The notes under the pieces are model-generated. The model ran no database searches, was not told where the DNA came from, and saw only the letters and a list, made by a program, of their open reading frames with translations. From the NCBI GenBank assembly GCA_051882415.1, contig JBJERU010000003.1, positions 5,273 to 69,272 on the forward strand: a stretch of 64,000 bases of DNA, in the 5' to 3' direction. The stretch's first letter is position 1; every line of letters starts with the position of its first letter. Both the position numbers and the translations under genes were made by a program. This document shows positions 1 to 64,000 of this stretch, one piece after another. Source of the DNA: Faecalibacterium sp. Its GTDB lineage: Bacteria; Bacillota; Clostridia; Oscillospirales; Ruminococcaceae.

Positions 1-1
1 G

Positions 2-562
2 ACCCAGCTGCGCATTGCGGAAACCGAGAAGTATGCACACGTTACCTTCTTCTTTAACGGCGGCCGCGAGGCTCCTTTTGAGGGCGAGGATCGCTGCGTG
101 ATCCCCAGCCCGAAGGTGGCTACCTATGATCTGAAGCCCGAAATGAGCGCCTACGAAGTGGCAGACGAGTGCGTGAAGCGCATCGAGAGCGGCAAGTATG
201 ATGTGATCATCCTGAACTTTGCCAACTGTGACATGGTCGGTCATACCGGTGTGTTCGAGGCTGCTGTCAAGGCGGTCGAGGCTGTTGATGTCTGCGCAGG
301 CAAGGTGATCGACGCGGTGCTGGCTGCGGGCGGCGCAGCCATCCTGACCGCTGACCACGGCAACGCGGACAAGATGCTGAACGAGGACGGCACTCCCTTC
401 ACCGCACATACCACCAATGTGGTGCCCTGCGTGGTGATCGGCGCAGGCGATGTCCAGCTGCGTGAGGGCGGCGTTCTGTCGGATCTGGTGCCCACGATGC
501 TCCAGATCATGGAGGTGCCCCAGCCCGCAGAGATGAGCGGCAAGAGCCTGATCGTCGGCTAA
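2..562 (+). CDS. gpmI: 2,3-bisphosphoglycerate-independent phosphoglycerate mutase, C-terminal part (5' truncated by window)
   Basis: Frame open from base 2: [60 protein letters not shown] are iPGM motifs. Confidence 0.96.
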
Positions 563-590
563 GAGAATCTACTGCTTCTGAGCAAGAAAG

Positions 591-632
591 AACCCAGCGT
601 AAAGGCAAAAATGCTTTTTACGCTGGGTTTTT
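591..632 (+). terminator. Intrinsic terminator after gpmI
   Basis: Stem AACCCAGCGTAAAGGCA / TGCTTTTTACGCTGGGTT followed by a T run. Confidence 0.8.
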
Positions 633-696
633 GTTCCTTTTTGAAAAAAGGAACCGAAAAAACGTTCGATCCTCCCGCGTTTGTGCGGGCAGGGGA
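629..696 (-). repeat. Diverged inverted copy of the two-hairpin intergenic element also at 3714 and 37998
   Basis: Reverse complement reads GC-rich hairpin then TTTTTTCGGTTCCTTTTTTCAAAAAGGAACAAA, closely matching the other copies. Confidence 0.7.
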
Positions 697-716
697 AAAT
701 CGGGTTATAAACGATA

Positions 717-1418
717 TCAGTCTTTCAGGATACGCCCGTCTGTAGAGATCACAACGACCTGCCAGGGGATCAGCTTGCCGCTGTTGTGCAGCGCACGGCG
801 AACCGCGTTTTCAATGCCGCCGCAGCAGGGTACCTCCATGCGCACGACCGTGATGCTCCGGATGTCGTTTTGCTGTAGGATAGCGGTCAGCTTTTCGGCG
901 TAGTCGCCCTCGTCCAGTTTGGGGCAGCCGATCAGGGTGATGCGGCTGCGGATGAATTCCTCATGGAAATTTCCGTAGGCGTAGGCCGTGCAGTCCGCTG
1001 CCACCAAAAGGTTTGCCTGGTGGAAATAAGGGGCATTGACCGGCACGAGCTTGATCTGTACCGGCCACTGAGACAGACGGCTGACGGCCTGGGAAACGGG
1101 CGCAGAAAAAGCTTCTGCTTCCCGGTGCAGCGTCCTGGACTGAGAACCGGGACAGCCGCAGGGAAGCTTCTGCGAAGCCTTCTGACGCTTTGCGGTCAGG
1201 ACGGCGGCTTCGTTGTAGGCAGGGGCTTCCCGTTCCTCAAAGGTGATGGCGTGGGTGGGGCAGGCGGGCAGGCAGTCCCCCAGTCCATCGCAGTAGTCCT
1301 CCCGGGCGAGATGGGCTTTGCCGTCCTTCATCTCAATGGCACCCTCGTGGCAGGCCGCGGCACAGGCACCGCAGCCGTTGCATTTTTCCTGGTCGATATG
1401 GATGATTTTGCGGATCAT
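717..1418 (-). CDS. 4Fe-4S dicluster ferredoxin-domain iron-sulfur protein
   Basis: CNGCGACAAACHEG and CDGLGDCLPACP clusters, CGCPG, SQWPVQIKL, GCPKLD, MEVPCC; family commonly found next to Crp/Fnr regulators in anaerobes. Confidence 0.88.
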   Translation of the reverse strand: MIRKIIHIDQEKCNGCGACAAACHEGAIEMKDGKAHLAREDYCDGLGDCLPACPTHAITFEEREAPAYNEAAVLTAKRQKASQKLPCGCPGSQSRTLHREAEAFSAPVSQAVSRLSQWPVQIKLVPVNAPYFHQANLLVAADCTAYAYGNFHEEFIRSRITLIGCPKLDEGDYAEKLTAILQQNDIRSITVVRMEVPCCGGIENAVRRALHNSGKLIPWQVVVISTDGRILKD

Positions 1419-1523
1419 AGAATCTCTCCTTGTGGTTCTGGATAAGATAGGTCTGCCTCTCTGGAACAGAGAGAACAGAGTGACTTTCCGGATTTATTAT
1501 AATAGGCGGGGCAAGGAAATGCG

Positions 1524-1537
1524 GTTGCTTTTGCAAC
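1524..1537. promoter_or_regulatory. Palindromic operator candidate for the Crp/Fnr regulator
   Basis: GTTGC-TTTT-GCAAC (5-4-5, Crp/Fnr geometry) between the divergent Fe-S and Crp genes. Confidence 0.6.
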
Positions 1538-1551
1538 AGAAAGAGGAAAAC

Positions 1552-2211
1552 ATGGAACAATATTTTCCGATCCTTCGCAAGACACAGCTGTTTGCGGGAC
1601 TCAGCGACAGGGAAATGGCAGAGATCCTGCATTGCTTGCAGGCACGACGCGCCGACTTTGAAAAAGGGGCGTATGTGCTCCATCAGGGAGAACAGGTGAG
1701 CAGTATCCTTCTGCTTGTGGAGGGCAGACTTCACATCCAGAGCGATGACTATTGGGGCAACCGCAGCATCGTCAGCACGATTCGGGCGGGGGAGATGTTC
1801 GGCGCGGCTTACGCAGCTCCGGGCGGCGGATCGCTGCTGAACGATGTGGTGGCGGTGGAAAAAAGCACAGTGCTCTTTTTTGAGATCAGACGGCTGTTTT
1901 CGATCTGTCCCGCCGGCTGCCGGTTCCACGGGGCGGTGGTGCAAAACCTGTTCTTTGTTTTGGCGGACAAAAACCGGGAGCTGACCCAAAAGCTGGCTCA
2001 TATGGCGCAGCGCTCCACCCGGGAAAAGCTGGTCTCCTACCTTTCCCATGAAGCAAAGCGCCGGGGCAGCCCGGACTTTTCCATCCCCTTCAACCGTCAG
2101 CAGCTGGCAGATTATCTCTCGGTGGATCGCAGCGCTCTGTCAAGGGAGCTGTGCCGCATGCGGGAAGAGGGCATGCTCTCTTTTGAAAAAAATCATTTTA
2201 TTCTGCGATGA
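1552..2211 (+). CDS. Crp/Fnr family transcriptional regulator
   Basis: cNMP-binding fold (GEMFG) and C-terminal HTH (NRQQLADYLSVDRSALSREL); start moved to ATG 1552 after AAGAGG SD. Confidence 0.92.
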   Translation: MEQYFPILRKTQLFAGLSDREMAEILHCLQARRADFEKGAYVLHQGEQVSSILLLVEGRLHIQSDDYWGNRSIVSTIRAGEMFGAAYAAPGGGSLLNDVVAVEKSTVLFFEIRRLFSICPAGCRFHGAVVQNLFFVLADKNRELTQKLAHMAQRSTREKLVSYLSHEAKRRGSPDFSIPFNRQQLADYLSVDRSALSRELCRMREEGMLSFEKNHFILR

Positions 2212-2352
2212 CCGGATGCAGGCGGCTGAGGTGAACCAGACTGATCTCTTGGATCGGTTTTGCGATGCCATCCGCAGCATCACCGGGCACAATGGGATAA
2301 GGCAAAAAAGAGGATGAATCGGTTGGATCCGGTAAAAAGAGACAAAAAAGTG

Positions 2353-2382
2353 TTGATTTGAAACAAGCAATGATGTTATAAT
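2353..2382 (+). promoter_or_regulatory. sigmaA-type promoter with extended -10
   Basis: TTGATT-18 nt-TATAAT, with TG one base upstream of the -10 box. Confidence 0.65.
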
Positions 2383-2413
2383 GGAACCGCTGAAATCGGA
2401 GAGGAGGGAGCGC

Positions 2414-3466
2414 TTGGAAAATCATCTTCGGCTCCGCCGTGGAAACGTCCCGGATCAGGCGTCTGCGCCCGCCCTGCCGTTGACCGATGCGGCTGTCCGC
2501 CGTCAGCTGGCAGATGCGGCGGGGGCGGAGCGGTTCCAAAATCGAGATCCCAGCTATCACCTTACCGAGAGCTTCTGCCAGACGTTTGACCGCATCGGAC
2601 AGAAAAAGGCTGCTCTGGCGCTTTCGGATACTCCGGCGCTTCTGGAGAGACCTGCCGGGCCGCAGATGTCTTTGCTGGTTCCCGGGCTTTCTGAAAAAGC
2701 CGGGGGGATCGATCCGCGTGGGCAGGATTCCATGCGGGAGCAGTACCGTGCCAGAGAGGAGAATGGTACAGAACTGCGGCGCTTTGCCGAGGTAGCCTTT
2801 CAGCGGGGACGCTTGTCTGCCGCCATTTTGCAGGGAACGGGAAAAATGATGCTGTTTTCCTGCTTAAAAAATACTGTAGGACAGGAGCCGGCGCTTCGCC
2901 AGCGGGAACGGATGCTGTTTCAGAGCAGTTCTTCGCACCGGCTGGTGCCGCAGGGCAGGGGACAGCTTTCGGTCGTCAATAAAGGATATGTCAAAAGCGC
3001 CCTGGGACTTGTAGTGGATACGCTTCAGGACGCCCGTCAGTCCCTGTTGAGTCTGACCGCACTGGCGGAGAGCGGAGGCCCTGGCTCGGAGACCCTGCTC
3101 CGGGAATATCCGTTTCTGTCAGACGCCCCAGAGCGGGTACTGCTGGCGCAGTACCGCGCCCGGCTTGCAGAGCTGAAAGGGCCGAGCACCGCCCCGGAAC
3201 GTCAGGTGCTGCTGCGGGCGGAAGAAAAGGCGCTGCTCCAGATCCAGAAAAAAGCACAGATCAAGGAACAATTCCTTCAAACACTGCGGCAGCTGACCGA
3301 TCAGGCGCTTCAGGCACAGCTTTTGTTTTCCGAGCCGGAGTTCCGGCAGGAGGCGGAGACTGTGCTGGAGGAAACGTTTCCCGATGCCCCGCCTCCGCCC
3401 GATGACGGGGGCGAAGCACCGCCGGATGAGGGAGACCAGCCGCGTGACGGAAAGGGGCTGTCGTAG
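2414..3466 (+). CDS. Hypothetical protein upstream of the eCIS
   Basis: Long ORF; track ATG 2381 lies inside the -10 box, while in-frame TTG 2414 follows a GGAGG SD; helical-looking with acidic Pro-rich tail; no family recognised. Confidence 0.7.
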   Translation: MENHLRLRRGNVPDQASAPALPLTDAAVRRQLADAAGAERFQNRDPSYHLTESFCQTFDRIGQKKAALALSDTPALLERPAGPQMSLLVPGLSEKAGGIDPRGQDSMREQYRAREENGTELRRFAEVAFQRGRLSAAILQGTGKMMLFSCLKNTVGQEPALRQRERMLFQSSSSHRLVPQGRGQLSVVNKGYVKSALGLVVDTLQDARQSLLSLTALAESGGPGSETLLREYPFLSDAPERVLLAQYRARLAELKGPSTAPERQVLLRAEEKALLQIQKKAQIKEQFLQTLRQLTDQALQAQLLFSEPEFRQEAETVLEETFPDAPPPPDDGGEAPPDEGDQPRDGKGLS

Positions 3467-3751
3467 CCGGCTGCGACAAAGGCACACCCGCATATTATAG
3501 CCTGCCCAAGCCTTGCAGATACGATGGTGCCTGCCCTATGCGTAACAAAAATCTGCTCTATGCGTAACAAATATCTGGTTCATGCGTATATATAGACAGA
3601 TTGAAAAGCTTTTTGGGCTATATAGTCGACCGCGGCAAAGGCACACCCGCGTGTTACAGCCCGCCCGGGCCTTGCAAGTACGGCGGAGCCTTGCCTATGC
3701 GAATAAAACACCTGGCCTGTGCGGATGCACAGGCCGATTGAAAAGCTTTTT
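3455..3751. repeat. Diverged tandem duplication (units ~3455-3614 and ~3615-3751)
   Basis: Collinear blocks CAAAGGCACACCCGC, GCCTTGCA, CCTATGCG and GATTGAAAAGCTTTTT each occur twice; first unit has an extra 22-bp internal repeat (CTATGCGTAACAAA twice). Confidence 0.85.
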
Positions 3752-3780
3752 CGGTTCCTTTTTCTCGAAAAAGGAACAAA
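3714..3780 (+). repeat. Two-hairpin intergenic element, copy 1
   Basis: GGCCTGTGC-GGAT-GCACAGGCC hairpin, then 42 bp (3739-3780) identical to 38023-38064, containing GTTCCTTTTTC-TC-GAAAAAGGAAC. Confidence 0.88.
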
Positions 3781-3831
3781 TCTCCGTTTCCCGTCCGGGC
3801 CGCGGGACGTCGGACAAGGGGGGACGGAAGG

Positions 3832-4224
3832 ATGGACGCATCGAAAACGATGCAGTCACGTGCACACCAGCCCGAAGCGCGCCAGCCGCAGAACGCTGTC
3901 CGCCAGACCATGGCTATGCCAGAGCAGGCCGCCGCGATGCTGCGGCTTCGCGCGGCGCTGACCCGGCCGGAACTGCTGTTCACGCTGCCGCCGGAGCATC
4001 TCCGGCTTCTGGCCAGCCAGATCGGGAACAGCGCGATGGAGCAGTTTTTGGGCAGCGGATCGCAGCCCGGGCTTGAAGCGGGGCCTTCGGCCCCGCAGCC
4101 GTGGCCGGAGCTGGAGCCGAACGAGATCACCGCGCCGGAGCCGATGCTCTGCGGCGGGCCGGAAGCTCTGGCTCCCATCAGCACGCTGCCGCCGCCGTCG
4201 CCCTGCCGCATTTTGGAGGACTGA
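3832..4224 (+). CDS. Hypothetical eCIS-associated protein
   Basis: 130 aa ORF after purine-rich SD; LASQIGNSAMEQFL resembles the GNxA motif seen near the N-termini of DUF4157 proteins. Confidence 0.6.
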   Translation: MDASKTMQSRAHQPEARQPQNAVRQTMAMPEQAAAMLRLRAALTRPELLFTLPPEHLRLLASQIGNSAMEQFLGSGSQPGLEAGPSAPQPWPELEPNEITAPEPMLCGGPEALAPISTLPPPSPCRILED

Positions 4225-4242
4225 CCGCCGGAGGCACGCATT

Positions 4243-4704
4243 ATGGAAAAATTTCAGGTCGGCCCGCCGACGGACGCCCGGGCAGAGCTGCGGCACCTTC
4301 TGGTCCACAATGGCTTTGCGTTCCGGGAGCAGGACGGGCGCTTTCAGCTTGTTTTTTCGGACAGCGGCCGTAAGTGGCAGACCGAATGCGTCTGCCGGGA
4401 GCAGACCGTCCTTTTTTACAGCAGCTTTCCTTTTGTGATCCGGGACTGTGCCGCGTTTGACCAGCGATGCCGGGAGATCAACCGGCAGGCCGTATTCGGC
4501 GCATTGCTCCGGGTGGAGGATCGGGCCGTCTACCGCACTGCTGCCGCCTTGCCGGATGCGTTTTCGGCCTATGAACAGCTGGGCCGGATGCTGGAATACA
4601 ACGCGGGCATGATGATCCGCTTCTGGGATGCCGTTGCTGCCTGCGCACAGCCTCAGCCCCTTTTGCACACGGATATGAGAGACAGTACAAGCTGTGTCTT
4701 ATAA
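4243..4704 (+). CDS. Probable YbjN / type III secretion chaperone-like protein
   Basis: 153 aa, GGAGG SD, alpha/beta pattern with CREINRQAVFG segment typical of this fold; family assignment by eye. Confidence 0.5.
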   Translation: MEKFQVGPPTDARAELRHLLVHNGFAFREQDGRFQLVFSDSGRKWQTECVCREQTVLFYSSFPFVIRDCAAFDQRCREINRQAVFGALLRVEDRAVYRTAAALPDAFSAYEQLGRMLEYNAGMMIRFWDAVAACAQPQPLLHTDMRDSTSCVL

Positions 4705-4798
4705 GATATGACCCACAGATTTTCAGGCGCTCTTTCGATTTTGATCCAAACCAGAAAGGAGGATTGTTCCCTGCTGGAACGGGGAGCAAGCAAGACAA

Positions 4799-6568
4799 AT
4801 GGCAGAATATTTACATCCGGGTGTCTACGTGGAGGAATATGATTCGGGTGCTGTTCCCATGCAGGGCGTCAGCACCAGCACGGCGGGCTTCATCGGTCTG
4901 GCGGAAAGAGGCCCTGTGGAAGGCCAGCCCCAGCTTGTGACCAGCTTTGCGGATTACAAGAGAATGTACGGCGGCTATCTGAGCGAGGCCAAGTATGGCG
5001 CAGGGCGCTACCTGCCCTATGCGGTGGAGCAGTTCTTCCTGAACGGCGGCTCTCGCGCGTATATCATGCGCGCCGCGGCCAGCGGCAGCAAGCCTGCCTC
5101 CGCAGCCGCGGGCGTGCTGCACATGATGGCGGCGAACCCCGGCGAGTGGGGCAACCGCATCCGCGTAAGCATCGTCCCCTCCTCCAAAGCCAAATCTCAG
5201 GTTCTGTCCGCAAAAGGAGCCGAGCTGACCCTGAAGAATCCCGATGGCTTCCAGCCGGGCGATGTGGTCGAGCTGTTCGACGGCACCAACACGGCCCACG
5301 CAACGGTGAAATCGGTGTTGGATCATATCGTCACGCTGGACGGCGTGCCCACTGTGAACATCGTGGATCCGAAGGTCGGCACCTCCAAATATATCCGCAC
5401 CTGTGAGCTGACCGTGACGGTCCGCGTGGACGGTATGGAAGAGGTCTTTGCAGACGTCAGCCTGAACTCCTTTGCCAACAACTACATCGGTGTGCGCGCC
5501 GCAAAGTCGGAGCTGATCCGCTTCTCGGTCCGCCCCGCTCCGGTCCCGGCGGTCAAAGAGCCTGTCCAGAAGGACAAGGACGACAAGGAGACGAAGCCTG
5601 CTGCGCCCGCTCCGGCGCGCAGCATCCTGCCTTTCCATGAGGTGGGCGGTGCCGATGGAACACTGACGGTCGCGCTGGATGGCGGTTCGGACGGCAGCAC
5701 CCTGTCGGTATCGGCGGACGTCTATCTGGGCGAGGACAACGGCCCGGGCCGCCGCACCGGACTGCAGGCCTTTATCGAGAACAGCAATGTTTCCATCATG
5801 GCCATCCCCGGCGTGACCGACGCCAATGTGCAGGCCGCGCTGATCGCTTTCTGCGAGAACAAAGCCAGCTGCTTTGCCATCCTGGATCTGCCGCAGGATC
5901 TCAAGCGCACCAATGAGGTGGCCGACTTCCGCAACATGTACGACAGCACCTATGCGGCAGTCTATCACCCCTGGCTGGAGATGTTCGATGCGGGCAGCCG
6001 CCGCACGGCCTATTTCCCGCCCTCTGGTGCCATGGCAGGCATCTACGCCCGGGTCGATACCGAGCGCGGCGTGCATAAAGCTCCGGCCAACGAGATCGTC
6101 CGCGGCTGCACGGGCCTTTCCTGCAGCTACAACGACGCGGAGCAGGATATCCTGAATCCGCAGGGCGTCAACCTGATCCGTGCCTTCACCGGCCGCGGCA
6201 TCCGCGTCTGGGGCGCACGCACCATCAGCTCCAATGGTCTGTGGAAGTACATCAACGTCCGCCGCCTGTTCATCTACATCGAGCAGTCCATCAAGAACAA
6301 TACCAACTGGGTCGTCTTTGAGCCGAACAGCGAGGTGCTGTGGGGCCGCGTGACCCGCACCATCGAGTCCTTCCTGGCCACCTGCTGGCGGGATGGCGCG
6401 CTGGCCGGTACGACCCCGGAGCAGGCCTATTATGTGGAGTGCGGCCCCACCACCATGACCCAGGACGATATCGACAACGGCCGTCTGATCTGCAACATCG
6501 GCATCGCGCCGGTCAAGCCCGCCGAGTTCGTGATCTTCCGCATCACGCAGAAGACCGCTTCTGAATGA
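4799..6568 (+). CDS. Contractile tail sheath protein (Afp2/3/4-like)
   Basis: MAEYLHPGVYVEE N-terminus, PPSGAMAG, GVHKAPANE, LNPQGVN, VWGARTI, YINVRR, VFEPN, APVKPAEFVIFRI. Confidence 0.97.
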   Translation: MAEYLHPGVYVEEYDSGAVPMQGVSTSTAGFIGLAERGPVEGQPQLVTSFADYKRMYGGYLSEAKYGAGRYLPYAVEQFFLNGGSRAYIMRAAASGSKPASAAAGVLHMMAANPGEWGNRIRVSIVPSSKAKSQVLSAKGAELTLKNPDGFQPGDVVELFDGTNTAHATVKSVLDHIVTLDGVPTVNIVDPKVGTSKYIRTCELTVTVRVDGMEEVFADVSLNSFANNYIGVRAAKSELIRFSVRPAPVPAVKEPVQKDKDDKETKPAAPAPARSILPFHEVGGADGTLTVALDGGSDGSTLSVSADVYLGEDNGPGRRTGLQAFIENSNVSIMAIPGVTDANVQAALIAFCENKASCFAILDLPQDLKRTNEVADFRNMYDSTYAAVYHPWLEMFDAGSRRTAYFPPSGAMAGIYARVDTERGVHKAPANEIVRGCTGLSCSYNDAEQDILNPQGVNLIRAFTGRGIRVWGARTISSNGLWKYINVRRLFIYIEQSIKNNTNWVVFEPNSEVLWGRVTRTIESFLATCWRDGALAGTTPEQAYYVECGPTTMTQDDIDNGRLICNIGIAPVKPAEFVIFRITQKTASE

Positions 6569-6597
6569 TCTTGTACTGAGGAAAGGACGAGAAAGCA

Positions 6598-7083
6598 ATG
6601 GCAATCAATTATCCTTATCGCGTATTTCGGTATCAGGTCTCCACAGGAGGCATCGCCCGTGCCGGTTTCTCGGAGGTCTCCGGCATGAATATGTCCGTCG
6701 CCACGGTGGAATACCGCGAGGGCGATGACCTGCGCAACACCCCGCGCAAGCTGCCCGGCCTGACCACCTTTGGCAATGTGACGCTGCGCTGGGGCGTGAC
6801 GGATGACTCTGATTTCCTCACCTGGCTGCACTCGGTGGCCCCGGACAACACCGCAGGCCCCACCGGGATCACCCGCTATGATGTCACCATCACCCTGCTG
6901 GATGATGCGGGCAACGCGTCCGGCCCGGTCTGGACCCTCATTAATGCCTGGCCGGTCTCCTACACCATCCCGGATCTGTCCGGTATGGGCAACGAGATCG
7001 CCATCCAGTCCATCGAGCTGTGCCACGAGGGTATCTGGATGACCACCACCGGCAGCACGGCAGGCCCGGCCTCTACCATTTAA
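6598..7083 (+). CDS. Major tail tube protein (T4 gp19 / Afp1-like)
   Basis: AGFSEVSG, VEYREG, RKLPG, NVTLRWG, NAWPV, IELCHEG; directly follows sheath. Confidence 0.95.
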   Translation: MAINYPYRVFRYQVSTGGIARAGFSEVSGMNMSVATVEYREGDDLRNTPRKLPGLTTFGNVTLRWGVTDDSDFLTWLHSVAPDNTAGPTGITRYDVTITLLDDAGNASGPVWTLINAWPVSYTIPDLSGMGNEIAIQSIELCHEGIWMTTTGSTAGPASTI

Positions 7084-7133
7084 TATACGCTTGTTCTGCT
7101 GCGGTGCGCCGCGGCCCGGAAATGACCTGGCTC

Positions 7134-7178
7134 ACCGGAGCGGAGGCTCCTCGCGGAGGTCTCCGCTCCGGTATTTTA
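7134..7178 (+). terminator. Strong hairpin after sheath-tube genes (terminator or RNA-stabilising stem)
   Basis: ACCGGAGCGGAG ... CTCCGCTCCGGT perfect 12-bp outer stem followed by ATTTTAT. Confidence 0.7.
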
Positions 7179-7200
7179 TAAACGAAGAAAGGTTCTTTTC

Positions 7201-7560
7201 ATGCAGACCGAATTTGATTTTATGCTGCCAAAGGGGTATGTGGACGCCAACGGCGATCTCCACCGCGCCGGTAAGATGCGCCTGGCCACGGCAGCGGATG
7301 AGATCCTTCCGCTGCGCGATCCCCGTGTGCAGCAAAACCCCTCGTATTTGTCCATCATCCTGCTGTCCCGCGTGATCACCAAGCTGGGCACGCTGCCCGC
7401 TGTCAACAACAAGGTCATCGAAGATCTGTTCACGATGGATCTGGCTTATCTTCAGGATATGTACCAGCGGATCAACATGTCCGATATGCCGTCCTACCGT
7501 GTGACCTGCCCCCACTGCGGTCAGAGCCATGAGGTGCCGCTGGATTTTTTATTGGGCTAG
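7201..7560 (+). CDS. eCIS tail assembly chaperone-like protein with C-terminal CxxC
   Basis: MQTEFDFMLPKGYVD, GKMRLATAADEI, DPRV, DLAYLQDMY, CPHCG; conserved gene after the tube in eCIS loci. Confidence 0.85.
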   Translation: MQTEFDFMLPKGYVDANGDLHRAGKMRLATAADEILPLRDPRVQQNPSYLSIILLSRVITKLGTLPAVNNKVIEDLFTMDLAYLQDMYQRINMSDMPSYRVTCPHCGQSHEVPLDFLLG

Positions 7561-7745
7561 GGCTGGTACAGTATCCGCAGGACAGGCTCTATCAGGAGAT
7601 GTCCTTTCTGGCATACTACCTGCACTGGCCGATGGAAGACCTGATGAATATGGAGCATCGGGAGCGTCGGCGCTGGTGCGAAGAGGTGTCGGCCATCAAT
7701 CAGAAGCTGAACGGGACCGAACACAAAAAGATCGAGTTCAAATAA
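7545..7745 (+). CDS. DUF6760-like ORF, not in the ORF track; probably expressed as a -1 frameshift extension of the chaperone
   Basis: Reads LVQYPQDRLYQEMSFLAYYLHWPMEDLMNMEHRERRRWCEEVSAIN; frame open 7533-7745 with no ATG/GTG/TTG before 7599; overlaps slippery T TTT TTA at 7545-7551. Confidence 0.82.
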   Translation, partial: FFIGLGLVQYPQDRLYQEMSFLAYYLHWPMEDLMNMEHRERRRWCEEVSAINQKLNGTEHKKIEFK

Positions 7746-7757
7746 AGGTGGGACAGG

Positions 7758-8258
7758 ATGAGTGAGTATTCGACCCGGCCGGACGGCCTTCGGGATCCGT
7801 TCCGGGCCTTTCGGTTCCGGGTGCGCATGGGCGGCAGCGGCTATATGGACGGCGGAGCCACAACGGTGGCGGCCTTTTCCCGGTGCTCCGGGATCCGGGC
7901 GGTGAGCCATGTACTGCGCATGCGCACCGGATCGGACGCGCGGGGCGTGCAGGGGATCATCCCCACCGTTGTAGAATACAGCAATGTGACGCTTTCCCGC
8001 GGGGTGGTGGCCAGCAGCGAGTTCCTGGACTGGATCTTCGACTGTATGCCCGGCTACGCCACCGGGCCGGCGGCTCCGCAGCGCCGCACCATCGATATCG
8101 CGGTGCTGGACGAGACCGGGAAGGAGGGCGTCCTCTGGACGCTGTATGGTGCGTATCCGGTGGCGTATGAGCTGACGACGCTGGATGCCAGCAGGGACGA
8201 GGTGCTGATGGAAAATCTGGAGTTCGCCTATACGGGCTTGAAGCGGAGCAGCCAGTAA
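7758..8258 (+). CDS. Tail tube paralogue (gp19-like)
   Basis: DPFRAFRFRV, AFSRCSG, YSNVTLSRG, GAYPV, LEFAYTG. Confidence 0.88.
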   Translation: MSEYSTRPDGLRDPFRAFRFRVRMGGSGYMDGGATTVAAFSRCSGIRAVSHVLRMRTGSDARGVQGIIPTVVEYSNVTLSRGVVASSEFLDWIFDCMPGYATGPAAPQRRTIDIAVLDETGKEGVLWTLYGAYPVAYELTTLDASRDEVLMENLEFAYTGLKRSSQ

Positions 8259-8282
8259 CGGGCGGAAAAGAGAGGTGCCAGC

Positions 8283-8726
8283 ATGAGCAACGATCAGATC
8301 CTGATGGAAGACTATGTTTCCGGCGCTTATTTCGATGTGATGCTGAGCGCCGCGCCTGCGGGTATGAGCGGCCGCTTTACCTCGGTCTCAGGGCTCGGGA
8401 TGGAGTTTGACTATGAGACCTATCAGGAGGGCGGCTCGATGTACCCGCGCTATTTTTTTAATAACGCCGTGCCGCAGACCCTGGTGCTGGAGCAGGGAAC
8501 CGTGACCTCGGTGGATGCATTCTCGCTTCTGGTGGCGCTGGTCAACGCAGGCCAGTCGATGCCGCTGGCCGGTACCATCATCCTCTATGACCACAGGGGC
8601 CGGCCGATGCGCACCTGGACCATTGCGGGTGCCCATCTGATCCGCTATATCGGGCCAAGCCTGAACAGCAATGATGTGCAGCTTGCCGTCACGCGGATCG
8701 AGCTGCTGTATGGAGGCTGTACCTGA
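8283..8726 (+). CDS. Tail tube paralogue (gp19-like, Afp5-like)
   Basis: FTSVSGL, YQEGG, LVLEQG, GPSLNS, IEL motifs; TGATG overlap with next gene. Confidence 0.85.
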   Translation: MSNDQILMEDYVSGAYFDVMLSAAPAGMSGRFTSVSGLGMEFDYETYQEGGSMYPRYFFNNAVPQTLVLEQGTVTSVDAFSLLVALVNAGQSMPLAGTIILYDHRGRPMRTWTIAGAHLIRYIGPSLNSNDVQLAVTRIELLYGGCT

Positions 8727-11700
8727 TGGATCTGAGTACATACGTCCGGCGGGATATCTCCGGCATCCGCCGGGATCTTTTGCCGCTGTCGGGGTTCGGG
8801 CTTTTGTCACACGCGCTGTCCGAGGAGATCGCGGCGCGCAATCTGGCGTCCGAGGGATTTTATCGCAGCGCCGAGATGGAATTTCTCACCGAAGCGGAGC
8901 CGGAAGCAGCGCCGGAGCCGCGTCCTGCGCCCCGCAGGGCGGAGCCGCTCCGACTGGATCTGACGCTGCTGCTGAAGCTGGTACAACAAAGCGGACAGCC
9001 GCCGCTGACCGCAGGAAGCGAAAAGCTTCTGGAACGAGTGCGCACGATCCTTGTGACCGATGCGGGAAAACGGCCCGTATCCGGCCCGGCATCGCGCACC
9101 GCGTCCCGCCCGGCAGTCCGTCAGCTCCAGACTATGGAACTGGAGCTGCGCGGCGGCGCAGGGGGTCGGATGCGCAGCCCGCTGCGTGACCCCAGAGTGC
9201 CGATCACGCTGGCTCGGCAGGAGAACGCCCCCCGCGAGGTAGCACGTGCCTCTGACCATGCGATGCGTTTCGCCGATGTTCTGCGCCGCGCACAGGGTGA
9301 AGGGCTGACCTTTGCCACGGTGAAAGGCGGTGTGCCGCGCTCGGCTCAGACCCGCACAGCGTATCAGAATGCCCAGCAGACTAGGATCCGTCCGGCGCAG
9401 GCCGGGGAGGAACGGGACGGCCGCCCGGTATGGCAGCGGCATTCCCCGAAAGAAGGGAGCAATGCCCGGGAGCAGACCCAGAACTTTCCCCGGCAGGAGG
9501 CGGAACGACAGATGCCCTCACGGAACGGACTACCGGAGTCTCCCTTTGCGCCGCGCTACGCGGAGACGGAATTGCAGCTTGCGCAGGATACTCCGCTGAC
9601 CGAAGCGGCCGCTCATCCCACAGAGCCGCGCTTTGCCCGGGATGCCGCGCAGTCTCTGCGTGATGCCGCCGCTGTTCTGACCGAAAGCGCAGCTGCGGCG
9701 CTGCGGGAGATTCATTCTGAATCGCCTGCCGCACAATCGCCTGCCGCGCAGAAAGATGCTTCCCAAAAACTGCAAACGCAGAGTGTTGGGCTAGTGGAAA
9801 ACGCAGCTCCCTCACCCATGCGGCAAAAAGCAGAGCCTTGGCAGGCACCGGCACAGCCGCCTTTGGAAAGTACCGGGACTATGGCAAACAAGGCAAAAGA
9901 ATCTCCGCTTCAAAAAGAGGATGCCGGGGAGCGCTCGATTCCCGAAAAGCAGGATTCTCCAAAGCTGGAAAGACCGGCTGAAAACGAACTGCCCAGACGT
10001 TCCGCTTTGCGGGTGGATCGGAGCTTTTCCGCCGCAGAAACCGCGTCGGCAGAGACGCTGTTTGCGCCGCGCTACGCGGAGACGGAATTGCAGCTTGCGC
10101 AGGATACCCTGCCGACCCAAGATGCCGCGCATTCTGCGGAGCCGCGCTTTGCCCGGGAAGCCGCGCAGTCCCTGCGGGAAGCCGCCGCTGTCCTGACCGA
10201 AAGCACAGCTGCGGCCCTGCGGGAGATTCATTCTGAATTGCCTGCCGCGCAATCGCCTGCCGAGCAGAAAGATGCTTCCCAAAAACTGCAAACGCAGAGT
10301 GTTGGGCTAGTGGAAAACGCAGCTCCCTCACCCATGCGGCAAAAAGCAGAGCCTTGGCAGGCACCGGCACAGCCGCCTTTGGAAAGTACCGGGACTATGG
10401 CAAACAAGGCAAAAGAATCTCCGCTTCAAAAAGAGGATGCCGGGGAGCGCTCGATTCCCGAAAAGCAGGATTCTCCAAAGCTGGAAAGACCGGCTGAAAA
10501 CGAACTGCCCAGACGTTCCGCTTTGCGGGGGGACCGGAGCTTTTCCGCCGCAGAAACCGCATCGGCCGAGACGCTGTTTGCGCCGCGCTATGCGGAGACG
10601 GAATTGCAGCTTGCGCAGGATACTCCGCTGACCGAAGCGGCCGCTCATCCCACAGAGCCGCGCTTTGCCCGGGATGCCGCGCAGTCTCTGCGTGATGCCG
10701 CCGCTGTCCTGACCGAAAGCGCAGCTGCGGCCCTGCGGGAAACGGTGCCAGAGTTGACCCGCGCAGCAGTGCAGGCAACGGTACAAAATCAGGAATATCC
10801 CACAAAAAAGGATCGTTTGACAGCGGGACTGCTTTCCGCACAGATCCAACTCCCCCCACGGGAGAGCAGCTCCCGCCAGCAGACGGTACCGGAAAAAGAT
10901 TTCGCTTCGATCTCTGTGCCGGAGCAGCGCCCGGCGGCTTCGACAGCGGAACGGCCCGCGTTGATGCGCAGCGCAGAGTCAAAAAATGCGGACGTGCTTT
11001 TTTCTCCGCTTCGCGGAGAAGCAAGCCTGTCTGAACTGGAAGGGCTGCAAGCCGTTGAATGGCCCCCGGCTCCAGGGTATGGCAAAACGGTGCTGGAGCA
11101 TCGGACGGAAGGCCCCTCTCCGATGGAGAAGGATGTCCCGGTCACAGGACGCAGGGGAGACGCAGAGCCTTCTGCCCTGCTATGGCTGGGCCAAAAGATC
11201 GCCGGGAATGCCGCGCGGGAGCTTGCAAAAATGCAGGTGGTCTCCGCCGGTCGTAGGAGCCTGTCAGGGGCAGTTCTGCCCCAACAGCAGCCGTCTGTTT
11301 TCAGGACGGAGCTGCCGCTCTCCATCGGTCAGCCGCTGCGGTCTTTTGGGATGGTGCATCCCATGCAGCCGGGAGTGTCTGGCACAGCAGTGGCGCGGAG
11401 GGGAGAATCCCCGGCGGAGCTGATCTACATCAGCCCGGAGCAGTCCACAGAGGCATCGTCAGCGGCGGCTGGGGCGGAGGGGCTTGTCCGGACGCTGGAT
11501 CGCCTGCTGAGAACGCACAAATCCATGCGTCCGCGGGAGCTTCGCACCCTGAGCCGGAAAATCGAGCAGAACAGCCGTGCGCAGCGGGAGATGGGACATC
11601 TTTCCAAGCCGGTACAGATCCCCCATCCCGCAGAGCTGCCGGAGCTTCGCTATCAGACCGGCAGGCCGGAGCTGGAAACGATGCTCCCGGCGCGGGGGTC

Positions 11701-12151
11701 TGTCCGCCCGGCGGGGGCTGAGGATACGCTGGAGGCCCAGCAGGTCTATCCCGCGCTCGCCATGGAGTACAGCAGTCCGCTGACCCGCATGGAGGAGCAG
11801 CTCCAGACGGCCGTTGCCCGTCAGATGGAGCTGTCCGCCCGGCCCATCGGCACACAGACCGGGGCAGGGCAGTATATGGCCGGAAAAGCTTCCCCCGAGA
11901 GCATCAAGACGCTGGATCAGATGTCCCCGCCGCCCGCGTCCGGGCAGGTGGTGTGGCAGAATCCCTATCTGCGCGCCGCCCCCTCCGAGATGACCTATCG
12001 CCAGAAAAAGCAGCCGCCGGAGCCGCCTGCCTCCGCGCCGCGCCCGCAGCCGCTGCGGGTGAGCGATGCGGAGCTTCGGCGCATGGCAGATCAGGTGTTC
12101 CGTCTGGTCAAGGATTCCATCCGGCAGGAGCGCCGCAAAATGGGCCTTTGA
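8726..12151 (+). CDS. Large low-complexity eCIS protein with 172-aa repeats (tape-measure candidate)
   Basis: 1141 aa, rich in A/E/P/R/S; C-terminal LRRMADQVFRLVKDSIRQERRKMG resembles the motif ending the gene that precedes the LysM tube initiator in eCIS loci. Confidence 0.7.
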   Translation: MDLSTYVRRDISGIRRDLLPLSGFGLLSHALSEEIAARNLASEGFYRSAEMEFLTEAEPEAAPEPRPAPRRAEPLRLDLTLLLKLVQQSGQPPLTAGSEKLLERVRTILVTDAGKRPVSGPASRTASRPAVRQLQTMELELRGGAGGRMRSPLRDPRVPITLARQENAPREVARASDHAMRFADVLRRAQGEGLTFATVKGGVPRSAQTRTAYQNAQQTRIRPAQAGEERDGRPVWQRHSPKEGSNAREQTQNFPRQEAERQMPSRNGLPESPFAPRYAETELQLAQDTPLTEAAAHPTEPRFARDAAQSLRDAAAVLTESAAAALREIHSESPAAQSPAAQKDASQKLQTQSVGLVENAAPSPMRQKAEPWQAPAQPPLESTGTMANKAKESPLQKEDAGERSIPEKQDSPKLERPAENELPRRSALRVDRSFSAAETASAETLFAPRYAETELQLAQDTLPTQDAAHSAEPRFAREAAQSLREAAAVLTESTAAALREIHSELPAAQSPAEQKDASQKLQTQSVGLVENAAPSPMRQKAEPWQAPAQPPLESTGTMANKAKESPLQKEDAGERSIPEKQDSPKLERPAENELPRRSALRGDRSFSAAETASAETLFAPRYAETELQLAQDTPLTEAAAHPTEPRFARDAAQSLRDAAAVLTESAAAALRETVPELTRAAVQATVQNQEYPTKKDRLTAGLLSAQIQLPPRESSSRQQTVPEKDFASISVPEQRPAASTAERPALMRSAESKNADVLFSPLRGEASLSELEGLQAVEWPPAPGYGKTVLEHRTEGPSPMEKDVPVTGRRGDAEPSALLWLGQKIAGNAARELAKMQVVSAGRRSLSGAVLPQQQPSVFRTELPLSIGQPLRSFGMVHPMQPGVSGTAVARRGESPAELIYISPEQSTEASSAAAGAEGLVRTLDRLLRTHKSMRPRELRTLSRKIEQNSRAQREMGHLSKPVQIPHPAELPELRYQTGRPELETMLPARGSVRPAGAEDTLEAQQVYPALAMEYSSPLTRMEEQLQTAVARQMELSARPIGTQTGAGQYMAGKASPESIKTLDQMSPPPASGQVVWQNPYLRAAPSEMTYRQKKQPPEPPASAPRPQPLRVSDAELRRMADQVFRLVKDSIRQERRKMGL
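9545..10741 (+). repeat. 516-bp in-frame tandem repeat (~2.3 copies)
   Basis: TTTGCGCCGCGCTA (FAPRYAETELQLAQDT) starts at 9545, 10061 and 10577; long near-identical stretches between copies. Confidence 0.95.
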
Positions 12152-12241
12152 GCCGGAGCGACGCAGTCCGGCTGCATCCAAAACCAGAACCTGTGCTGGC
12201 CCGCACAGAAATGTGGATCATGCAGAAAGGAGGCGCAGGCC

Positions 12242-12967
12242 TTGCATGTCGGCGTGAACAATGTTAACCTGCTCTGCCCGGTCGCCAAGCTGAAGATCAA
12301 GAATCTAAGCAGCAAAAAATCCTTTTCGGTGCTGTACAATCCCCAGTCCTACAGCATCGAGCGCGGCGTCCGATACAGCGAGCAGGCTGGTCTGGATACC
12401 AACGCTCCCAGCGTGCAGTTCATCAACGGCTCGGCCGAGACGCTGCACATGGAGCTGTTTTTTGATTCCTTTTCGGCAGGTGCGGAGGTCGGCGGTTCTC
12501 TGGCCGACCGCGCCAAATTCACCGGCAACAGCGTGCTGCCCTCGGCGGCAAAGCAGCTCGACGTCCGCAAATACACCAGCAAGGTCTATGACCTCATGCT
12601 CATCGACCCCAGCCTGCATGTGCCGCCGCTGCTCAAGCTGGAATGGTCGTCCCTGCAGTTTGAGGGCCACCTCATTTCCTGCAAGCAGAATTTTACCAAG
12701 TTCAACGAGCGCGGCGTGCCGGTGCGCGCAAAGCTGGACTGCGTTTTTCGGCAGTACATCAAGCCCAGTGAGATCGCAAAGCTGGAACCGGTGGGATCCC
12801 CGGATACGGCCAAGTTCCGCACGGTCTGCGAGGGCGATTCCTTGTGGGCGATCGCGGCGCGGGAATACGGCCAGAGCAGCCTGTGGCGGGAGATCGCGCG
12901 GGTCAACGGCATCGAGAACCCACGCCAGCTTGAGACCGGCATGGTGCTCCAGATCCCGGCGCTGTGA
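12242..12967 (+). CDS. CIS tube initiator with LysM domain (Afp7-like)
   Basis: VLYNPQSYS, LFFD, PPLLKLEW, GVPVRA, C-terminal GDSLWAIAAREYG...NGIENP LysM; TTG start after AAGGAGG. Confidence 0.93.
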   Translation: MHVGVNNVNLLCPVAKLKIKNLSSKKSFSVLYNPQSYSIERGVRYSEQAGLDTNAPSVQFINGSAETLHMELFFDSFSAGAEVGGSLADRAKFTGNSVLPSAAKQLDVRKYTSKVYDLMLIDPSLHVPPLLKLEWSSLQFEGHLISCKQNFTKFNERGVPVRAKLDCVFRQYIKPSEIAKLEPVGSPDTAKFRTVCEGDSLWAIAAREYGQSSLWREIARVNGIENPRQLETGMVLQIPAL

Positions 12968-12994
12968 GCGATACAGGAAAGGAGAGCCAACACA

Positions 12995-14122
12995 ATGGGC
13001 GGTTTTGATGCCAGCGGATCCTATTCCTTTGCCAGCCTGGAGAAAAAATACAGCAGCTTTCTTTCCCCTACGGTTCGGATCGAGGTCGGCGGCTTCCAGC
13101 TGGGCAGCGGCGCGATCCCGGTCACGGAGGTCCGGGTGGAGCTGACCACCGAGAACCGGGCCGGAAGCTGCCAGTTCACGCTGGATTCCCTGTACGATTA
13201 TGAGACCGGCAAATGGTCCAAGGGTCTGCTGGAGAGCATCGACGTTGCCCAGCTCGTTGAGGTGGAGCTGGGCTATGCCGAATCCCAGAAGCGGGTCTTT
13301 TACGGCTATGTGGACCGCTACCGGGTGGAGTATACGGCATCCGGCGCGCCCCGCCTGACGGTGTATGCGCTGGACGGGCTGGGTGTGCTGATGGCCGACC
13401 GGGAAAAGCTGGACTTCGGCCAGAAAAAGACCAATGACGTGGTAAGGGAGATCCTTTCCCGGTGCCAGGCCTCCGGCGTGGCGGAAAAGGTGTCCATGGA
13501 CTCGCTCCCCGTGTTCGAGGCGCCGCTGCTCAAGGAAAAGGGATGCAGCTCCTACGAGTTTTTGTGCCGGATGGCAGAGATGAGCTTTATGAGCTTTTGC
13601 ATCATCAACGGGGAGCTGATGTTCAAGAACCTGATGAAGAATACCAAAACACTGCTCACGCTGACCATTGGGCAGGATCTCCAGGAGTTCAGCCGGGAGG
13701 TCAGCTTCAACAGCAGCACGGTGGGTTCGGTCACGGTCATCAGCTGCGGCTCGGTGGACAAAAAAGAGCTGCGCGGCGTGGCCCACAGCCCCAGCCGCTT
13801 TGGTGCGTCGGGCAAAACCGGCGCCGAGAAATGGGCCGCGCTGGGGGAGGCCTCCAACAAGGATATCGTGATCAACTCGCTCCAGACCGAGCAGGAATGC
13901 GAGCAGATCGCCCAGAACATCCTGGACGGCATGAGCCTGGGCTTTTCGGCGGGCGGCGGGCGCTGTCTGGGCCTGCCGGAGCTGTGCCCGGGACGCTATG
14001 TAGAGGTCAAGGGGCTGGACAAGGCTGCAAACGGCAGCTATTTTGTGACAAAAGTGACCCACACCTTTTCGGAGAGCGGGTACACGACAGAATTTGAGGT
14101 CAAGGGGTTTCGCAGTAAATGA
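12995..14122 (+). CDS. Baseplate hub, phage late control D / gp27-like (VgrG N-terminal half)
   Basis: VEVELGY, FYGYV, SSYEFLCRMA, GLPELCPG, GSYFVTKVTH; synteny. Confidence 0.88.
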   Translation: MGGFDASGSYSFASLEKKYSSFLSPTVRIEVGGFQLGSGAIPVTEVRVELTTENRAGSCQFTLDSLYDYETGKWSKGLLESIDVAQLVEVELGYAESQKRVFYGYVDRYRVEYTASGAPRLTVYALDGLGVLMADREKLDFGQKKTNDVVREILSRCQASGVAEKVSMDSLPVFEAPLLKEKGCSSYEFLCRMAEMSFMSFCIINGELMFKNLMKNTKTLLTLTIGQDLQEFSREVSFNSSTVGSVTVISCGSVDKKELRGVAHSPSRFGASGKTGAEKWAALGEASNKDIVINSLQTEQECEQIAQNILDGMSLGFSAGGGRCLGLPELCPGRYVEVKGLDKAANGSYFVTKVTHTFSESGYTTEFEVKGFRSK

Positions 14123-14910
14123 ACAGCCGATACGATCCATTTTCCAATACCTTCGCGCTGGACGAGCTTCAGAAAAGCATGCAGCGGGTGGGCCTGACGC
14201 TGGCCAAAGTGACCAACATCACCGACCCGAAGGAGCTGAACCGGGTGCGCTGCCGCCCCGTTGCAGGGGAGAGCGAAACGGATATTCTGGAAACCGACTG
14301 GTGTCCGGTGGTGCAGCCGCTTTCCGGCAAGGGCTGCGGACAGTACTTTATGCCCAGCGTGGACGATCTGGTGCTGCTGGCCTATCTGAACGGCGACCCG
14401 CATTGTCCCTATGTGATGGGCGGCGTGTGGAACCAGGATTCGGCTGCGCCCTATACCCTCAAGGAGGGCAAGAACCTGAACTTTTCGATCCGGACGCCGG
14501 GCGGTGCGGAGCTGCTGTTCTACGACGAAAAGGAGAAGGAGACCATCACGCTCAAGACGCCCAAGGGCGCACAGCTCAAGCTGGACGACGCCGGGCAGGA
14601 GGCGACCTTGCAGGATCCGGAAAGCAAAAACAGCCTCAGGATGAACTGGAAGGACGGCGGCATCACGCTCCACGCGGAAAAAAAGCTGATCCTTTCGGCG
14701 GGCGATACCACCATCACGCTGGAAAGCTCCGGCGCGCTGACGGTAAAGGCCGGCGGCAAGATCGAGGTCAAGGGCGCGGAGATCGAGCAGACCGCCACCA
14801 ACGGCTTCAAGGCCAAGGGTGCCTCCGCCAATGTGGAGGCGGACGGCAAGCTGACGCTGAAGGGCGCTTCGGCTGACCTGAAGGGCAGCGCGGGCGTGAA
14901 TATCAACTGA
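14119..14910 (+). CDS. Spike protein, gp5 / baseplate assembly protein V (VgrG C-terminal half)
   Basis: OB-fold AKVTNITDP, FMPSVDDLVLLAY..GDP..PYVMGGVWN followed by beta-helix repeats ending VNIN. Confidence 0.93.
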   Translation: MNSRYDPFSNTFALDELQKSMQRVGLTLAKVTNITDPKELNRVRCRPVAGESETDILETDWCPVVQPLSGKGCGQYFMPSVDDLVLLAYLNGDPHCPYVMGGVWNQDSAAPYTLKEGKNLNFSIRTPGGAELLFYDEKEKETITLKTPKGAQLKLDDAGQEATLQDPESKNSLRMNWKDGGITLHAEKKLILSAGDTTITLESSGALTVKAGGKIEVKGAEIEQTATNGFKAKGASANVEADGKLTLKGASADLKGSAGVNIN

Positions 14911-14965
14911 GAAAACGGCTTCTGGAGCCGGAGGCCGGAAAGCCCCGGCCAGGGGAGGGGATCCG

Positions 14966-15382
14966 ATGGACAACAGGGATTTTTTGGGCCGCGGGCTGAG
15001 CTTTCCGCTTCGTCTCGACCCCCGGACAGGACGTTTTGCGGTCAGCAGCCACGAACAGAGCATCCGGGAATCGGTGGGCATCATTTTGGGCACCTATCGG
15101 GGCGAACGGGTCATGCGCCCGGAGTTTGGGGCAAACACGGCGGATTATGCCTTCGCTCCCTCGGATTCCTCGCTGCAGGAGAGCATCGCCTACGACCTGC
15201 AGCGGCAGCTCGTGTTGCAGGAGCCGCGCATCCGCGATATCGAAGTCACCTGTGAGGAGCCGTCCCGTCAGACAGGGACACTGGTGGTGCATGTATCTTA
15301 TACGGTGCGCAGCACGAACAATCGCTTCAATCAGGTCTATCCGTTCTATACACAGGGCAGCCAGCCGGAAGAGGAAGAATGA
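14966..15382 (+). CDS. GPW/gp25 baseplate protein (Afp9-like)
   Basis: FLGRGLSFP, GERVMRPEFG, EPRI, TNNRFNQVYPFY. Confidence 0.96.
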   Translation: MDNRDFLGRGLSFPLRLDPRTGRFAVSSHEQSIRESVGIILGTYRGERVMRPEFGANTADYAFAPSDSSLQESIAYDLQRQLVLQEPRIRDIEVTCEEPSRQTGTLVVHVSYTVRSTNNRFNQVYPFYTQGSQPEEEE

Positions 15383-15385
15383 GCT

Positions 15386-18295
15386 ATGAAAGTACCCATC
15401 CTGGACACCCGCAGCAAAGCGCAGATCATGGAGCAGTTTGCACGTCTGGCGGCGGGATATCTGTCGGAGTGGCATTATGACGGCGACCCCTCTGACCCGG
15501 CAGCCGCGCTGGGGGAGCTGTTCGGCGAGATGTTTTATCAGACGGTGGATCGCTTCAACGCAGTGCCGCAAAAGCTGCATACGGAATTTTTGAACCTTCT
15601 GGGCGTGGAGCGCGGCCCGCAGCATCCGGCAGCGGGCGTGATCCAGTTCCAGGTGCATGAGGGCGTAGAGGAGCGCGTGACCATCCCCGGGGGAACCATG
15701 GTCTATGCGCAGGATGAAAAAGACGAGAACATCGTATATGAAACGGTGCGGACGATCGAGGCGACTCCCGCCCGGCTGGAGGATATCTGGTTCTCCAGCA
15801 AGGACGGCGCGGTGATCCAGCGGCTGGATCTGAGCCGTCCGCAGCCCTTTTTCCGTCCTGCAGAGGCGGAAAACCTGCAGATGCATCGGTTTTCCTTTGT
15901 GCAGAACGATGTCCTGCGCGGCAGCGTGCCCTGCCGGATCGAAGTGACGCTGGAGACCGCGAACCGCCAGCTCAGTGTTCGTCTGGCCCAAAGGCTGGCG
16001 GATCCGGAGTTTGCGCGCTGGAGCTGGCCCGGCGCACAAGGGCCGGTCCCGTTTACCGAGGTCACGGCGGAGGACGGTGTCCTCTGCCTGCACAAGACGC
16101 AGACGGCTCCGCTGATCCCCGATGAAAACGGCGACCTGTGGCTGGAATGCCGGATGCAGGCGGCCCCCGGCAGCGTAATCGTGGACGGCCTGCGGGTGCG
16201 CAGCGTCTCCGATCAGCCCGTTGCGGCACAGCGGCTGCTGCAGGGCGATATCCCCATCCGGCCGGAAGAAGGCGGGTACTGCTTTGGCCGCCGCCCGGCG
16301 GTGTACGATCTGTTTTATATCCGCTCCGATGAGGTGTTCAGCAAACGGGGCGCACAGGCGATGCTCCGGTTCGAGCTGGAGCCGGTGGTCTGGTCGCTGG
16401 TGCAGCCGGGGCCGCAGTACGATTTTACCCGGATGATCGTGGACAAGAACGACACCGTGACCATAAAGACAGACGATGTCTTTGTGCGCGGCGTGGTGTG
16501 GGAGTATTACAACGGCGTCGGCTGGACCGAGCTGCCGGTGCAGGGCAGCCGCAACCCCTTCTCCTGCCAGTCGGACGCGCCGCAGGAGCTGCGGTTCCGG
16601 ATCCCGTCCGACCTGTGCCCGGTGGAGCTGGAGGCGCAGGAGGGCCGGTATATCCGTGCCCGGGTGACTTCCATTGAAAATGAGTTTTCGCCTCTGCCGC
16701 GCTGGGTCGTCCCCTTTGTGCGGCAGGTGGAATGCAGCTGGCACTACGCCGAGCCGTGCCCGATCCAGCGGCTGCGCACCCGGAACAATGCTTCCTCCAC
16801 CGAGCTGGAAACGGCCGGGCTGCGGCAGCTGAACGCGGCGCTGTATGCCAATTTTGAAGCGCCTGTCCCGGCGGAATACCTTCGCTTTGACCGCTCGCCG
16901 GACGGCCTGCCCATCGCCCTGACCTTCGACCTGCCGGGACATGCCGCCACGCGCAGCAAGATCCTGTATGAAGCGTGGAATGGAACGCGCTTTGAGCAGG
17001 TGCGGACGGTGGACGAGACCCGGAACCTGGAATATTCCGGCCAGGTCTACCTGTATCTGCCCCAGCCCCTGCCCCGGGCGGTATTTTTCGGGCAGGAAGG
17101 CTGCTGGCTGCGCATGAGCATGAGCGAGCTGCCCATCCATCAGGTGCTGCCGACGGTAGGTTCCATCCGGCTCAATACGGTCACGGCGGTGCAGCAGCAG
17201 CCCATGCCGGAACAGCGGTTCAGCACAGGAAAGTCCCCCGCGGGCCAGACCTTCCGCCTGCTCCAGGACGATGTGCTGCGCTGTGAGGTATGGGTCAACG
17301 AAAGCGGGGCGCTGTCGTCCGCAGAGCTGGCAGAGCTGCGGCAGAATGTCCCCGCAGAGCTGCGGATCGAGCGCAAGGGCGACCGGGAGCTTTGCTGGGT
17401 GCGCTGGCATCCTGTAAGCTCGCTGGCCCGGTGCGGCCCGGAGGAGCGGGCCTATGAGCTGGAGCCGGGCAGCGGGATGCTTCGGTTCGGCGATGGGCTG
17501 CATGGCCGCAGCCTTCCCTCCGGCTTTGAGACCGTCCGGGTGCAGGGGACTGTTGGCGGAGGAACGCGGGGCAATCTCCCCGCCGGGGCGGTCACGGCGT
17601 TTCTGGCGTCCATCCCCCACATCGCTTCGCTTTCCAACATCACGCCCATGAGCGGCGGCGCGGATCCGCTTTCCCAGCGGGAGCTGGAGGCGCTGGGGGG
17701 ATGCCGCTTCCGCAACCGGGATCGGGCGGTCACGGCGCAGGACTATGAGGATCTGGTGCGGCTGCACTTTCCTCAGGTCCGTCAGGTCCGATGCTTTTCC
17801 GGCATGGACGATACAGGCACCTATCGTCCCGGGCATCTCTGCGTGGTCGTGATGGGCGATACCCCGGACAACGACCGCGCTTCCTGGCAGCTGTGCCGGG
17901 AGATCCGCGACCTTTTGGAAAAGCGGTGCGACTGCACGCTGGCGGGCACCGGAAGGGTCCATGTCCGGTCGGCGGTCAGCATCACGCTGAATGTGAACAT
18001 TCAGGTATCCCTGAACGATTTTGAGCTTGCCGCCCCCACACAGCAGGAAGTTGCGGCGGCTCTGGAAGAACGGATCGAAACGGTCTGGCGCAGCCGGGGG
18101 ATCGGCAGCCAGATCGAGCTGCATGAGCTGTATACCGCGGTCAAGCAGGTCCCGAACGTGGGGGCGATCCAGCAGCTGCTGGTGGAAGGTGTATGGTACG
18201 AGAACGGTGTGCGCCGGATCCGCCCCATCGAGGAGGGCGAGGTGCATCCGTTCGCAGCGGTAAAAAGCGGGCTGCATACGGTCCGCATCGGATAA
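15386..18295 (+). CDS. Baseplate J/gp6-like wedge protein
   Basis: PILDTRS, LRFGDGLHG, GGGTRGNL, GGAD, RDRAVTAQDYE. Confidence 0.92.
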   Translation: MKVPILDTRSKAQIMEQFARLAAGYLSEWHYDGDPSDPAAALGELFGEMFYQTVDRFNAVPQKLHTEFLNLLGVERGPQHPAAGVIQFQVHEGVEERVTIPGGTMVYAQDEKDENIVYETVRTIEATPARLEDIWFSSKDGAVIQRLDLSRPQPFFRPAEAENLQMHRFSFVQNDVLRGSVPCRIEVTLETANRQLSVRLAQRLADPEFARWSWPGAQGPVPFTEVTAEDGVLCLHKTQTAPLIPDENGDLWLECRMQAAPGSVIVDGLRVRSVSDQPVAAQRLLQGDIPIRPEEGGYCFGRRPAVYDLFYIRSDEVFSKRGAQAMLRFELEPVVWSLVQPGPQYDFTRMIVDKNDTVTIKTDDVFVRGVVWEYYNGVGWTELPVQGSRNPFSCQSDAPQELRFRIPSDLCPVELEAQEGRYIRARVTSIENEFSPLPRWVVPFVRQVECSWHYAEPCPIQRLRTRNNASSTELETAGLRQLNAALYANFEAPVPAEYLRFDRSPDGLPIALTFDLPGHAATRSKILYEAWNGTRFEQVRTVDETRNLEYSGQVYLYLPQPLPRAVFFGQEGCWLRMSMSELPIHQVLPTVGSIRLNTVTAVQQQPMPEQRFSTGKSPAGQTFRLLQDDVLRCEVWVNESGALSSAELAELRQNVPAELRIERKGDRELCWVRWHPVSSLARCGPEERAYELEPGSGMLRFGDGLHGRSLPSGFETVRVQGTVGGGTRGNLPAGAVTAFLASIPHIASLSNITPMSGGADPLSQRELEALGGCRFRNRDRAVTAQDYEDLVRLHFPQVRQVRCFSGMDDTGTYRPGHLCVVVMGDTPDNDRASWQLCREIRDLLEKRCDCTLAGTGRVHVRSAVSITLNVNIQVSLNDFELAAPTQQEVAAALEERIETVWRSRGIGSQIELHELYTAVKQVPNVGAIQQLLVEGVWYENGVRRIRPIEEGEVHPFAAVKSGLHTVRIG

Positions 18296-18331
18296 ACAGA
18301 CCGGATATTTTTGCGAAAGGAGGGTGCAGGG

Positions 18332-20404
18332 ATGCTGAGACCCCGGGATCTGGACGACCAGAGTTTTGACGAGATCGTGGAGCACTCGGTGAGCAGGCTG
18401 CCGCAGCTCTGCCCGCAGTGGACCAATCACAACCCATCGGACCCAGGCATCACCCTGATCGAGCTGCTGGCATGGTACAAGGAATTACAGCAGTTCCACC
18501 TGAACGCCTATACCGACGCGATGAAGCGCAAGCTGCTCAAGCTGGCCGGGGAACGGGTGCGTTCTGCCGCCAGCGCGCGCTGCCGGGTGCGCTGGCTGAC
18601 CCCGGGGGAGGCCTGCCGCCGGGGTGCGCGGCTGGAGACCCCGGAGGGCATCGTGTTCGAGCTGGAGGAAGACATCCCCGCGCAGCCTGCAAAGATCGTG
18701 GGGGTCTATCAGAAAATTGGCGGGGAGTATGAGGACATCTTCCCTTTGTTGCAGCAGGGAAACGCCAGCGTGAGCGTCTTTGCGCCCGGCCCGGAAGGGC
18801 GCGGAGAACTGCTCATCGGGCTGGAAACGTTCGGCGCGCCAAAGATCCCGCTCTGGTTCGAGCTGGAAAGTCCCGGCGCGCCGCTCCGCAATGGATTTTC
18901 CGACCCGGCGCAGTGCCCCCGCGTCATTGCGTGGGAGCTGGAAGGCGCGGGGGCGGCGCAGATCCTTTCGGACGAGACCCACGCGCTGAGTCAGAGCGGC
19001 TTGGTCACGCTGGCGGCCCCGCCGGAGTGGAAGGAGACCCGTCCTGTGCCTCAGATGGCAAAAGCGCGCTGCCTTCGCCTCTGCCTGACCGATCCGGGGT
19101 GCGAAGAGGAGGTCGTGCTGCGCGCCGTTTCCTCCGGCTGCGGCTGGGCCGTGCAGCAGGAGACCTGGTCGGAGCTGCACCGCCTGACGGTGCCGGCCGC
19201 GCGGGATACCTGGGTGCTGTTTGGAGAGGATGCCGCTCGCGAGGGAGAATTTACGGTGTTCCTGCGCCGACAGACCGGCTGGGAGCAGTGCGGCGCACAG
19301 CGCGCGGCGCGGGGAGAGCAAGCGGGCATTCGGCTGGACAGCACCGGCGCGGTGCAGGATGGCGCGCCCAACCTGTATGTGGCCTGTTCGGATCCGATCC
19401 ATTATCAGGATCTGTTCTTTGATTCGGACGGCCTGCCGGGGCAGACGCTCCGCCTGGATCTGGGCGGGAGAAAGCTGTGCACCGACCGCTTTGTCCTGAT
19501 CTGTGATACGCTCTGCCCGGATGGGACGGTCCGTCCGCAGCTGTGGCAGTATGCGGAGGATCTGTATTCCTGCGGCCCGCGGGATCGCTGCTTCACCTAT
19601 TCGCCGGAGCGGGAGGAGATCCTCTTTGGCAATGGAGAGAACGGCGCGGTCGTGCCGCGGGGCGAGGCCGCGATCTTCCTGGCCGGGCTGGTCCTGACAG
19701 AAGGCAAGGGTGGGAACATCCCGGCAGGGGAGCGGCTCCACCTTGCGGACGGACGGGTCGTAGCCAACGACGCCTCCACAGGTGGACGGGATGAGGAGAC
19801 CACCGCCGAAGCCGCCGCGCGGCTGCTGCGCCGCATGGAGCAGGAACACCCTTGCGTCACGGCGGAGGATTACGAGGAGCTGGCCTGCGGGACGCCCGGT
19901 CTGCGGGTCGAGTCCGCCCGGGCGCTGCCCGGCTGGGATCCCAGAAGCGGCGCGGTACAGGACGGTCGGCCGGTGGTCACAGTGGCAGTCATGCCGGCAT
20001 CGCCTGCGGATAGACCTCTGCCGGATCCGCGGTTCCTGGAGGCTGTCCGGCGCAACCTCGAAACGCTGCGTCCGGTCGGCACACAGCTGTGGGTGGTTCC
20101 GCCGCGGTATGTGGGGGTCTCGCTGACGGTCCGGCTCCAGACCTCCGGCCCGATCCGGGAGCAGGAGCTTCGCCGCGCGGCGGCCCGCTGCCTGCGGGTG
20201 CGCAGGGAGGGCCGCCGCATCGGGGATCGGGTCGCGGCCTCAGACCTTGCGGCCGCGTTCCAGAAGCTGCCCGGCGTGATGGCGGTGCGCCGCGTGGAGC
20301 TGTCCTCCTCCGCGCCCGGCTGCGTCCTGACCGTGACCGGCGACCTGACGCTGCCGGGAGACGGCGCGCCGTTTTTGGAGGGATTGAGCATTTTGTCCGA
20401 TTGA
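18332..20404 (+). CDS. Putative baseplate assembly protein (second baseplate J-like, Afp11-like)
   Basis: LDDQSF, PQWTNHNPSDPGITLIEL, SDGLPGQ, FGNGENG, GGRDEET, VTAEDYE; start at ATG 18332 after AAGGAGG. Confidence 0.92.
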   Translation: MLRPRDLDDQSFDEIVEHSVSRLPQLCPQWTNHNPSDPGITLIELLAWYKELQQFHLNAYTDAMKRKLLKLAGERVRSAASARCRVRWLTPGEACRRGARLETPEGIVFELEEDIPAQPAKIVGVYQKIGGEYEDIFPLLQQGNASVSVFAPGPEGRGELLIGLETFGAPKIPLWFELESPGAPLRNGFSDPAQCPRVIAWELEGAGAAQILSDETHALSQSGLVTLAAPPEWKETRPVPQMAKARCLRLCLTDPGCEEEVVLRAVSSGCGWAVQQETWSELHRLTVPAARDTWVLFGEDAAREGEFTVFLRRQTGWEQCGAQRAARGEQAGIRLDSTGAVQDGAPNLYVACSDPIHYQDLFFDSDGLPGQTLRLDLGGRKLCTDRFVLICDTLCPDGTVRPQLWQYAEDLYSCGPRDRCFTYSPEREEILFGNGENGAVVPRGEAAIFLAGLVLTEGKGGNIPAGERLHLADGRVVANDASTGGRDEETTAEAAARLLRRMEQEHPCVTAEDYEELACGTPGLRVESARALPGWDPRSGAVQDGRPVVTVAVMPASPADRPLPDPRFLEAVRRNLETLRPVGTQLWVVPPRYVGVSLTVRLQTSGPIREQELRRAAARCLRVRREGRRIGDRVAASDLAAAFQKLPGVMAVRRVELSSSAPGCVLTVTGDLTLPGDGAPFLEGLSILSD

Positions 20405-20440
20405 TTAGGATCACTTTGGCCTGCCAGGAGGAGGCGTTTT

Positions 20441-21559
20441 ATGAAGAAAAAACAGCAGCGCCTGGTATGGTGTCTGCGTGAGCAATGGCTCTCCGCTCTG
20501 CGGTGCAATGTAGAGCTGCGGGAGGATGCGCTGGTGCTGGATACAAAGCGTTGCAGCGCGGGGCTGGTCTGTCTGCCCGCCGCAGACAGCGGCGAGGCCG
20601 GCTATGCCTGGGGACGGGTAACGCTGGACTGTGAACTGCCGCAGGGCAGTTCTCTGCGGGTGTACGCTCTGGCACTGGATGAGCGGGAAAGCTTTTGGCA
20701 GAGCCTGAGCGCATCCATGCAGGAGGCCGGGCAGGAATACGGCCAGGCGCAGCACCGGGCCGCGCAGATGTTTGGCGCCCCGGCAGGGGCAGGGGCAGGG
20801 CCGGATCTGCTTGTGGAGCAGCGAGGCCGCTACCTGTGGCTGGCCGTTGAATTCCTGTCCGGCAGTGCGGAGGATGTGATCCTCCGAAAAGTCACTTTCT
20901 GGATGGGCGGAGACCGGATGAGCGATTATCTCCCGGCGATCTATCGGGGCGACCGCACCACCGAGCGCTTTTTGGAGATCTTCCACAGCATGCTGCAGGA
21001 TCTGGAAGAGCGGATCAACGATATCCCCGCCCTCCTGGACTATGAAAATGACAGCGAGGCCATGCTGCGGTATCTGTCCGGGTGGCTGTGTCTGGACGGC
21101 AGACATGCCGACCCGCGTGAGCTGCGCCGCTGGGTGGCATCTGCCATGGAGGACGTGCGCACCATGTACACGCCCGCCGGCATCCGGCGCACCGTCCGGC
21201 GGCTGACCGGACAGGAGCCGATCCTGATCGAGTACGCGCAGGTGGATCCCAACGCCCCGGACTGCGTGGATCAGGAGACCTGCCGCCGTCTGTTCGGTGA
21301 GGATCCGTGCCGCTTTTTCGTCCTGCTGAAGGAGGATGCCTTCCAGACGCGGGAGGAGGCCCAGAGCTTTATGGACCAGATGCGGCAGCACATCCCCGCG
21401 CAGATGGAGATGCAGCTGGTGCTGCTGCGCAGCAAGATCCATCTGGGCGGGCACACCTATCTGGGCATCAATTCCACGGTCAGCGGGTTTATGCCGGCTG
21501 CGGTGGACGAGAGTACCGCGATCCACTTTGATACGGTGATAGGAGAGGAAGCAAAATGA
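20441..21559 (+). CDS. Phage tail protein I-like baseplate component
   Basis: YLPAIY, ERFLEIF, LRYLSGWL, P..IEY, IPA, YLGINS; synteny after baseplate J. Confidence 0.82.
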   Translation: MKKKQQRLVWCLREQWLSALRCNVELREDALVLDTKRCSAGLVCLPAADSGEAGYAWGRVTLDCELPQGSSLRVYALALDERESFWQSLSASMQEAGQEYGQAQHRAAQMFGAPAGAGAGPDLLVEQRGRYLWLAVEFLSGSAEDVILRKVTFWMGGDRMSDYLPAIYRGDRTTERFLEIFHSMLQDLEERINDIPALLDYENDSEAMLRYLSGWLCLDGRHADPRELRRWVASAMEDVRTMYTPAGIRRTVRRLTGQEPILIEYAQVDPNAPDCVDQETCRRLFGEDPCRFFVLLKEDAFQTREEAQSFMDQMRQHIPAQMEMQLVLLRSKIHLGGHTYLGINSTVSGFMPAAVDESTAIHFDTVIGEEAK

Positions 21560-23334
21560 AACATTCCGGTTATTTCCCGCTGGAGCGCAATCGCTATTAT
21601 TACGGCAAGCTGCTGACGGTCCGCGATTTTGAGCGGGAGCAGGATTATTTCCGCACAAAGCAGGAGCTGAGCAACCGGATGCTGCATGGCGCGGGCGTCG
21701 TCTGCGGCATGGGCGTCACGGTCAGCGATGACACCACCCTTCTGATCGAGAGCGGCATGGCGCTGGACTACCATGGGCGTGAGCTGGTGATCGAGGAGCC
21801 GCTGGTGCGCAAGCTCCAGATGCTGGAGGGCTACGAGGCATTAAAAAAGGATCGGCTGGATGCGTACCTGTGCCTGGCTTACCGGGAGGAGGAGATCCAG
21901 CCCGTCAACGCGGTAGGGGTGGATATCGAGTCCAGCCATCAGTACAATGTCACGCGGGAGAGCTGCCGGCTGTATCTGAGCAGCGAGGCGCCGCCCTACC
22001 GCCAGATCCTGGAATGCCAGGGTGAGCAGAACATCAATGTGCTGTTCGCGGACGAGGATCTGACCCTTCTTCTCACTGCGCCATCCACGGTCTGCGCGGG
22101 CAGCGAATTCACGGTGCGGATCCTGATCGTGAAGAACCATTCGGTGCCGCCCATCCGCTTCACCCTGGAGGGCGAGAGCAACCTTGTCCAGACGGAGAAC
22201 GGGCGGCTGCGGCTGGAGTATGCCCAAAGCCCGGAGGAAAAGAAGAATGTGATCTGGACCAGCTTCCGCGTCCAGGCGCAGGAGCTGAGCGACCTGCAGA
22301 GCCAGCTGTTCCCGGTGGAGGCGGAGCTGGATCTGGAGGTGGGCGGCCGCCGTTACAAGCATTATCTGACGCTGGACGCCCCGGTGCGGCTCTGTGCCAG
22401 CCGCGAAAGTGTGGCCGCCGCCATCCGCCGGGAGGATACCCTGGCGCGGCATCTGGCGGGCGCGGAGCTGCCGATCTACCTGGCCAAGCTGGAGCTGATC
22501 CGTTCCAGCGGCGGTGTGTTCCTCAGCTCGGCAACGGCGCTCCCCTTTGAACAGAGCCTCCGGGTGGAGCATCCGGCTGAAACGACCCCTCATCAGGAGA
22601 TGGAGGTCAAAACGACAGTCCGCTCGCTGGAATACTGGCAGAAGCCGGAGGTGCAGGCGCGTTATCACGCCGCCACCGATACGCTGGCGCTGGATTTCGG
22701 CATCCCCTCGCCGGAACAGTACGATTATTCGGTGAGCCACGGTGTGGTCGAGCTGGAGATGTCCGGAGGCATCCGTGTGAACAACCGCTATTTCAGCCAG
22801 GAGATCCCCCACGGTTTGGGGCAGGGCGCGGTGGATGTGCGCCTGAGCGTGGAGTTCCCCAACCGCTCGGGCGAGACGCTGCTGCTGGTGGGCAACAGCG
22901 AGGTGTTCAAGTCCAAGGCGGTGGAGGAGACCCCGCCCTGGGTGGAGGCCGCCGCCATCGTGTACCCCGAGCGCGGAACGATGAAGATCGGCGTCTGGCT
23001 GCACGATACGGTGGGCGGAAGCCGGCTTCGGGTGCATTATTTTGCCCAGAAGCCGGAACACGATACCAGCCGCCTGATGGGACAGGATCGGGTCACGATC
23101 CAGATCACGCCAGAGATCACCCGCATGAAAAAGCGGGAGCCGTTCCAGTTCAAGGCGGAGGTCAACGGCAGCGTGGACAAAGCCGTGCTCTGGGGGGTGC
23201 GGGACGAGAACGGCGGAGAGATCGACCGCAACGGCATCTATCACGCGCCCGAAACGCCGGGGACCTATGAGGTGACTGCGACCGCGCGTGCGGACGAGAA
23301 CGCCCGCGCCAGCGCTTTCGTGATCGTGGAGTAA
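21556..23334 (+). CDS. Tail fibre / baseplate appendage-like protein with C-terminal Ig-like domain
   Basis: N-terminal ERNRYYYGKLLTVRDFEREQDYF...GAGVVCG...GMALD docking module; C-terminal beta-sandwich (VLWGV..NGGEIDRNGIYHAP..PGTYEVTA). Confidence 0.72.
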   Translation: MKHSGYFPLERNRYYYGKLLTVRDFEREQDYFRTKQELSNRMLHGAGVVCGMGVTVSDDTTLLIESGMALDYHGRELVIEEPLVRKLQMLEGYEALKKDRLDAYLCLAYREEEIQPVNAVGVDIESSHQYNVTRESCRLYLSSEAPPYRQILECQGEQNINVLFADEDLTLLLTAPSTVCAGSEFTVRILIVKNHSVPPIRFTLEGESNLVQTENGRLRLEYAQSPEEKKNVIWTSFRVQAQELSDLQSQLFPVEAELDLEVGGRRYKHYLTLDAPVRLCASRESVAAAIRREDTLARHLAGAELPIYLAKLELIRSSGGVFLSSATALPFEQSLRVEHPAETTPHQEMEVKTTVRSLEYWQKPEVQARYHAATDTLALDFGIPSPEQYDYSVSHGVVELEMSGGIRVNNRYFSQEIPHGLGQGAVDVRLSVEFPNRSGETLLLVGNSEVFKSKAVEETPPWVEAAAIVYPERGTMKIGVWLHDTVGGSRLRVHYFAQKPEHDTSRLMGQDRVTIQITPEITRMKKREPFQFKAEVNGSVDKAVLWGVRDENGGEIDRNGIYHAPETPGTYEVTATARADENARASAFVIVE

Positions 23335-23362
23335 CGGACGGCAGGGCGGAAAGGAGACGGGT

Positions 23363-24118
23363 ATGGGGCCTCTTTTGATCCGGGAACGGTACAAGGTCGT
23401 TCAGGTGCTGGACGCAGCCCCTGACTATGCAGCTCTGTGCGCGGTGGATATCCGGCAGCGGGAAAAGCCGCAGGTACTGCTCAACGTCTACGAGGGCGCC
23501 TGCCTGCGCAAATATCTGCGGCTTTACCAGGGGCTTCAGGACTGCCCGGCGTTCCAGGGCGCTTTTATCGAGCGGGGAGCGCTGGTGGCTGTGTTCCCCA
23601 TGGAGAAGGGCGTTGGCATCGACGAAGTGTTCCAGCGGGGGCTTGCGGTCCCGTGGGAGCTTCGGCTGGCGGCAGCCGACGACCTGATGGCGCAGGCTCT
23701 CCGGCTCTCCGAACTTCCGCCGGAGCTGGCCTGCCCTACGCTGCTGAGCGGACAGGTGCGGGTGTTCCCTCAGGAGCGCAGGCTCGCGCTGCGGTGGCTG
23801 GTGCGCCCGATGGACTGTGCGCTGAACGAACGGGAACTGCTGCTCCTGCTGGGCGATCAGCTCCACAAGCTGCTGCTTCCGCGCTGGGACGCGCCGCAGA
23901 CCGAGCGGGATTTTTTGTGCGAGATGGAGGCGGGGCGCTTTTCCTGTATGGTGGATCTCTACGCGCACTGGCGGGCGCTGCTCCCCCGGCTGCGGGAGGA
24001 GTATGAAACGCTGGAAGCGATGCATACGCTTTCCCGTTTTCTGCGGCTGGCAAAACGGAATGGAAAAGACGCCTTCCGGAAAGCCTTATCCCATCGGAGA
24101 AGGGAGGACGCCCGATGA
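23363..24118 (+). CDS. Hypothetical protein with probable degenerate protein-kinase-like fold
   Basis: ERYKVVQVL, VLLNVY and VFPMEKG align by eye to kinase N-lobe/hinge, but the Gly loop, catalytic Lys, HRD and DFG are absent. Confidence 0.5.
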   Translation: MGPLLIRERYKVVQVLDAAPDYAALCAVDIRQREKPQVLLNVYEGACLRKYLRLYQGLQDCPAFQGAFIERGALVAVFPMEKGVGIDEVFQRGLAVPWELRLAAADDLMAQALRLSELPPELACPTLLSGQVRVFPQERRLALRWLVRPMDCALNERELLLLLGDQLHKLLLPRWDAPQTERDFLCEMEAGRFSCMVDLYAHWRALLPRLREEYETLEAMHTLSRFLRLAKRNGKDAFRKALSHRRREDAR

Positions 24119-26616
24119 TCCGCAACCTGAAACGCTTTTTTCTTTATCTGCTGTTTGCTGCCTCGGCTGCTGCGGTGCTGGCGGCCTTCCGCCCCGGCTG
24201 GGTGAAGAGCGCATTCGACGCGGCTTTCCGGGAGACCAGCACACTCCAGTATGAGCAGATCGTCTCCAACAAGTCCGGCGGCTACTGGGCGCTGGGACAG
24301 CAGAACGGTGAGATGTATCTGGCCAGCGGGACGCTGGGCGGCAGCCGCAGCTCTCAGTTCTCGCTGTCCCGTCTGGGCATGGAGAAAGACTGCCGGGTGC
24401 AGCGTCTGTTCGCCTGCTCGGACGGCAAGCTTCTGCTGACGGCGCAGGAGGGCATCGCCACGGGGCTGTATTTGTTCGACCCGAAAGAGAAGGAGCTGGT
24501 GCTGCTGCTGACCCTGGCGGAGGAACAGACGATCTCTCAGTTCGTGGAGGAGGCCGGCAGTGTGACCTTTGCCACAGAATACGCCGGGATAGAAACGATC
24601 TGGGAATTTGAACTGGGGCACAGCTGGCTGGTGAAGCGGAGCCAGATCTATCAGGGCGGCAGAAAAGCGCTGCTGGCCCTGCCGGACGGCAGCGTTCTGC
24701 GGCAGGAGGGTACATCCTTTACGGATGGCACCGTGACGGTCAGCGCTCCGGGTGAGCCGCTGGTCTCCCGGAGCTGGTATACGACCGAAGCGCTGTGGTA
24801 TCTGGACGACCTGACCGGGACGCTGTGGAAAGGGGCCATGGGCCGCGGTGCGGTCAGCCAGTTCACGCTGGCGCAGGCCCGGGAGAGCTGCGGCAGCGCG
24901 GTGATCGACCTGAGCATCTCGGACGGCGGCGTTCTGGTGCTGACCGAGGCGGGCACGCTGTACCGCTGGCGGAACACCCGCTCCGGGTTCGAGGATCTGA
25001 GCAGGAGCCTGCTGCCCTCCCGACCGATATCCATTCTGCTGTCTGCCGTGACGATCGCGGCGGTGCTGCTGGCGGCGCTGGCTTTGTGGTATCTCGTGTG
25101 CGAGCACCAGCAGATGCAGATCCCGCTGGTGTTCCAGACCGGGCTGATCCTGTTGCAGGCCATCGTCCTGATGGCGTTCGCCGTGTATCAGTGGGTCACG
25201 ATCCCTTACTATCAGCAGATCTCGCGGGACTGGCTCATCCAGACGCTGCAGGCCGCCAGCCGTGCGCCGGAGATCTCGGATAGCATCTTCCAGACACTCC
25301 GTTTTGAAAAGCAGCAGGATGCCTGGTATCTGATCCGGGACGGCCAGCCGGTCATGACAGCGGAGTGCCTGATGTATGGTGACTCCTTCCTGGATGGACT
25401 GGAGCACGCGGCGCAGGGCGCGCTGGCAGAATACAACGAGAACGGCAGCCACCGCATGGCGTGGTTTACCACCGATGCACAGGGGCAGGTGTTCGCGGTC
25501 ACAGTGGATGACGCTCCCTATACGGAAAAATACCAGAAGGGCTGCCGCGAAACGCTGGTGGCGGCGATCCCGTTCAGTGCCGCCGTGTGGCTGATCGTTC
25601 TGCTGATCCTGTGCGACTATACTGACCGTCTGCACCGCATTTCGGACGATCTGCTCCGTATCGAATCGGGCCGCACGGGTCGTCGGCTGGAGGATCGGCG
25701 CGGCGACGAGCTGAGCGCGCTGGCCGACTCGGTCAACACTATGGCGGAGCTGGTGGAAAAGAAACGCCGACAGGATCTTTCGATGCGGAGCGGCTACGCC
25801 TGCTTTTTGCCGGATTCGCTCATCAAGCTGCTGAACGTCAAAAGCGTGGAGGAGATCGACCAAAAGACCTTTGCCCGCCTGGAAAAGGCGACCCTCCATG
25901 TGGAGCTGGTCTTTGATCCCAGCATCTATGAAAGCCATTCCCGCCTTCTGTTCGACTGTATGAACGAGATCATCGGCCGGACGGCGGGGCATATCTCGGC
26001 CAAGGAGGGGGTCATCCTGAGCTTTTCCTACAACGGGTATGATGCGGTCTTTCCGCCGGATGGCATCAATGCGCTGAGCGCAGCGGTGGCCATCCGTCAG
26101 GAAACGCTGGCGATCAATGAAGAGCACCAGCGGCGCGGGCTGCCGGAGGTGAAGCTGTACGCGACGCTGGACACGGGCGAACTGATGGTGGGCGTGGTCG
26201 GCGGAGAATCCCGGATGCAGATCGTCGCCCTTTCCTCCAGCTTCGGCATCAACCGCGCGCTGGGGGCGCTGTTCCAGCGGGTGGACGCGAACATCCTCTG
26301 CACCGAAAAGATCGCGGTGCACGCGGAAGGCGTGCGCAGCCGATACATCGGCAAGCTGCTGGAAACGACAGAGGGGGTGCGCGTGTATGAGATCTATGAA
26401 GGCGACGACCTGGCGCTGCGGCTTGAAAAGAAAGAGCACGCAAGCCTGTTTGCGGAAGGCATATATCTTTTTTATGCCGGTGAGTTTGAAAAAGCCAAGC
26501 GCATCTTTATGAACATCGTCCGCACGACGCCCCGGGACGGCGTGGCGCGGCACTACCTCTATCTGGCAGATCAGTTTCAGAAATCGCCGCCCGCCCGGAT
26601 CGGACTGGATGTATAA
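24115..26616 (+). CDS. Membrane protein with HAMP and degenerate class III nucleotide cyclase domain
   Basis: Several hydrophobic helices, HAMP (RGDELSALADSVNTM), cyclase-like FLP..LIKLL and DTGELMVGVVG, TPR-like tail; catalytic residues substituted. Confidence 0.8.
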   Translation: MIRNLKRFFLYLLFAASAAAVLAAFRPGWVKSAFDAAFRETSTLQYEQIVSNKSGGYWALGQQNGEMYLASGTLGGSRSSQFSLSRLGMEKDCRVQRLFACSDGKLLLTAQEGIATGLYLFDPKEKELVLLLTLAEEQTISQFVEEAGSVTFATEYAGIETIWEFELGHSWLVKRSQIYQGGRKALLALPDGSVLRQEGTSFTDGTVTVSAPGEPLVSRSWYTTEALWYLDDLTGTLWKGAMGRGAVSQFTLAQARESCGSAVIDLSISDGGVLVLTEAGTLYRWRNTRSGFEDLSRSLLPSRPISILLSAVTIAAVLLAALALWYLVCEHQQMQIPLVFQTGLILLQAIVLMAFAVYQWVTIPYYQQISRDWLIQTLQAASRAPEISDSIFQTLRFEKQQDAWYLIRDGQPVMTAECLMYGDSFLDGLEHAAQGALAEYNENGSHRMAWFTTDAQGQVFAVTVDDAPYTEKYQKGCRETLVAAIPFSAAVWLIVLLILCDYTDRLHRISDDLLRIESGRTGRRLEDRRGDELSALADSVNTMAELVEKKRRQDLSMRSGYACFLPDSLIKLLNVKSVEEIDQKTFARLEKATLHVELVFDPSIYESHSRLLFDCMNEIIGRTAGHISAKEGVILSFSYNGYDAVFPPDGINALSAAVAIRQETLAINEEHQRRGLPEVKLYATLDTGELMVGVVGGESRMQIVALSSSFGINRALGALFQRVDANILCTEKIAVHAEGVRSRYIGKLLETTEGVRVYEIYEGDDLALRLEKKEHASLFAEGIYLFYAGEFEKAKRIFMNIVRTTPRDGVARHYLYLADQFQKSPPARIGLDV

Positions 26617-26646
26617 ACGGCGGCAGGAGAAAAGGAGGGAGCATCC

Positions 26647-26961
26647 ATGCCCGCACGAACGACCGAAGACTTTTGGCTGCGGCTCGATGCAGCCGTGCCG
26701 CAGGCTCCGACCCGGGAGCAGAGCCTTGCGGCGTGGGCCAATGAGGTCCTGCGGAACGAGCCGGCAGCTCCCCGTGACCAAAAGGCGGACAAGCCACGCC
26801 CGGAGCCGGACGGTTATCTCCGCCAGACGCCGGTGCAGCCCATCCGGGAATGCCCGGGCTATCGTCTCAGAAGGATGAAACAGGTGCTGTTCTGGTGCGC
26901 CGTGGGCGCGGCTGCTGTCACATTGTATCTGTTGATCTATTCCGGCGTCCTTCGCCTGTAA
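26647..26961 (+). CDS. Small protein with C-terminal transmembrane helix
   Basis: AAGGAGG SD; VLFWCAVGAAAVTLYLLIYSGV hydrophobic tail. Confidence 0.7.
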   Translation: MPARTTEDFWLRLDAAVPQAPTREQSLAAWANEVLRNEPAAPRDQKADKPRPEPDGYLRQTPVQPIRECPGYRLRRMKQVLFWCAVGAAAVTLYLLIYSGVLRL

Positions 26962-26989
26962 AGCGGCCGGAACGGAGGGAGGAAAGTAC

Positions 26990-29692
26990 ATGTTCAGCCA
27001 TTTGCTGCGGCAGATCGTTCTGTCGATCGGCGTGGTGTTCCGCACGATCCGGGCGTTCTTCGTCCGGCAGATCTATACCGTGTTCGCACGGGTCAAAAGC
27101 GCGACCAGCCTGACGCGTCAGGCTTCCAAAATCGCGCCCCAGCTCCTGAAAACAGCGTCGGCTGCCGGGCAGAAGCCGACCCGTCGGGAGGACTATGTGG
27201 AAACGGGCCAGCTGTACATCGCAAAGTCGCTGATCGTCATGGTGGTCATCGGCCTGATCCTGCTGGCTCTGCTGTTCCGCTTTGCGGCCTGGCCGCTGCT
27301 GTGCCGCTGGTTCTTTACGATGAAGTTCTGGGAACAGGATAAGGCGCTGGCAGACCACACCGGAAAGGTCATCGTTTACTATGACGCGGAAAAGACACAG
27401 CCGCAGTTCAAAGGGGCTGTAAAGGACGGGACTTTGCAGGGCAGGGCCGAGCAGTATGCCCCGGATGGTCAGATCCTCTATGCAGGGAACTTTGTCGATG
27501 GTCTGTATGAAGGCGAAGGCGTGCTTTATCAGGATGGACAAAAGCTCTATGAAGGCACCTTTGCCGGAGGGCTTTACAGCGGGAGCGGCAAGCTTTATGA
27601 GAATGACCTGCTCGTTTATGACGGCAGCTTTTCCGAGGGCCTGTACGATGGGAGCGGTACGCTGTTCCAGGATGGGCAGTGCATCTACGAGGGCGGGTTC
27701 CTTTCGGGAGAACGCAGCGGCATCGGCACGGCCTACCGCAGCGGAGAGCTGCTCTATGAGGGAGAATTTGCGCGTGACCAGTACAACGGCACCGGCACAG
27801 CCTACCGCAGCGGCGCACTGTACTATAAAGGCGGGTTCCGGGACGGCCTTTTCGACGGAGAAGGGACCGAATATTATTCGGACGGTTCAGTCCGCTACCG
27901 GGGCGGCTTTTCCGAGGGCTTGTACTGCGGCAGCGGCGTTTTGAACCGCCGGGATGGGACGACGATCCGCGGGAACTTTGAGGCCGGGCAGACGGTGGGA
28001 GAAGCGACCTGCGAAAAAGAACAGATACAATATTACCGCGGCCTGCTGAGCGGCTTCTGGCCGAATATCGCGGGCACCTTTCTGGATCCTGTGGGCAAGG
28101 AGCTGTACTGCGGCGCGGTGGCAGCCGGCGCCCCGGATGGCGGCGCCCTGCTCTCTCTGCCGGTCAGTGAGCTGCGGGAGCTGCTGGGCGGCTCACTGGA
28201 GGAAACGCTGGGAGACAGCGGCTTCGTCCTCTCGGTGCGCGGCCTGGGGCTGTCCTTCTCCTGCTCGTTTGCGCAGCAGGATGCGGAGGCGGCGGTGAAG
28301 GCCATGTATCTGTATCCGGGCGGGACACAGACGCTGCTGTGGGACAGCGCGGCGGGCTTTGCCCGGGCTGCGGCGGCAAGCGGGCTGTCCCTGTCCGAGC
28401 CGACCCGTCTGCGGGGCAGGCCGAAGCTCCCGGAGGGTGTGCCGGTCATGGTGACAAAAAACTGGTATGCGGTGGAATATTCCCTGGAAAATGGAACCCT
28501 CCGTCTGTGGAGCGAGACGGAGGACGGGGCGCTGGCTCTGGCCGAGTGGACGTCCGGGGACGCGGGATCGGATGAAAAATGGGTCGTTCTGGAAGGGAGT
28601 GCTTCCGGCGGAGAAAGCGCTGCCAGCGCAGCGCTGAGCGGGTTGTTGAACCGTCTGGGGCTGGCAAAGGAGAGCGCGGCCGCCGCTGCGGTGGACAATC
28701 CCTTCTGCGGCGGAGAAGATCCGGCGCAGCTTCTGACGCTGGCAAAGGAAAGCGGCCAGCTCTATCCTGTGCTGGAAGCGGCGGCAGAATACCTCCGCAG
28801 CGCGGAGGATCTTGCCGCCGTACAGGAGAACGCGGCGCTCTGCTATGAGCTTCTGGATGATGAAAAAGCGCTGCTGCTGGCAGGCCGGGGCGATGAGGCG
28901 CGGCTGGAAACACTGGAACAGCAGTGCGCGGAGCTGGAGCTGCGGCAGGAGCAGGACACCGTCGAGCTGCGCCGCCAGACGCTGGCAGTCAAAAGCATGA
29001 CCGGCGCGGATCTGAGCGCCTACGATCTCCAGACCCTGCCGGTGGCCTTCCGCGTCTCGGAGCTGGACGCCGACGGGCTGGGCAAGGCCCTGATCCGTCA
29101 GGCGCAGCGCACAGCCGCCGCGCAGCTGCTGGGCAAGGACGGCACACAGACTGTGTCCCGCGTCGATGAGCAGGCGATCCTGGATCAGATGGAGCTGGAG
29201 CTTCTGGAACTGGATCTGGCGTATCAGAAGATCGGGCAGGCCCGCGACCGCTATGTATCTGCGCTGGACAGCCGGTCGAAGCGGGAACGGGAGTATGCCG
29301 TGGGCGCAGCGGAAGAACGCCAGGTGAAAGAGGCCCGGATGGAAGAAAATACCCGGCGCGCCGCGCTTTATGACGCGCTGCTGACCTTTACCCGGCAGGC
29401 CGCCGCGCTGGATGAGCGCGCGGGCGGCTGGATCGCCCGGGAATATGACTGGTATGCGGACATCCTGTCGGCGGCAGCCGAAAGCTCCGGTGCACAGGAC
29501 GGCGGCAGCGCCGTTCCTGCTGGCACGGCAGAGACAACAAGCCCCGCCGGAGGCATGCCGGACCAGGCTGCGGGCACGGATATGCCCGATGGCGCTGCCT
29601 CTGGCAAGGAGGATGCGCCGCCTTATCAGGGGCTGCTCGACCAGGTGATGGACTTTGCGCAGGGGCTGCTTCCCGGCAAGGATAAGACATAA
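26990..29692 (+). CDS. Membrane-anchored MORN-repeat protein with TolC-like helical C-terminus
   Basis: TM helix at about residues 78-105, roughly nine YxGxFxxGxxxGxG repeats, two long helical hairpins with an outer-membrane-efflux-like pattern. Confidence 0.8.
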   Translation: MFSHLLRQIVLSIGVVFRTIRAFFVRQIYTVFARVKSATSLTRQASKIAPQLLKTASAAGQKPTRREDYVETGQLYIAKSLIVMVVIGLILLALLFRFAAWPLLCRWFFTMKFWEQDKALADHTGKVIVYYDAEKTQPQFKGAVKDGTLQGRAEQYAPDGQILYAGNFVDGLYEGEGVLYQDGQKLYEGTFAGGLYSGSGKLYENDLLVYDGSFSEGLYDGSGTLFQDGQCIYEGGFLSGERSGIGTAYRSGELLYEGEFARDQYNGTGTAYRSGALYYKGGFRDGLFDGEGTEYYSDGSVRYRGGFSEGLYCGSGVLNRRDGTTIRGNFEAGQTVGEATCEKEQIQYYRGLLSGFWPNIAGTFLDPVGKELYCGAVAAGAPDGGALLSLPVSELRELLGGSLEETLGDSGFVLSVRGLGLSFSCSFAQQDAEAAVKAMYLYPGGTQTLLWDSAAGFARAAAASGLSLSEPTRLRGRPKLPEGVPVMVTKNWYAVEYSLENGTLRLWSETEDGALALAEWTSGDAGSDEKWVVLEGSASGGESAASAALSGLLNRLGLAKESAAAAAVDNPFCGGEDPAQLLTLAKESGQLYPVLEAAAEYLRSAEDLAAVQENAALCYELLDDEKALLLAGRGDEARLETLEQQCAELELRQEQDTVELRRQTLAVKSMTGADLSAYDLQTLPVAFRVSELDADGLGKALIRQAQRTAAAQLLGKDGTQTVSRVDEQAILDQMELELLELDLAYQKIGQARDRYVSALDSRSKREREYAVGAAEERQVKEARMEENTRRAALYDALLTFTRQAAALDERAGGWIAREYDWYADILSAAAESSGAQDGGSAVPAGTAETTSPAGGMPDQAAGTDMPDGAASGKEDAPPYQGLLDQVMDFAQGLLPGKDKT

Positions 29693-29707
29693 AAGGATGG
29701 AACAGCG

Positions 29708-30316
29708 ATGGCAGATTATACGGCGCTCTATGAAACAGGGAACAGTCTGGTGGAGCTTTTGCGGGCAAATCTGACGCCCGAGCCGATCAGCAAGCGGGAG
29801 CTGATCTCCCTTGGCTCTCCGCTCCAGAACGAGAACAGCCAGATGACCGTCTATCTCTTTCATATCGAGGAGGATGTCCAGAGCGGAAATCGGGGCTATG
29901 TGCCCATTTCACGCGGGACCGAACGGATGAGCCCTACCAGCCTGACCGCAAGCTTCCTCATCACGGCGCATTCCAAGGCGCCGCTGCTGATGCGGGAGCC
30001 GGATCAATATCGGATGATCGGCGCGGCCATCCAGACCATCAAGGACACGCCGATCCTGCCGACGGGATATCTGAACGGCTCGCTGGAACAGAGCGGCGCG
30101 GAGCTGCGCCTGCTGCTGGAACGCCCCAGCTTTGACCAGATGCTGAAGATCTGGAACAGCACCTCCACACCCTATAAGCTGTCCATCGTGGTGCGGGTCA
30201 CGGGCATCCAGATCGACTCCAGACGCACGCGGAGCATCCGCCGTGTCACGGAGGTGGAGATCGGGACGGCTCAGCGCCCGCAGAGGCTGGAACTGGAACA
30301 GGAGGAAACAAGATGA
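29708..30316 (+). CDS. Pvc16/Afp16-like cap (DUF4255)
   Basis: SLVELL, VYLFHIEED, FLITAH, KIW....PYKLSI pattern; synteny. Confidence 0.88.
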   Translation: MADYTALYETGNSLVELLRANLTPEPISKRELISLGSPLQNENSQMTVYLFHIEEDVQSGNRGYVPISRGTERMSPTSLTASFLITAHSKAPLLMREPDQYRMIGAAIQTIKDTPILPTGYLNGSLEQSGAELRLLLERPSFDQMLKIWNSTSTPYKLSIVVRVTGIQIDSRRTRSIRRVTEVEIGTAQRPQRLELEQEETR

Positions 30317-31026
30317 TCCGGATTCGTCTGAGCACGATCCTCTATGTGCGGGACGGTTTTACAGGGCTTGTGCCCGCGTGGGGAGCGCTGCGCTGCACGG
30401 TGGATGGGCGGCCTTTCCGTCCGCTGGTCAGGGAAGGCGGAGCTTACCTGTTCCTGGATCTGGAGGAAGGCCCGCATACCTTCGTCCTGACCGGGCTGCA
30501 TTACCAGCCGGAGCGCCTGTTGCTGGAGCAGGGCTGCCGGGAGGCTGTAGTGACCATGAAACCGGACGATACCTATCCCTTTGGCCGGGAATGCCCCCGG
30601 CTTTGCGTCCGGCTGCCGGCGGCAGGGGCAGAGCTTTGGGTCGCGGCCGTGAACGCGCGGACGGAGCTGAAGCTTGCACAGTCCGGCGCGGCGGCGGGAG
30701 ACCAGGGGGTGCAGCTGTTCTGCCGCGAAAGCGCCCGACGGATGGCGCTGCCGCGGGATTATCTGCTGGCGGATCCCGCCGCGCCCGAGGTGTGCCGGAT
30801 CGGAGAGCTGGGGATGAACGCGCCGACGCTGCTGTCCCAGCCGCTGGAACATGGGCACAAGCGGGGCTGCGGACTCTATCCGGCACAGTGCTGCCAAGCC
30901 GATGCGGAAGGATTTGTCCGGACGGCATTCCCCGAACCGGGAGAGGCGGTGCTGTACCGCCCCGGCATGCCACTGATGACGCTGGCATTGCAGATGGGAC
31001 TCAACACGCTGGAGCTGTCCGGCTGA
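30313..31026 (+). CDS. Hypothetical eCIS protein (beta-rich, follows Pvc16)
   Basis: ATGA overlap with the cap gene; DGFTG, GAYLFLDL, P...YP motifs as in genes at this position. Confidence 0.7.
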   Translation: MIRIRLSTILYVRDGFTGLVPAWGALRCTVDGRPFRPLVREGGAYLFLDLEEGPHTFVLTGLHYQPERLLLEQGCREAVVTMKPDDTYPFGRECPRLCVRLPAAGAELWVAAVNARTELKLAQSGAAAGDQGVQLFCRESARRMALPRDYLLADPAAPEVCRIGELGMNAPTLLSQPLEHGHKRGCGLYPAQCCQADAEGFVRTAFPEPGEAVLYRPGMPLMTLALQMGLNTLELSG

Positions 31027-31043
31027 AAAGAAAGGAAACGACG

Positions 31044-31406
31044 ATGGGAGCAAATCCGATCACGGAAACGTCTCTGCTGACCTGTTCGTTCGGGTCGGCT
31101 CCGGCAAGCCTGAACGTGACCAGCCAGCCGCTGGTCAAGATGTGCGGCATGAAGGCCGGGACCATCCTGGACAACAAACCGCTGATGTTCGGTACCTGCG
31201 TCAGCCCCGCGAACCCGGAGTTCGCCCTCACGGGCAAGCCTGCGGTCTGTGTGGGCGCGGCGCAGATCTCCGCGCCGTGGATCAGCAGCTCTACCGTGCG
31301 GATCTGCGGCAGGCCCGCCATCCACAAGGACTGCAAGCTGATCTGCAATTACGGCGGCGTCATCCAGGCCAGCATGACGCCGGCCATGCTGGTCAGGCTG
31401 GGCTGA
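31044..31406 (+). CDS. DUF4280 PAAR-like spike tip protein
   Basis: LTCSFGSAP, FGTCVS, PW, CKLICNYGGVI; start at ATG 31044 after AAAGGA. Confidence 0.92.
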   Translation: MGANPITETSLLTCSFGSAPASLNVTSQPLVKMCGMKAGTILDNKPLMFGTCVSPANPEFALTGKPAVCVGAAQISAPWISSSTVRICGRPAIHKDCKLICNYGGVIQASMTPAMLVRLG

Positions 31407-31425
31407 ACACAGAGGAGGAAGCAGG

Positions 31426-33567
<2,142 letters not shown>

Positions 33568-33603
33568 GGCCTGATGCATGCAGATCGAAAATGAGGAATA
33601 TCA

Positions 33604-35628
33604 ATGAAACCGGAAAAGATGAGGAAAGCAAAGCTCCCGCCGCTGCGTCTCAAGACCAAGATCAATTTTCTGTTCGTGCTGTTTGCGGTCATCGTGGGCA
33701 TCCTGCTGTATGTGTGCAGCAACCTGGTCCTTCTGGCAGTTTCGGCCAAGGGGTATTGGGACACTGCCCTGAGCACGGCCTATATCGTGGCGGATGCGCT
33801 GCGCACCGCAGACATCGAACAGAGCATCCTGAACATGGAGCAGAACGAAGCCTATGAAGAAGCGTTCCAGAAGGTGAAGATGTACCAGAAGGTACTGTAC
33901 ATGCACGACGTGGTGGTTTTTGTTCCGGGCAGCAATTCGTATCAGATCTATATGGCCGCGCAGGACGAGGAGGAGGGCGAGGCGCTGGGATTCGGCATGA
34001 CCTTCCCCTATCAGGAGCTGCACTATGAGTATCTTCTGCCGCTGGTGGAAAAGGGTGTGGCGCTGGACTACCCGGTCTTCAAGGCGGAGAACCAATATCA
34101 CGAGATCTCGGGCCTGGGCGGGATCGAGGTCTGTGCCTGGGCGCCGGTCAAGGACAGCAGGGGAAGGGTGATCGCCATGGTGGAGGCAGATTTGACCTTC
34201 GCTCAGGCCCTGCGCGATGCACAGCCCTTTATCTCGGCGATGATGATCCTTTATGCCGTGGTCACAGTTCTGTACGGCGCTATCCAGATCACCGTGGTAC
34301 GTCGGATGATCCTTCGGCCGCTCCAGAAGGTCACTGCGCGCGCCAAAAACTTTGCCGCCGGGGAGACGCTGGGGGCTTTTGACAACGATATCCAGACCGG
34401 GGACGAGCTTCAGACCCTGAATGAAGCACTGGAAAAGATGGCAGAGGACATCGTCCGCTATACCGAGCGCCAGGCCGATATCATGGCAGATGAAGAACGC
34501 ATCGCCGCCGAATTGAAGGTGGCGTCGGAGATCCAGCGCTCCCTGCGCCCGGAGCAGCCTGAGCCGTTCCTGCAAAAGTATGGCTTCTGGCTGGGCGAGC
34601 ATCTGGTGGGCGCGGCGGAGTACGACGGGGATTTCTACGATTATATCCCGCTGGATGACGCGCGGCTGGCCATCGTGCTGTGCAGCATCGACTCCAACGG
34701 GCTGGGCGCGGCGGTCAAGCTGCTGTCCGCCCGCACCATCATCCGCGGCCAGCTGCTGGGCGGCGTCAGTCTGGAACAGGCCATGTGCCGCATCAACCGT
34801 CAGCTCTACCAGATGCTCCAGAACAGCGGCCCCATCCGGGTGTTCGTGGGCGTCCTGGATGGAGAGCACAGCACACTGACCTATATCAATGCGAACAGCA
34901 GCGCGCCCATCCTGATGTGCCGCGGCCAGGCGTACACCATGCTTCCCGGACCGGGCTACGCCCCGGTCGGGCAGGTGGAGAACATCTCGTATCAGGAGCA
35001 GCGGGTGTTCCTCCAGCAGGGGGATCGGCTGCTGTGGTATTCCGATGGTGTGCTGGATGCCCTGGATGAAGAAGGCCGCCCGTTGGGGGTGGATGGCCTC
35101 AAGCAAGTGCTGAGCCGCAGGCGTGTCAAGGACGCCCGGCAGCTTTTGGAAGAGCTGAGCGCGCCCGGCGGCGTGCTGAAGGATCTTTTTGGGGGTTGTA
35201 CGCTGATCCTTTTGGAATGCCGCAGCACCAACAGGGAGCGGGCACAGCTCCGTGTGGCCCCGGAAGAAGAGCACCGGGAAGAAGTCCTTTTCTTTGTAAA
35301 GGAGCAGCTGGAGCTGCGGGGCGTTCTGAACCGGGAACGCGCGCAGATGCTGGTCTGTGCGGAGGAGCTGTTCTCCATCTTCTGCCGCTATACGCAGCGG
35401 GGCATGATCGAGGTGAGCTGCGCGCCAGAGAAAGACCGCGCAGTTTTGCGGTTCATCGCAGACCTGAATGGCCTTGACCCCTTTGAGCACGATGCGGGCG
35501 AGCTGATGGAAAATGCCGTGCAGTATATCCGCAAGTACAGCGGGAGCGCATCCTCCCGCATCTTGTACGGCCATACCATCGTGGAGATCACGGCAAAGGA
35601 TGCGTCGGCACAGACGCAGGCAGAATAA
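33604..35628 (+). CDS. Membrane sensor with HAMP, SpoIIE/PP2C-like and RsbW-like domains (catalytic motifs degenerate)
   Basis: Two TM helices, HAMP (TGDELQTL), ERIAAELKVASEIQ linker, GDFYD, GDRLLWYSDG, C-terminal HATPase_c_2-like EE helix. Confidence 0.85.
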   Translation: MKPEKMRKAKLPPLRLKTKINFLFVLFAVIVGILLYVCSNLVLLAVSAKGYWDTALSTAYIVADALRTADIEQSILNMEQNEAYEEAFQKVKMYQKVLYMHDVVVFVPGSNSYQIYMAAQDEEEGEALGFGMTFPYQELHYEYLLPLVEKGVALDYPVFKAENQYHEISGLGGIEVCAWAPVKDSRGRVIAMVEADLTFAQALRDAQPFISAMMILYAVVTVLYGAIQITVVRRMILRPLQKVTARAKNFAAGETLGAFDNDIQTGDELQTLNEALEKMAEDIVRYTERQADIMADEERIAAELKVASEIQRSLRPEQPEPFLQKYGFWLGEHLVGAAEYDGDFYDYIPLDDARLAIVLCSIDSNGLGAAVKLLSARTIIRGQLLGGVSLEQAMCRINRQLYQMLQNSGPIRVFVGVLDGEHSTLTYINANSSAPILMCRGQAYTMLPGPGYAPVGQVENISYQEQRVFLQQGDRLLWYSDGVLDALDEEGRPLGVDGLKQVLSRRRVKDARQLLEELSAPGGVLKDLFGGCTLILLECRSTNRERAQLRVAPEEEHREEVLFFVKEQLELRGVLNRERAQMLVCAEELFSIFCRYTQRGMIEVSCAPEKDRAVLRFIADLNGLDPFEHDAGELMENAVQYIRKYSGSASSRILYGHTIVEITAKDASAQTQAE

Positions 35629-35643
35629 AAAGGAGGAGCCGGC

Positions 35644-36135
35644 ATGCAGGAATATGTACAGCAGCGCAAGCGTCCGGGCACGCTCCCGCCGTCCTTTCGC
35701 GGCGCGGAGACGGCCCGCAGCGTCCCCAACAGCGCAAGGCTGGCTGCATCGGAGACACAGGCCAGCCCCTACAGCGACGCGCTGCGGGAAAAATTTGCCC
35801 GACACCAGATCCCTTCGGCGGAGCGGGAGGCCGACCGCCTTTCGCAGGGCCTTACGGCACAGACGCCGGAGCAGGTGCGCCAGCAGCTGGGCGAACGGCT
35901 GGGCGCGGATTTCAGCGGGGTACGATTCCATACGGACGCGGCCTCGGCGGGCCGGGCGGAAAGCATCGGCGCGCGTGCCTTTGCCACCGGGCGGGACGTC
36001 TACTTCGGGCAGGGCGGCTTTGACGCGGGCGTTGCCGCCCATGAGCTGGTGCACACCGTGCAGCAGGGCGTGGTGCCCGCTGCGGTGCCGACCGTCTCCG
36101 CCCCGGTGGGCGAGGTGCAGATGATGCCCAAGTGG
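35644..36135 (+). repeat. 492-bp near-identical direct repeat, copy 1 (cargo N-terminus)
   Basis: Matches 38127-38618; the only difference seen is CAG/CAA at codon 7. Confidence 0.95.
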
Positions 36136-37989
36136 TTAAAGAAAGTCGGAGGCGGCATCGCAGATGCGGCGGCGGAATTGCACAGGCTGACCCTTGGCAA
36201 GCTCAAGCGCAGCCATGCCCGCGCCGAGGAAGATTTGCTCCGAAGTAAAAAGGATGGTACATGGGATAAGATCGGCTGGTGGAACAAAACCCGGTTTGCA
36301 GTCAAGAACCCGCTGGTATTCCTCAAGAATTTCAGAGACAAGGATGTAGACAGGCGGTATAACAACCTGGTGGACGAAAGCCGCTGGGACAATGAGGAAG
36401 CCATTGCACAGATCCTGTCCCAGAACCGTCGGACAGTTCTGGACTGGAAGCAGGAGGACGAACCGGCAGGCGGCCAGCAGGCGCAGCCGGACGCGCAGGT
36501 TCAGGAAAATGCGCAGGCGCAGCCTGCTCCCCAAAAGCTGGCCAGGCGCCCGCAGGATGCCGGATACGAAAAGGCATGGGGACTGCTGACCGAACAGGTG
36601 AAAGGGGACAGCGTCCACATCCGCGAGGGCCTGGAGCATCTGGGCGGGATCAAGGGCGACAAGCAGGATTCTATCATGGATCAGATCGGCCTTGGCAAAG
36701 CCTATTATGACCTGGGCACGGGTGCTTTACAGGGAGTGACCCGTTCCATCGGAGACCTGGCGCGGAACGGCAGAAAGCTGCAAAACTCTTTTGCCTCGGG
36801 CGTTAAGGGCAGCACCACCGAAGCCGCTGCCAATCTGCTTTCGAGCGGCCTGAAGGGGGCGTCCAGTACCTTCAATACGGTCAAGGCCGGTGTGAGGATT
36901 TTTGGCGGCAAGGATCGGGCGAACGCACTGGGGGTCGTCCCGGTGCCGAAACTTCTGAGCAAAGACACCATCCTCGGCAAAGCACTGGGGACTGGGGACA
37001 AGGGGCTGGGCGTCAGCAGCATTCTGAGCACCGCCTCTGCGGGCCTGGGCATGGCTAAGAGCGTTGGACAGTTTGCCTCGAATGCGGGCATCCACAGCAA
37101 GACCAAAAAGATCAATGAGGAGTTTAAGGAACTCTATCAGGATCTGAGAGGCGTTGGCAGGCCGCTGGCTGAAGTTTCTGCGGAAGCTCCCCTCGGCACT
37201 GTGGAGAACCAGCATGTGCGCAAAATGTTCCAAAGCTCGCTGCTGGCGCGCAGTACCGCCAAGGGCAAGATGATCGGCGCAGGCTTTGATTTTGTGGACA
37301 ACGCGGCCACCGTTGGCGGCAACTTTGTGCCCCCATTTTTCAAACCTCTGGTCAAAGTGGGAAAGGCGCTGGTGTCGTTTACCAAGGATCTGATCGTGGA
37401 CAAGGTAAAAAAGAATACAAACAAGCAGCTGCTGAACGATGAACTGGGAATGGATTCTCAGGTGCAGGCGGCGGCGCGGATGATGCTTGCCCGCAAAAAT
37501 GATTTTGCCCGGAGCGTGGCGGAGATGGATGACCGCGAGGCGCCGGAGGATGTGACCCTGGAGAATATGGGGCGCGTCGAAAGGAACGAGCTTCTGCGCA
37601 AGGCCAAGCACGCGGTGCTCAAATCCTACGGCTTCAAGAGCGGCAAGCGCAGCGAGGCGGTCGGCAACCTGATCCTGGAACGCAGCAAATATCTGGCACA
37701 GCAGGCCAACGATGCCCAGAACAATGGACAGAGCGGCGAGGAGGCCAAGAAACTGGTAAAGGCGATGCGGGTCGGCCGCGTGAAGGACAGCGAAGGCAAC
37801 AAGAGCTATCAGGCCAGCGATATCGCCACACGGATGGGTCTGGAGGGCGGCAAAGCGGGCCTGGATCTTATCAAGCAGAGCCGCGGCAGCACCATCCAGT
37901 ATTACGCCAATACCGGAACCGGATTTCTGGACAGCCTGCGCTCCTTCTTCTGGGGCGCGCCCATGGTGAAGCGCAAAAAGAAAAACTGA
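35644..37989 (+). CDS. DUF4157 (eCIS core domain) protein 1, putative cargo/effector
   Basis: AEREAD, LGADFSGVRFHTD, IGARAFATGRDVYF, AHELVHTVQQ; unknown Gly/Ala/Lys-rich helical C-terminus. Confidence 0.9.
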   Translation: MQEYVQQRKRPGTLPPSFRGAETARSVPNSARLAASETQASPYSDALREKFARHQIPSAEREADRLSQGLTAQTPEQVRQQLGERLGADFSGVRFHTDAASAGRAESIGARAFATGRDVYFGQGGFDAGVAAHELVHTVQQGVVPAAVPTVSAPVGEVQMMPKWLKKVGGGIADAAAELHRLTLGKLKRSHARAEEDLLRSKKDGTWDKIGWWNKTRFAVKNPLVFLKNFRDKDVDRRYNNLVDESRWDNEEAIAQILSQNRRTVLDWKQEDEPAGGQQAQPDAQVQENAQAQPAPQKLARRPQDAGYEKAWGLLTEQVKGDSVHIREGLEHLGGIKGDKQDSIMDQIGLGKAYYDLGTGALQGVTRSIGDLARNGRKLQNSFASGVKGSTTEAAANLLSSGLKGASSTFNTVKAGVRIFGGKDRANALGVVPVPKLLSKDTILGKALGTGDKGLGVSSILSTASAGLGMAKSVGQFASNAGIHSKTKKINEEFKELYQDLRGVGRPLAEVSAEAPLGTVENQHVRKMFQSSLLARSTAKGKMIGAGFDFVDNAATVGGNFVPPFFKPLVKVGKALVSFTKDLIVDKVKKNTNKQLLNDELGMDSQVQAAARMMLARKNDFARSVAEMDDREAPEDVTLENMGRVERNELLRKAKHAVLKSYGFKSGKRSEAVGNLILERSKYLAQQANDAQNNGQSGEEAKKLVKAMRVGRVKDSEGNKSYQASDIATRMGLEGGKAGLDLIKQSRGSTIQYYANTGTGFLDSLRSFFWGAPMVKRKKKN

Positions 37990-37997
37990 TATATCCC

Positions 37998-38064
37998 GGC
38001 CCACACGGATGTGTGGGCTGTGTGAAAAGCTTTTTCGGTTCCTTTTTCTCGAAAAAGGAACAAA
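37998..38064 (+). repeat. Two-hairpin intergenic element, copy 2
   Basis: GGCCCACAC-GGAT-GTGTGGGCT hairpin, then 42 bp identical to 3739-3780. Confidence 0.88.
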
Positions 38065-38126
38065 CTCCCTGCTTTATAAATGAACCGTGGAAGTGATCGG
38101 GCGTCTATCGCCCAAAAGGAGCCTTT

Positions 38127-38618
38127 ATGCAGGAATATGTACAGCAACGCAAGCGTCCGGGCACGCTCCCGCCGTCCTTTCGCGGCGCGGAGACGGCCCG
38201 CAGCGTCCCCAACAGCGCAAGGCTGGCTGCATCGGAGACACAGGCCAGCCCCTACAGCGACGCGCTGCGGGAAAAATTTGCCCGACACCAGATCCCTTCG
38301 GCGGAGCGGGAGGCCGACCGCCTTTCGCAGGGCCTTACGGCACAGACGCCGGAGCAGGTGCGCCAGCAGCTGGGCGAACGGCTGGGCGCGGATTTCAGCG
38401 GGGTACGATTCCATACGGACGCGGCCTCGGCGGGCCGGGCGGAAAGCATCGGCGCGCGTGCCTTTGCCACCGGGCGGGACGTCTACTTCGGGCAGGGCGG
38501 CTTTGACGCGGGCGTTGCCGCCCATGAGCTGGTGCACACCGTGCAGCAGGGCGTGGTGCCCGCTGCGGTGCCGACCGTCTCCGCCCCGGTGGGCGAGGTG
38601 CAGATGATGCCCAAGTGG
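38127..38618 (+). repeat. 492-bp near-identical direct repeat, copy 2
   Basis: Matches 35644-36135, ending at ...CAGATGATGCCCAAGTGG. Confidence 0.95.
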
Positions 38619-40304
38619 ATGGCAAAGGTGTACGATTCCACCTTTGGATCGCTGGGGCGCAGCCGCAAGCGCGCCCGGGAGGATTACATCCGCAACAAAG
38701 CCAGCGGCGACTGGGATCAGCTGAGCTGGTTCAAAAAAGCGCGCTTCACGCTGGCCAACCCCTTTGCGGTGCTGGGCGCCAAGCGCCGCGGCATTGATAA
38801 AGAGATCACCCGCCTGCAGGATACCAATCGTTGGGACAATGAAGAGGAGTGGGCAAGGAAGTATGCGGCACAGCGTGCTGCCAACGCTCCGCCGATCCAG
38901 ACTGCCCACGATCTTGAGCGGGAGATCCCACAGGACAGCATGCTGCGGGATACCGTTGACTTTGTAGCGGAAAACATCAGCTCTGAGGAAGGGGAACTGA
39001 CCGATCAGCTGGTCTCACAGTTTGCAAAGAGCGATGAACAGAAACACAGCATCCTGGAACAGGTCGGAAAAGGCAAGGAGATCTATACCTTCGGCACCGG
39101 CCTGCTTTCGGGGACCCGCGCTCTGGGCAACACAGCCCGTGCGTTCAAGGCCGTGGGCGAGTCGGGCAAGAGCGGCATTACCGGCAGCACCATGGAAGCA
39201 CTGACCGATGCGCTCACAACGCCGCTGGAGGGCGCTTCCAACGTGCTGGGCGTTGTGAAAGCGGGCATGAACCTGTTCGGCGGTGCGGGCAAAGGGGACA
39301 GCCTGGATCTGCTGGGCGGGACAAAGGGATTTGGCGGCACGGCGCTGGGCAAGATGATGGGCGCAGGCGAAGAAGGCTTGGGTATCGGAAATATCCTGGA
39401 CACCGCGGCCGCCGGCCTGAACCTTGTCAAGAATACCGCCAAGCTCCTCTCGAACACCGATATCCGCCGCAGATCCGGGAACGTTCAGAAACAGTTCCAG
39501 GCCGGATATAACGCTCTTCTTGCGCCAAACGCGCCGCTGGAAGACGAGTCGGCGATGGACGACGCGGAAAAGCATACCAAAAAGATGTACCAGAGCGCTT
39601 TTCTGGGCAACCGGAATGCCAAAGCGAACCAGATCGGCGCGGGTATGGACATTCTGGACAATGCCATCGGTGTGGGCAAAAACTTTGCGCCGCCGCTGGT
39701 GTCGCAGGGCATCGGTGTGGGGCAGAAGTTCCTGGGCTGGCTCAAGAACAAATTTGTTTCCAAGACCAAAAAGAACACGAATATCCAGCTGCTGAACGAG
39801 GAGATGGGCCTGGATCAGGAGATCACGGCGCAGGCCAAGAAGATGCTGGAGAAAAAGCGCCAGCAGCAGAACCCCAAGGCAGTGCTGGGGACGCAGGATG
39901 AGCTGTGGGATCAGACCGGCGAGCTGGAAAAGCTGCAGGTGCTGCGCAAAGCCAAACACGCCGTCCTGATGGGGCGGGGATTCAAGTCCGGCAAGCGCAG
40001 CGAGGCTGCGGGCCGCCTCCGGCTGGATCGTGCGGAGTATCTGAAACAGACCGCCGAAGATCCGACCGATCAGGCACAGAGCAAGCAGGCGCAGACGCTG
40101 CTCAAAGCTTTGCATGTCCACCGTGTCAAGGATGACCAGGGGAATAAGGAGTACAATGTGGATGATATCTCGACCCAGCTCGGACTGGAAGGCGGAGCAG
40201 AAGGTCTCCAGAACATCCAGAACAGCCGCGGCAGCAAGATCCAGTATCTGAAAAAACGCCGTTTCCGGGATTCGCTCAAGTCGTTCTTCTTCGGAAAAGG
40301 CTGA
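38127..40304 (+). CDS. DUF4157 (eCIS core domain) protein 2, paralogue of protein 1
   Basis: Identical first 164 aa; diverged but collinear C-terminus (RWDNEE, LRKAKHAVL, GFKSGKRSEA, GLEGG, SRGS shared). Confidence 0.9.
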   Translation: MQEYVQQRKRPGTLPPSFRGAETARSVPNSARLAASETQASPYSDALREKFARHQIPSAEREADRLSQGLTAQTPEQVRQQLGERLGADFSGVRFHTDAASAGRAESIGARAFATGRDVYFGQGGFDAGVAAHELVHTVQQGVVPAAVPTVSAPVGEVQMMPKWMAKVYDSTFGSLGRSRKRAREDYIRNKASGDWDQLSWFKKARFTLANPFAVLGAKRRGIDKEITRLQDTNRWDNEEEWARKYAAQRAANAPPIQTAHDLEREIPQDSMLRDTVDFVAENISSEEGELTDQLVSQFAKSDEQKHSILEQVGKGKEIYTFGTGLLSGTRALGNTARAFKAVGESGKSGITGSTMEALTDALTTPLEGASNVLGVVKAGMNLFGGAGKGDSLDLLGGTKGFGGTALGKMMGAGEEGLGIGNILDTAAAGLNLVKNTAKLLSNTDIRRRSGNVQKQFQAGYNALLAPNAPLEDESAMDDAEKHTKKMYQSAFLGNRNAKANQIGAGMDILDNAIGVGKNFAPPLVSQGIGVGQKFLGWLKNKFVSKTKKNTNIQLLNEEMGLDQEITAQAKKMLEKKRQQQNPKAVLGTQDELWDQTGELEKLQVLRKAKHAVLMGRGFKSGKRSEAAGRLRLDRAEYLKQTAEDPTDQAQSKQAQTLLKALHVHRVKDDQGNKEYNVDDISTQLGLEGGAEGLQNIQNSRGSKIQYLKKRRFRDSLKSFFFGKG

Positions 40305-40346
40305 GAAAGGCACCGGACAGGGGTCATCAGGAAAGGACAGACACCT

Positions 40347-40838
40347 ATGAAAAACGAAAAAACGATTTTGGAGATCATCCGCAGCGATTTAGAGCGGGCA
40401 GGCTATGAGCCGGAGCTGCTGCGGGAGGATGGAACGGACAGCCTGGCTTTTGTGCTGCCGCTGCTGCGGGATAACGGCGGAAAGGTGATGATGGAGCTGT
40501 TTTTCCGGCCAGTGACCGAGAAGATGTCCCGGCTGGTATTCCTCACGCTGTTGATCCATGACCATCCCAAAGGGATGGACGAGCTGGCCAAAGCGCTGCC
40601 CCAGTGGAATCTGGAAGCGGAGATCGGCACCTATGTGATGGTGCGCGAAGGGGCACAGGTGTACCACAAGTATGACCTTCTGGCTGCGGAGGACGATCAG
40701 CCGCTGGAGATCGGGCTTCAGACCCAGCGCGTCCTTTATACGATAAGCCAGGAGCTGGTGGAGCATCTGGGCGTGATCCGCGCGCTGGCAACGGGCCGCA
40801 TGACGCTGGAACAGGCAAAAAAGAAGGGCTACTGCTGA
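40347..40838 (+). CDS. Hypothetical protein, possible YbjN / secretion chaperone-like fold
   Basis: 163 aa acidic alpha/beta protein, LPQWNLEAEIGTY segment; AAAGGA SD. Confidence 0.55.
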   Translation: MKNEKTILEIIRSDLERAGYEPELLREDGTDSLAFVLPLLRDNGGKVMMELFFRPVTEKMSRLVFLTLLIHDHPKGMDELAKALPQWNLEAEIGTYVMVREGAQVYHKYDLLAAEDDQPLEIGLQTQRVLYTISQELVEHLGVIRALATGRMTLEQAKKKGYC

Positions 40839-40866
40839 GGTATGCCGCTGAAAAGGAGAAGCTATT

Positions 40867-41553
40867 ATGAAAAAAACACTGCTTTTGATGATTGGGATCC
40901 TCTGCCTTGCGGTATCAGTGACCGCCTGTTCGGACAAGCCGCTCCAAAGCGAAAGCGCTGACGCCCCACCCGAGAGTGTGGCTTTGGAGCAGACTGAGAG
41001 CAAGACCATCCGGCCGCTGCCGCAGACCATAGAACTGTCGGCTCTGGACAACTGCACCGTGGCGGCCGCCGTGGAAGAAGGCGGGATCTATCTGGATGAC
41101 ACCGGAAAAGCGCGGATGAAAGCGGTCGTCTACGATTATGACCGCTACGATATGGCAGATATCGCCGCTCTGAGCGAGGGGGATATCATCGAGCTGCGCG
41201 GCGAGGAAGTGACCGTAACCTCCGTAGAGCGCGAAGAGAGCGGACTGGTGATCCTCAACGGAGGGATCGAGCAGGGCGGCTGGGAGCTGTTCACAGAGGA
41301 TGCAGGCGTCTATTTTGAGACCGGCTTCGATGATATCCGGACCTGGAAGGAGCTGGGCACTGTGATCCTCCCGGTGAACGAGGAATTTATTTTTACAGAT
41401 ACCGCGGATCTGGAAAAGGGCGAAGAAGTGTGGTATGCGGGGGATTTCCTCCAGCCGGAGCTGGAGGTTCGCTATGGCTTCACGCCGTATAATACCACCA
41501 TCACGATCCAGAACGGGGAGGTCGTGGCCATGACCCGCGTGTTCACTCCGTAA
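40867..41553 (+). CDS. Acidic lipoprotein of unknown function
   Basis: MKK + hydrophobic signal + VTAC lipobox; AAGGAG SD. Confidence 0.8.
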   Translation: MKKTLLLMIGILCLAVSVTACSDKPLQSESADAPPESVALEQTESKTIRPLPQTIELSALDNCTVAAAVEEGGIYLDDTGKARMKAVVYDYDRYDMADIAALSEGDIIELRGEEVTVTSVEREESGLVILNGGIEQGGWELFTEDAGVYFETGFDDIRTWKELGTVILPVNEEFIFTDTADLEKGEEVWYAGDFLQPELEVRYGFTPYNTTITIQNGEVVAMTRVFTP

Positions 41554-41586
41554 AAAGACCGGGCGGTAAACCTGAAACGCAAAACA

Positions 41587-41635
41587 GCCGGGATAGGCAG
41601 CAGGCAAAAGCCGAGGCCATCCCGGTTTTCTGTTT
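41587..41635 (+). terminator. Possible terminator after lipoprotein gene
   Basis: GCCGGGAT ... ATCCCGGT stem followed by TTTCTGTTT. Confidence 0.45.
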
Positions 41636-41659
41636 CTGCCGCTGGGTCGGGAGCGCTGC

Positions 41660-41688
41660 TTGCAATTTTCGCAATCGCTTGCTATAAT
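41660..41688 (+). promoter_or_regulatory. sigmaA promoter of LacI gene with overlapping operator
   Basis: TTGCAA-17 nt-TATAAT; spacer contains GCAATCGCTTGC, one mismatch from palindrome GCAATCGATTGC. Confidence 0.8.
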
Positions 41689-41725
41689 GGTTGCAGAAAG
41701 TTGCAGAGAGACAGGAGGCGTGGGT

Positions 41726-42736
41726 ATGACCATCTATGATATCGCACGGGAGGCGGGCGTTTCGGCCAGCACGGTGTCCCGTGTGATCAACAACAAGCCC
41801 GGCATCAAGGAAAGCACCCGCAAGCGTGTCCAGAAGCTGCTGGACGAATACAATTATACACCGGACGTGTCGGCACGGGGGCTGGTCACGCAGGCATCAA
41901 AGTTTATCGGTATCCTGATCGAGGATATCCGTGTCTCGCATCACACCGAGTCCGCCTATGTCATCGAGCAGGAGATGACCCGGCAGGGCTATACCTGCAT
42001 CACCTTCAGCACAGGTGCGGACGATGCAAAAAAGACACAGTACATCGAGATCCTGGAGCAGCGCCGGGTGGAGGGGGCGATCTTTATCGGCTCCATGTTC
42101 GGCACGGAGGCTGTGTGTAAAAGCACAGCGCAGCACCTTTCCGGCATCCCGGTGGTGGTCGTCAATGGGACACTGGATCTGCCCAACGCGTACAGCGTCC
42201 TGATCGATGAGGAACGCGGCACAGAGGAATGTGTGGCTCTTTTAGCAGGCAAGGGCAGAAAAAATCTGGCTTATCTCATGGATATGCCCACCCCCGCCAA
42301 CGCGAAAAAGAACCGCGGATTCTGTACCGGGATGCTCCGGCAGGGGCTTTGCTCGGAAGGCCGGTCGGTTTTTGCGGAGGTGGACGGCACCACAGGGCCG
42401 CGCAGTTCCATCGAGCGCGGACGGCGGGAGACAGAGGAACTGCTGAAACAGCTCCCCGGAGTGGACGGCATCGTCTGCGCAACGGATATGCTGGCCATCG
42501 GTTGTATCCAGGAGCTGAAACGGCTGGGTATCTCCGTGCCGGAGCAGGTGGCGGTCATTGGGGTGGATAATACCCTTTACGGCCAGATCTGCACGCCTGC
42601 GCTGACAACGCTGGACAACAAACTGGGTGAGGTGAGCCTTGCGGCGGCAAATGTGCTGCTGGATGTGCTGCAGGACCGCCCGGTGAGCCACAAGCTGATG
42701 CTGCTCACCGAGATCATCCAGAGGGAAAGCACCTGA
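41726..42736 (+). CDS. LacI family transcriptional regulator
   Basis: MTIYDIAREAGVSASTVSRVIN HTH; VPEQVAVIGVDN, PALTT. Confidence 0.96.
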   Translation: MTIYDIAREAGVSASTVSRVINNKPGIKESTRKRVQKLLDEYNYTPDVSARGLVTQASKFIGILIEDIRVSHHTESAYVIEQEMTRQGYTCITFSTGADDAKKTQYIEILEQRRVEGAIFIGSMFGTEAVCKSTAQHLSGIPVVVVNGTLDLPNAYSVLIDEERGTEECVALLAGKGRKNLAYLMDMPTPANAKKNRGFCTGMLRQGLCSEGRSVFAEVDGTTGPRSSIERGRRETEELLKQLPGVDGIVCATDMLAIGCIQELKRLGISVPEQVAVIGVDNTLYGQICTPALTTLDNKLGEVSLAAANVLLDVLQDRPVSHKLMLLTEIIQREST

Positions 42737-42751
42737 ACGACAGAGGCCCGC

Positions 42752-42797
42752 AGGCCCTCCGCACTTTTGGAAACAGAAGTACGGAGGGCCTTTTTTT
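42752..42797 (+). terminator. Intrinsic terminator after LacI gene
   Basis: AGGCCCTCCG ... CGGAGGGCCT stem with T7 tail. Confidence 0.88.
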
Positions 42798-42806
42798 GAG
42801 CATAAT

Positions 42807-42952
42807 TGAAATCGATTGCGATAAACGGTTTCTATTTCTTCAAAATTTGATGAATATCACAAAATAAAATCGTAAATATTGTTAAAAATGCGGATTGAAA
42901 AGCGGATAAAAAGTGTGTATTCTAAGAACTGCAAGAAATCGCAATCGATTGC
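42807..42952 (+). promoter_or_regulatory. Promoter and two LacI-type operators of the yiaK/TRAP operon
   Basis: GAAATCGATTGC at ~42808, TTGAAA(42895)-17 nt-TATTCT(42918), perfect palindrome GCAATCGATTGC at 42941-42952. Confidence 0.8.
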
Positions 42953-43008
42953 AAAAAATAAATAAAATCAGGGCTTATCCAGAAGAACAGAAAAGGAGAA
43001 CAACTGCT

Positions 43009-43482
43009 ATGATCTACGGCAACATCAACGCAAAAGAGACCGAAACGGCCTACACCCCCGTCATCCGCAAGGCACTGGAGATCCTGCGCACCACCGATGT
43101 CAGTGAGATGCACCACGGCAAATACCCCATCGACGGCGACCGGCTGATCCTGCAGATCAACGAGATCACCACCGGCCCCAAAGAGAAAAAACGCCCGGAG
43201 GTGCACCGCCAGTACATCGATGTGCAGTATATGGTCCACGGCCACGAGCTGATCGGTTTCTACCCGGACTGCAAGGACGGCGAGGTGCTGGAGGACAACC
43301 TGGATACCAACGATGTGCTGTTCTATAAAGAGCGGGCGGACGTGCATGAGATCATGCTGCCCATGACCGACGGCTGCTATGCGGTGTTCTTCCCGGAGGA
43401 CGTCCACCGCCCCTGCTGCATGATGGACGCGCCCGAGGACGTCAAAAAGATCGTGCTGAAGGTCCGTGTGGATTCGCTGTGA
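43009..43482 (+). CDS. YhcH/YjgK/YiaL family protein
   Basis: PEVHRQYIDVQY, FFPEDVHRP, KKIVLKV; start ATG 43009 after AAGGAG. Confidence 0.93.
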   Translation: MIYGNINAKETETAYTPVIRKALEILRTTDVSEMHHGKYPIDGDRLILQINEITTGPKEKKRPEVHRQYIDVQYMVHGHELIGFYPDCKDGEVLEDNLDTNDVLFYKERADVHEIMLPMTDGCYAVFFPEDVHRPCCMMDAPEDVKKIVLKVRVDSL

Positions 43483-43509
43483 TTTGGAAGAAAGAGGAGG
43501 AAAACAACG

Positions 43510-44511
43510 ATGAGAGTTCCCTATGAAACGATGCTGGCCGAGTTCGAGCGTGTGCTGAAGAAATACGGCTTCTCCGCCGACCGCGCCCACGACGCCGCCG
43601 AGATCTTTGCCCAGAACAGTCTGGCAGGCGTGTTCAGCCACGGCCTGAACCGCTTTCCGGTGGTGGTGGACTACCTGAAAAAGGGCGGCATCGACCCGGC
43701 ATCCGAGGCAGAGTGCGTCGGCCGCTTTGGGGCCATGGAGCGCTGGGACGGTCACAGAGGCTTTGGCCCGCTGAACGCCAAGCGCGCGATGGACCGCGCC
43801 GTAGAGCTGGCCAAAGACAACGGCATCGGTCTGGTGGCGCTGGGCAACAACAACCACTGGATGCGGGGCGGCACCTACGGCTGGCAGGCGGCGGATGCGG
43901 GCTGCATCGGCATCTGCTGGTCCAACACCTGCCCCAATATGCCGGCCTGGGGCGCAAAGGACAATCACATCGGCAACAATCCGCTGATCCTGGCGGTGCC
44001 GCGCTCCAACGGCGAGCACGTCATGGTGGACTGCGCACTGAGCCAGTTCAGCTACGGTAAGCTGGAAACGACCCGTCTGGCCGGCAAGCAGCTCCCGGTG
44101 GTGGGCGGCTACGATGAAGAGGGCAGCCTTACCACCGACCCGGCGGCCATCGAAAAGACCCGCCGCATGATCCCCATCGGCTACTGGAAGGGCAGCGGGC
44201 TGTCCATCCTGCTGGACATGATCGCCACCGTCCTCACCAATGCCAATTCGGTGGCGAAGATCGGCACCTTCGGGGACGAGATCGGCCTGACCCAGATCAT
44301 GATCGCCATCGATCCGTCCAAATTCCAGAGCGCGGATGTGACCGATGCCATTGTGGATGCCATCGCCGCGGATGTGGCGGCCAGCGAACCGGTGCGCGAG
44401 GGGGCAGAAGTGCGCTGCCCCGGTCTGGGCGAGCACCGCAGCCGCAAGGAAAATCTGGCGCTGGGCATCCCGGTGGCTGAAGAAAAGTGGGAGCAGGTCC
44501 TGGCGATGTGA
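43510..44511 (+). CDS. yiaK: 3-dehydro-L-gulonate 2-dehydrogenase (2,3-diketo-L-gulonate reductase)
   Basis: GVFSHGLNRFP, NHWMRGGTYGWQAA, ICWSNT, MPAWG, IGNNPL, SQFSYG, GYWKGSG. Confidence 0.92.
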   Translation: MRVPYETMLAEFERVLKKYGFSADRAHDAAEIFAQNSLAGVFSHGLNRFPVVVDYLKKGGIDPASEAECVGRFGAMERWDGHRGFGPLNAKRAMDRAVELAKDNGIGLVALGNNNHWMRGGTYGWQAADAGCIGICWSNTCPNMPAWGAKDNHIGNNPLILAVPRSNGEHVMVDCALSQFSYGKLETTRLAGKQLPVVGGYDEEGSLTTDPAAIEKTRRMIPIGYWKGSGLSILLDMIATVLTNANSVAKIGTFGDEIGLTQIMIAIDPSKFQSADVTDAIVDAIAADVAASEPVREGAEVRCPGLGEHRSRKENLALGIPVAEEKWEQVLAM

Positions 44512-44539
44512 TGCCAGCGGAGAAAAAGGAGAAATACCC

Positions 44540-45580
44540 GTGGAAAAAAAGATCGACCGCCGCGCCTTTTTAAAGGTGCTGGGCGCGGCAGCTCTGGCGG
44601 GAGCTGCCGTCAGTCTGACCGGCTGCGGGAGCGCCGGAGCAGACGGAGAAAAGACCACCATTATCCGGGTGGCCTTCAACCAGCCGGAAACGCACGCCGA
44701 ATATATCGCTCTGGCGGATTTCGGCGAGAAATTCCGCGCCGCGACCAATGGCCGCTATGAAGTGCAGATCTACCCCAACGCGGTTCTGGGAGACCAGGGC
44801 CCTGTGACCGAGATGATCCGCACCGGGGCGCTTCAGCTTGCCGTGGTGCCGATCTCGGTGCCGGAAAGCTACAACGAGGACTTTGCCATCATCGCCGCGC
44901 CCTACCTTTACGATAATTTACAGCAGATGGAGACGGCCGCCCGGGAGGGCGTGTTCGATCCGCTGTTTGCCACCACCGACAAATTCAACTTTGAGGTAGT
45001 GACCCTGTACACCTCCGGTGCACGGCATATTTATACCGACAAGCCCATCGTCACGCCGGAGGATCTCAAGGGCTATAAGATCCGCGTGCAGAACTCGGAT
45101 ACTTACCTCCAGATGGTGAGTCTGATGGGCGGCGTGGGCATCGCCATGGCGCAGAGCGAGGTCTACTCTGCGGTGCAGCAGCATGTGATCGAAGGCGGCG
45201 AGAACTCCGAGGTGGTTTACAACAACTTCAAGCACTACGAGGTATCCCCCTATTTCAGCTATACCAACCACCTTGTCATGACCGACGTGGTGGTGGCCAA
45301 CAAGGACTTTTTGGACGAGATGGACAGCGAGACCCGAGAGACCTTCCGCAGGCTGATGAAGGAATCCATGGAGGTGGAATTTGCCGCCTGGGATGAGAAC
45401 ATCGAGCAGGCAAAGGCTGTGCTGGAGCAGCAGGGCGTCGTCTTTGTGGAATCGGATATCGCGGCGTTCCGGGAGCGGTGCATGCCGCTGCTGGAGAGCA
45501 TCGCCGACCGTTCCGAGATGACCCGCGAAGTATACGACAAGGTCATGGAGATCAAGCAGAGAGAGGAGCAGGCGGTATGA
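44540..45580 (+). CDS. TRAP transporter substrate-binding protein (DctP family), lipoprotein with twin-arginine-like signal
   Basis: GTG start after AAGGAG; DRRAFLK and LTGC; DLKGYKIRVQ, EVYSAVQQHVIEGGEN. Confidence 0.93.
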   Translation: MEKKIDRRAFLKVLGAAALAGAAVSLTGCGSAGADGEKTTIIRVAFNQPETHAEYIALADFGEKFRAATNGRYEVQIYPNAVLGDQGPVTEMIRTGALQLAVVPISVPESYNEDFAIIAAPYLYDNLQQMETAAREGVFDPLFATTDKFNFEVVTLYTSGARHIYTDKPIVTPEDLKGYKIRVQNSDTYLQMVSLMGGVGIAMAQSEVYSAVQQHVIEGGENSEVVYNNFKHYEVSPYFSYTNHLVMTDVVVANKDFLDEMDSETRETFRRLMKESMEVEFAAWDENIEQAKAVLEQQGVVFVESDIAAFRERCMPLLESIADRSEMTREVYDKVMEIKQREEQAV

Positions 45581-46056
45581 ACAAACTGAAACAAGGCATC
45601 GACCGTGCCGTGGAGCTTTTTTCGGTGGCGCTGGTGGTGGTCATGGTGCTGCTGGTGCTGTGGCAGGTCGTGGCCCGGTATCTGCTCAACAGTCCCAGCG
45701 GCTTCAGCGAGGCGCTGACCCGCTATCTGTTCGTCTGGCTGGTCCTGATCACATCGACCTATGCGTTCGGCAGCCGGGATCATATGTACATCGCGGCTCT
45801 GAATGACCGCCTGAAGGGAAAAGTCAAAACAGTGGTGAACATCCTTATCGAACTGCTGACCGCTGTATTCTCGGGCTGCGTCATGGTCTATGGCGGCAGC
45901 ATCATCACCCGGATGCAGATGGTCTCGCTGGATTCCAGCCTGCACATCCCCATGGGCGTGGTCTATGCCATCATCCCGGTGTGCGGCGTCATCACGGTAT
46001 TCTACTGCGTCTGCAATATCCTGGAGGAACTCTCCAAAGCAAAGGAGGCTGTCTGA
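45577..46056 (+). CDS. TRAP transporter small permease (DctQ)
   Basis: Four TM helices, QVVARY, SEALTRYLFVW. Confidence 0.93.
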   Translation: MNKLKQGIDRAVELFSVALVVVMVLLVLWQVVARYLLNSPSGFSEALTRYLFVWLVLITSTYAFGSRDHMYIAALNDRLKGKVKTVVNILIELLTAVFSGCVMVYGGSIITRMQMVSLDSSLHIPMGVVYAIIPVCGVITVFYCVCNILEELSKAKEAV

Positions 46057-46057
46057 T

Positions 46058-47365
46058 ATGACTCTTGCCGTTCAAACCGCCCTCGTCATGGTCGTGCTGC
46101 TGGTGGTCATGCTGGCCATGGGCGCATCCATCAGCGTTTCGGTGGGCCTTTCCAGCGCGATGGCCATGCTCTGCATGCTGCCCGCCAAAGTCTCCTTCGT
46201 CACCAGCGCCCAGCGGCTGTTTGCGGGGGCCAATTCCTTCTCCCTGATCGCCATCCCGTTCTTCATCCTTGCGGGCAACCTGATGAACAACGGCGGCATT
46301 GCGGAGCGTCTGGTCAACGTGGCCAAAGCCATTGCGGGCCGGATGCCCGGCGCGCTGGCGCAGACCAATATCATCGCCAATATGCTGTTTGGCGCCATCT
46401 CCGGTTCCGGTGCGGCGGCTGCTGCCGCAATGGGCGGCACCATCGGCCCCATGGAAGAAAAAGAAGGCTACGATCCCATTTACAGCGCTGCCGTCAACAT
46501 CGCGTCGGCTCCCACCGGTATGCTCATCCCGCCTTCCAACCTGATGATCGTCTACTCCACCATTGCCGGCAGCGTTTCGGTGGCGGCGCTGTTCACGGCG
46601 GGCTATGTGCCCGGCATCCTGTGGGGCCTCATCGTCATGGTGCTGGCAGGCATCGCCGCAAAAAAGCGCGGCTATGTGGTGCAGGAGCGCGTCTCCGGCA
46701 AGGAGGCGCTCAAAGCCATCCTGGATGCCATCCCCAGCCTGATGCTCATCGTGATCATCATCGGCGGCATTCTGGGCGGCGTGTTCACCGCTACCGAAGC
46801 TTCCGCTGTCGCGGTGGCCTATGCGACCATCCTGGGCCTGATCTATAAGGGCTTTACCCTGAAAGATCTGCCCCGCATCATTCTGGAATCCGCCAAGATG
46901 ACCGGCATCATCACCCTGATGATCGGCCTGTCCTCCATCATGTCCTGGGTCATGGCCTTCACCGGTCTGCCGGATCTGATCGCAAACGGCATCCTGTCCA
47001 TGACCAACAGCCAATATCTCATCCTGATCCTGATGAATGTGATCCTGCTCGTCGTCGGCACCTTTATGGATCCGACCCCGGCGGTGCTTATTTTCACCCC
47101 CATCTTCCTGCCCATCTGCCAGACGTTCGGGATGCATCCCGTGCAGTTTGGCATCATGGTCAGCATGAACCTGTGCATCGGCACCATCACCCCGCCGGTG
47201 GGTTCCATCCTGTTCACCGGCTGCAAGGTCGGCCATGTCAAGATCGAGCAGGTCATCAAAGAGCTGCTGCCGTATTTCTTCTCCATCATACTGGCTCTGC
47301 TGCTGGTGACATACATCCCGGCCATTTCGATGGCGCTGCCCACGATGGCGGGCCTGATCAAGTGA
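46058..47365 (+). CDS. TRAP transporter large permease (DctM)
   Basis: SFSLIAIPFFILAG, FGAISGS, LIPPS, FTATEAS, ITPPVG. Confidence 0.95.
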   Translation: MTLAVQTALVMVVLLVVMLAMGASISVSVGLSSAMAMLCMLPAKVSFVTSAQRLFAGANSFSLIAIPFFILAGNLMNNGGIAERLVNVAKAIAGRMPGALAQTNIIANMLFGAISGSGAAAAAAMGGTIGPMEEKEGYDPIYSAAVNIASAPTGMLIPPSNLMIVYSTIAGSVSVAALFTAGYVPGILWGLIVMVLAGIAAKKRGYVVQERVSGKEALKAILDAIPSLMLIVIIIGGILGGVFTATEASAVAVAYATILGLIYKGFTLKDLPRIILESAKMTGIITLMIGLSSIMSWVMAFTGLPDLIANGILSMTNSQYLILILMNVILLVVGTFMDPTPAVLIFTPIFLPICQTFGMHPVQFGIMVSMNLCIGTITPPVGSILFTGCKVGHVKIEQVIKELLPYFFSIILALLLVTYIPAISMALPTMAGLIK

Positions 47366-47375
47366 GGGGATATCC

Positions 47376-48026
47376 ATGGAAAAGATCCTCTGTCCCTCCC
47401 TGCTCAATCTGTCGGATGACTGCCTGAAAGAAGAGATCCGGCGCCTCGACCAAAGCGGGGTGGATATCCTGCATCTGGACGTGATGGACGGCGATTATGT
47501 GCCCAACTTTGGCATGAGCTTCAACGAGATCGCCACCGTCCGCGCCAACACCTCCCTGAAGCTGGATCTTCATATGATGATGAAGCAGCCTCGCCGCTAT
47601 ATCGAGCGCTATGCTGCCTGCGGCGTGGATATCATCTACATCCACCCGGATTCCGAAGCGATCCCCACCGAGACGCTGGCCCTCATCCGCCGATTGGGGA
47701 AGCATCCCGGAATCGTCATCAATCCCGGCGTCTCGCTGGAAACCGTGCGGGAGCTGTTCCCGCTGGTGAACTATGTCCTGGTCATGACGGTGGATCCCGG
47801 CTTTGCCGGGCGGGATTACCTGCCCTATGTGGAACCCAAGATCGAACGTCTGGCTCAGCTGCGGAAACAGTACGGTTTCCATATCGTCGTGGATGGCGGC
47901 GTCACCTGGGAGGTGCTGCGCCGCCTGTGGGCGAAGGGCATCGAGGGCTTTGTACTGGGCAAGCAGGTCTTTTTCGGTCAGCCCCGGCCTTATGCCGATA
48001 TTGTCCGGGAAATACGAGCCATCTGA
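47376..48026 (+). CDS. Ribulose-phosphate 3-epimerase family protein
   Basis: PSLL, HLDVMDGDYVPN, DLHMM, VMTVDPGFAG, VDGG. Confidence 0.92.
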   Translation: MEKILCPSLLNLSDDCLKEEIRRLDQSGVDILHLDVMDGDYVPNFGMSFNEIATVRANTSLKLDLHMMMKQPRRYIERYAACGVDIIYIHPDSEAIPTETLALIRRLGKHPGIVINPGVSLETVRELFPLVNYVLVMTVDPGFAGRDYLPYVEPKIERLAQLRKQYGFHIVVDGGVTWEVLRRLWAKGIEGFVLGKQVFFGQPRPYADIVREIRAI

Positions 48027-48054
48027 GCAGCCTGCGCTGCCCGGGATGCGCGCT

Positions 48055-48095
48055 AAAAAGGTGCCGCACAGCCAAATGCTGTGCGGCACCTTTTT
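48055..48095 (+). terminator. Intrinsic terminator
   Basis: AAAAAGGTGCCGCACAGC-CAAAT-GCTGTGCGGCACCTTTTT. Confidence 0.92.
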
Positions 48096-48145
48096 GCTTG
48101 AAATGCTTGTGCTCTGGTTCCGCGGCGCAGACGCTGCTCAACAGG

Positions 48146-48164
48146 TTCTTAAGATTTCCTAAGG
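48146..48164 (+). promoter_or_regulatory. Direct-repeat site, candidate OmpR-family binding box
   Basis: TTCTTAAGAT-TTCCTAAGG upstream of the response regulator; same motif upstream of the transporter operon. Confidence 0.6.
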
Positions 48165-48244
48165 AAAAAATCGTGGAAAAGATTTCCGGAGGCTGGTATA
48201 CTGAGATCCAGAAGATAGGCGCATCCGCCAGGGAGGAGACTGTT

Positions 48245-48964
48245 ATGGAAGCGCAAACGATTTTGATTGTAGAGGATGACCCGGATATCCGGGACGGGGT
48301 GCGGATCCTGCTGTCCGGCGCGGGCTATCACATCCTGGAAGCAGAAAACGGACAGCAGGCGCTGCGGATCTTCAGCGATGCGGTGGATCTGGTCGTTCTG
48401 GATGTGATGATGCCGGGGATGAGCGGATTCCAGGTCTGCGAAGAGCTGCGCAAACAAACAACGGTCCCCATTTTGTTCCTGACCGCCAAATCGCAGGAGC
48501 TGGACAAGCTGCTGGGACTGACGGCGGGCGGAGACGATTATCTCTGCAAGCCGTTTTCCTTCACAGAGCTTTTGGCGCGGGTCAAAGCGCTGCTGCGTCG
48601 GTACTACGTTTATCGGGGCAAGGAGCAGGAGATCTCCCCGCCAAGGGAGTCGATGCTGAGTTCCCACGGCATCCGGCTTGCGCTGGACTGCAACCGGGTC
48701 TGGGTGGATGACCGGGAGGCCGATCTTACCGAAACAGAGTACAAGATCCTGAGCTTGCTGATGCAGAATCCGGAGCGCATTTTTCCCATTCCGATCCTGT
48801 ACGAGATGGTGTGGGGCGAGCCGTACTATTATACATCCAACGGTACGGTCATGGTGCATATCCGCAATCTGCGGATGAAGATCGAAAAAGACCCCAAAAC
48901 GCCGGCCCGTGTGCTGACCGTTTGGGGCAAGGGCTACCGTTTTGGTTCGGAGGAGCTGGAATGA
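48245..48964 (+). CDS. OmpR family response regulator
   Basis: ILIVEDD, LDVMMP, FLTAK, DDYLCKPF, VMVHIRNLR, TVWGKGY; start ATG 48245 after GGAGG. Confidence 0.96.
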   Translation: MEAQTILIVEDDPDIRDGVRILLSGAGYHILEAENGQQALRIFSDAVDLVVLDVMMPGMSGFQVCEELRKQTTVPILFLTAKSQELDKLLGLTAGGDDYLCKPFSFTELLARVKALLRRYYVYRGKEQEISPPRESMLSSHGIRLALDCNRVWVDDREADLTETEYKILSLLMQNPERIFPIPILYEMVWGEPYYYTSNGTVMVHIRNLRMKIEKDPKTPARVLTVWGKGYRFGSEELE

Positions 48965-50271
48965 AGGCCGGGCACAGTCTGGCGGCGGAGTCGGCCCGGA
49001 TGCTGCTGATGGCGGGGCTGATCTGTGTGCTGCTGTTTTTGGGGCTGCAATTCGCCCTGCGGGAAGGGGTGTACTTCTATTTCAGCCAGCCCGAAGCGCA
49101 GGAGAAGGAAGTGCTCCGGCAGGCGCAGACTTTTCAGAAATATATCACGGCGCGGAACATTTCCAGCACGGATGCCGGCGCGCTCACCCGCTGGGTCGAA
49201 AAACACCGCTTTACGCTGCTGGAGGTCTACCGCGACGGCACATTGATCTACACCTCTGTTTCCCGCGGCGACTGGGAAATGCGCAAAGGCGACAATCAGC
49301 AGCCGCATTTCCAGCGGCTTCCGTACTATTCCGTCGAGTTTGCCGATGGCCCCGCACAGGTCATGTTCTACTGCAACGCGTCCGCTCTTTATTATGCGTG
49401 GGGCAGCGGCATTTTTCTGGTGGTCTGTGTGGCGCTGTTTCTGGCGCTGTTTCTGATGGGATGCCGCCGCATCGTCCGGTATCTCAGCCTTCTCATCAGC
49501 GAGATCCAGGCGATGGAGGGCGGCGACCTGGAACACCCCATCACGATGCAGGGGCAGAACGAGCTGACCGTGCTGGCACAGTGTCTGGACTCCATGCGGC
49601 TGACGCTGCGCCGGCAGCAGCAGCAGGAAGCCGAGGCCGAAGCACAGATGAAGACCCTGATCACCGAGATGTCTCACGATCTGCGCACCCCGCTGACAAC
49701 GATGCTGCTTTATACCGAGATCCTGCGCAAGCACACCTATGAAACGGACGCGCAGCGGGACGGCTACCTTGCTGTCCTGGATACAAAGGCACACCAGCTC
49801 AAGCAGCTTTCGGATAATCTGTTCGAGTATGCTCTGGTCACGCGGGACACCGCTGTTGCGCTGGACGCGCCCGCGCACTTTTCGCAGATCTTTGAGGAGC
49901 CGCTGGCCGAACTGGTGGACACGCTCCAGCAGCGCGGTTTTTCCTGTGTGCTGGAGCTGGGCAGCGAGGATCGGCTGCTCCAGGTCAATGCCCTGTACAT
50001 CCGGCGCATCCTGGATAACATCGGTTCCAATCTGCTGAAATATGCCGATCCCTCTCAGCCGATCCTCGTCCGCTATCTGCGGGAAAACGAACGGGTCGGG
50101 CTGTGCTTTGAGAATCGGACGCTGCCCTGCCGCACCGAGAAAAAAAGCGCGCATGTGGGGCTGGTCAGCATCCAGACGATGATGGAAAAAATGCATGCGG
50201 AGAGCCATGTGGAGCAAAAACCGAATACGTTCTGCATCACGCTGCTTTTTCCGGTGCGCCAAAGCGGGTAG
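48961..50271 (+). CDS. HAMP-containing sensor histidine kinase
   Basis: Two TM helices, HAMP, SHDLRTPLT H-box, NIGSNLLKYA N-box; ATGA overlap. Confidence 0.93.
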   Translation: MKAGHSLAAESARMLLMAGLICVLLFLGLQFALREGVYFYFSQPEAQEKEVLRQAQTFQKYITARNISSTDAGALTRWVEKHRFTLLEVYRDGTLIYTSVSRGDWEMRKGDNQQPHFQRLPYYSVEFADGPAQVMFYCNASALYYAWGSGIFLVVCVALFLALFLMGCRRIVRYLSLLISEIQAMEGGDLEHPITMQGQNELTVLAQCLDSMRLTLRRQQQQEAEAEAQMKTLITEMSHDLRTPLTTMLLYTEILRKHTYETDAQRDGYLAVLDTKAHQLKQLSDNLFEYALVTRDTAVALDAPAHFSQIFEEPLAELVDTLQQRGFSCVLELGSEDRLLQVNALYIRRILDNIGSNLLKYADPSQPILVRYLRENERVGLCFENRTLPCRTEKKSAHVGLVSIQTMMEKMHAESHVEQKPNTFCITLLFPVRQSG

Positions 50272-50292
50272 AGATATTTTTCCTTTCATAAA

Positions 50293-50348
50293 ATCTTCAC
50301 ATTTCTTAAGAACGTCTTAAGAAATTCTTCGGCAAATTCCTAAGAAAT
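50293..50348 (+). promoter_or_regulatory. Array of CTTAAGA-like direct repeats, candidate response regulator sites
   Basis: TTCTTAAGAAC, GTCTTAAGAAA, TTCTTCGGCAA, TTCCTAAGAAA at ~11-bp spacing. Confidence 0.65.
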
Positions 50349-50408
50349 GGAAGATATACTCCAAACCATACTCAAATTAAGAATCCCATATCATCAGGAG
50401 GGACTGCG

Positions 50409-52100
50409 ATGCTGTGGAAAAAACCGCATGATGACCAGAACGGGCAGAAAGACCTGTCTGTTTCCAAAACGCCGCCTGCCGGTACCCAAAAGGCTTTGGC
50501 CTTTGGGAAACGGCACTGGAAAAAAATCGCCGCTCTGCTGTGCGCAGCAGCGGTAGCCGTGGCCGTGCTGCTGCCCAGGATCGGCACAAAAAGCGTAAGC
50601 GCCGGGATACAGTACATGGAAACTGTACCCCAGACAAGAAGCATTACCAATACATTCAGCGGGACCGGAACGCTTTCCGCCGCAAACACCTACACCGTGA
50701 AATCGCTGGTCAAGGGCACAGTCCTGACCGCTGATTTTGCGGTGGGCGATACCATCGAAAAAGGTGCGGTGCTCTACACCATCGACAGCTCGGATGTTTC
50801 CAGCAGCGTCCAGAAAGCAGAGCTGTCTCTGCGTCAGGCACAGCAAAGCTACGCTGATGCCGAAAAAGCGGCCTATGTGTGCTCGTCCATTGCGGGCACG
50901 GTGGTATCGCTGAACGTGAAGGCGGGCGATTTTGTCAAATCCGGACAGGAGATCGCCACCATCCGGGACAGCTCATCGCTTCTCCTTGCGCTGGAATTCC
51001 CGGCGGCGGATGCCGCGCAGTTCTCCACCGGCCAGGCCGCGCAGATCCTGGTGGACAGCACCTTTGAAACGCTGGAAGGAACGGTGATCTCGATCTCCGG
51101 CGCCGACACGCTGAACAACGGCAGCCTGCTGACCCGCACCGTGACCATTGCTGTGGCCAATCCCGGCAGCCTGACCACCGCGCAGGCAGCCACTGCCAGT
51201 GTGAACGGCATCAGCGCCCTTGGGTCGGCGCGCTTTACCTGCCAGCGGGAGCAGACGGTAACGGCCTCTGCCAGCGGTACGGTCGCGGCGCTGTGTGTCA
51301 GGGCGGGCGAATGGGTCGGCGTGGACACCGCTTTGATGCAGCTGTCCAGCAGCGAGCTGACCAAGCAGCTGCGCAATGCCGCAGACAGCCTGACCAGCGC
51401 GGAGCTTTCGATGTCGGACACGCAAAAGCAGATGGAGAACTACACCATCACTTCGCCCATCAGCGGCACGGTGATCTCCAAATCCATCAAAGAGGGCGAC
51501 ACGGTGAACAGCAGCGCCACCAGCGAAACGATGTGCATCATCAATGACCTGAGCTATCTGGAGATCACCCTCAACGTGGATGAGCTGGATATCCTGTCCA
51601 TCAAGGAGGGCCAGAGCGCCCGCATTACCGCCGATGCCATCAGCGGCCAGACCTTTGAGGGCGTTGTCACCAGTGTGTCCACTGCGGGCACCACCAACGG
51701 CGGCACAACGACCTATCCGGTCACTATCCGCCTGAACGAAACGGGCGACCTGCTGCCCGGCATGAACGCGACCGCCGAGATCATGGTCGACCACGCCGAG
51801 AACGCGCTTTCCATCCCGAACGGCGCGGTCGTGCGCGGCGGCTATGTGCTCGTCACCCAGGATTCTCCCAGCGCTGCCAACGCTGCCCGTGAGATGACCG
51901 CCCCGGAGGGCTATGTGTACGTCAAGGTAGAAACAGGCATCAGCGACGACGATTATATCGAGGTGCTTTCCGGTCTGACCGCGCAGGACACCATCGCCTA
52001 CGACCCCAGCCTGGCTTTCTCCTCTGACAGCATGGAGATGGACTTCCGTCGGAACGGCGGCGGTATGCCCGGCGGGGGCGGCCCGGGAGGTGGATTTTGA
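50409..52100 (+). CDS. Efflux periplasmic adaptor / membrane fusion protein (HlyD/MacA-like)
   Basis: N-terminal TM helix, repeated biotinyl-lipoyl-like segments, ITSPISGTV, VDELDI, LLPGMNA, VETGISD. Confidence 0.9.
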   Translation: MLWKKPHDDQNGQKDLSVSKTPPAGTQKALAFGKRHWKKIAALLCAAAVAVAVLLPRIGTKSVSAGIQYMETVPQTRSITNTFSGTGTLSAANTYTVKSLVKGTVLTADFAVGDTIEKGAVLYTIDSSDVSSSVQKAELSLRQAQQSYADAEKAAYVCSSIAGTVVSLNVKAGDFVKSGQEIATIRDSSSLLLALEFPAADAAQFSTGQAAQILVDSTFETLEGTVISISGADTLNNGSLLTRTVTIAVANPGSLTTAQAATASVNGISALGSARFTCQREQTVTASASGTVAALCVRAGEWVGVDTALMQLSSSELTKQLRNAADSLTSAELSMSDTQKQMENYTITSPISGTVISKSIKEGDTVNSSATSETMCIINDLSYLEITLNVDELDILSIKEGQSARITADAISGQTFEGVVTSVSTAGTTNGGTTTYPVTIRLNETGDLLPGMNATAEIMVDHAENALSIPNGAVVRGGYVLVTQDSPSAANAAREMTAPEGYVYVKVETGISDDDYIEVLSGLTAQDTIAYDPSLAFSSDSMEMDFRRNGGGMPGGGGPGGGF

Positions 52101-52846
52101 TGAGTTCGCTCATTGAATTTGAGTCCGTATGCAAATATTATCAGATGGGCGATACCACCGTAAAAGCAGCCGATCATATCTCGATGCAGATCGAAAAAGG
52201 CGAGTTTGTGGCCATCGTGGGCCAGTCCGGTTCGGGCAAATCCACCTGTATGAACATCATCGGCTGTCTGGATGTGCCCACAGCGGGGCATTACCGGATC
52301 AATGGCCGGGATGTGGGAAAGATGAGCCGCAACGAGCTGGCCGAGGTCCGCAACAGGATGCTGGGGTTCATCTTCCAGCAGTATAACCTTCTGCCCCGGC
52401 TCAACCTGATGGAAAATGTGGCGGTGCCGCTGGTCTACCGGGGCCTGCCCCGCGCCGAGCGGAACCGCCGGGCAAAAGCGGCGCTGGAGCAGGTGGGCCT
52501 GGGCGATAAGCTGAAAAACAAGCCCAACCAGCTTTCCGGCGGTCAGCAGCAGCGCGTGTCCATCGCGCGGGCGCTGGCCGGGGAGCCGGATGTCATTCTG
52601 GCCGATGAGCCGACCGGCGCGTTGGATTCTCATACCAGCCGCGAGGTGATCGGCATCCTTCAGGAGCTGAACCGCCAGGGGAACACTGTGGTGCTCATCA
52701 CCCACGACAATTCCATTGCGGTGCAGGCGCAGCGGATCATCCGTCTGGAGGACGGGCGCGTGATCTATGACGGCGATGCCCACGCGCCGGAGGCCGTTGT
52801 GCAGCCGGGCCGGATGATACAGCCGGACAGGGAGGGGACCGCATGA
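52100..52846 (+). CDS. ABC transporter ATP-binding protein (MacB/LolD family)
   Basis: GQSGSGKST, LSGGQQQRV, ILADEPTGALD, ITHD. Confidence 0.96.
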   Translation: MSSLIEFESVCKYYQMGDTTVKAADHISMQIEKGEFVAIVGQSGSGKSTCMNIIGCLDVPTAGHYRINGRDVGKMSRNELAEVRNRMLGFIFQQYNLLPRLNLMENVAVPLVYRGLPRAERNRRAKAALEQVGLGDKLKNKPNQLSGGQQQRVSIARALAGEPDVILADEPTGALDSHTSREVIGILQELNRQGNTVVLITHDNSIAVQAQRIIRLEDGRVIYDGDAHAPEAVVQPGRMIQPDREGTA

Positions 52847-54042
52847 TCTACGAAACTCTCCGGGAAGCCTTCCAGAATATCTGGAACAACAAATTCCGAA
52901 CCATCCTTACGATGCTGGGCATCGTCATCGGCGTGATGGCGGTCACTGTGATCGTCGGCCTGGGCAATGGCATGACCCAAAGCATGAAGAACAGCTTTTC
53001 CTCTCTGGGCACCAACACGCTCACGGTCAATATCATGGGCTACGGCTCGCGCTCGGTTTCGGTGGATGACGTCTACGCGATCGTAGAGGAAAACCCGCAG
53101 CTGTTCAGCGGTATTTCCCCCACCGTCAGCCTGAGTGGAAACGTCAAGGTGGGCACCTCCAAGTACAGCCAGACCTCTGTGCGCGGTGTCAGCGAAGAGT
53201 ATCTTTCCATATCGAGCTACACCGTTGCGCAGGGCCGCGGGCTGAATTACATCGATCTTGCAGATAACAAAAGGGTGTGCGTCATCGGCGCGTATCTGAA
53301 CCGTGTGGCCTATGGTGGAAACGCCGTGGGGCAGACCATCAAGGTCGGCGCTTATCCGTTTACCATCGTGGGCGTGCTGGAAGCAAAGGTCAGCGATACG
53401 TCCTCGCAGGAGGGCAGCAACGATGACTGTGTGTTGATCCCCTACACGACGGTGCTGCGCCTGAACCAGAGCAGCACCGCCAGCAGCTATACCATCACGA
53501 TGGTGGACGAAGAAAAGGCTTCCGAGGGTAAGCAGCTGGTGGAAAACCGGCTGCAGGAGCTGATGCACTCGGACAGCGGATATTTTGTCACCAGCATGAG
53601 CGAGATACTGTCCATGATGACATCCATGATCAATATGGTGGTCACGATCCTGTCCGCGATCGCGGCGCTGTCGCTTCTGGTGGGCGGCATTGGCATCATG
53701 AACATCATGACGGTGTCCGTCACCGAACGAACGCGGGAGATCGGCATCCGCAAAGCGCTGGGCGCAAAGGAACGGGTGATCCTGTCCCTGTTTGTCACCG
53801 AGGCCGCCGCAACCTCTACGCTGGGCGGTGTGCTGGGCATTCTGCTGGGCTACGGCGTTTCTTCGGTCGCAAATCAGATCCTTCCGCTCCTGATCTCCGA
53901 TATGGAGCTGACGATCGTGCCTTCGGCATCCTCCGTAGCATTTGCATTCGGGATCTCGGTGGGCATCGGTGTGTTGTTCGGCTATCTGCCCGCAAGACGC
54001 GCCGCGCGGCTCAACCCCATTGAAGCATTGAGGTATGATTGA
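52843..54042 (+). CDS. ABC transporter permease (MacB/FtsX family)
   Basis: RTILTMLGIVIGV, SLLVGGIGIMNIM, ERTREIGIRKALGA, LNPIEALRY. Confidence 0.96.
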   Translation: MIYETLREAFQNIWNNKFRTILTMLGIVIGVMAVTVIVGLGNGMTQSMKNSFSSLGTNTLTVNIMGYGSRSVSVDDVYAIVEENPQLFSGISPTVSLSGNVKVGTSKYSQTSVRGVSEEYLSISSYTVAQGRGLNYIDLADNKRVCVIGAYLNRVAYGGNAVGQTIKVGAYPFTIVGVLEAKVSDTSSQEGSNDDCVLIPYTTVLRLNQSSTASSYTITMVDEEKASEGKQLVENRLQELMHSDSGYFVTSMSEILSMMTSMINMVVTILSAIAALSLLVGGIGIMNIMTVSVTERTREIGIRKALGAKERVILSLFVTEAAATSTLGGVLGILLGYGVSSVANQILPLLISDMELTIVPSASSVAFAFGISVGIGVLFGYLPARRAARLNPIEALRYD

Positions 54043-54043
54043 T

Positions 54044-56317
54044 ATGAAAAAACGATTCCTTTCGTTTCTGCTGGCGGTGAGCATTGCTGTCTCTCTGCTG
54101 GCGCTGCCCGCCTCCGCCGTCGGACAGAACGCAGCGGTTCAGACTGCCGCGGCGCTGGGCGGACTGACCGGGGCACAGACCACGGAGCTTTCCGCTGTGC
54201 TGACCCGCGGCCAGCTGGCTCAGATGCTGACGGCGTTTTCCTCCTATCGAGAGAGCGCTGCGGCACAAGGCTCTGTAGGTACGCTGTTTTCGGATGTGGA
54301 TGCAAGCACCGCGTTTGCAGGCTCGATCCGCATCGCGGTGCAGCAGGGCTGGATGAGCGGCTATTCAGACGGCAGCTTCCGCCCGGAAAAGGCTGTCACC
54401 CTTGAGGAAGCCTGTACCGCTCTTCTCAACCTGCTGGGCTATGATGTTACCACGCTCAAGGGCACCTTCCCGGCCGCGCAGCTCAACAAGGCCAGCGAGC
54501 TGGGCCTGCGGACGGATATCGGCCGCAGCCAGGGCGAGAGCCTGACCCTGGCGGACGGTGCACAGATGTTTTATAATGCGCTGGCCGCCAAAAATTCGCA
54601 GGGCACCGTTTACGGCCAGAGCCTTGGCTTTACGGTCTCAAACGGCCAGGTAGACATTTCCACCATCCTGCTGGCTAACCGCAAAGGCCCCTTTGTGGCG
54701 GACGAGACAACGACGCTGCCTTTTGTGCCCGCGACTGTTTATTATAATGATACAGTGTCCTCCTCGGCTCAGCTGAGTAAATACGATGTCTATTATTACA
54801 GCGAAAATCTGAATACGGTATGGATCTATTCCCGCCGGGCGGCGGGCCGGATCACGGCGCTTTCCCCCTCGGCCAGCGCGCCTACCAAGGTGACGGTTGC
54901 AGGCACGGAATACACCGTCGCTACCACTGCGGCGGCGGCTCAGCTGTCCTCTCTGAACGGCGGCGGCATCGGCCAGGTGGTGACGCTGCTGCTGGGTCTG
55001 AACAACGAAGTGGTCGCCGTGTTGACCGGCGACCAGGCGGACGAGGTGTTTTACGGTGTGGTGCAGACCGCTACCCGCAGCCTGGAGCTGTCCAACGGCG
55101 CGGACGTGAAGCAGACGGTCACGGTGGCCTGCACCGATGGCGTGACCCGCAGCGTCAACGTGGACAAAAGCCTGAACTATCCGGCGGGCTGGCTGGTGGA
55201 GATCCGCGTGGATAAAAACGGCGAGAGCATCCGTTCTCTGGAAACAAAATCCATTGCCGGAACAGTTTCTGAGGACGGCACCGCATTGGGAGATATGGAA
55301 TTTGCATCCGGAGTGGAAATTCTGGACACGACTTCGGAGGGACTGGCTGGGACGATACGTCCCAGCCGCCTATCGGGGGTAACGCTTCTCTGGAATAATG
55401 TGAAATATTATACCACCAACGAGCAGGGACAGATCGACCGCCTGATCCTGGATAACGTCACCGGCGATCTGATGACCTATGCGGTCCTGGACGATGTGAA
55501 GAATCTGATCGACAAAGCGGTGGAGGAATATGAGAGCAGCACTTCTTCCTCCACAAGCAGCACCGGAACCACCGCTTCGGGCACAGGCACGGCTGGCAGC
55601 ACGACAGGAAGCGGCAGCACGGCTGGCACGGGAGGAACTTCGGGCACAACAGGAAGCACCGCGGGAACAGGTACCGCAGGAACAGGCACCGCAGGAACAG
55701 GCACCGCAGGAACCGCTACAGAAACGGACTCCGACAGCACCAAAACAACGGATCTGTCCACGGTAGTCAGCGATGTTGCCGATATCGTGCTTCCCTCAAC
55801 GAGCGATATCCTGTATGGAATCCTGGATGGCAGCATCAGCAGCACGCTGTGGGAAAGCCTCAGCTCCAATACCGACAAGCTTACCAGCTATGCGCTCCAG
55901 CTGGCGGCCGACAACACCAGCGGCACCCTGAGCAGCGTATTCAATTATCTGGCCAGCGGCGCGACCTATAAGTGCTATGTGAACGGCCAGCAGACCACCT
56001 TCCAGACTTCGACAAAATATCCGGTGGTGGCGGGCGGCATTGCCATCAGCAAATCGGCCACCGGAAAGGTCAAGGGCATGGTGCAGCTGATGCCCGTTTT
56101 GATCGACCGTCTGGGCGCAGCCTCTGCGATGAGTGGTTCCACCCGCTATGAAACAGCGGACGATATGCAGGTCTATCTGTGGTACAAAGGGCAGTATTAC
56201 GCGGTCTCTCTCGCAGACATCAACGCACAGGATTATTCCCTGATCGGCTGGTACGATGCGATGGGCTGCACGGCAGGCGGTAAGATCCGCATTCTGGTAG
56301 CAGTAAAAAAGAGCTGA
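54044..56317 (+). CDS. S-layer homology domain surface protein
   Basis: Signal peptide (ASA), LTRGQLA, FSDV, GWMSGYSDGSFRPEKAVTLEE SLH motifs; Ser/Thr/Gly linker. Confidence 0.9.
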   Translation: MKKRFLSFLLAVSIAVSLLALPASAVGQNAAVQTAAALGGLTGAQTTELSAVLTRGQLAQMLTAFSSYRESAAAQGSVGTLFSDVDASTAFAGSIRIAVQQGWMSGYSDGSFRPEKAVTLEEACTALLNLLGYDVTTLKGTFPAAQLNKASELGLRTDIGRSQGESLTLADGAQMFYNALAAKNSQGTVYGQSLGFTVSNGQVDISTILLANRKGPFVADETTTLPFVPATVYYNDTVSSSAQLSKYDVYYYSENLNTVWIYSRRAAGRITALSPSASAPTKVTVAGTEYTVATTAAAAQLSSLNGGGIGQVVTLLLGLNNEVVAVLTGDQADEVFYGVVQTATRSLELSNGADVKQTVTVACTDGVTRSVNVDKSLNYPAGWLVEIRVDKNGESIRSLETKSIAGTVSEDGTALGDMEFASGVEILDTTSEGLAGTIRPSRLSGVTLLWNNVKYYTTNEQGQIDRLILDNVTGDLMTYAVLDDVKNLIDKAVEEYESSTSSSTSSTGTTASGTGTAGSTTGSGSTAGTGGTSGTTGSTAGTGTAGTGTAGTGTAGTATETDSDSTKTTDLSTVVSDVADIVLPSTSDILYGILDGSISSTLWESLSSNTDKLTSYALQLAADNTSGTLSSVFNYLASGATYKCYVNGQQTTFQTSTKYPVVAGGIAISKSATGKVKGMVQLMPVLIDRLGAASAMSGSTRYETADDMQVYLWYKGQYYAVSLADINAQDYSLIGWYDAMGCTAGGKIRILVAVKKS
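55658..55713 (+). repeat. 15-bp coding tandem repeat (TAGTG) in the SLH protein linker
   Basis: ACCGCAGGAACAGGC repeated about 3.7 times. Confidence 0.85.
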
Positions 56318-56348
56318 AAGCCTTTTGCAAGAATCAGTTTTTCTAACC

Positions 56349-56392
56349 AAAAAACCTCTCTGTGTCATTTGTTTGACACAGAGAGGTTTTTT
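56349..56392. terminator. Bidirectional terminator
   Basis: AAAAAACCTCTCTGTGTCA ... TGACACAGAGAGGTTTTTT between convergent genes. Confidence 0.92.
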
Positions 56393-56408
56393 AATGCCGG
56401 AGAGCAGA

Positions 56409-57107
56409 TCAGCGCGTGTGCACGTCCTGTACGGTCAGTTGCCCGCCGTCTACGGTAAAGCGGATCTCCAGCCCGCCAAAGGCCATGCCGTAGATCCGGG
56501 CGGGGTCATGCTGATAGGAGGGGCGGGGATCGTTTGCAAGCACTTCCTCCAGAGCGCCGCGCTGCTCCGGGGGGATCTGTGCCCACAGTGCGGGAGCGCA
56601 CTCCACCCGCAGGCGGTGGCCCTGGGTCTGGACGGTAAAGCCCCCGGCGGCGTCCGGATGGCTGTCGGCATAAGGGAGATAGGGTTTGATATCGTAGATG
56701 GGGGTGCCGTCCATCAGGTCGGCTCCCCGCACGCAGAGCACCGGCCCCAGCTCCGGCCGCAGCTCGATCTTTTCCAGCCGGACGCTGGAAAGCCCCAGCG
56801 GATTGGGACGGAACGGGGAGCGGGTGGCAAATACGCCCATACGGGTGTTCCCGCCTAGACGCGGGGGGCGCACGGTAGGCGACCAGCCTTCCCGCACAGC
56901 GCCGGAAAACTGCCAGACCAGCCAGATGTGGCTGAAGTCTTGCAGTCCGCGCACTGCATCGGGATTGCGGTACTCCGGCGTAAAGATCACCTCACCCCGC
57001 AGGCTGTCCACCAGCCCGCTTTGGCGCGGGATGCCGAATTTGGTGGGAAAGTCGGTATGGATGTGTGCAATGACTTTAAGGGTCATCGCTTCGGGTGCCT
57101 GTTCCAT
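56409..57107 (-). CDS. tsaA: tRNA (N6-threonylcarbamoyladenosine(37)-N6)-methyltransferase TrmO
   Basis: KFGIPRQ, FSHIWLVW, TVRPPRLGGN, GVFATRSPFRPN, DGTPIYDIKPY, DPRP. Confidence 0.95.
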   Translation of the reverse strand: MEQAPEAMTLKVIAHIHTDFPTKFGIPRQSGLVDSLRGEVIFTPEYRNPDAVRGLQDFSHIWLVWQFSGAVREGWSPTVRPPRLGGNTRMGVFATRSPFRPNPLGLSSVRLEKIELRPELGPVLCVRGADLMDGTPIYDIKPYLPYADSHPDAAGGFTVQTQGHRLRVECAPALWAQIPPEQRGALEEVLANDPRPSYQHDPARIYGMAFGGLEIRFTVDGGQLTVQDVHTR

Positions 57108-57119
57108 GGCAGCGCTCCT

Positions 57120-57338
57120 TCAGTAGATTTTTTCAATGGGACAGCCAGGTGCCAGGCCATAGGCGGCGCGGAAGGCTTCCAGATCACGCGGGGTGCGGAT
57201 CAGCATGACCTCCTCCACCTTGCCGGTGGCCAGCTCCTGAAAACCCGCGACCTGCTCGCCGGTGCAGATGCTGCATTTCAGCACAGGGCGGGAAACAGCG
57301 GGGTCGTATCCTGCGGCAGATTTCTTTTTGCCAAACAT
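57120..57338 (-). CDS. Small conserved hypothetical protein
   Basis: 72 aa, CSICTGEQVAGF, EEVMLI, YG...IEKIY; AAGGAG SD. Confidence 0.75.
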   Translation of the reverse strand: MFGKKKSAAGYDPAVSRPVLKCSICTGEQVAGFQELATGKVEEVMLIRTPRDLEAFRAAYGLAPGCPIEKIY

Positions 57339-57381
57339 AGCGGCTCCTTTCTTATATAAGAGATATCCCCGGCGTCAGCGG

Positions 57382-58005
57382 TCACAGCCCGCGGCAGAAG
57401 CCCACGGCCTTGCCCTCGATCTGGAGATCGTTCAATTGGATGCCGGTGTAAACCATGGGGGGACAGACGGCGGCGTTGTCTGCCAGCAGCATAACGGTGT
57501 CGCCCTGGCGGTGAAAGTGCTTGAGGGTGGCTTCCTCGCCCACCCGGACGGCGGCGATCTCGCCCTGCTCCACCTCCGGCTGACGGCGGATGCACACGAT
57601 GTCTCCGTCCCGGATGGTGGGGGACATGCTGTCGCCGTGGCAGGTCAGGGCAAAGTCGGCATGCCATGCGGCGGGTACGCCGATGTAGCATTCGATGTTC
57701 TGTTCTGCGGTGATCGGGGTGCCGCAGGCAATGGAGCCTACCAGCGGCACCTGCACCATTGGGGGCAGCGGCTCAAAGCCCGGCGGCGGGGCAGTCGGCC
57801 CGGAGTCCAGCCCCAGAAGCCAGCCGGGAGTGGTCTCCAGCGCGCGGGCCAGTTCTTCGATCTTAGCCTGCGGAAGATCGTTGATGCCGGTTTCCAGCTT
57901 GGTGATGGAGGACTTGGAACGGTAGCCCATGCGCAGGGCAAGCTGTTCCTGAGAGAGATTCAGCTCGCCGCGCCGTTGACGGATACGGCGGGAAAATTCG
58001 GACAT
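57382..58005 (-). CDS. XRE HTH + S24 peptidase repressor (cI/LexA-like)
   Basis: LSQEQLA HTH, VPLVGSIACG cleavage loop, GDSM Ser and ATLK Lys; start moved to ATG 58005. Confidence 0.9.
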   Translation of the reverse strand: MSEFSRRIRQRRGELNLSQEQLALRMGYRSKSSITKLETGINDLPQAKIEELARALETTPGWLLGLDSGPTAPPPGFEPLPPMVQVPLVGSIACGTPITAEQNIECYIGVPAAWHADFALTCHGDSMSPTIRDGDIVCIRRQPEVEQGEIAAVRVGEEATLKHFHRQGDTVMLLADNAAVCPPMVYTGIQLNDLQIEGKAVGFCRGL

Positions 58006-58111
58006 AGGTTTCGCCTCGCTTTCAATATTGGCCCGGGACAGGGGCTTTGACCCCAGTATAACAAAAAATTTCCTAATAATCAACTATTTTTCGCCGTTCT
58101 CTTGGAAAAGG

Positions 58112-58140
58112 TTGACATATAATCACCTCATTGTTATAAT
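58112..58140 (+). promoter_or_regulatory. Consensus sigmaA promoter for the cro-like gene
   Basis: TTGACA-17 nt-TATAAT with extended TG. Confidence 0.88.
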
Positions 58141-58198
58141 ACAACAAAAAGTTGGTGAAAAAACCGATTATAAAAACAGAAGGGAGACATTTGGAATT

Positions 58199-58408
58199 AT
58201 GGATCATGAAGCGATCTGGGCACTTATCCGGAGCAGCGGTTATAAACTGAACTATATCGCCCGTGTCCTGAACATCACCCCCAACACCCTGCGTCTGAAG
58301 CTGAATGGGGAGAACGAGTTCAAGCTGAGCGAGGCCCAGTGTCTGGCCCGGCTGCTGGAGCTGGATGCAGCGCAGCGGGAACGATACTTTTTTGGTGCAA
58401 AAGACTGA
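58199..58408 (+). CDS. Cro-like small HTH protein
   Basis: 69 aa, IARVLNITPNTLRLKLNGENEFKLSE; divergent from the cI-like gene. Confidence 0.82.
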   Translation: MDHEAIWALIRSSGYKLNYIARVLNITPNTLRLKLNGENEFKLSEAQCLARLLELDAAQRERYFFGAKD

Positions 58409-58432
58409 TCCTGTGCGGCGGAGGGCAAAGAA

Positions 58433-58726
58433 ATGACCTTGGAACAGCGTGCAAAAACCAAAAGCGCCCTGCGGCACTACGAAGCAGCGTACCAACGGAC
58501 CAATGCGGAGAGCAAAGCCTGGAAGCAGGCGATCGACGAAGCGCTGGAATACTATGACCGGCACGATCCGGTGCGTTCGGATCTGGTGCGGGTGCGGTAT
58601 TTCCAGCATCATAAGGAGGCAGATGCCATCGAACTGCTGCACATTGGGCGCACGACCTACCAGAAAGCACATCTGGACATTTTGAGCACTGTGGCGATCA
58701 ATGCGGCGCGGCGCGGAGTGCTGTAA
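58433..58726 (+). CDS. ArpU/RinA-like phage transcriptional regulator
   Basis: AIDEAL, LVRVRYF, LHIGRTTY sigma-4-like HTH pattern. Confidence 0.6.
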   Translation: MTLEQRAKTKSALRHYEAAYQRTNAESKAWKQAIDEALEYYDRHDPVRSDLVRVRYFQHHKEADAIELLHIGRTTYQKAHLDILSTVAINAARRGVL

Positions 58727-58747
58727 AAAGAAGGGCAGACAAAACGA

Positions 58748-58775
58748 CCCCGGACAGCAAAAAGGCTGTCCGGGG
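58748..58775. terminator. Hairpin between convergent genes
   Basis: CCCCGGACAGC-AAAAAG-GCTGTCCGGGG. Confidence 0.7.
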
Positions 58776-58786
58776 CTTGTGGGGGT

Positions 58787-58963
58787 TCAGTGTTTGCCGG
58801 GGGTGTGTCTGGCAGGGTCTTTGTCATCGCAGTGCTGATGGCAGGAGGAGCAGTTGCCGCCGCAGCCCTCGCCTTTCCAGCCGCCCTGCTTGGAGATCCA
58901 CACTACAGCCAGCGCAAACAGCAGCACCAGCACGGCCAGGGTAATGATCCCGCGGAGTGTCAT
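58787..58963 (-). CDS. FeoB-associated Cys-rich membrane protein-like small protein
   Basis: One TM helix then GCGGNCSSCHQHC; AGAGAGG SD. Confidence 0.72.
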   Translation of the reverse strand: MTLRGIITLAVLVLLFALAVVWISKQGGWKGEGCGGNCSSCHQHCDDKDPARHTPGKH

Positions 58964-59081
58964 GAGCGAAAACCTCTCTTTTTTGAACGGATTGATCTGC
59001 GTCCAGTATACATGATTTTGCTTCCTGGGGCAAGCAGGGGAGGCTGCAAGCATAAAATTTTGAAAAAATTAAAATTAGGGT

Positions 59082-59110
59082 TTGCATCTTGTGTAAAACT
59101 GTGCTATAAT
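59082..59110 (+). promoter_or_regulatory. sigmaA promoter of tRNA gene
   Basis: TTGCAT-17 nt-TATAAT preceded by an A-tract UP-like element. Confidence 0.82.
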
Positions 59111-59126
59111 AATTCCGTTCCAGTTC

Positions 59127-59203
59127 GGAGGATTAGCTCAGCTGGTTAGAGCACCTGCATCACACGCAGGGGGTCTGGGGTTCGAGTCCCTAATTCTCCA
59201 CCA
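59127..59203 (+). tRNA. tRNA-Val (anticodon CAC)
   Basis: GGAGGAT/ATTCTCC acceptor, TAGCTCAGCTGGTTAGAGC D-arm, CCTGC-ATCACAC-GCAGG anticodon arm, GGTTCGAGTCC T-arm, encoded CCA. Confidence 0.95.
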
Positions 59204-59206
59204 CCG

Positions 59207-59247
59207 AAAGGCTTCTGACAAAACTTGTCAGGAGCCTTTTCTTTTTG
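59207..59247 (+). terminator. Intrinsic terminator after tRNA
   Basis: AAAGGCTTCTGACAA ... TTGTCAGGAGCCTTTT then T run. Confidence 0.88.
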
Positions 59248-59261
59248 CTTATGCGGAGCAT

Positions 59262-59290
59262 TTGCCATTTACGGCGCGGCGTGGTACAAT
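59262..59290 (+). promoter_or_regulatory. sigmaA promoter upstream of ftsK
   Basis: TTGCCA-17 nt-TACAAT with extended TG. Confidence 0.65.
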
Positions 59291-59472
59291 AAAAAGAATC
59301 CAATTTATTGGGAACCGGGAATCCGTTTTTGGAACCATGGCACACCGTCCGAACGGTTTTTGTCTGCATTGCGCTCTGCTTTTCCTTTTCTGCCGACAAA
59401 AACCTGCCTCTGTGCGGCGCGTGCTGGCCATAAAAACGGACTCTAAGAAAAAAGACAGGGTACAAGGGAACA

Positions 59473-62268
59473 ATGGCAACGACAAAAAAACGAAAAAAGA
59501 CTTCGCGCCGCATGGGGATGCAGGATCGCATGCCTGCGGGACTGGGCACCCTTTTTGCGGGGCTGCTGCTCATCGGGCTGGCCTTTGTGGAGGGCGATTC
59601 GGTCTGGAAGGCTGTGCACACAGTGATGTTCGGCGTGTTTGGCTGCGGCAGCTTTGTGCTGGGGGTGGCAGTGTGCTACTTTGCGATCCTTTACACAAGG
59701 GGAGAGGATCTTCTGCCCCGGATCTTCAAGCTGATCCTGGGGCTGATCTTTGCCTGCGGCACGGTCATCGTGTTTTCCGATATCCCCTCTCAAGGGATCT
59801 CGGCGGCGCAGATGACCGCTGCGTGCTATCAGAATGGCTGCAATGCCTGGCTGGGCGGCGGTGCGCTGGGCGCGCTGCTGGGCGGTACGCTGCTGATCTT
59901 GTGCGGCCGTCCCGCGGCCAACCTGGTCATGGCGGCCCTGGCGGTATGTGTCAGCCTGTATATTTTTGATGTGACTCCTGCCGAGATGTGGCAGTGGATT
60001 TGTTCCGCCTTCGGCGGCATGCAGGCCCGGGGCCTGGCGGTTTATGAGCAAAGCCAGGTCCGCCGCGCAGAACGTCTGGCAGCCCGGGCAGCAGAGCAGG
60101 AAGAATATGAGGACGAGGACGATTATGAGGACGAAGAGCTGGAAGGCGAGCCGATCCGGATGGAACCACCGGGCTGGCTTTCCGGCATTCTGCGCTGGGG
60201 CCATCAGGTGATACAGGATCCGCAGCAGGGCGCAGCCCCTCCCGATGTGCAGCCACAGCCGCAGGATCCGGCACAGAACTTTTCTGCCGCGCCGGAGATC
60301 CCGCCGGTGCAGGTCACAGCTCCGCACCCCCGTGCGCCGTTTGATATCGACCTGGGGCCGGATCACACTTCGGTGACGGAGGGCGGCAGCGAGCCGATCG
60401 AACCCATTATCCTGGGCCCGGGCGGAACGTTTGGCATGAACCCGCTGCGGCGGGAGAGTGCAAAGTCTCCTGCGGCGCCGATCGTGGCCGACCCTGTGGA
60501 AACGGCCGCAGAGGATTTCTTTGTGGATCTGGGCGTTTCACCCGAGGCATCTGCCGAAGATCCGGCGGTCCCGGCTGCGGGGCCGGAAGTGACGCAGGCC
60601 GCGCCCCGCGTCAGCGCCGAAAACGCGGTGGCGGCGCGCAGCGCCCCCGATGAAGATGGCTGGATCAGCATCACCTCCGAACCGGTGGAAGAAAAGGACT
60701 TGAACACGCTGGTCGCTGCGGCAATGGAAAAGCCTGCCGTTTCGGAGCAGGAAGCCGCCTCTGCCCCGGCCGAGGAACCTCAGCCGGAGGATCAGTATCA
60801 GTACCAGTACCCGCCCATCGAGCTGTTCCAGCATGCCCCGGACGAAAAGGAGACCGGCGCACAGGAAGAGCTGAAAGCCAACGCCCAAAAGCTGGTGGAT
60901 ACGCTGGAAAGCTTTGGTGTGCGCACACGCGTGCTGGATATCTCCCGCGGGCCGTCGGTCACTCGGTATGAGGTGCAGCCGATGGCGGGCGTCAAGATCA
61001 GCCGCATCACCTCGCTGGCGGATGACATCGCGCTGAATCTGGCGGTGGGGGATGTGCGCATGGAAGCGCCTATCCCCGGCAAGCCCGCCGTAGGCATCGA
61101 GGTGCCCAACCATAAAAAGACCCCCGTTTATATCCGCAGCATTTTTGAAAGCCAGAGCTTTTTGCGCATGACTTCGCCGCTGGGCATTGCTCTGGGCAAG
61201 GACATCGCGGGCGTGGCCCAGGTAGCAGACCTGTGTAAGATGCCCCACCTGCTGATCGCGGGCAGCACCGGCAGCGGCAAATCGGTCTGTGTCAACAGCA
61301 TCATCATGAGCCTGCTGTTCCGTTCCAGCCCGGAGGACGTCAAGCTGCTGCTCATCGACCCCAAGGTTGTGGAACTGGCAGAATACAACGGCATTCCCCA
61401 CCTGCTGATGCCGGTGGTCACGGAGCCCCGCAAGGCGGCGGGTGCGCTGGGCTCTGCCGTTATGGAGATGGAGCGCCGGTATCATCTGTTTGCGGAGCAC
61501 AACGTCCGCGACATCAAATCCTTCAACAAGCTGGCGGCGGAGGATCCTGTGCTGGAAAAGCTGCCCTATATCGCCATCGTCATCGATGAGCTGGCCGACC
61601 TGATGATGGTTGTGGGCAAGGATGTGGAGGATTCGATCTGCCGCATTGCCCAAAAAGCCCGTGCAGCGGGCATGCACCTGATCGTGGCCACCCAGCGCCC
61701 CAGCGTGGACGTTATCACCGGCCTGATCAAGGCCAACATCCCCAGCCGCATTGCGTTTGCGGTGTCCAGCCAGGTGGACAGCCGCACCATTCTGGACGGT
61801 TCAGGCGCCGAAAAGCTGCTGGGCATGGGTGATATGCTGTTCATGCCGGTAGGCGCGCCCAAGCCGGTGCGTATCCAGGGCACCTTTGTGCGGGATGAAG
61901 AGATCAGCCGCGTGCTGGATTTTATCAAAAAGAGCGGCGCTGTGCAGTATGACGAGGCGATGATCGAGGCGATGGAAAAGCACGCCATCCAGGACAAGAA
62001 GGGCGGGTCGGAGAAGGATGCCGATGAGGATCCCGGTTCCGATCCGATGCTCAGCCAGGCTGTGGAAGTGGTCATCGACGCGGGCCAGGCTTCCACCAGC
62101 CTTTTGCAGCGGCGCTGCAAGCTGGGCTATGCGCGCGCGGCCCGTATCATGGACGAGATGGAGCAAAAGGGCATCATTGGCCCGTATGAGGGCGCAAAGC
62201 CCCGTGCCGTGCTCATCAGCCGGCAGCAGTGGCTGGAGATGAATCTGAATCAGCCCGGCGGGATGTAG
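59473..62268 (+). CDS. ftsK: FtsK/SpoIIIE DNA translocase
   Basis: N-terminal TM domain, linker, [43 protein letters not shown], gamma domain GYARAAR. Confidence 0.96.
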
Positions 62269-62303
62269 ATTCTTTTTGAAGCATACGGAAAGGATACAAC
62301 GGA

Positions 62304-64000
62304 ATGGAACAGAACATGACAGCCGAAAGCCCGGTGTACACCCAATTCCTCCCCATCAGCCGCGCGGACATGCAGGCCCGCGGCTGGGACGAGCTGGATT
62401 TTGTGGTGGTGGGCGGCGATGCCTATGTAGACCACCCCAGTTTCGGCACTGCCATCATCAGCCGGCTGCTGGAGGCGGAAGGCTACCGTGTAGGCGTGCT
62501 GGCGCAGCCCCGTTTCACCGACTGCGAGGATTTCAAACGGTTTGGCAGGCCGAAATATGGCTTTTTCATCGGCGGCGGCAACGTGGACAGCATGGTCAGC
62601 CATTATTCGGTGGCCAAGATCCCCCGTGCCGAGGATGAATATTCCCCCGGCGGCAAGGCGGGCGCGCGTCCCGACCGCAGCGCTACGGTTTATACCCGTC
62701 TGGCAAAGCAGGCTTATCCGGATCTGCCGGTGATCCTTGGCGGCCTGGAAGCTTCGCTGCGCCGCTTTGCCCACTATGATTACTGGATGGATACGGTTCT
62801 GCCCAGCATCGCGGAGGATTCCGGCGCGGATCTCATCAGCTTTGGCATGGGTGAGCACCAGACGGTGGAGATCGCCCGGCGTCTGGCGGCAGGAGAACCG
62901 GTAGAGTCCATCACCGATGTGGACGGCACCTGCTACCTGACCGATTTTGAACATCTGCCCTCCCGATATGTGGAATGTGCAGGCTTCAAAAAAGTTGCTG
63001 CGGACAAGGTGGCCTATGCCAAGGCCTGCCGCATCCAGATGGACAATCAGGATGTGGTCAGCGGGCAGATCATCGTGCAGAAGCAGAGCGAGAAGTATCT
63101 GGTGCAGAACATCCCTGCAAAGCCTCTGGTGCGCGGAGAGCTGGACAAGGTATATGCCCTGCCCTATACCCGCCGGTATCATCCCATCTATGAGCCGATG
63201 GGAGGTGTGCCCGCCATCCGGGAGGTGCAGTTTTCCATCATCCAGAACCGAGGCTGCTTTGGCGGATGCAATTTCTGTGCCATCCAGCTGCATCAGGGCC
63301 GCCGGGTCACTAGCCGCAGCGCGGACAGCATCGTGGCCGAGGCCGAGCGCATGACCCACGAGCCGGACTTCAAGGGTTATATCCACGATATCGGCGGCCC
63401 GACCGCCAACTTCCGCTTTCCCTCCTGCCGGGAGCAGATGCTCCGCGGCATGTGTACCGGCGGAAAGCACTGTCTGGCTCCTTCCACCTGCTCCCATATG
63501 ATCGTGGATCACAGCGATTACCTCAAGATTCTGCGCCGTGTGCGGGAACTGCCGGGAGTCAAAAAGGTGTTTATCCGCAGCGGCATCCGATTCGATTATC
63601 TGATGTCCGATCCGGACGATACCTTTTTTAAAGAGCTGGTGCAGCATCATGTTTCCGGCCAGCTCAAGGTGGCCCCGGAGCACTGTGCCCCCAACACGCT
63701 GGCCTATATGGGCAAGCCGCCGATCGAAACGTTCAATAAGTTCAAGGATAAATTCTACGAGCTGAGCAGACAGGCGGGCAAAAAGCAGTATCTGGTGCCC
63801 TATCTGATGTCCAGTCATCCGGGCAGCACCCTGAAGGATGCCGTCTATCTGGCAGAATATCTTTATAAAAACCACATGCGCCCCGAACAGGTGCAGGATT
63901 TTTATCCCACGCCCGGCACGGTGAGCACCTGTATGTTCTATACGGGCCTTGACCCCTACACCCTCAAGCCGGTGTTTGTGGAAAAGACCGCCGAGGGCAA
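62304..64000 (+). CDS. YgiQ family radical SAM protein (3' truncated; absent from ORF track)
   Basis: FLPIS, GDAYVDHPSFG, GNVDSMVSHY, RGCFGGCNFC, GGPTAN, SGQLKVAPEH, EQVQDFYPTP. Confidence 0.93.
   Translation, partial: MEQNMTAESPVYTQFLPISRADMQARGWDELDFVVVGGDAYVDHPSFGTAIISRLLEAEGYRVGVLAQPRFTDCEDFKRFGRPKYGFFIGGGNVDSMVSHYSVAKIPRAEDEYSPGGKAGARPDRSATVYTRLAKQAYPDLPVILGGLEASLRRFAHYDYWMDTVLPSIAEDSGADLISFGMGEHQTVEIARRLAAGEPVESITDVDGTCYLTDFEHLPSRYVECAGFKKVAADKVAYAKACRIQMDNQDVVSGQIIVQKQSEKYLVQNIPAKPLVRGELDKVYALPYTRRYHPIYEPMGGVPAIREVQFSIIQNRGCFGGCNFCAIQLHQGRRVTSRSADSIVAEAERMTHEPDFKGYIHDIGGPTANFRFPSCREQMLRGMCTGGKHCLAPSTCSHMIVDHSDYLKILRRVRELPGVKKVFIRSGIRFDYLMSDPDDTFFKELVQHHVSGQLKVAPEHCAPNTLAYMGKPPIETFNKFKDKFYELSRQAGKKQYLVPYLMSSHPGSTLKDAVYLAEYLYKNHMRPEQVQDFYPTPGTVSTCMFYTGLDPYTLKPVFVEKTAEG

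Follow-up and report, generated by a model that had tools for sequence, protein, structure and literature searches.

Downstream of the tube gene in an eCIS locus of Faecalibacterium sp., two reading frames overlap at a run of six T residues and the second of them lacks a conventional start codon. This raises the question of whether the two frames are separate genes or whether some ribosomes shift from the first into the second, as at the tail assembly chaperone genes of long-tailed phages, where the frameshift that produces the proteins G and GT is textbook knowledge. A sequence-only reading of the window (the whole stretch of 64,000 nucleotides analysed here) had proposed such a G/GT-like pair, and we compared the junction with those of its relatives.

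The first ORF, G (7201–7560, on the forward strand like the other junction features and eCIS genes named below), encodes a tail-assembly-chaperone-like protein of 119 aa that carries a CxxC zinc ribbon at its C-terminus. Its 3' end (7543–7560) reads GAT TTT TTA TTG GGC TAG in the frame of the ORF, which places the slippery heptamer T TTT TTA at 7545–7551. The -1 frame carries a TGA at 7530–7532 and is then open from 7533 to the TAA at 7743–7745. This frame, T (7533–7745), matches DUF6760 (PF20546, E 3e-14) and is predicted to extend GT at its C-terminus; slippage on T TTT TTA would yield a fusion of 117 + 64 = 181 aa. Between 7533 and the YP motif of T there is no ATG, GTG or TTG codon; a CTA lies over the G stop and a CTG at 7563, while the first ATG (7599) is located inside the conserved motif and would truncate T. 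The phased heptamer, the start-less DUF6760-like frame and the truncating ATG had all been pointed out in the sequence-only reading and were found as described. Of the 275 Leu codons that seven other eCIS genes of the window contain, just 2 are TTA, and the probability of GAT TTT TTR calculated from the codon usage of the window's other eCIS genes is 0.012. As a control, 62 of the 1620 long ORFs of the same genome carry a phased heptamer within their last 12 codons. A promoter and terminator scan found neither at the G/T junction, and a look-up of transcripts over 6400–8400 listed none, which is uninformative in either direction.

G and T are thus two overlapping ORFs immediately 3' of a tube gene (6598–7083; PF06841, E 3e-39), which is preceded by the sheath gene (4799–6568; PF04984, PF17482). 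T is followed by two extra tube-family genes (7758–8258 and 8283–8726; PF06841) and by an ORF for a low-complexity protein of 1141 aa (8726–12151; recognized by composition and 516-nt repeats) that occupies the tape-measure slot ahead of the tube initiator. The tube initiator/LysM, hub, spike, two baseplate J genes and a P2-I-like gene occupy 12242–21559, and two eCIS marker genes, a Pvc16-like terminator (29708–30316; PF14065, E 4e-25) and an AAA ATPase (31426–33567; AAA family matches), lie further downstream. The lineage II gene set (sheath, tubes, LysM initiator, hub/spike, baseplate J, Afp16-like terminator and AAA ATPase) is therefore complete in the window, and from gene content alone, compared with PMC6899500, the system is assigned to eCIS lineage II. 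The same gene set is described for lineage II eCIS/PLTS such as the Streptomyces coelicolor CIS in Chen 2019 (PMC6899500) and Sarris 2014 (PMC4122934), and the two baseplate J genes with a split hub/spike fit subtype IIa or IIc. In long-tailed phages the frameshift lies between the tube and tape-measure genes; the pair in the window follows the tube gene but does not directly precede the tape-measure slot, since two tube genes intervene. Large ORFs are present among and after the eCIS genes (24115–29692 and 33604–40304), encoding a HAMP-domain protein, a 900-aa MORN-repeat protein, a HAMP/phosphatase-like protein and two proteins of 781 and 725 aa without family matches; these are possible regulators or cargo. 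A Crp/Fnr-family regulator is encoded upstream of the eCIS operon (1318–2211).

A search with the DUF6760 motif pattern in 2 of 64 parts gave 119 genome loci, from which we estimate about 5100 overall. G was found upstream of T in 116 of them, the remaining three having only 141–300 nt of flank, and T was in the -1 frame relative to G in 111 of the 116, in +1 in three and in frame 0 in two. In a G-anchored search, in which the best 80 of 360 metagenome loci were examined, T was found downstream in 77 of these best 80 and always in -1 (77/77). Two of the other three contigs end or become unrelated sequence after the heptamer and the third is an in-frame read-through with several apparent indels. 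Among 301 genomes of the same phylum, eight including the window's own carry DUF6760, all eight in -1. Pooled and de-duplicated, 146 of 151 junctions are in -1, covering 11 named phyla and one Planctomycetota record; the three archaeal loci are all in -1, with the heptamer present and no start. Of the five unique junctions in another frame, three (L020, L052 and L124) have their own ATG or GTG and two resemble indel errors. The relatives counted are not independent, and because the loci were anchored on G or T, the share of all eCIS that carry a G/T pair is not readable from these counts.

The constancy of this offset bears on the possibility that the overlap reflects misassembly or one gene that has been broken. 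With 109 contigs the genome is a draft, and homopolymers are error-prone, but the same offset recurs at 146 unique junctions, isolate genomes included, and the heptamer at 7545–7551 is spanned by contigs of four out of four independent runs with no listed indel. A weak search for clean natural G–T fusions returned 1 + 26 matches, all of them single-contig records, and those examined, the first and 18 of the 26, are apparent indel errors, with garbled frames, or members of a clade with its own start codon (see below). The conserved offset and the independent runs refute an artefact or a broken gene for practical purposes.

The frame offset is accompanied by a slippery heptamer, defined as X XXY YYZ (Y = A/U) or G GGG GRN within the last 12 codons of G; these classes were set after inspection of the data and applied equally to the controls. 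A phased heptamer is present at 139 of the 146 unique -1 junctions compared to 22.4 +/- 4.2 expected from synonymous recoding with matched codon usage, in 66 of 71 junctions of a subset below 75% identity (10.4 expected) and in only 1 of 144 T-gene ends. The alignment of eCIS junctions proposed in the sequence-only reading thus showed both the -1 overlap and the heptamer to be shared. Three types occur across the family, U6N, A3U4 and G5RN, and in each the codon choice is constrained: GAT TTT TTR is found in 31 of 32 D-F-L/I junctions, NTA AAT TTT in 22 of 22 x-N-F junctions, and in x-G-E junctions Gly is encoded by GGG in 76 of 80 against a background of 17–25%. GGGGGAA is the commonest heptamer (63/146) and is the same as the 'fivetwo' motif of SEA-PHAGES actinophage chaperones, as given in PMC10885494. 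The distance from heptamer to T motif is kept, being 32 nt in 61 of the 63 GGGGGAA junctions, and this register holds while the position of the G stop shifts (0, 3 or 15 nt behind the heptamer). On the G tree, the U/A-rich heptamers form one group (84/85 support), suggesting that the heptamer site was likely exchanged under a constant frame. The recoding signal at G/T junctions is real, and its conservation is strong.

The same product could also arise by transcriptional slippage, in which RNA polymerase would insert an extra base at the T run, giving an mRNA that is read in frame as GT. The site in the window is indeed a homopolymer run, but of only six T residues; efficient transcriptional slippage usually requires a run of about 8–9. 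Moreover, the family also uses AAATTTT and GGGGGAA, all heptamers are phased to the codons, and the hairpin described below lies at a ribosome-like spacing. Slippage of the polymerase is therefore very unlikely to be the explanation.

Translational coupling is a real rival, since a 4-nt NTGA overlap yields the same -1 relation. Ribosomes would stop at the end of G and restart at an overlapping start codon (GTG or ATG in NTGA, otherwise a near-cognate ATA, CTG or GTA), making a separate DUF6760 protein. Counting the 12 codons before the YP motif, and so leaving starts farther up long linkers uncounted, 76 of the 146 -1 junctions are without ATG, GTG or TTG and 70 have one. Random frames with separate starts, which would speak against a frameshift, are not the rule among homologous junctions. 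The starts that do occur lie mostly over TGA and their presence follows the type of stop (56 of 62 TGA junctions compared to 14 of 84 TAA/TAG junctions); ATA lies over the stop in 32 junctions. Restart at these codons would fit coupling, but any stop codon gives an NTA or NTG when the -1 frame is read, and such codons are thus expected without any restart. At the annotated T start, 41 of 74 G5 loci have GTG, while 15 different codons are used by the others, GTG exchanging with GTA, ATA, ATC and others. Coupling can also draw on the SD-like nature of GGGGGAR, but it leaves unexplained why the U6N and A3U4 heptamers, which are not SD-like, are kept at synonymous sites.

The spacing between the two genes provides a further view of this alternative. 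In nine loci (L108, L129, L132, L136, L138, L140, L142, L145 and L146), the heptamer is separated from DUF6760 by a linker of 41–53 codons, mostly Pro-rich, with no downstream hairpin. In the seven linkers of equal length, mismatches over the first 13 codons after the stop are distributed 22/47/103 by codon position of the -1 frame and fall mostly in the third, while the first start codon is located at codon 15 or later. A constraint on -1-frame codons is therefore visible 5' of all starts. In favour of coupling, one clade (100/97 support) of four loci (L020, L045, L052 and L060) lacks both the heptamer and the CxxC and provides T with an ATG of its own; T can apparently work alone in these. 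The frameshift appears to have been lost or never gained in this own-start actinobacterial subfamily, and actinobacteria may use a mixed mode of shift with some restart. The subfamily, in which G lacks the zinc ribbon and has a long tail, also includes L124 by resemblance, a locus left out of the tree. As a general account of the junction, coupling is improbable, and a frameshift at the heptamer is the reading followed below.

Hairpins downstream of the heptamer were examined in three classes (with 32, 44 or 47 nt between heptamer and T motif), in all of which the stem starts 5–7 nt 3' of the heptamer. Compared to synonymous recoding of T, the mean Z is -2.74 for the G5 hairpin (n = 49; 39 below -1.65), -1.86 for U6 (n = 18; 11 below -1.65) and -1.52 for A3U4 (n = 17; 9 below -1.65), against 0.03, -0.98 and -0.30, respectively, in control segments 66 nt downstream. 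The would-be start of the coupling model is covered by this hairpin. G5 hairpins split into two registers, and RNAalifold gave no single consensus hairpin over the G5 set. No hairpin was seen at 11 loci, seven with long linkers and four others. In the window, a 7-bp stem that includes the G stop is predicted at 7558–7591 (7558–7564 with 7585–7591), 6 nt 3' of the heptamer; at -9.5 kcal/mol and Z +1.5 it is no stabler than its synonymous controls. Its pairing is kept in 88.9% of cells in 18 relatives as compared to 26–52% for slid registers, with covariation in the same relatives not significant (28–71 of 500 shuffles, four of five measures). An SD-like TGAGGTG (7530–7536), located 8 nt 5' of the heptamer and forming a duplex of -9.3 kcal/mol with the anti-SD, is a possible upstream stimulator in the window. 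As a conserved stimulator, the upstream SD is unsupported, with a family mean Z of only -0.5 to -1.0.

Both halves of the pair show likeness to phage proteins. G matches the tail assembly chaperone family phrog_508 (E 4.6e-6), and at relaxed cut-offs 11 of 66 G members match Mu gp41 (PF23746) and 9 of 66 match Phage_TAC_7. The structure model of G (pLDDT 87.7) is closest to YqbN (Z 7.0, rmsd 4.3, 90 aligned), followed by the HK97 chaperone (2ob9; Z 6.0, with 5.4–6.0 across comparisons, rmsd 3.7, 82 aligned). A fold comparison among 48,161 chains gave similar ranks, with Z at or below 4.2 from rank 4 on. Among viral models, T4-like baseplate hub assembly proteins and Mu FS-gp41 (prob 1.0, TM 0.52) were matched. 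A Foldseek comparison with the PDB gave no match at E <= 0.001. With these middling scores (Z 5–7), the model of G resembles the tail-chaperone fold, which it would share with the lambda gpG/gpGT, HK97 and Mu gp41 chaperones at low identity (7–18%). For the helix and CxxC end of G there is a weak alignment to T4 gp26 (prob 50, E 1.7e-4), although gp26-like proteins of the T4 gp26/gp51 hub assembly chaperones are about twice the length of eCIS G, and T gave no match to gp51. The T profile aligns with P2 gpE' (prob 87.5, E 3.6e-6), whose family PF06528 ranks second in frequency among the matches of T members (13 of 58 at relaxed cut-off), and an unguided tblastn of T gave a weak match to a P2-like E' region (E 0.6).

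Phage P2, with gpE and gpE+E' (PF10109, PF06528), shares with the eCIS the order sheath-tube-G-T, the -1 frame and a U6N heptamer near the G stop. Its annotated -1 shift occurs at T TTT TTG, a heptamer found in 13 eCIS junctions. In contrast to P2, the window's system is host-encoded and its locus yielded no capsid genes, its T has no annotated tape measure behind it, and eCIS G has a CxxC zinc ribbon and a profile that is not alignable with gpE. The G/GT-like pair of the sequence-only reading is thus strengthened by the conserved frame and heptamer and by the phage likeness of both halves, with the fusion itself standing as a prediction.

The slippery run and the frame offset are kept in bacteria and archaea alike, which suggests that some ribosomes likely slip by -1, and we consider it highly probable that a programmed -1 frameshift at the G/T junction yields GT. 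In the window, G (119 aa) and GT (181 aa) would likely be made from one mRNA. A minority of ribosomes would slip one base back at U UUU UUA by a tandem tRNA slip and enter the start-less DUF6760 frame; in most relatives the stem-loop 5–7 nt downstream is predicted to raise the slip rate, an effect that would be weak in the window copy. The absence of clean fixed G–T fusions fits a need for both forms.

What G and GT do, and for which client, is put forward with less confidence than the frameshift and by analogy with phages. In the lambda model, the tape measure is coated by G while tube subunits are brought in by T, and the ratio of G to GT is about 30:1 (PMC5009743). By extension from lambda and P2, many G would coat an extended ruler protein, the rarer GT would link the ruler to tube subunits and start tube polymerisation, and both would then leave the particle. 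A complex prediction for T with the tube protein scored 0.00 against a mark of 0.32, giving no answer and being uninformative either way. The likely client would be the low-complexity protein of 8726–12151, a candidate we infer from its position, or another tape-measure-like cargo. This ORF is rich in Ala, Arg, Glu and Pro, has three repeat copies at 516-nt spacing and gave no Pfam, PHROG or NCBIfam match. In eight of nine fetched loci, T or the extra tube genes are followed by an ORF of 500–1408 aa that shares a similar basic motif at the C-terminus, and in seven the next ORF resembles a tube initiator by eye. Tme, in the same slot of S. davawensis, has been argued to be tape-measure-related (Nagakubo 2024, PMC11126660). 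Sle1, whose gene sits upstream of the sheath gene (10.1101/2025.11.06.686954), is another possible client.

Lineage II eCIS are described as generally lacking Afp14 (PMC6899500) and the S. coelicolor particles as uniformly 268 nm long, from a cluster said to lack a tape measure (PMC12237407). A G/GT pair matters in this lineage precisely because the tape measure, the client of G/GT, is said to be missing. We offer tentatively, at slightly less than even chances, that DUF6760-bearing eCIS (about 5100 genome stretches from a dozen or more phyla of bacteria and archaea) retain G/GT to load the slot-ORF ruler, which would be the missing length determinant of lineage II. On this account, the frameshift would be kept because the tube is built on a ruler, and would set the ratio of the loading chaperones. 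The conserved pair would then predict a ruler-like client and name a candidate for it, which bears on length control in eCIS. It also offers a function for two unexplained eCIS genes, DUF6760 and the SCO4251-type G. SCO4251 of the S. coelicolor CIS is called a protein of unknown function in PMC10020575, and we infer from gene order that it is G. By implication, in thousands of loci the likely tail of a fusion has been annotated as a gene of its own, and re-cloning an operon as separate genes would not preserve the G:GT ratio. Few host-encoded -1 frameshifts are known in prokaryotes, and this would add a widespread one common to bacteria and archaea.

The mechanism is known, and it is the setting in eCIS that is new. 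The sequence-only reading had been unaware of any emphasis on such a frameshift in eCIS; in agreement, our literature search, whose scope ended before the main supplement of PMC3711429 and subscription papers, found no report of a G/GT frameshift in eCIS, and 'DUF6760' was absent from the literature searched. By term search, 'frameshift' is absent from the main text of PMC10020575, 10.1101/2022.08.09.503279, PMC6899500, PMC8213781, PMC11566945, PMC12237407, PMC10286715, 10.1101/2025.11.06.686954, PMC11126660 and PMC4122934, and likewise from that of PMC12998442 and PMC12210884. 'Mu-gp41-like' ORFs have been noted in some eCIS clusters, with gp41 tabulated as a helicase (Sarris 2014, PMC4122934). 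An HK97-like chaperone cluster was tested at 6–7% in PMC3711429, and the cluster list of that study may include the G family. Papers on tailocins and gene-transfer agents contain the word 'frameshift', so a host-encoded precedent is likely.

Searches for the pair in phages returned little: none of 11 G candidates in IMG/VR was confirmed, tblastn of phages gave weak matches only, a P2 gpE scan recovered near-identical copies only and was set aside, and G gave no profile match to P2 gpE. In Streptomyces phage LuckySocke (L210, OR725497.1, 2833–3940), gp90 is weakly G-like (E 0.04) and is followed, in the +1 (= -2) frame, by a T-like motif (prob 49, E 1.7e-4 in a profile comparison), which begins 5' of the annotated gp91 start; BRock-like myophages may thus contain an unannotated +1/-2 frameshift. 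A Nostoc locus (L299) has a second G-like gene without the zinc ribbon after its tube genes (15039–15368), with the G/T pair located about 1 kb downstream of it.

Follow-up and report, generated by a model that had tools for sequence, protein, structure and literature searches.

The Faecalibacterium sp. DNA analysed here (the window, 64,000 nucleotides) carries, inside the gene cluster of a phage-tail-like contractile injection system (CIS), a single ORF of 900 aa (26990..29692, plus strand) whose product fuses a transmembrane helix, a MORN-repeat stalk, a DUF4309-like domain and a C-terminal domain. As judged by its predicted model, this last domain is a TolC/OEP fold that retains both coiled-coil hairpins but neither the beta-barrel nor the upper alpha-barrel. 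The gene has a fixed position within a Clostridia CIS cluster, beside kinase-like and cyclase-like partners. We propose, with a probability of about one half, that the fusion protein is an envelope anchor or scaffold of a membrane-docked CIS and that its TolC domain acts as an outer oligomerising cap. No paper on the protein or on its CIS lineage was found in the literature searched.

Table 1. Features of the CIS cluster and of the fusion protein (window positions)
Feature	Position	Strand	Basis
CIS core	4799..21559	+	Pfam, PHROGs
Cis13-family N-terminal domain + Ig/PKD-like region	21556..23334	+	NF053767, E 1.4e-22, below its cut-off
Soluble kinase-like protein	23363..24118	+	kinase clusters at 0.93
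Four-TM receptor-like protein, HAMP + degenerate class III cyclase-like domain	24115..26616	+	
Small protein with C-terminal TM helix, directly upstream of the fusion gene	26647..26961	+	
Fusion protein TM-MORN-DUF4309-like-TolC(OEP)	26990..29692	+	ORF, Pfam, homologues, predicted model, structure matches
Residues 1-78: basic amphipathic N-terminus, predicted cytoplasmic, best-conserved region	26990..27223	+	
Residues 79-107: one transmembrane helix	27224..27310	+	model + hydropathy
Residues 125-378: MORN-repeat beta-sheet stalk	27362..28123	+	Pfam, model
Residues 379-523: alpha/beta domain, DUF4309/YjgB-like	28124..28558	+	structure match
Residues 525-571: linker, low model confidence	28562..28702	+	model, homologues
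Residues 572-832: TolC/OEP protomer without beta-strands, long helices shortened	28703..29485	+	profile, model
Residues 833-900: acidic tail, mostly disordered, unconserved	29486..29692	+	model, alignment
Pvc16 cap, unknown 237-aa protein, DUF4280 PAAR-like tip, WHD-AAA ATPase	29708..33567	+	Pfam
HAMP-SpoIIE phosphatase + two eCIS_core (DUF4157) cargo candidates	33604..40304	+	Pfam

All peptides quoted in an earlier sequence-only reading of the window lie in this ORF. The basic N-terminal segment followed by a TM helix, described in that reading, was recovered: residues 1-80 contain 13 K/R against 3 D/E, and hydropathy detected one hydrophobic segment, at about 81-99. MORN repeats are also present (Pfam, E 1.2e-15), as 23-residue YxGxFxxG hairpins, but the proposed number of about nine was slightly low. 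Seven strict motifs occur at a spacing of 23 residues, and the modelled stalk has 23 beta-strands, forming ~11 hairpins with an estimated length of ~11 nm. The expected middle alpha/beta domain is found from residue 378 or 379 to 523. It resembles 4ygt (DUF4309/YjgB; Z 9.0, 122 aligned residues, rmsd 3.4) and CAP-associated domains in structure; its profile retrieved nothing informative from PDB sequences, and its Atlas matches were all below 0.9.

The C-terminal domain was modelled at a pLDDT of 95.9. It contains the two helical hairpins noticed earlier (591-630/636-671 and 727-770/776-810), connected in the model via a 22-residue helix. Their resemblance to TolC, until then a by-eye impression, is beyond chance. 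In a comparison with 48,161 chains, the top seven matches were all OEPs, with Z scores of 13.3-16.7, and the next match had a Z of 7.1; the best, 8zar_G, aligned over 244/261 residues (rmsd 3.5, Z 16.7). Foldseek gave TMq values up to 0.64. With a 68-row profile searched against PDB sequences, TolC chains took the first 11 ranks, the best at E 9.6e-4, and PF02321 (OEP) was matched by 22 of 38 homologues at E<=1 (best 1.1e-8). Ferritin-like and other bundles scored Z 7.1 or less, ruling out a generic coiled coil. The likeness was recovered by profiles and model only, single-sequence searches having missed it: the window protein alone gave no OEP match in Pfam or NCBIfam, and phmmer with the single domain sequence found no TolC.

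Each TolC protomer contributes four beta-strands to the outer-membrane barrel, whereas the domain model has no strands of at least 3 residues; TolC's strand region is an insertion relative to the domain profile. The H3/H7 equivalents have 40 and 44 residues (about 60-66 A), compared with 67 residues and a 100-A alpha-barrel in reference OMFs (PMC8277102). The equivalents of H4/H8 (36 and 35 residues) and H6 (22) are near the lengths of the OprM helices (36 and 23, respectively; PMC8277102). The whole domain is only about 6 nm high.

Topology was assigned from hydropathy and charge. Exactly one TM segment was found in 75/76 homologues, nearly all near residue 80, and the N-termini average 15 K/R versus 3.4 D/E. 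Conservation is highest on the predicted cytoplasmic side, with mean column identities of 0.80 for the N-terminus, 0.68 for the MORN stalk and 0.60 for the OEP domain. Stalk length differs between homologues mostly by 23-residue increments, and the linker preceding the TolC-like domain varies from 35 to 433 residues, the three longest examined being Gly/Ser-rich. In some relatives (L092, L062, L073, G072, G813, G586, G816 and G732) a split TolC-like gene directly follows the TM-MORN gene and, as judged by eye, its product carries a signal-peptide-like N-terminus. The TolC-like domain is thus predicted to lie outside the cytoplasm, as the sequence-only reading had supposed, a placement supported by the topology and by the signal peptides of the split forms.

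Clear matches to the fused domain were obtained with the 283-aa type P0133 (E 2.8e-16) and with the G813 protein (E 6.6e-9). By Pfam, the larger split proteins are OEP-like, weakly in L062 and L073 (E 0.03-0.04) and more firmly in G072 (E 5.9e-7); the fused-domain profile gave E 0.46 for L062 and 0.017 for G072, neither significant, and orthology of these proteins to the fused domain is weakly indicated. TolC domains are duplicated in tandem in L035, L074 and P0036. The P0112 homologue carries an extra C-terminal M23 peptidase (E 1.1e-30), which suggests that the C-terminus reaches the peptidoglycan.

Linkage to one CIS type was examined across genomes. At 73/74 loci a neighbour from the window's cluster was present, in nearly fixed order; the sole exception is on a 2.5-kb contig. 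The sheath was present in 20/20 long-contig genomes tested, and a sheath match was missing in two of three same-genus genomes carrying the gene, G404 (77% complete) and G415 (70% complete). The TM-MORN gene stood among CIS genes in 11/11 genomes with a closely related sheath and in 0/13 with distant sheaths (one of these had unlinked MORN matches), the close-sheath group having been defined after viewing a first sample and related genomes not being independent. CIS clusters of other layout, in G105 and G244, gave no match to the module. Within the close-sheath group, 5/11 genomes had a TolC-like gene next to the TM-MORN gene and none was found there in the other six, so that the TolC-like domain is accessory. 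The TM-MORN part is the constant component, to which the TolC part is fused, separately exported or absent.

That the gene belongs to a CIS operon was borne out by Pfam analysis of the cluster. The core encodes a sheath, three gp19 tubes, a tail chaperone, a probable tape measure, a CIS-tube/LysM protein, a hub, a spike OB-fold protein, gp25, two baseplate J proteins and Tail_P2_I. Together with the PAAR-like tip, Pvc16 cap and AAA ATPase, the sheath, tubes, gp25, baseplate J and hub/spike make an eCIS-type set in one cluster. The Cis13-family protein is a candidate baseplate-to-membrane connector. The kinase-like protein, which had no significant match in Pfam or PDB, is likely a pseudokinase, a lead only, and may resemble EssB/YukC. 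No holin or endolysin matched among the cluster proteins (30 searched in Pfam, 15 in PHROGs), a search that would miss unrecognised or unlinked lysis genes. At the sequence level, no Pfam match to TssJ, TssL or TssM families was obtained among the 30 cluster proteins or, for 38 homologues, among the 25 families listed, and no match to phage records was found.

We infer contact between the proposed anchor and CIS parts. The machine would dock at its own cell membrane, where the conserved cytoplasmic N-terminus and the kinase-like, cyclase-like and small TM neighbours may bind the baseplate via the Cis13-family protein. The MORN sheet would provide a stalk of adjustable length extending into the wall. 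The TolC domains would self-associate, most simply as trimers, and could tie several stalks to one another at the outer wall or S-layer; the firing site would be held by these capped stalks without their being the tube's channel. Anchors have precedents in Streptomyces CisA (PMC12237407) and in the archaeal T6SS anchor Hbor_38620 (PMC11566945), eBAP3 proteins resemble TssK (PMC12923769), and the failure to recognise a holin or endolysin in the cluster also points to an anchor. Against it, Bacillota eBAP3 proteins have been interpreted as tail fibres (PMC12923769), and Streptomyces IId systems act intracellularly, the wall not being crossed (PMC10066040). The cap, probable tape measure and Cis13/fibre-type protein are typical of released particles, and the signalling-type folds of the neighbours mean that the module could be purely regulatory.

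Such a regulatory role, in which the protein would bear no load and would serve as the outer arm of a kinase-like, cyclase-like and SpoIIE signalling complex that senses contact or damage to the wall and governs expression or contraction of the CIS, appears rather unlikely to us. The neighbours do include HAMP, cyclase-like, kinase-like, SpoIIE and STAS proteins, and MORN sheets are protein-binding surfaces. Nevertheless, when 69 aligned members are judged against the catalytic motif, most catalytic residues are missing from the cyclase-like domain, which fits a scaffold, and the genes sit between baseplate and cap genes, not among regulators. CisA itself was put forward as sensor and checkpoint (PMC12237407), and sensing is compatible with the anchor role, the two not being exclusive.

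The sequence-only reading had favoured an oligomeric tunnel or scaffold guiding the tube through the peptidoglycan, as TssJLM would. Its scaffold half survives in the anchor, our best reading, and the analogy with TssJLM holds at the functional level only, Pfam having shown no relation in sequence to TssJ, TssL or TssM. The tunnel half, in which a ring of some 8 or more TolC domains would stand on a fence of MORN stalks with the tube fired through it, is unsupported and seems to us improbable. The domain does have a channel-family fold and is predicted to be extracytoplasmic, on a membrane-anchored stalk; stalk, middle domain and TolC domain would total about 20 nm, the tandem domains imply that protomers per chain can vary, the M23 fusion fits wall passage, and the eCIS_core cargo genes are like those of contact-dependent archaeal T6SS (PMC11566945). 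The estimated lumen is 23-33 A with 3 protomers, 61-75 A with 6 and 87-104 A with 8, for a tube of 80 A (PMC12546770), and OMFs are described as trimers (PMC8277102). With a lumen of about 2-3 nm, a TolC-type trimer could not be passed by an 8-nm tube, and by these estimates passage would need about 8 or more protomers. Furthermore, no adjacent TolC-like gene was found in six of the 11 close-sheath genomes, and flexible linkers of up to 433 residues poorly suit a rigid aligned channel. We hold as doubtful the boldest version, that monoderm gut Clostridia have here a genuine T6SS-like machine which fires through its own wall, in which the pseudokinase, pseudocyclase and TM-MORN stalk would replace TssJLM non-homologously and hold the baseplate, and the TolC-derived domain would open a port of more than three protomers in the outer wall or S-layer.

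Could the protein instead be an exit duct for efflux or type I secretion, working with an adaptor and transporter and merely a passenger of an ordinary released eCIS? Its OEP homology is genuine, monoderm TolC-like proteins are found in pump operons (PMC8809574), MFS and MatE genes occur near some loci, and adaptor genes are present in the genome, among them those of a MacAB-type operon at window 50409-54042, with no Pfam OEP match elsewhere. We consider this very unlikely, as the window's cluster has no adaptor gene by Pfam, and one adaptor-like family was detected at 2/74 loci, about 9 kb off (29 of 42 accessory representatives scanned, 10 kb on each side). Metabolic genes and a two-component system separate the MacAB operon from the gene, at a distance of 21 kb, and the gene's place among CIS genes is fixed whether fused or split. 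The MacAB-SLH operon was rejected as a partner, having no match to the TolC-domain profile. Least probable of all is that the protein protects the producer of a released eCIS or helps to release it, whether as a decoy or receptor on the surface that meets incoming particles or as an aid to non-lytic release. The surface location, the cap, tape-measure and fibre-type genes and the lack of a recognised lysis gene could be cited for this, but the best conservation lies in the cytoplasmic N-terminus, needless for a decoy, and the other-layout CIS clusters gave no match to the module.

Taken together, these results describe, in common gut Clostridia, a CIS lineage that has a conserved membrane module of its own, directed at the envelope. 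Even on a modest reading, this would be a new kind of CIS membrane adaptor. In the literature searched we found no published account of a TolC fold stripped of barrel and pump and tied to an injection machine. Carriers have been cultured (Oscillibacter valericigenes Sjm18-20, Flavonifractor sp. An306 and An82, Agathobaculum ammoniilyticum and several Lachnospiraceae), which makes the question directly testable.

Several known systems can be compared with this module. The TolC/OMF family (PF02321; E. coli TolC, CmeC, VceC, CusC, MtrE) has a common protomer fold of two pseudo-repeats, whose two coiled-coil hairpins, tipped with Gly, are also seen in the fusion protein. Here, in contrast, the domain lacks strands and has shortened H3/H7 helices, it follows an inner-membrane TM-MORN stalk in one polypeptide of a monoderm, and its cluster encodes neither a cognate adaptor nor a pump. 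TolC-like proteins of monoderm Firmicutes (Stubenrauch et al. 2022, PMC8809574) likewise place an OEP domain outside the only membrane and have signal-peptide-like N-termini, as in our split forms; those proteins are encoded in operons for tripartite pumps, and their models include a hydrophilic barrel region (PMC8809574), whereas ours belongs to a CIS cluster and has no strands. The 23-residue beta-hairpin repeats are the same as in MORN1 and junctophilin (Z 19.3 to T. brucei MORN1), but here the stalk is predicted to be extracellular and varies in length.

As with TssJLM and haloarchaeal Hbor_38620 (PMC11566945), a cluster-encoded membrane protein tracks one CIS clade. Hbor_38620 has six TM helices (PMC11566945), the fusion protein one. 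The neighbouring Cis13/eBAP3-type protein belongs to a class reported as TssK-like (PMC12923769), while the ATPase is a WHD-AAA protein of eCIS type and not ClpV. Similar in architecture is Streptomyces CisA (PMC12237407), also a single-pass protein of a monoderm CIS cluster, its gene lying downstream of those for the baseplate; the same bitopic, N-in arrangement was predicted for the fusion protein by hydropathy and charge. Oligomerisation through the outer domain is predicted for CisA (PMC12237407) and is proposed here. The N-terminus of CisA is unstructured and its outer domain solute-binding-like, whereas the fusion protein is best conserved at its N-terminus, exposes MORN, DUF4309-like and OEP domains and has further conserved membrane partners.

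The 900-aa ORF contains all the peptides quoted in the sequence-only reading. The TM helix, MORN-like repeats and middle alpha/beta domain described there were all recovered in a whole-protein AlphaFold2 model (38 homologues in the alignment; mean pLDDT 76.8, pTM 0.48), as a helix at 79-107, 23 strands across 125-378 and an alpha/beta domain at 379-523, followed by a loose linker, a helical domain and a disordered tail. The N-terminal helices were modelled with low confidence. In structure searches, Z reached 19.3 for the strand region, which was similar to MORN1 and junctophilin. The middle domain matched CAP-associated domains and DUF4309/YjgB (Z 9.0, 122 aligned, rmsd 3.4); this last likeness, of middling score in the model, is backed by weak Pfam matches in two homologues. 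Exactly one TM segment was found in 75 of the 76 homologues having the N-terminal domain, at about residue 80 in nearly all. The preceding segment carries on average 15 K/R and 3.4 D/E in this set, a basic excess that predicts an N-in, C-out topology. Between TM and middle domain, homologues have 187 to 350 residues, varying mostly in 23-residue steps, and the linker ahead of the helical domain spans 35 to 433 residues (Gly/Ser-rich in the three longest cases examined). Mean column conservation is 0.80 at the N-terminus, 0.68 in the MORN region, 0.58 in the middle domain and 0.60 in the C-terminal domain. The nearest named relatives come from Faecalibacterium assemblies (90% and 57%), which points to a monoderm member of the Clostridia as host; the window's genome is 86% complete.

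The TolC resemblance of the two helical hairpins, noticed by eye, was borne out at the family level. Searched singly, the window protein gave no OEP match. PF02321 was matched by 22 of 38 family members at E<=1 (best 1.1e-8), and a 68-row profile of residues 572-832 placed TolC chains at the top of the PDB sequences (best E 9.6e-4). Against 1.84 billion representatives, the same profile revealed a continuum from the fused family through free ~280-aa proteins to full-length OEPs. The model of these residues (pLDDT 95.9) retrieved TolC-family proteins as top Foldseek matches, and in a wide search of 48,161 chains the best seven were all OEPs (Z 16.7 to 13.3), the eighth reaching only Z 7.1; 8zar_G aligned over 244 residues (rmsd 3.5). 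Residues 572-832 are homologous to TolC. Beta-hairpins are absent from the model, in which the long helices have 40 and 44 residues and the short ones 36, 35 and 22. Compared with OprM, described with long helices of 67 residues and short ones of 36 and 23 (PMC8277102), the long helices are shortened whereas short-helix lengths are kept. As modelled, the domain corresponds to one half of a TolC protomer, the coiled-coil one, and stands ~6 nm tall.

The gene shares its strand with a complete CIS cluster: sheath, three tubes, CIS-tube/LysM, hub, spike, gp25, two baseplate J and Tail_P2_I upstream; Pvc16, DUF4280, WHD-AAA ATPase, SpoIIE phosphatase and two eCIS_core proteins downstream. At least one neighbour from this cluster occurs at 73 of 74 homologue loci, in a nearly invariant order (baseplate J, J, Tail_P2_I, Cis13-family, kinase-like, HAMP/cyclase-like, small TM, window-protein homologue, Pvc16, unknown, DUF4280, AAA).

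Coordinates of features in the window and at homologue loci (L, locus; G, genome; P, protein representative)
Location	Feature	Remark
Window 4243-4704; 40347-40838	Small cluster-flanking proteins	YbjN/CesT-type chaperone look by eye; no match in Pfam, NCBIfam or PHROGs
Window 8726-12151	1141-aa protein, long internal repeat	Probable tape measure; no family match
Window 23363-26961	Kinase-like, HAMP/degenerate-cyclase and small TM genes	Conserved trio directly upstream of window protein gene
Window 26990-29692 (+)	Window protein	900 aa
Window 35644-37989; 38127-40304	eCIS_core (DUF4157) proteins	N-terminal ~160 residues identical; C-terminal parts divergent, matching no known family; likely cargo
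Window 50409-56317	MacAB-type operon, preceded by a two-component system	Adaptor (two HlyD_3 matches), ABC ATPase, MacB permease, SLH protein (no TolC-like match)
L016:21139-22875	Cargo candidate	eCIS_core + inositol polyphosphate kinase domain (E 3e-6)
L081:1405-3564	Cargo candidate	PI3/PI4-kinase domain (E 2e-4)
L051:8660-9823	IS605-type (TnpB-like) gene	Inserted immediately 5' of homologue
L035:10001-13135; L074:9983-13126	TolC domain in tandem in one chain	Also P0036; linker 35-40 residues
L083:14002-15579 (G254)	TM-MORN gene	Strand opposite to neighbours; own AT-rich upstream region
L085:16179-17078 (G072)	Kinase-like gene	Strand opposite to neighbours
L086:4383-6830	Large secreted-type protein after separate OEP gene	Cu_amine_oxidN1 domain
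L097:13005-16424; L098:11279-14011; L099:1733-4576	Counterparts, same sub-lineage	Match the L086 protein by BLAST

Upstream, a four-TM protein combines HAMP with a class III cyclase-like domain. Among 69 aligned members, Asp is not a common residue at the first metal-binding Asp position and occupies the second in 29, while the Asn/Arg pair is mostly replaced, judged against a reference cyclase motif. Only language-model features mark the 251-aa protein as kinase-like; a PDB search gave no significant match. Its G072 counterpart itself ends in a TM-like segment, in which it may resemble EssB/YukC. In the 592-aa protein the N-terminus is of the Cis13 family, and the protein may, by likeness, be placed in the eBAP3 class, reported as TssK-like (PMC12923769). 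That the window protein is solely a sensor seems unlikely.

The 74 loci, nearly all from Clostridia where the group is named, comprise 67 fused, 2 split and 5 interrupted by contig ends, fused forms being over-represented as the scan patterns derived from the fused family. In the clearest split, on metagenome contig L092, a 655-aa TM-MORN-middle protein is followed by a mini-TolC of 283 aa, which begins like a signal-peptide protein, and next by Pvc16. P0112 (894 aa) carries a C-terminal M23 peptidase (E 1.1e-30) beyond its TolC domain. A sheath was present in 20/20 genomes picked for long contigs; no sheath match was obtained in two of three same-genus drafts carrying the gene, these two being 70% and 77% complete. 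In the reverse test, two even genome samples searched with the sheath gave matches in 14/401 (phylum) and 12/400 (class) genomes, G000 being in both. The TM-MORN gene lay among the CIS genes in 11/11 genomes with a closely related sheath (alignment over its N-terminal half) and was linked in 0/13 with distant sheaths, a grouping made after the first sample was seen and including related, non-independent genomes. None of the 11 has a fused TolC domain: in five (G813, G586, G816, G732, G072) the next gene downstream encodes a separate OEP-like protein whose start resembles a signal peptide, and six have no OEP-like gene within the regions fetched. Thus, the TM-MORN stalk is the constant component and the TolC domain an exported accessory.

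Simple geometry with an assumed helix spacing gives a ring of TolC protomers a lumen of 23-33 A (three), 61-75 A (six) or 87-104 A (eight), against a CIS tube width of 80 A (PMC12546770). A trimer cannot serve as tube conduit. About half of the lineage lacks the TolC part, which is thus unlikely to be an obligatory channel. For these two reasons the tunnel proposed earlier to guide a tube is not retained; its alternative, a scaffold, is, and we favour an anchor or scaffold of the CIS with a probability of about one half. Docking of the baseplate would fall to the conserved cytoplasmic end and its partners, likely pseudo-enzymes; the MORN sheet would extend into the wall, and stalks would be clamped together by the TolC domain at the outer wall or S-layer. 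A large ring conducting the tube is improbable. Of the three lumen estimates, that for eight protomers alone exceeds the tube width.

Despite the homology, we did not file the protein as an efflux channel because it has neither barrel nor pump partner, and an efflux duct is very unlikely. No conserved adaptor or pump gene was found, one adaptor-like family occurring at 2/74 loci (29/42 accessory representatives scanned), and the MacAB operon of the window forms a separate unit at a distance of 21 kb. ABC_sub_bind-type and MFS-domain genes recurrently adjoin the cluster in several distant genomes (L062, L073, L083, L086, L093, L095). No lysis gene was recognised among the CIS cluster proteins. 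A role as decoy or release aid is very unlikely.

A literature search, mostly of journals open without subscription and of papers without supplements, found no paper on the TM-MORN-TolC protein or its CIS lineage; these clusters may appear as eCIS in the dbeCIS and tail-fibre tables. TolC-like proteins with an altered barrel are known from Firmicutes that are monoderm, where they occur in pump operons and in species bearing an S-layer (PMC8809574). Firing across a Gram-positive wall has been stated to be a problem (PMC10066040). Membrane adaptors have been described both for the CIS of Streptomyces (PMC12237407) and for the T6SS of haloarchaea, the nearest Cis11 relatives of which come from Bacillota (PMC11566945).
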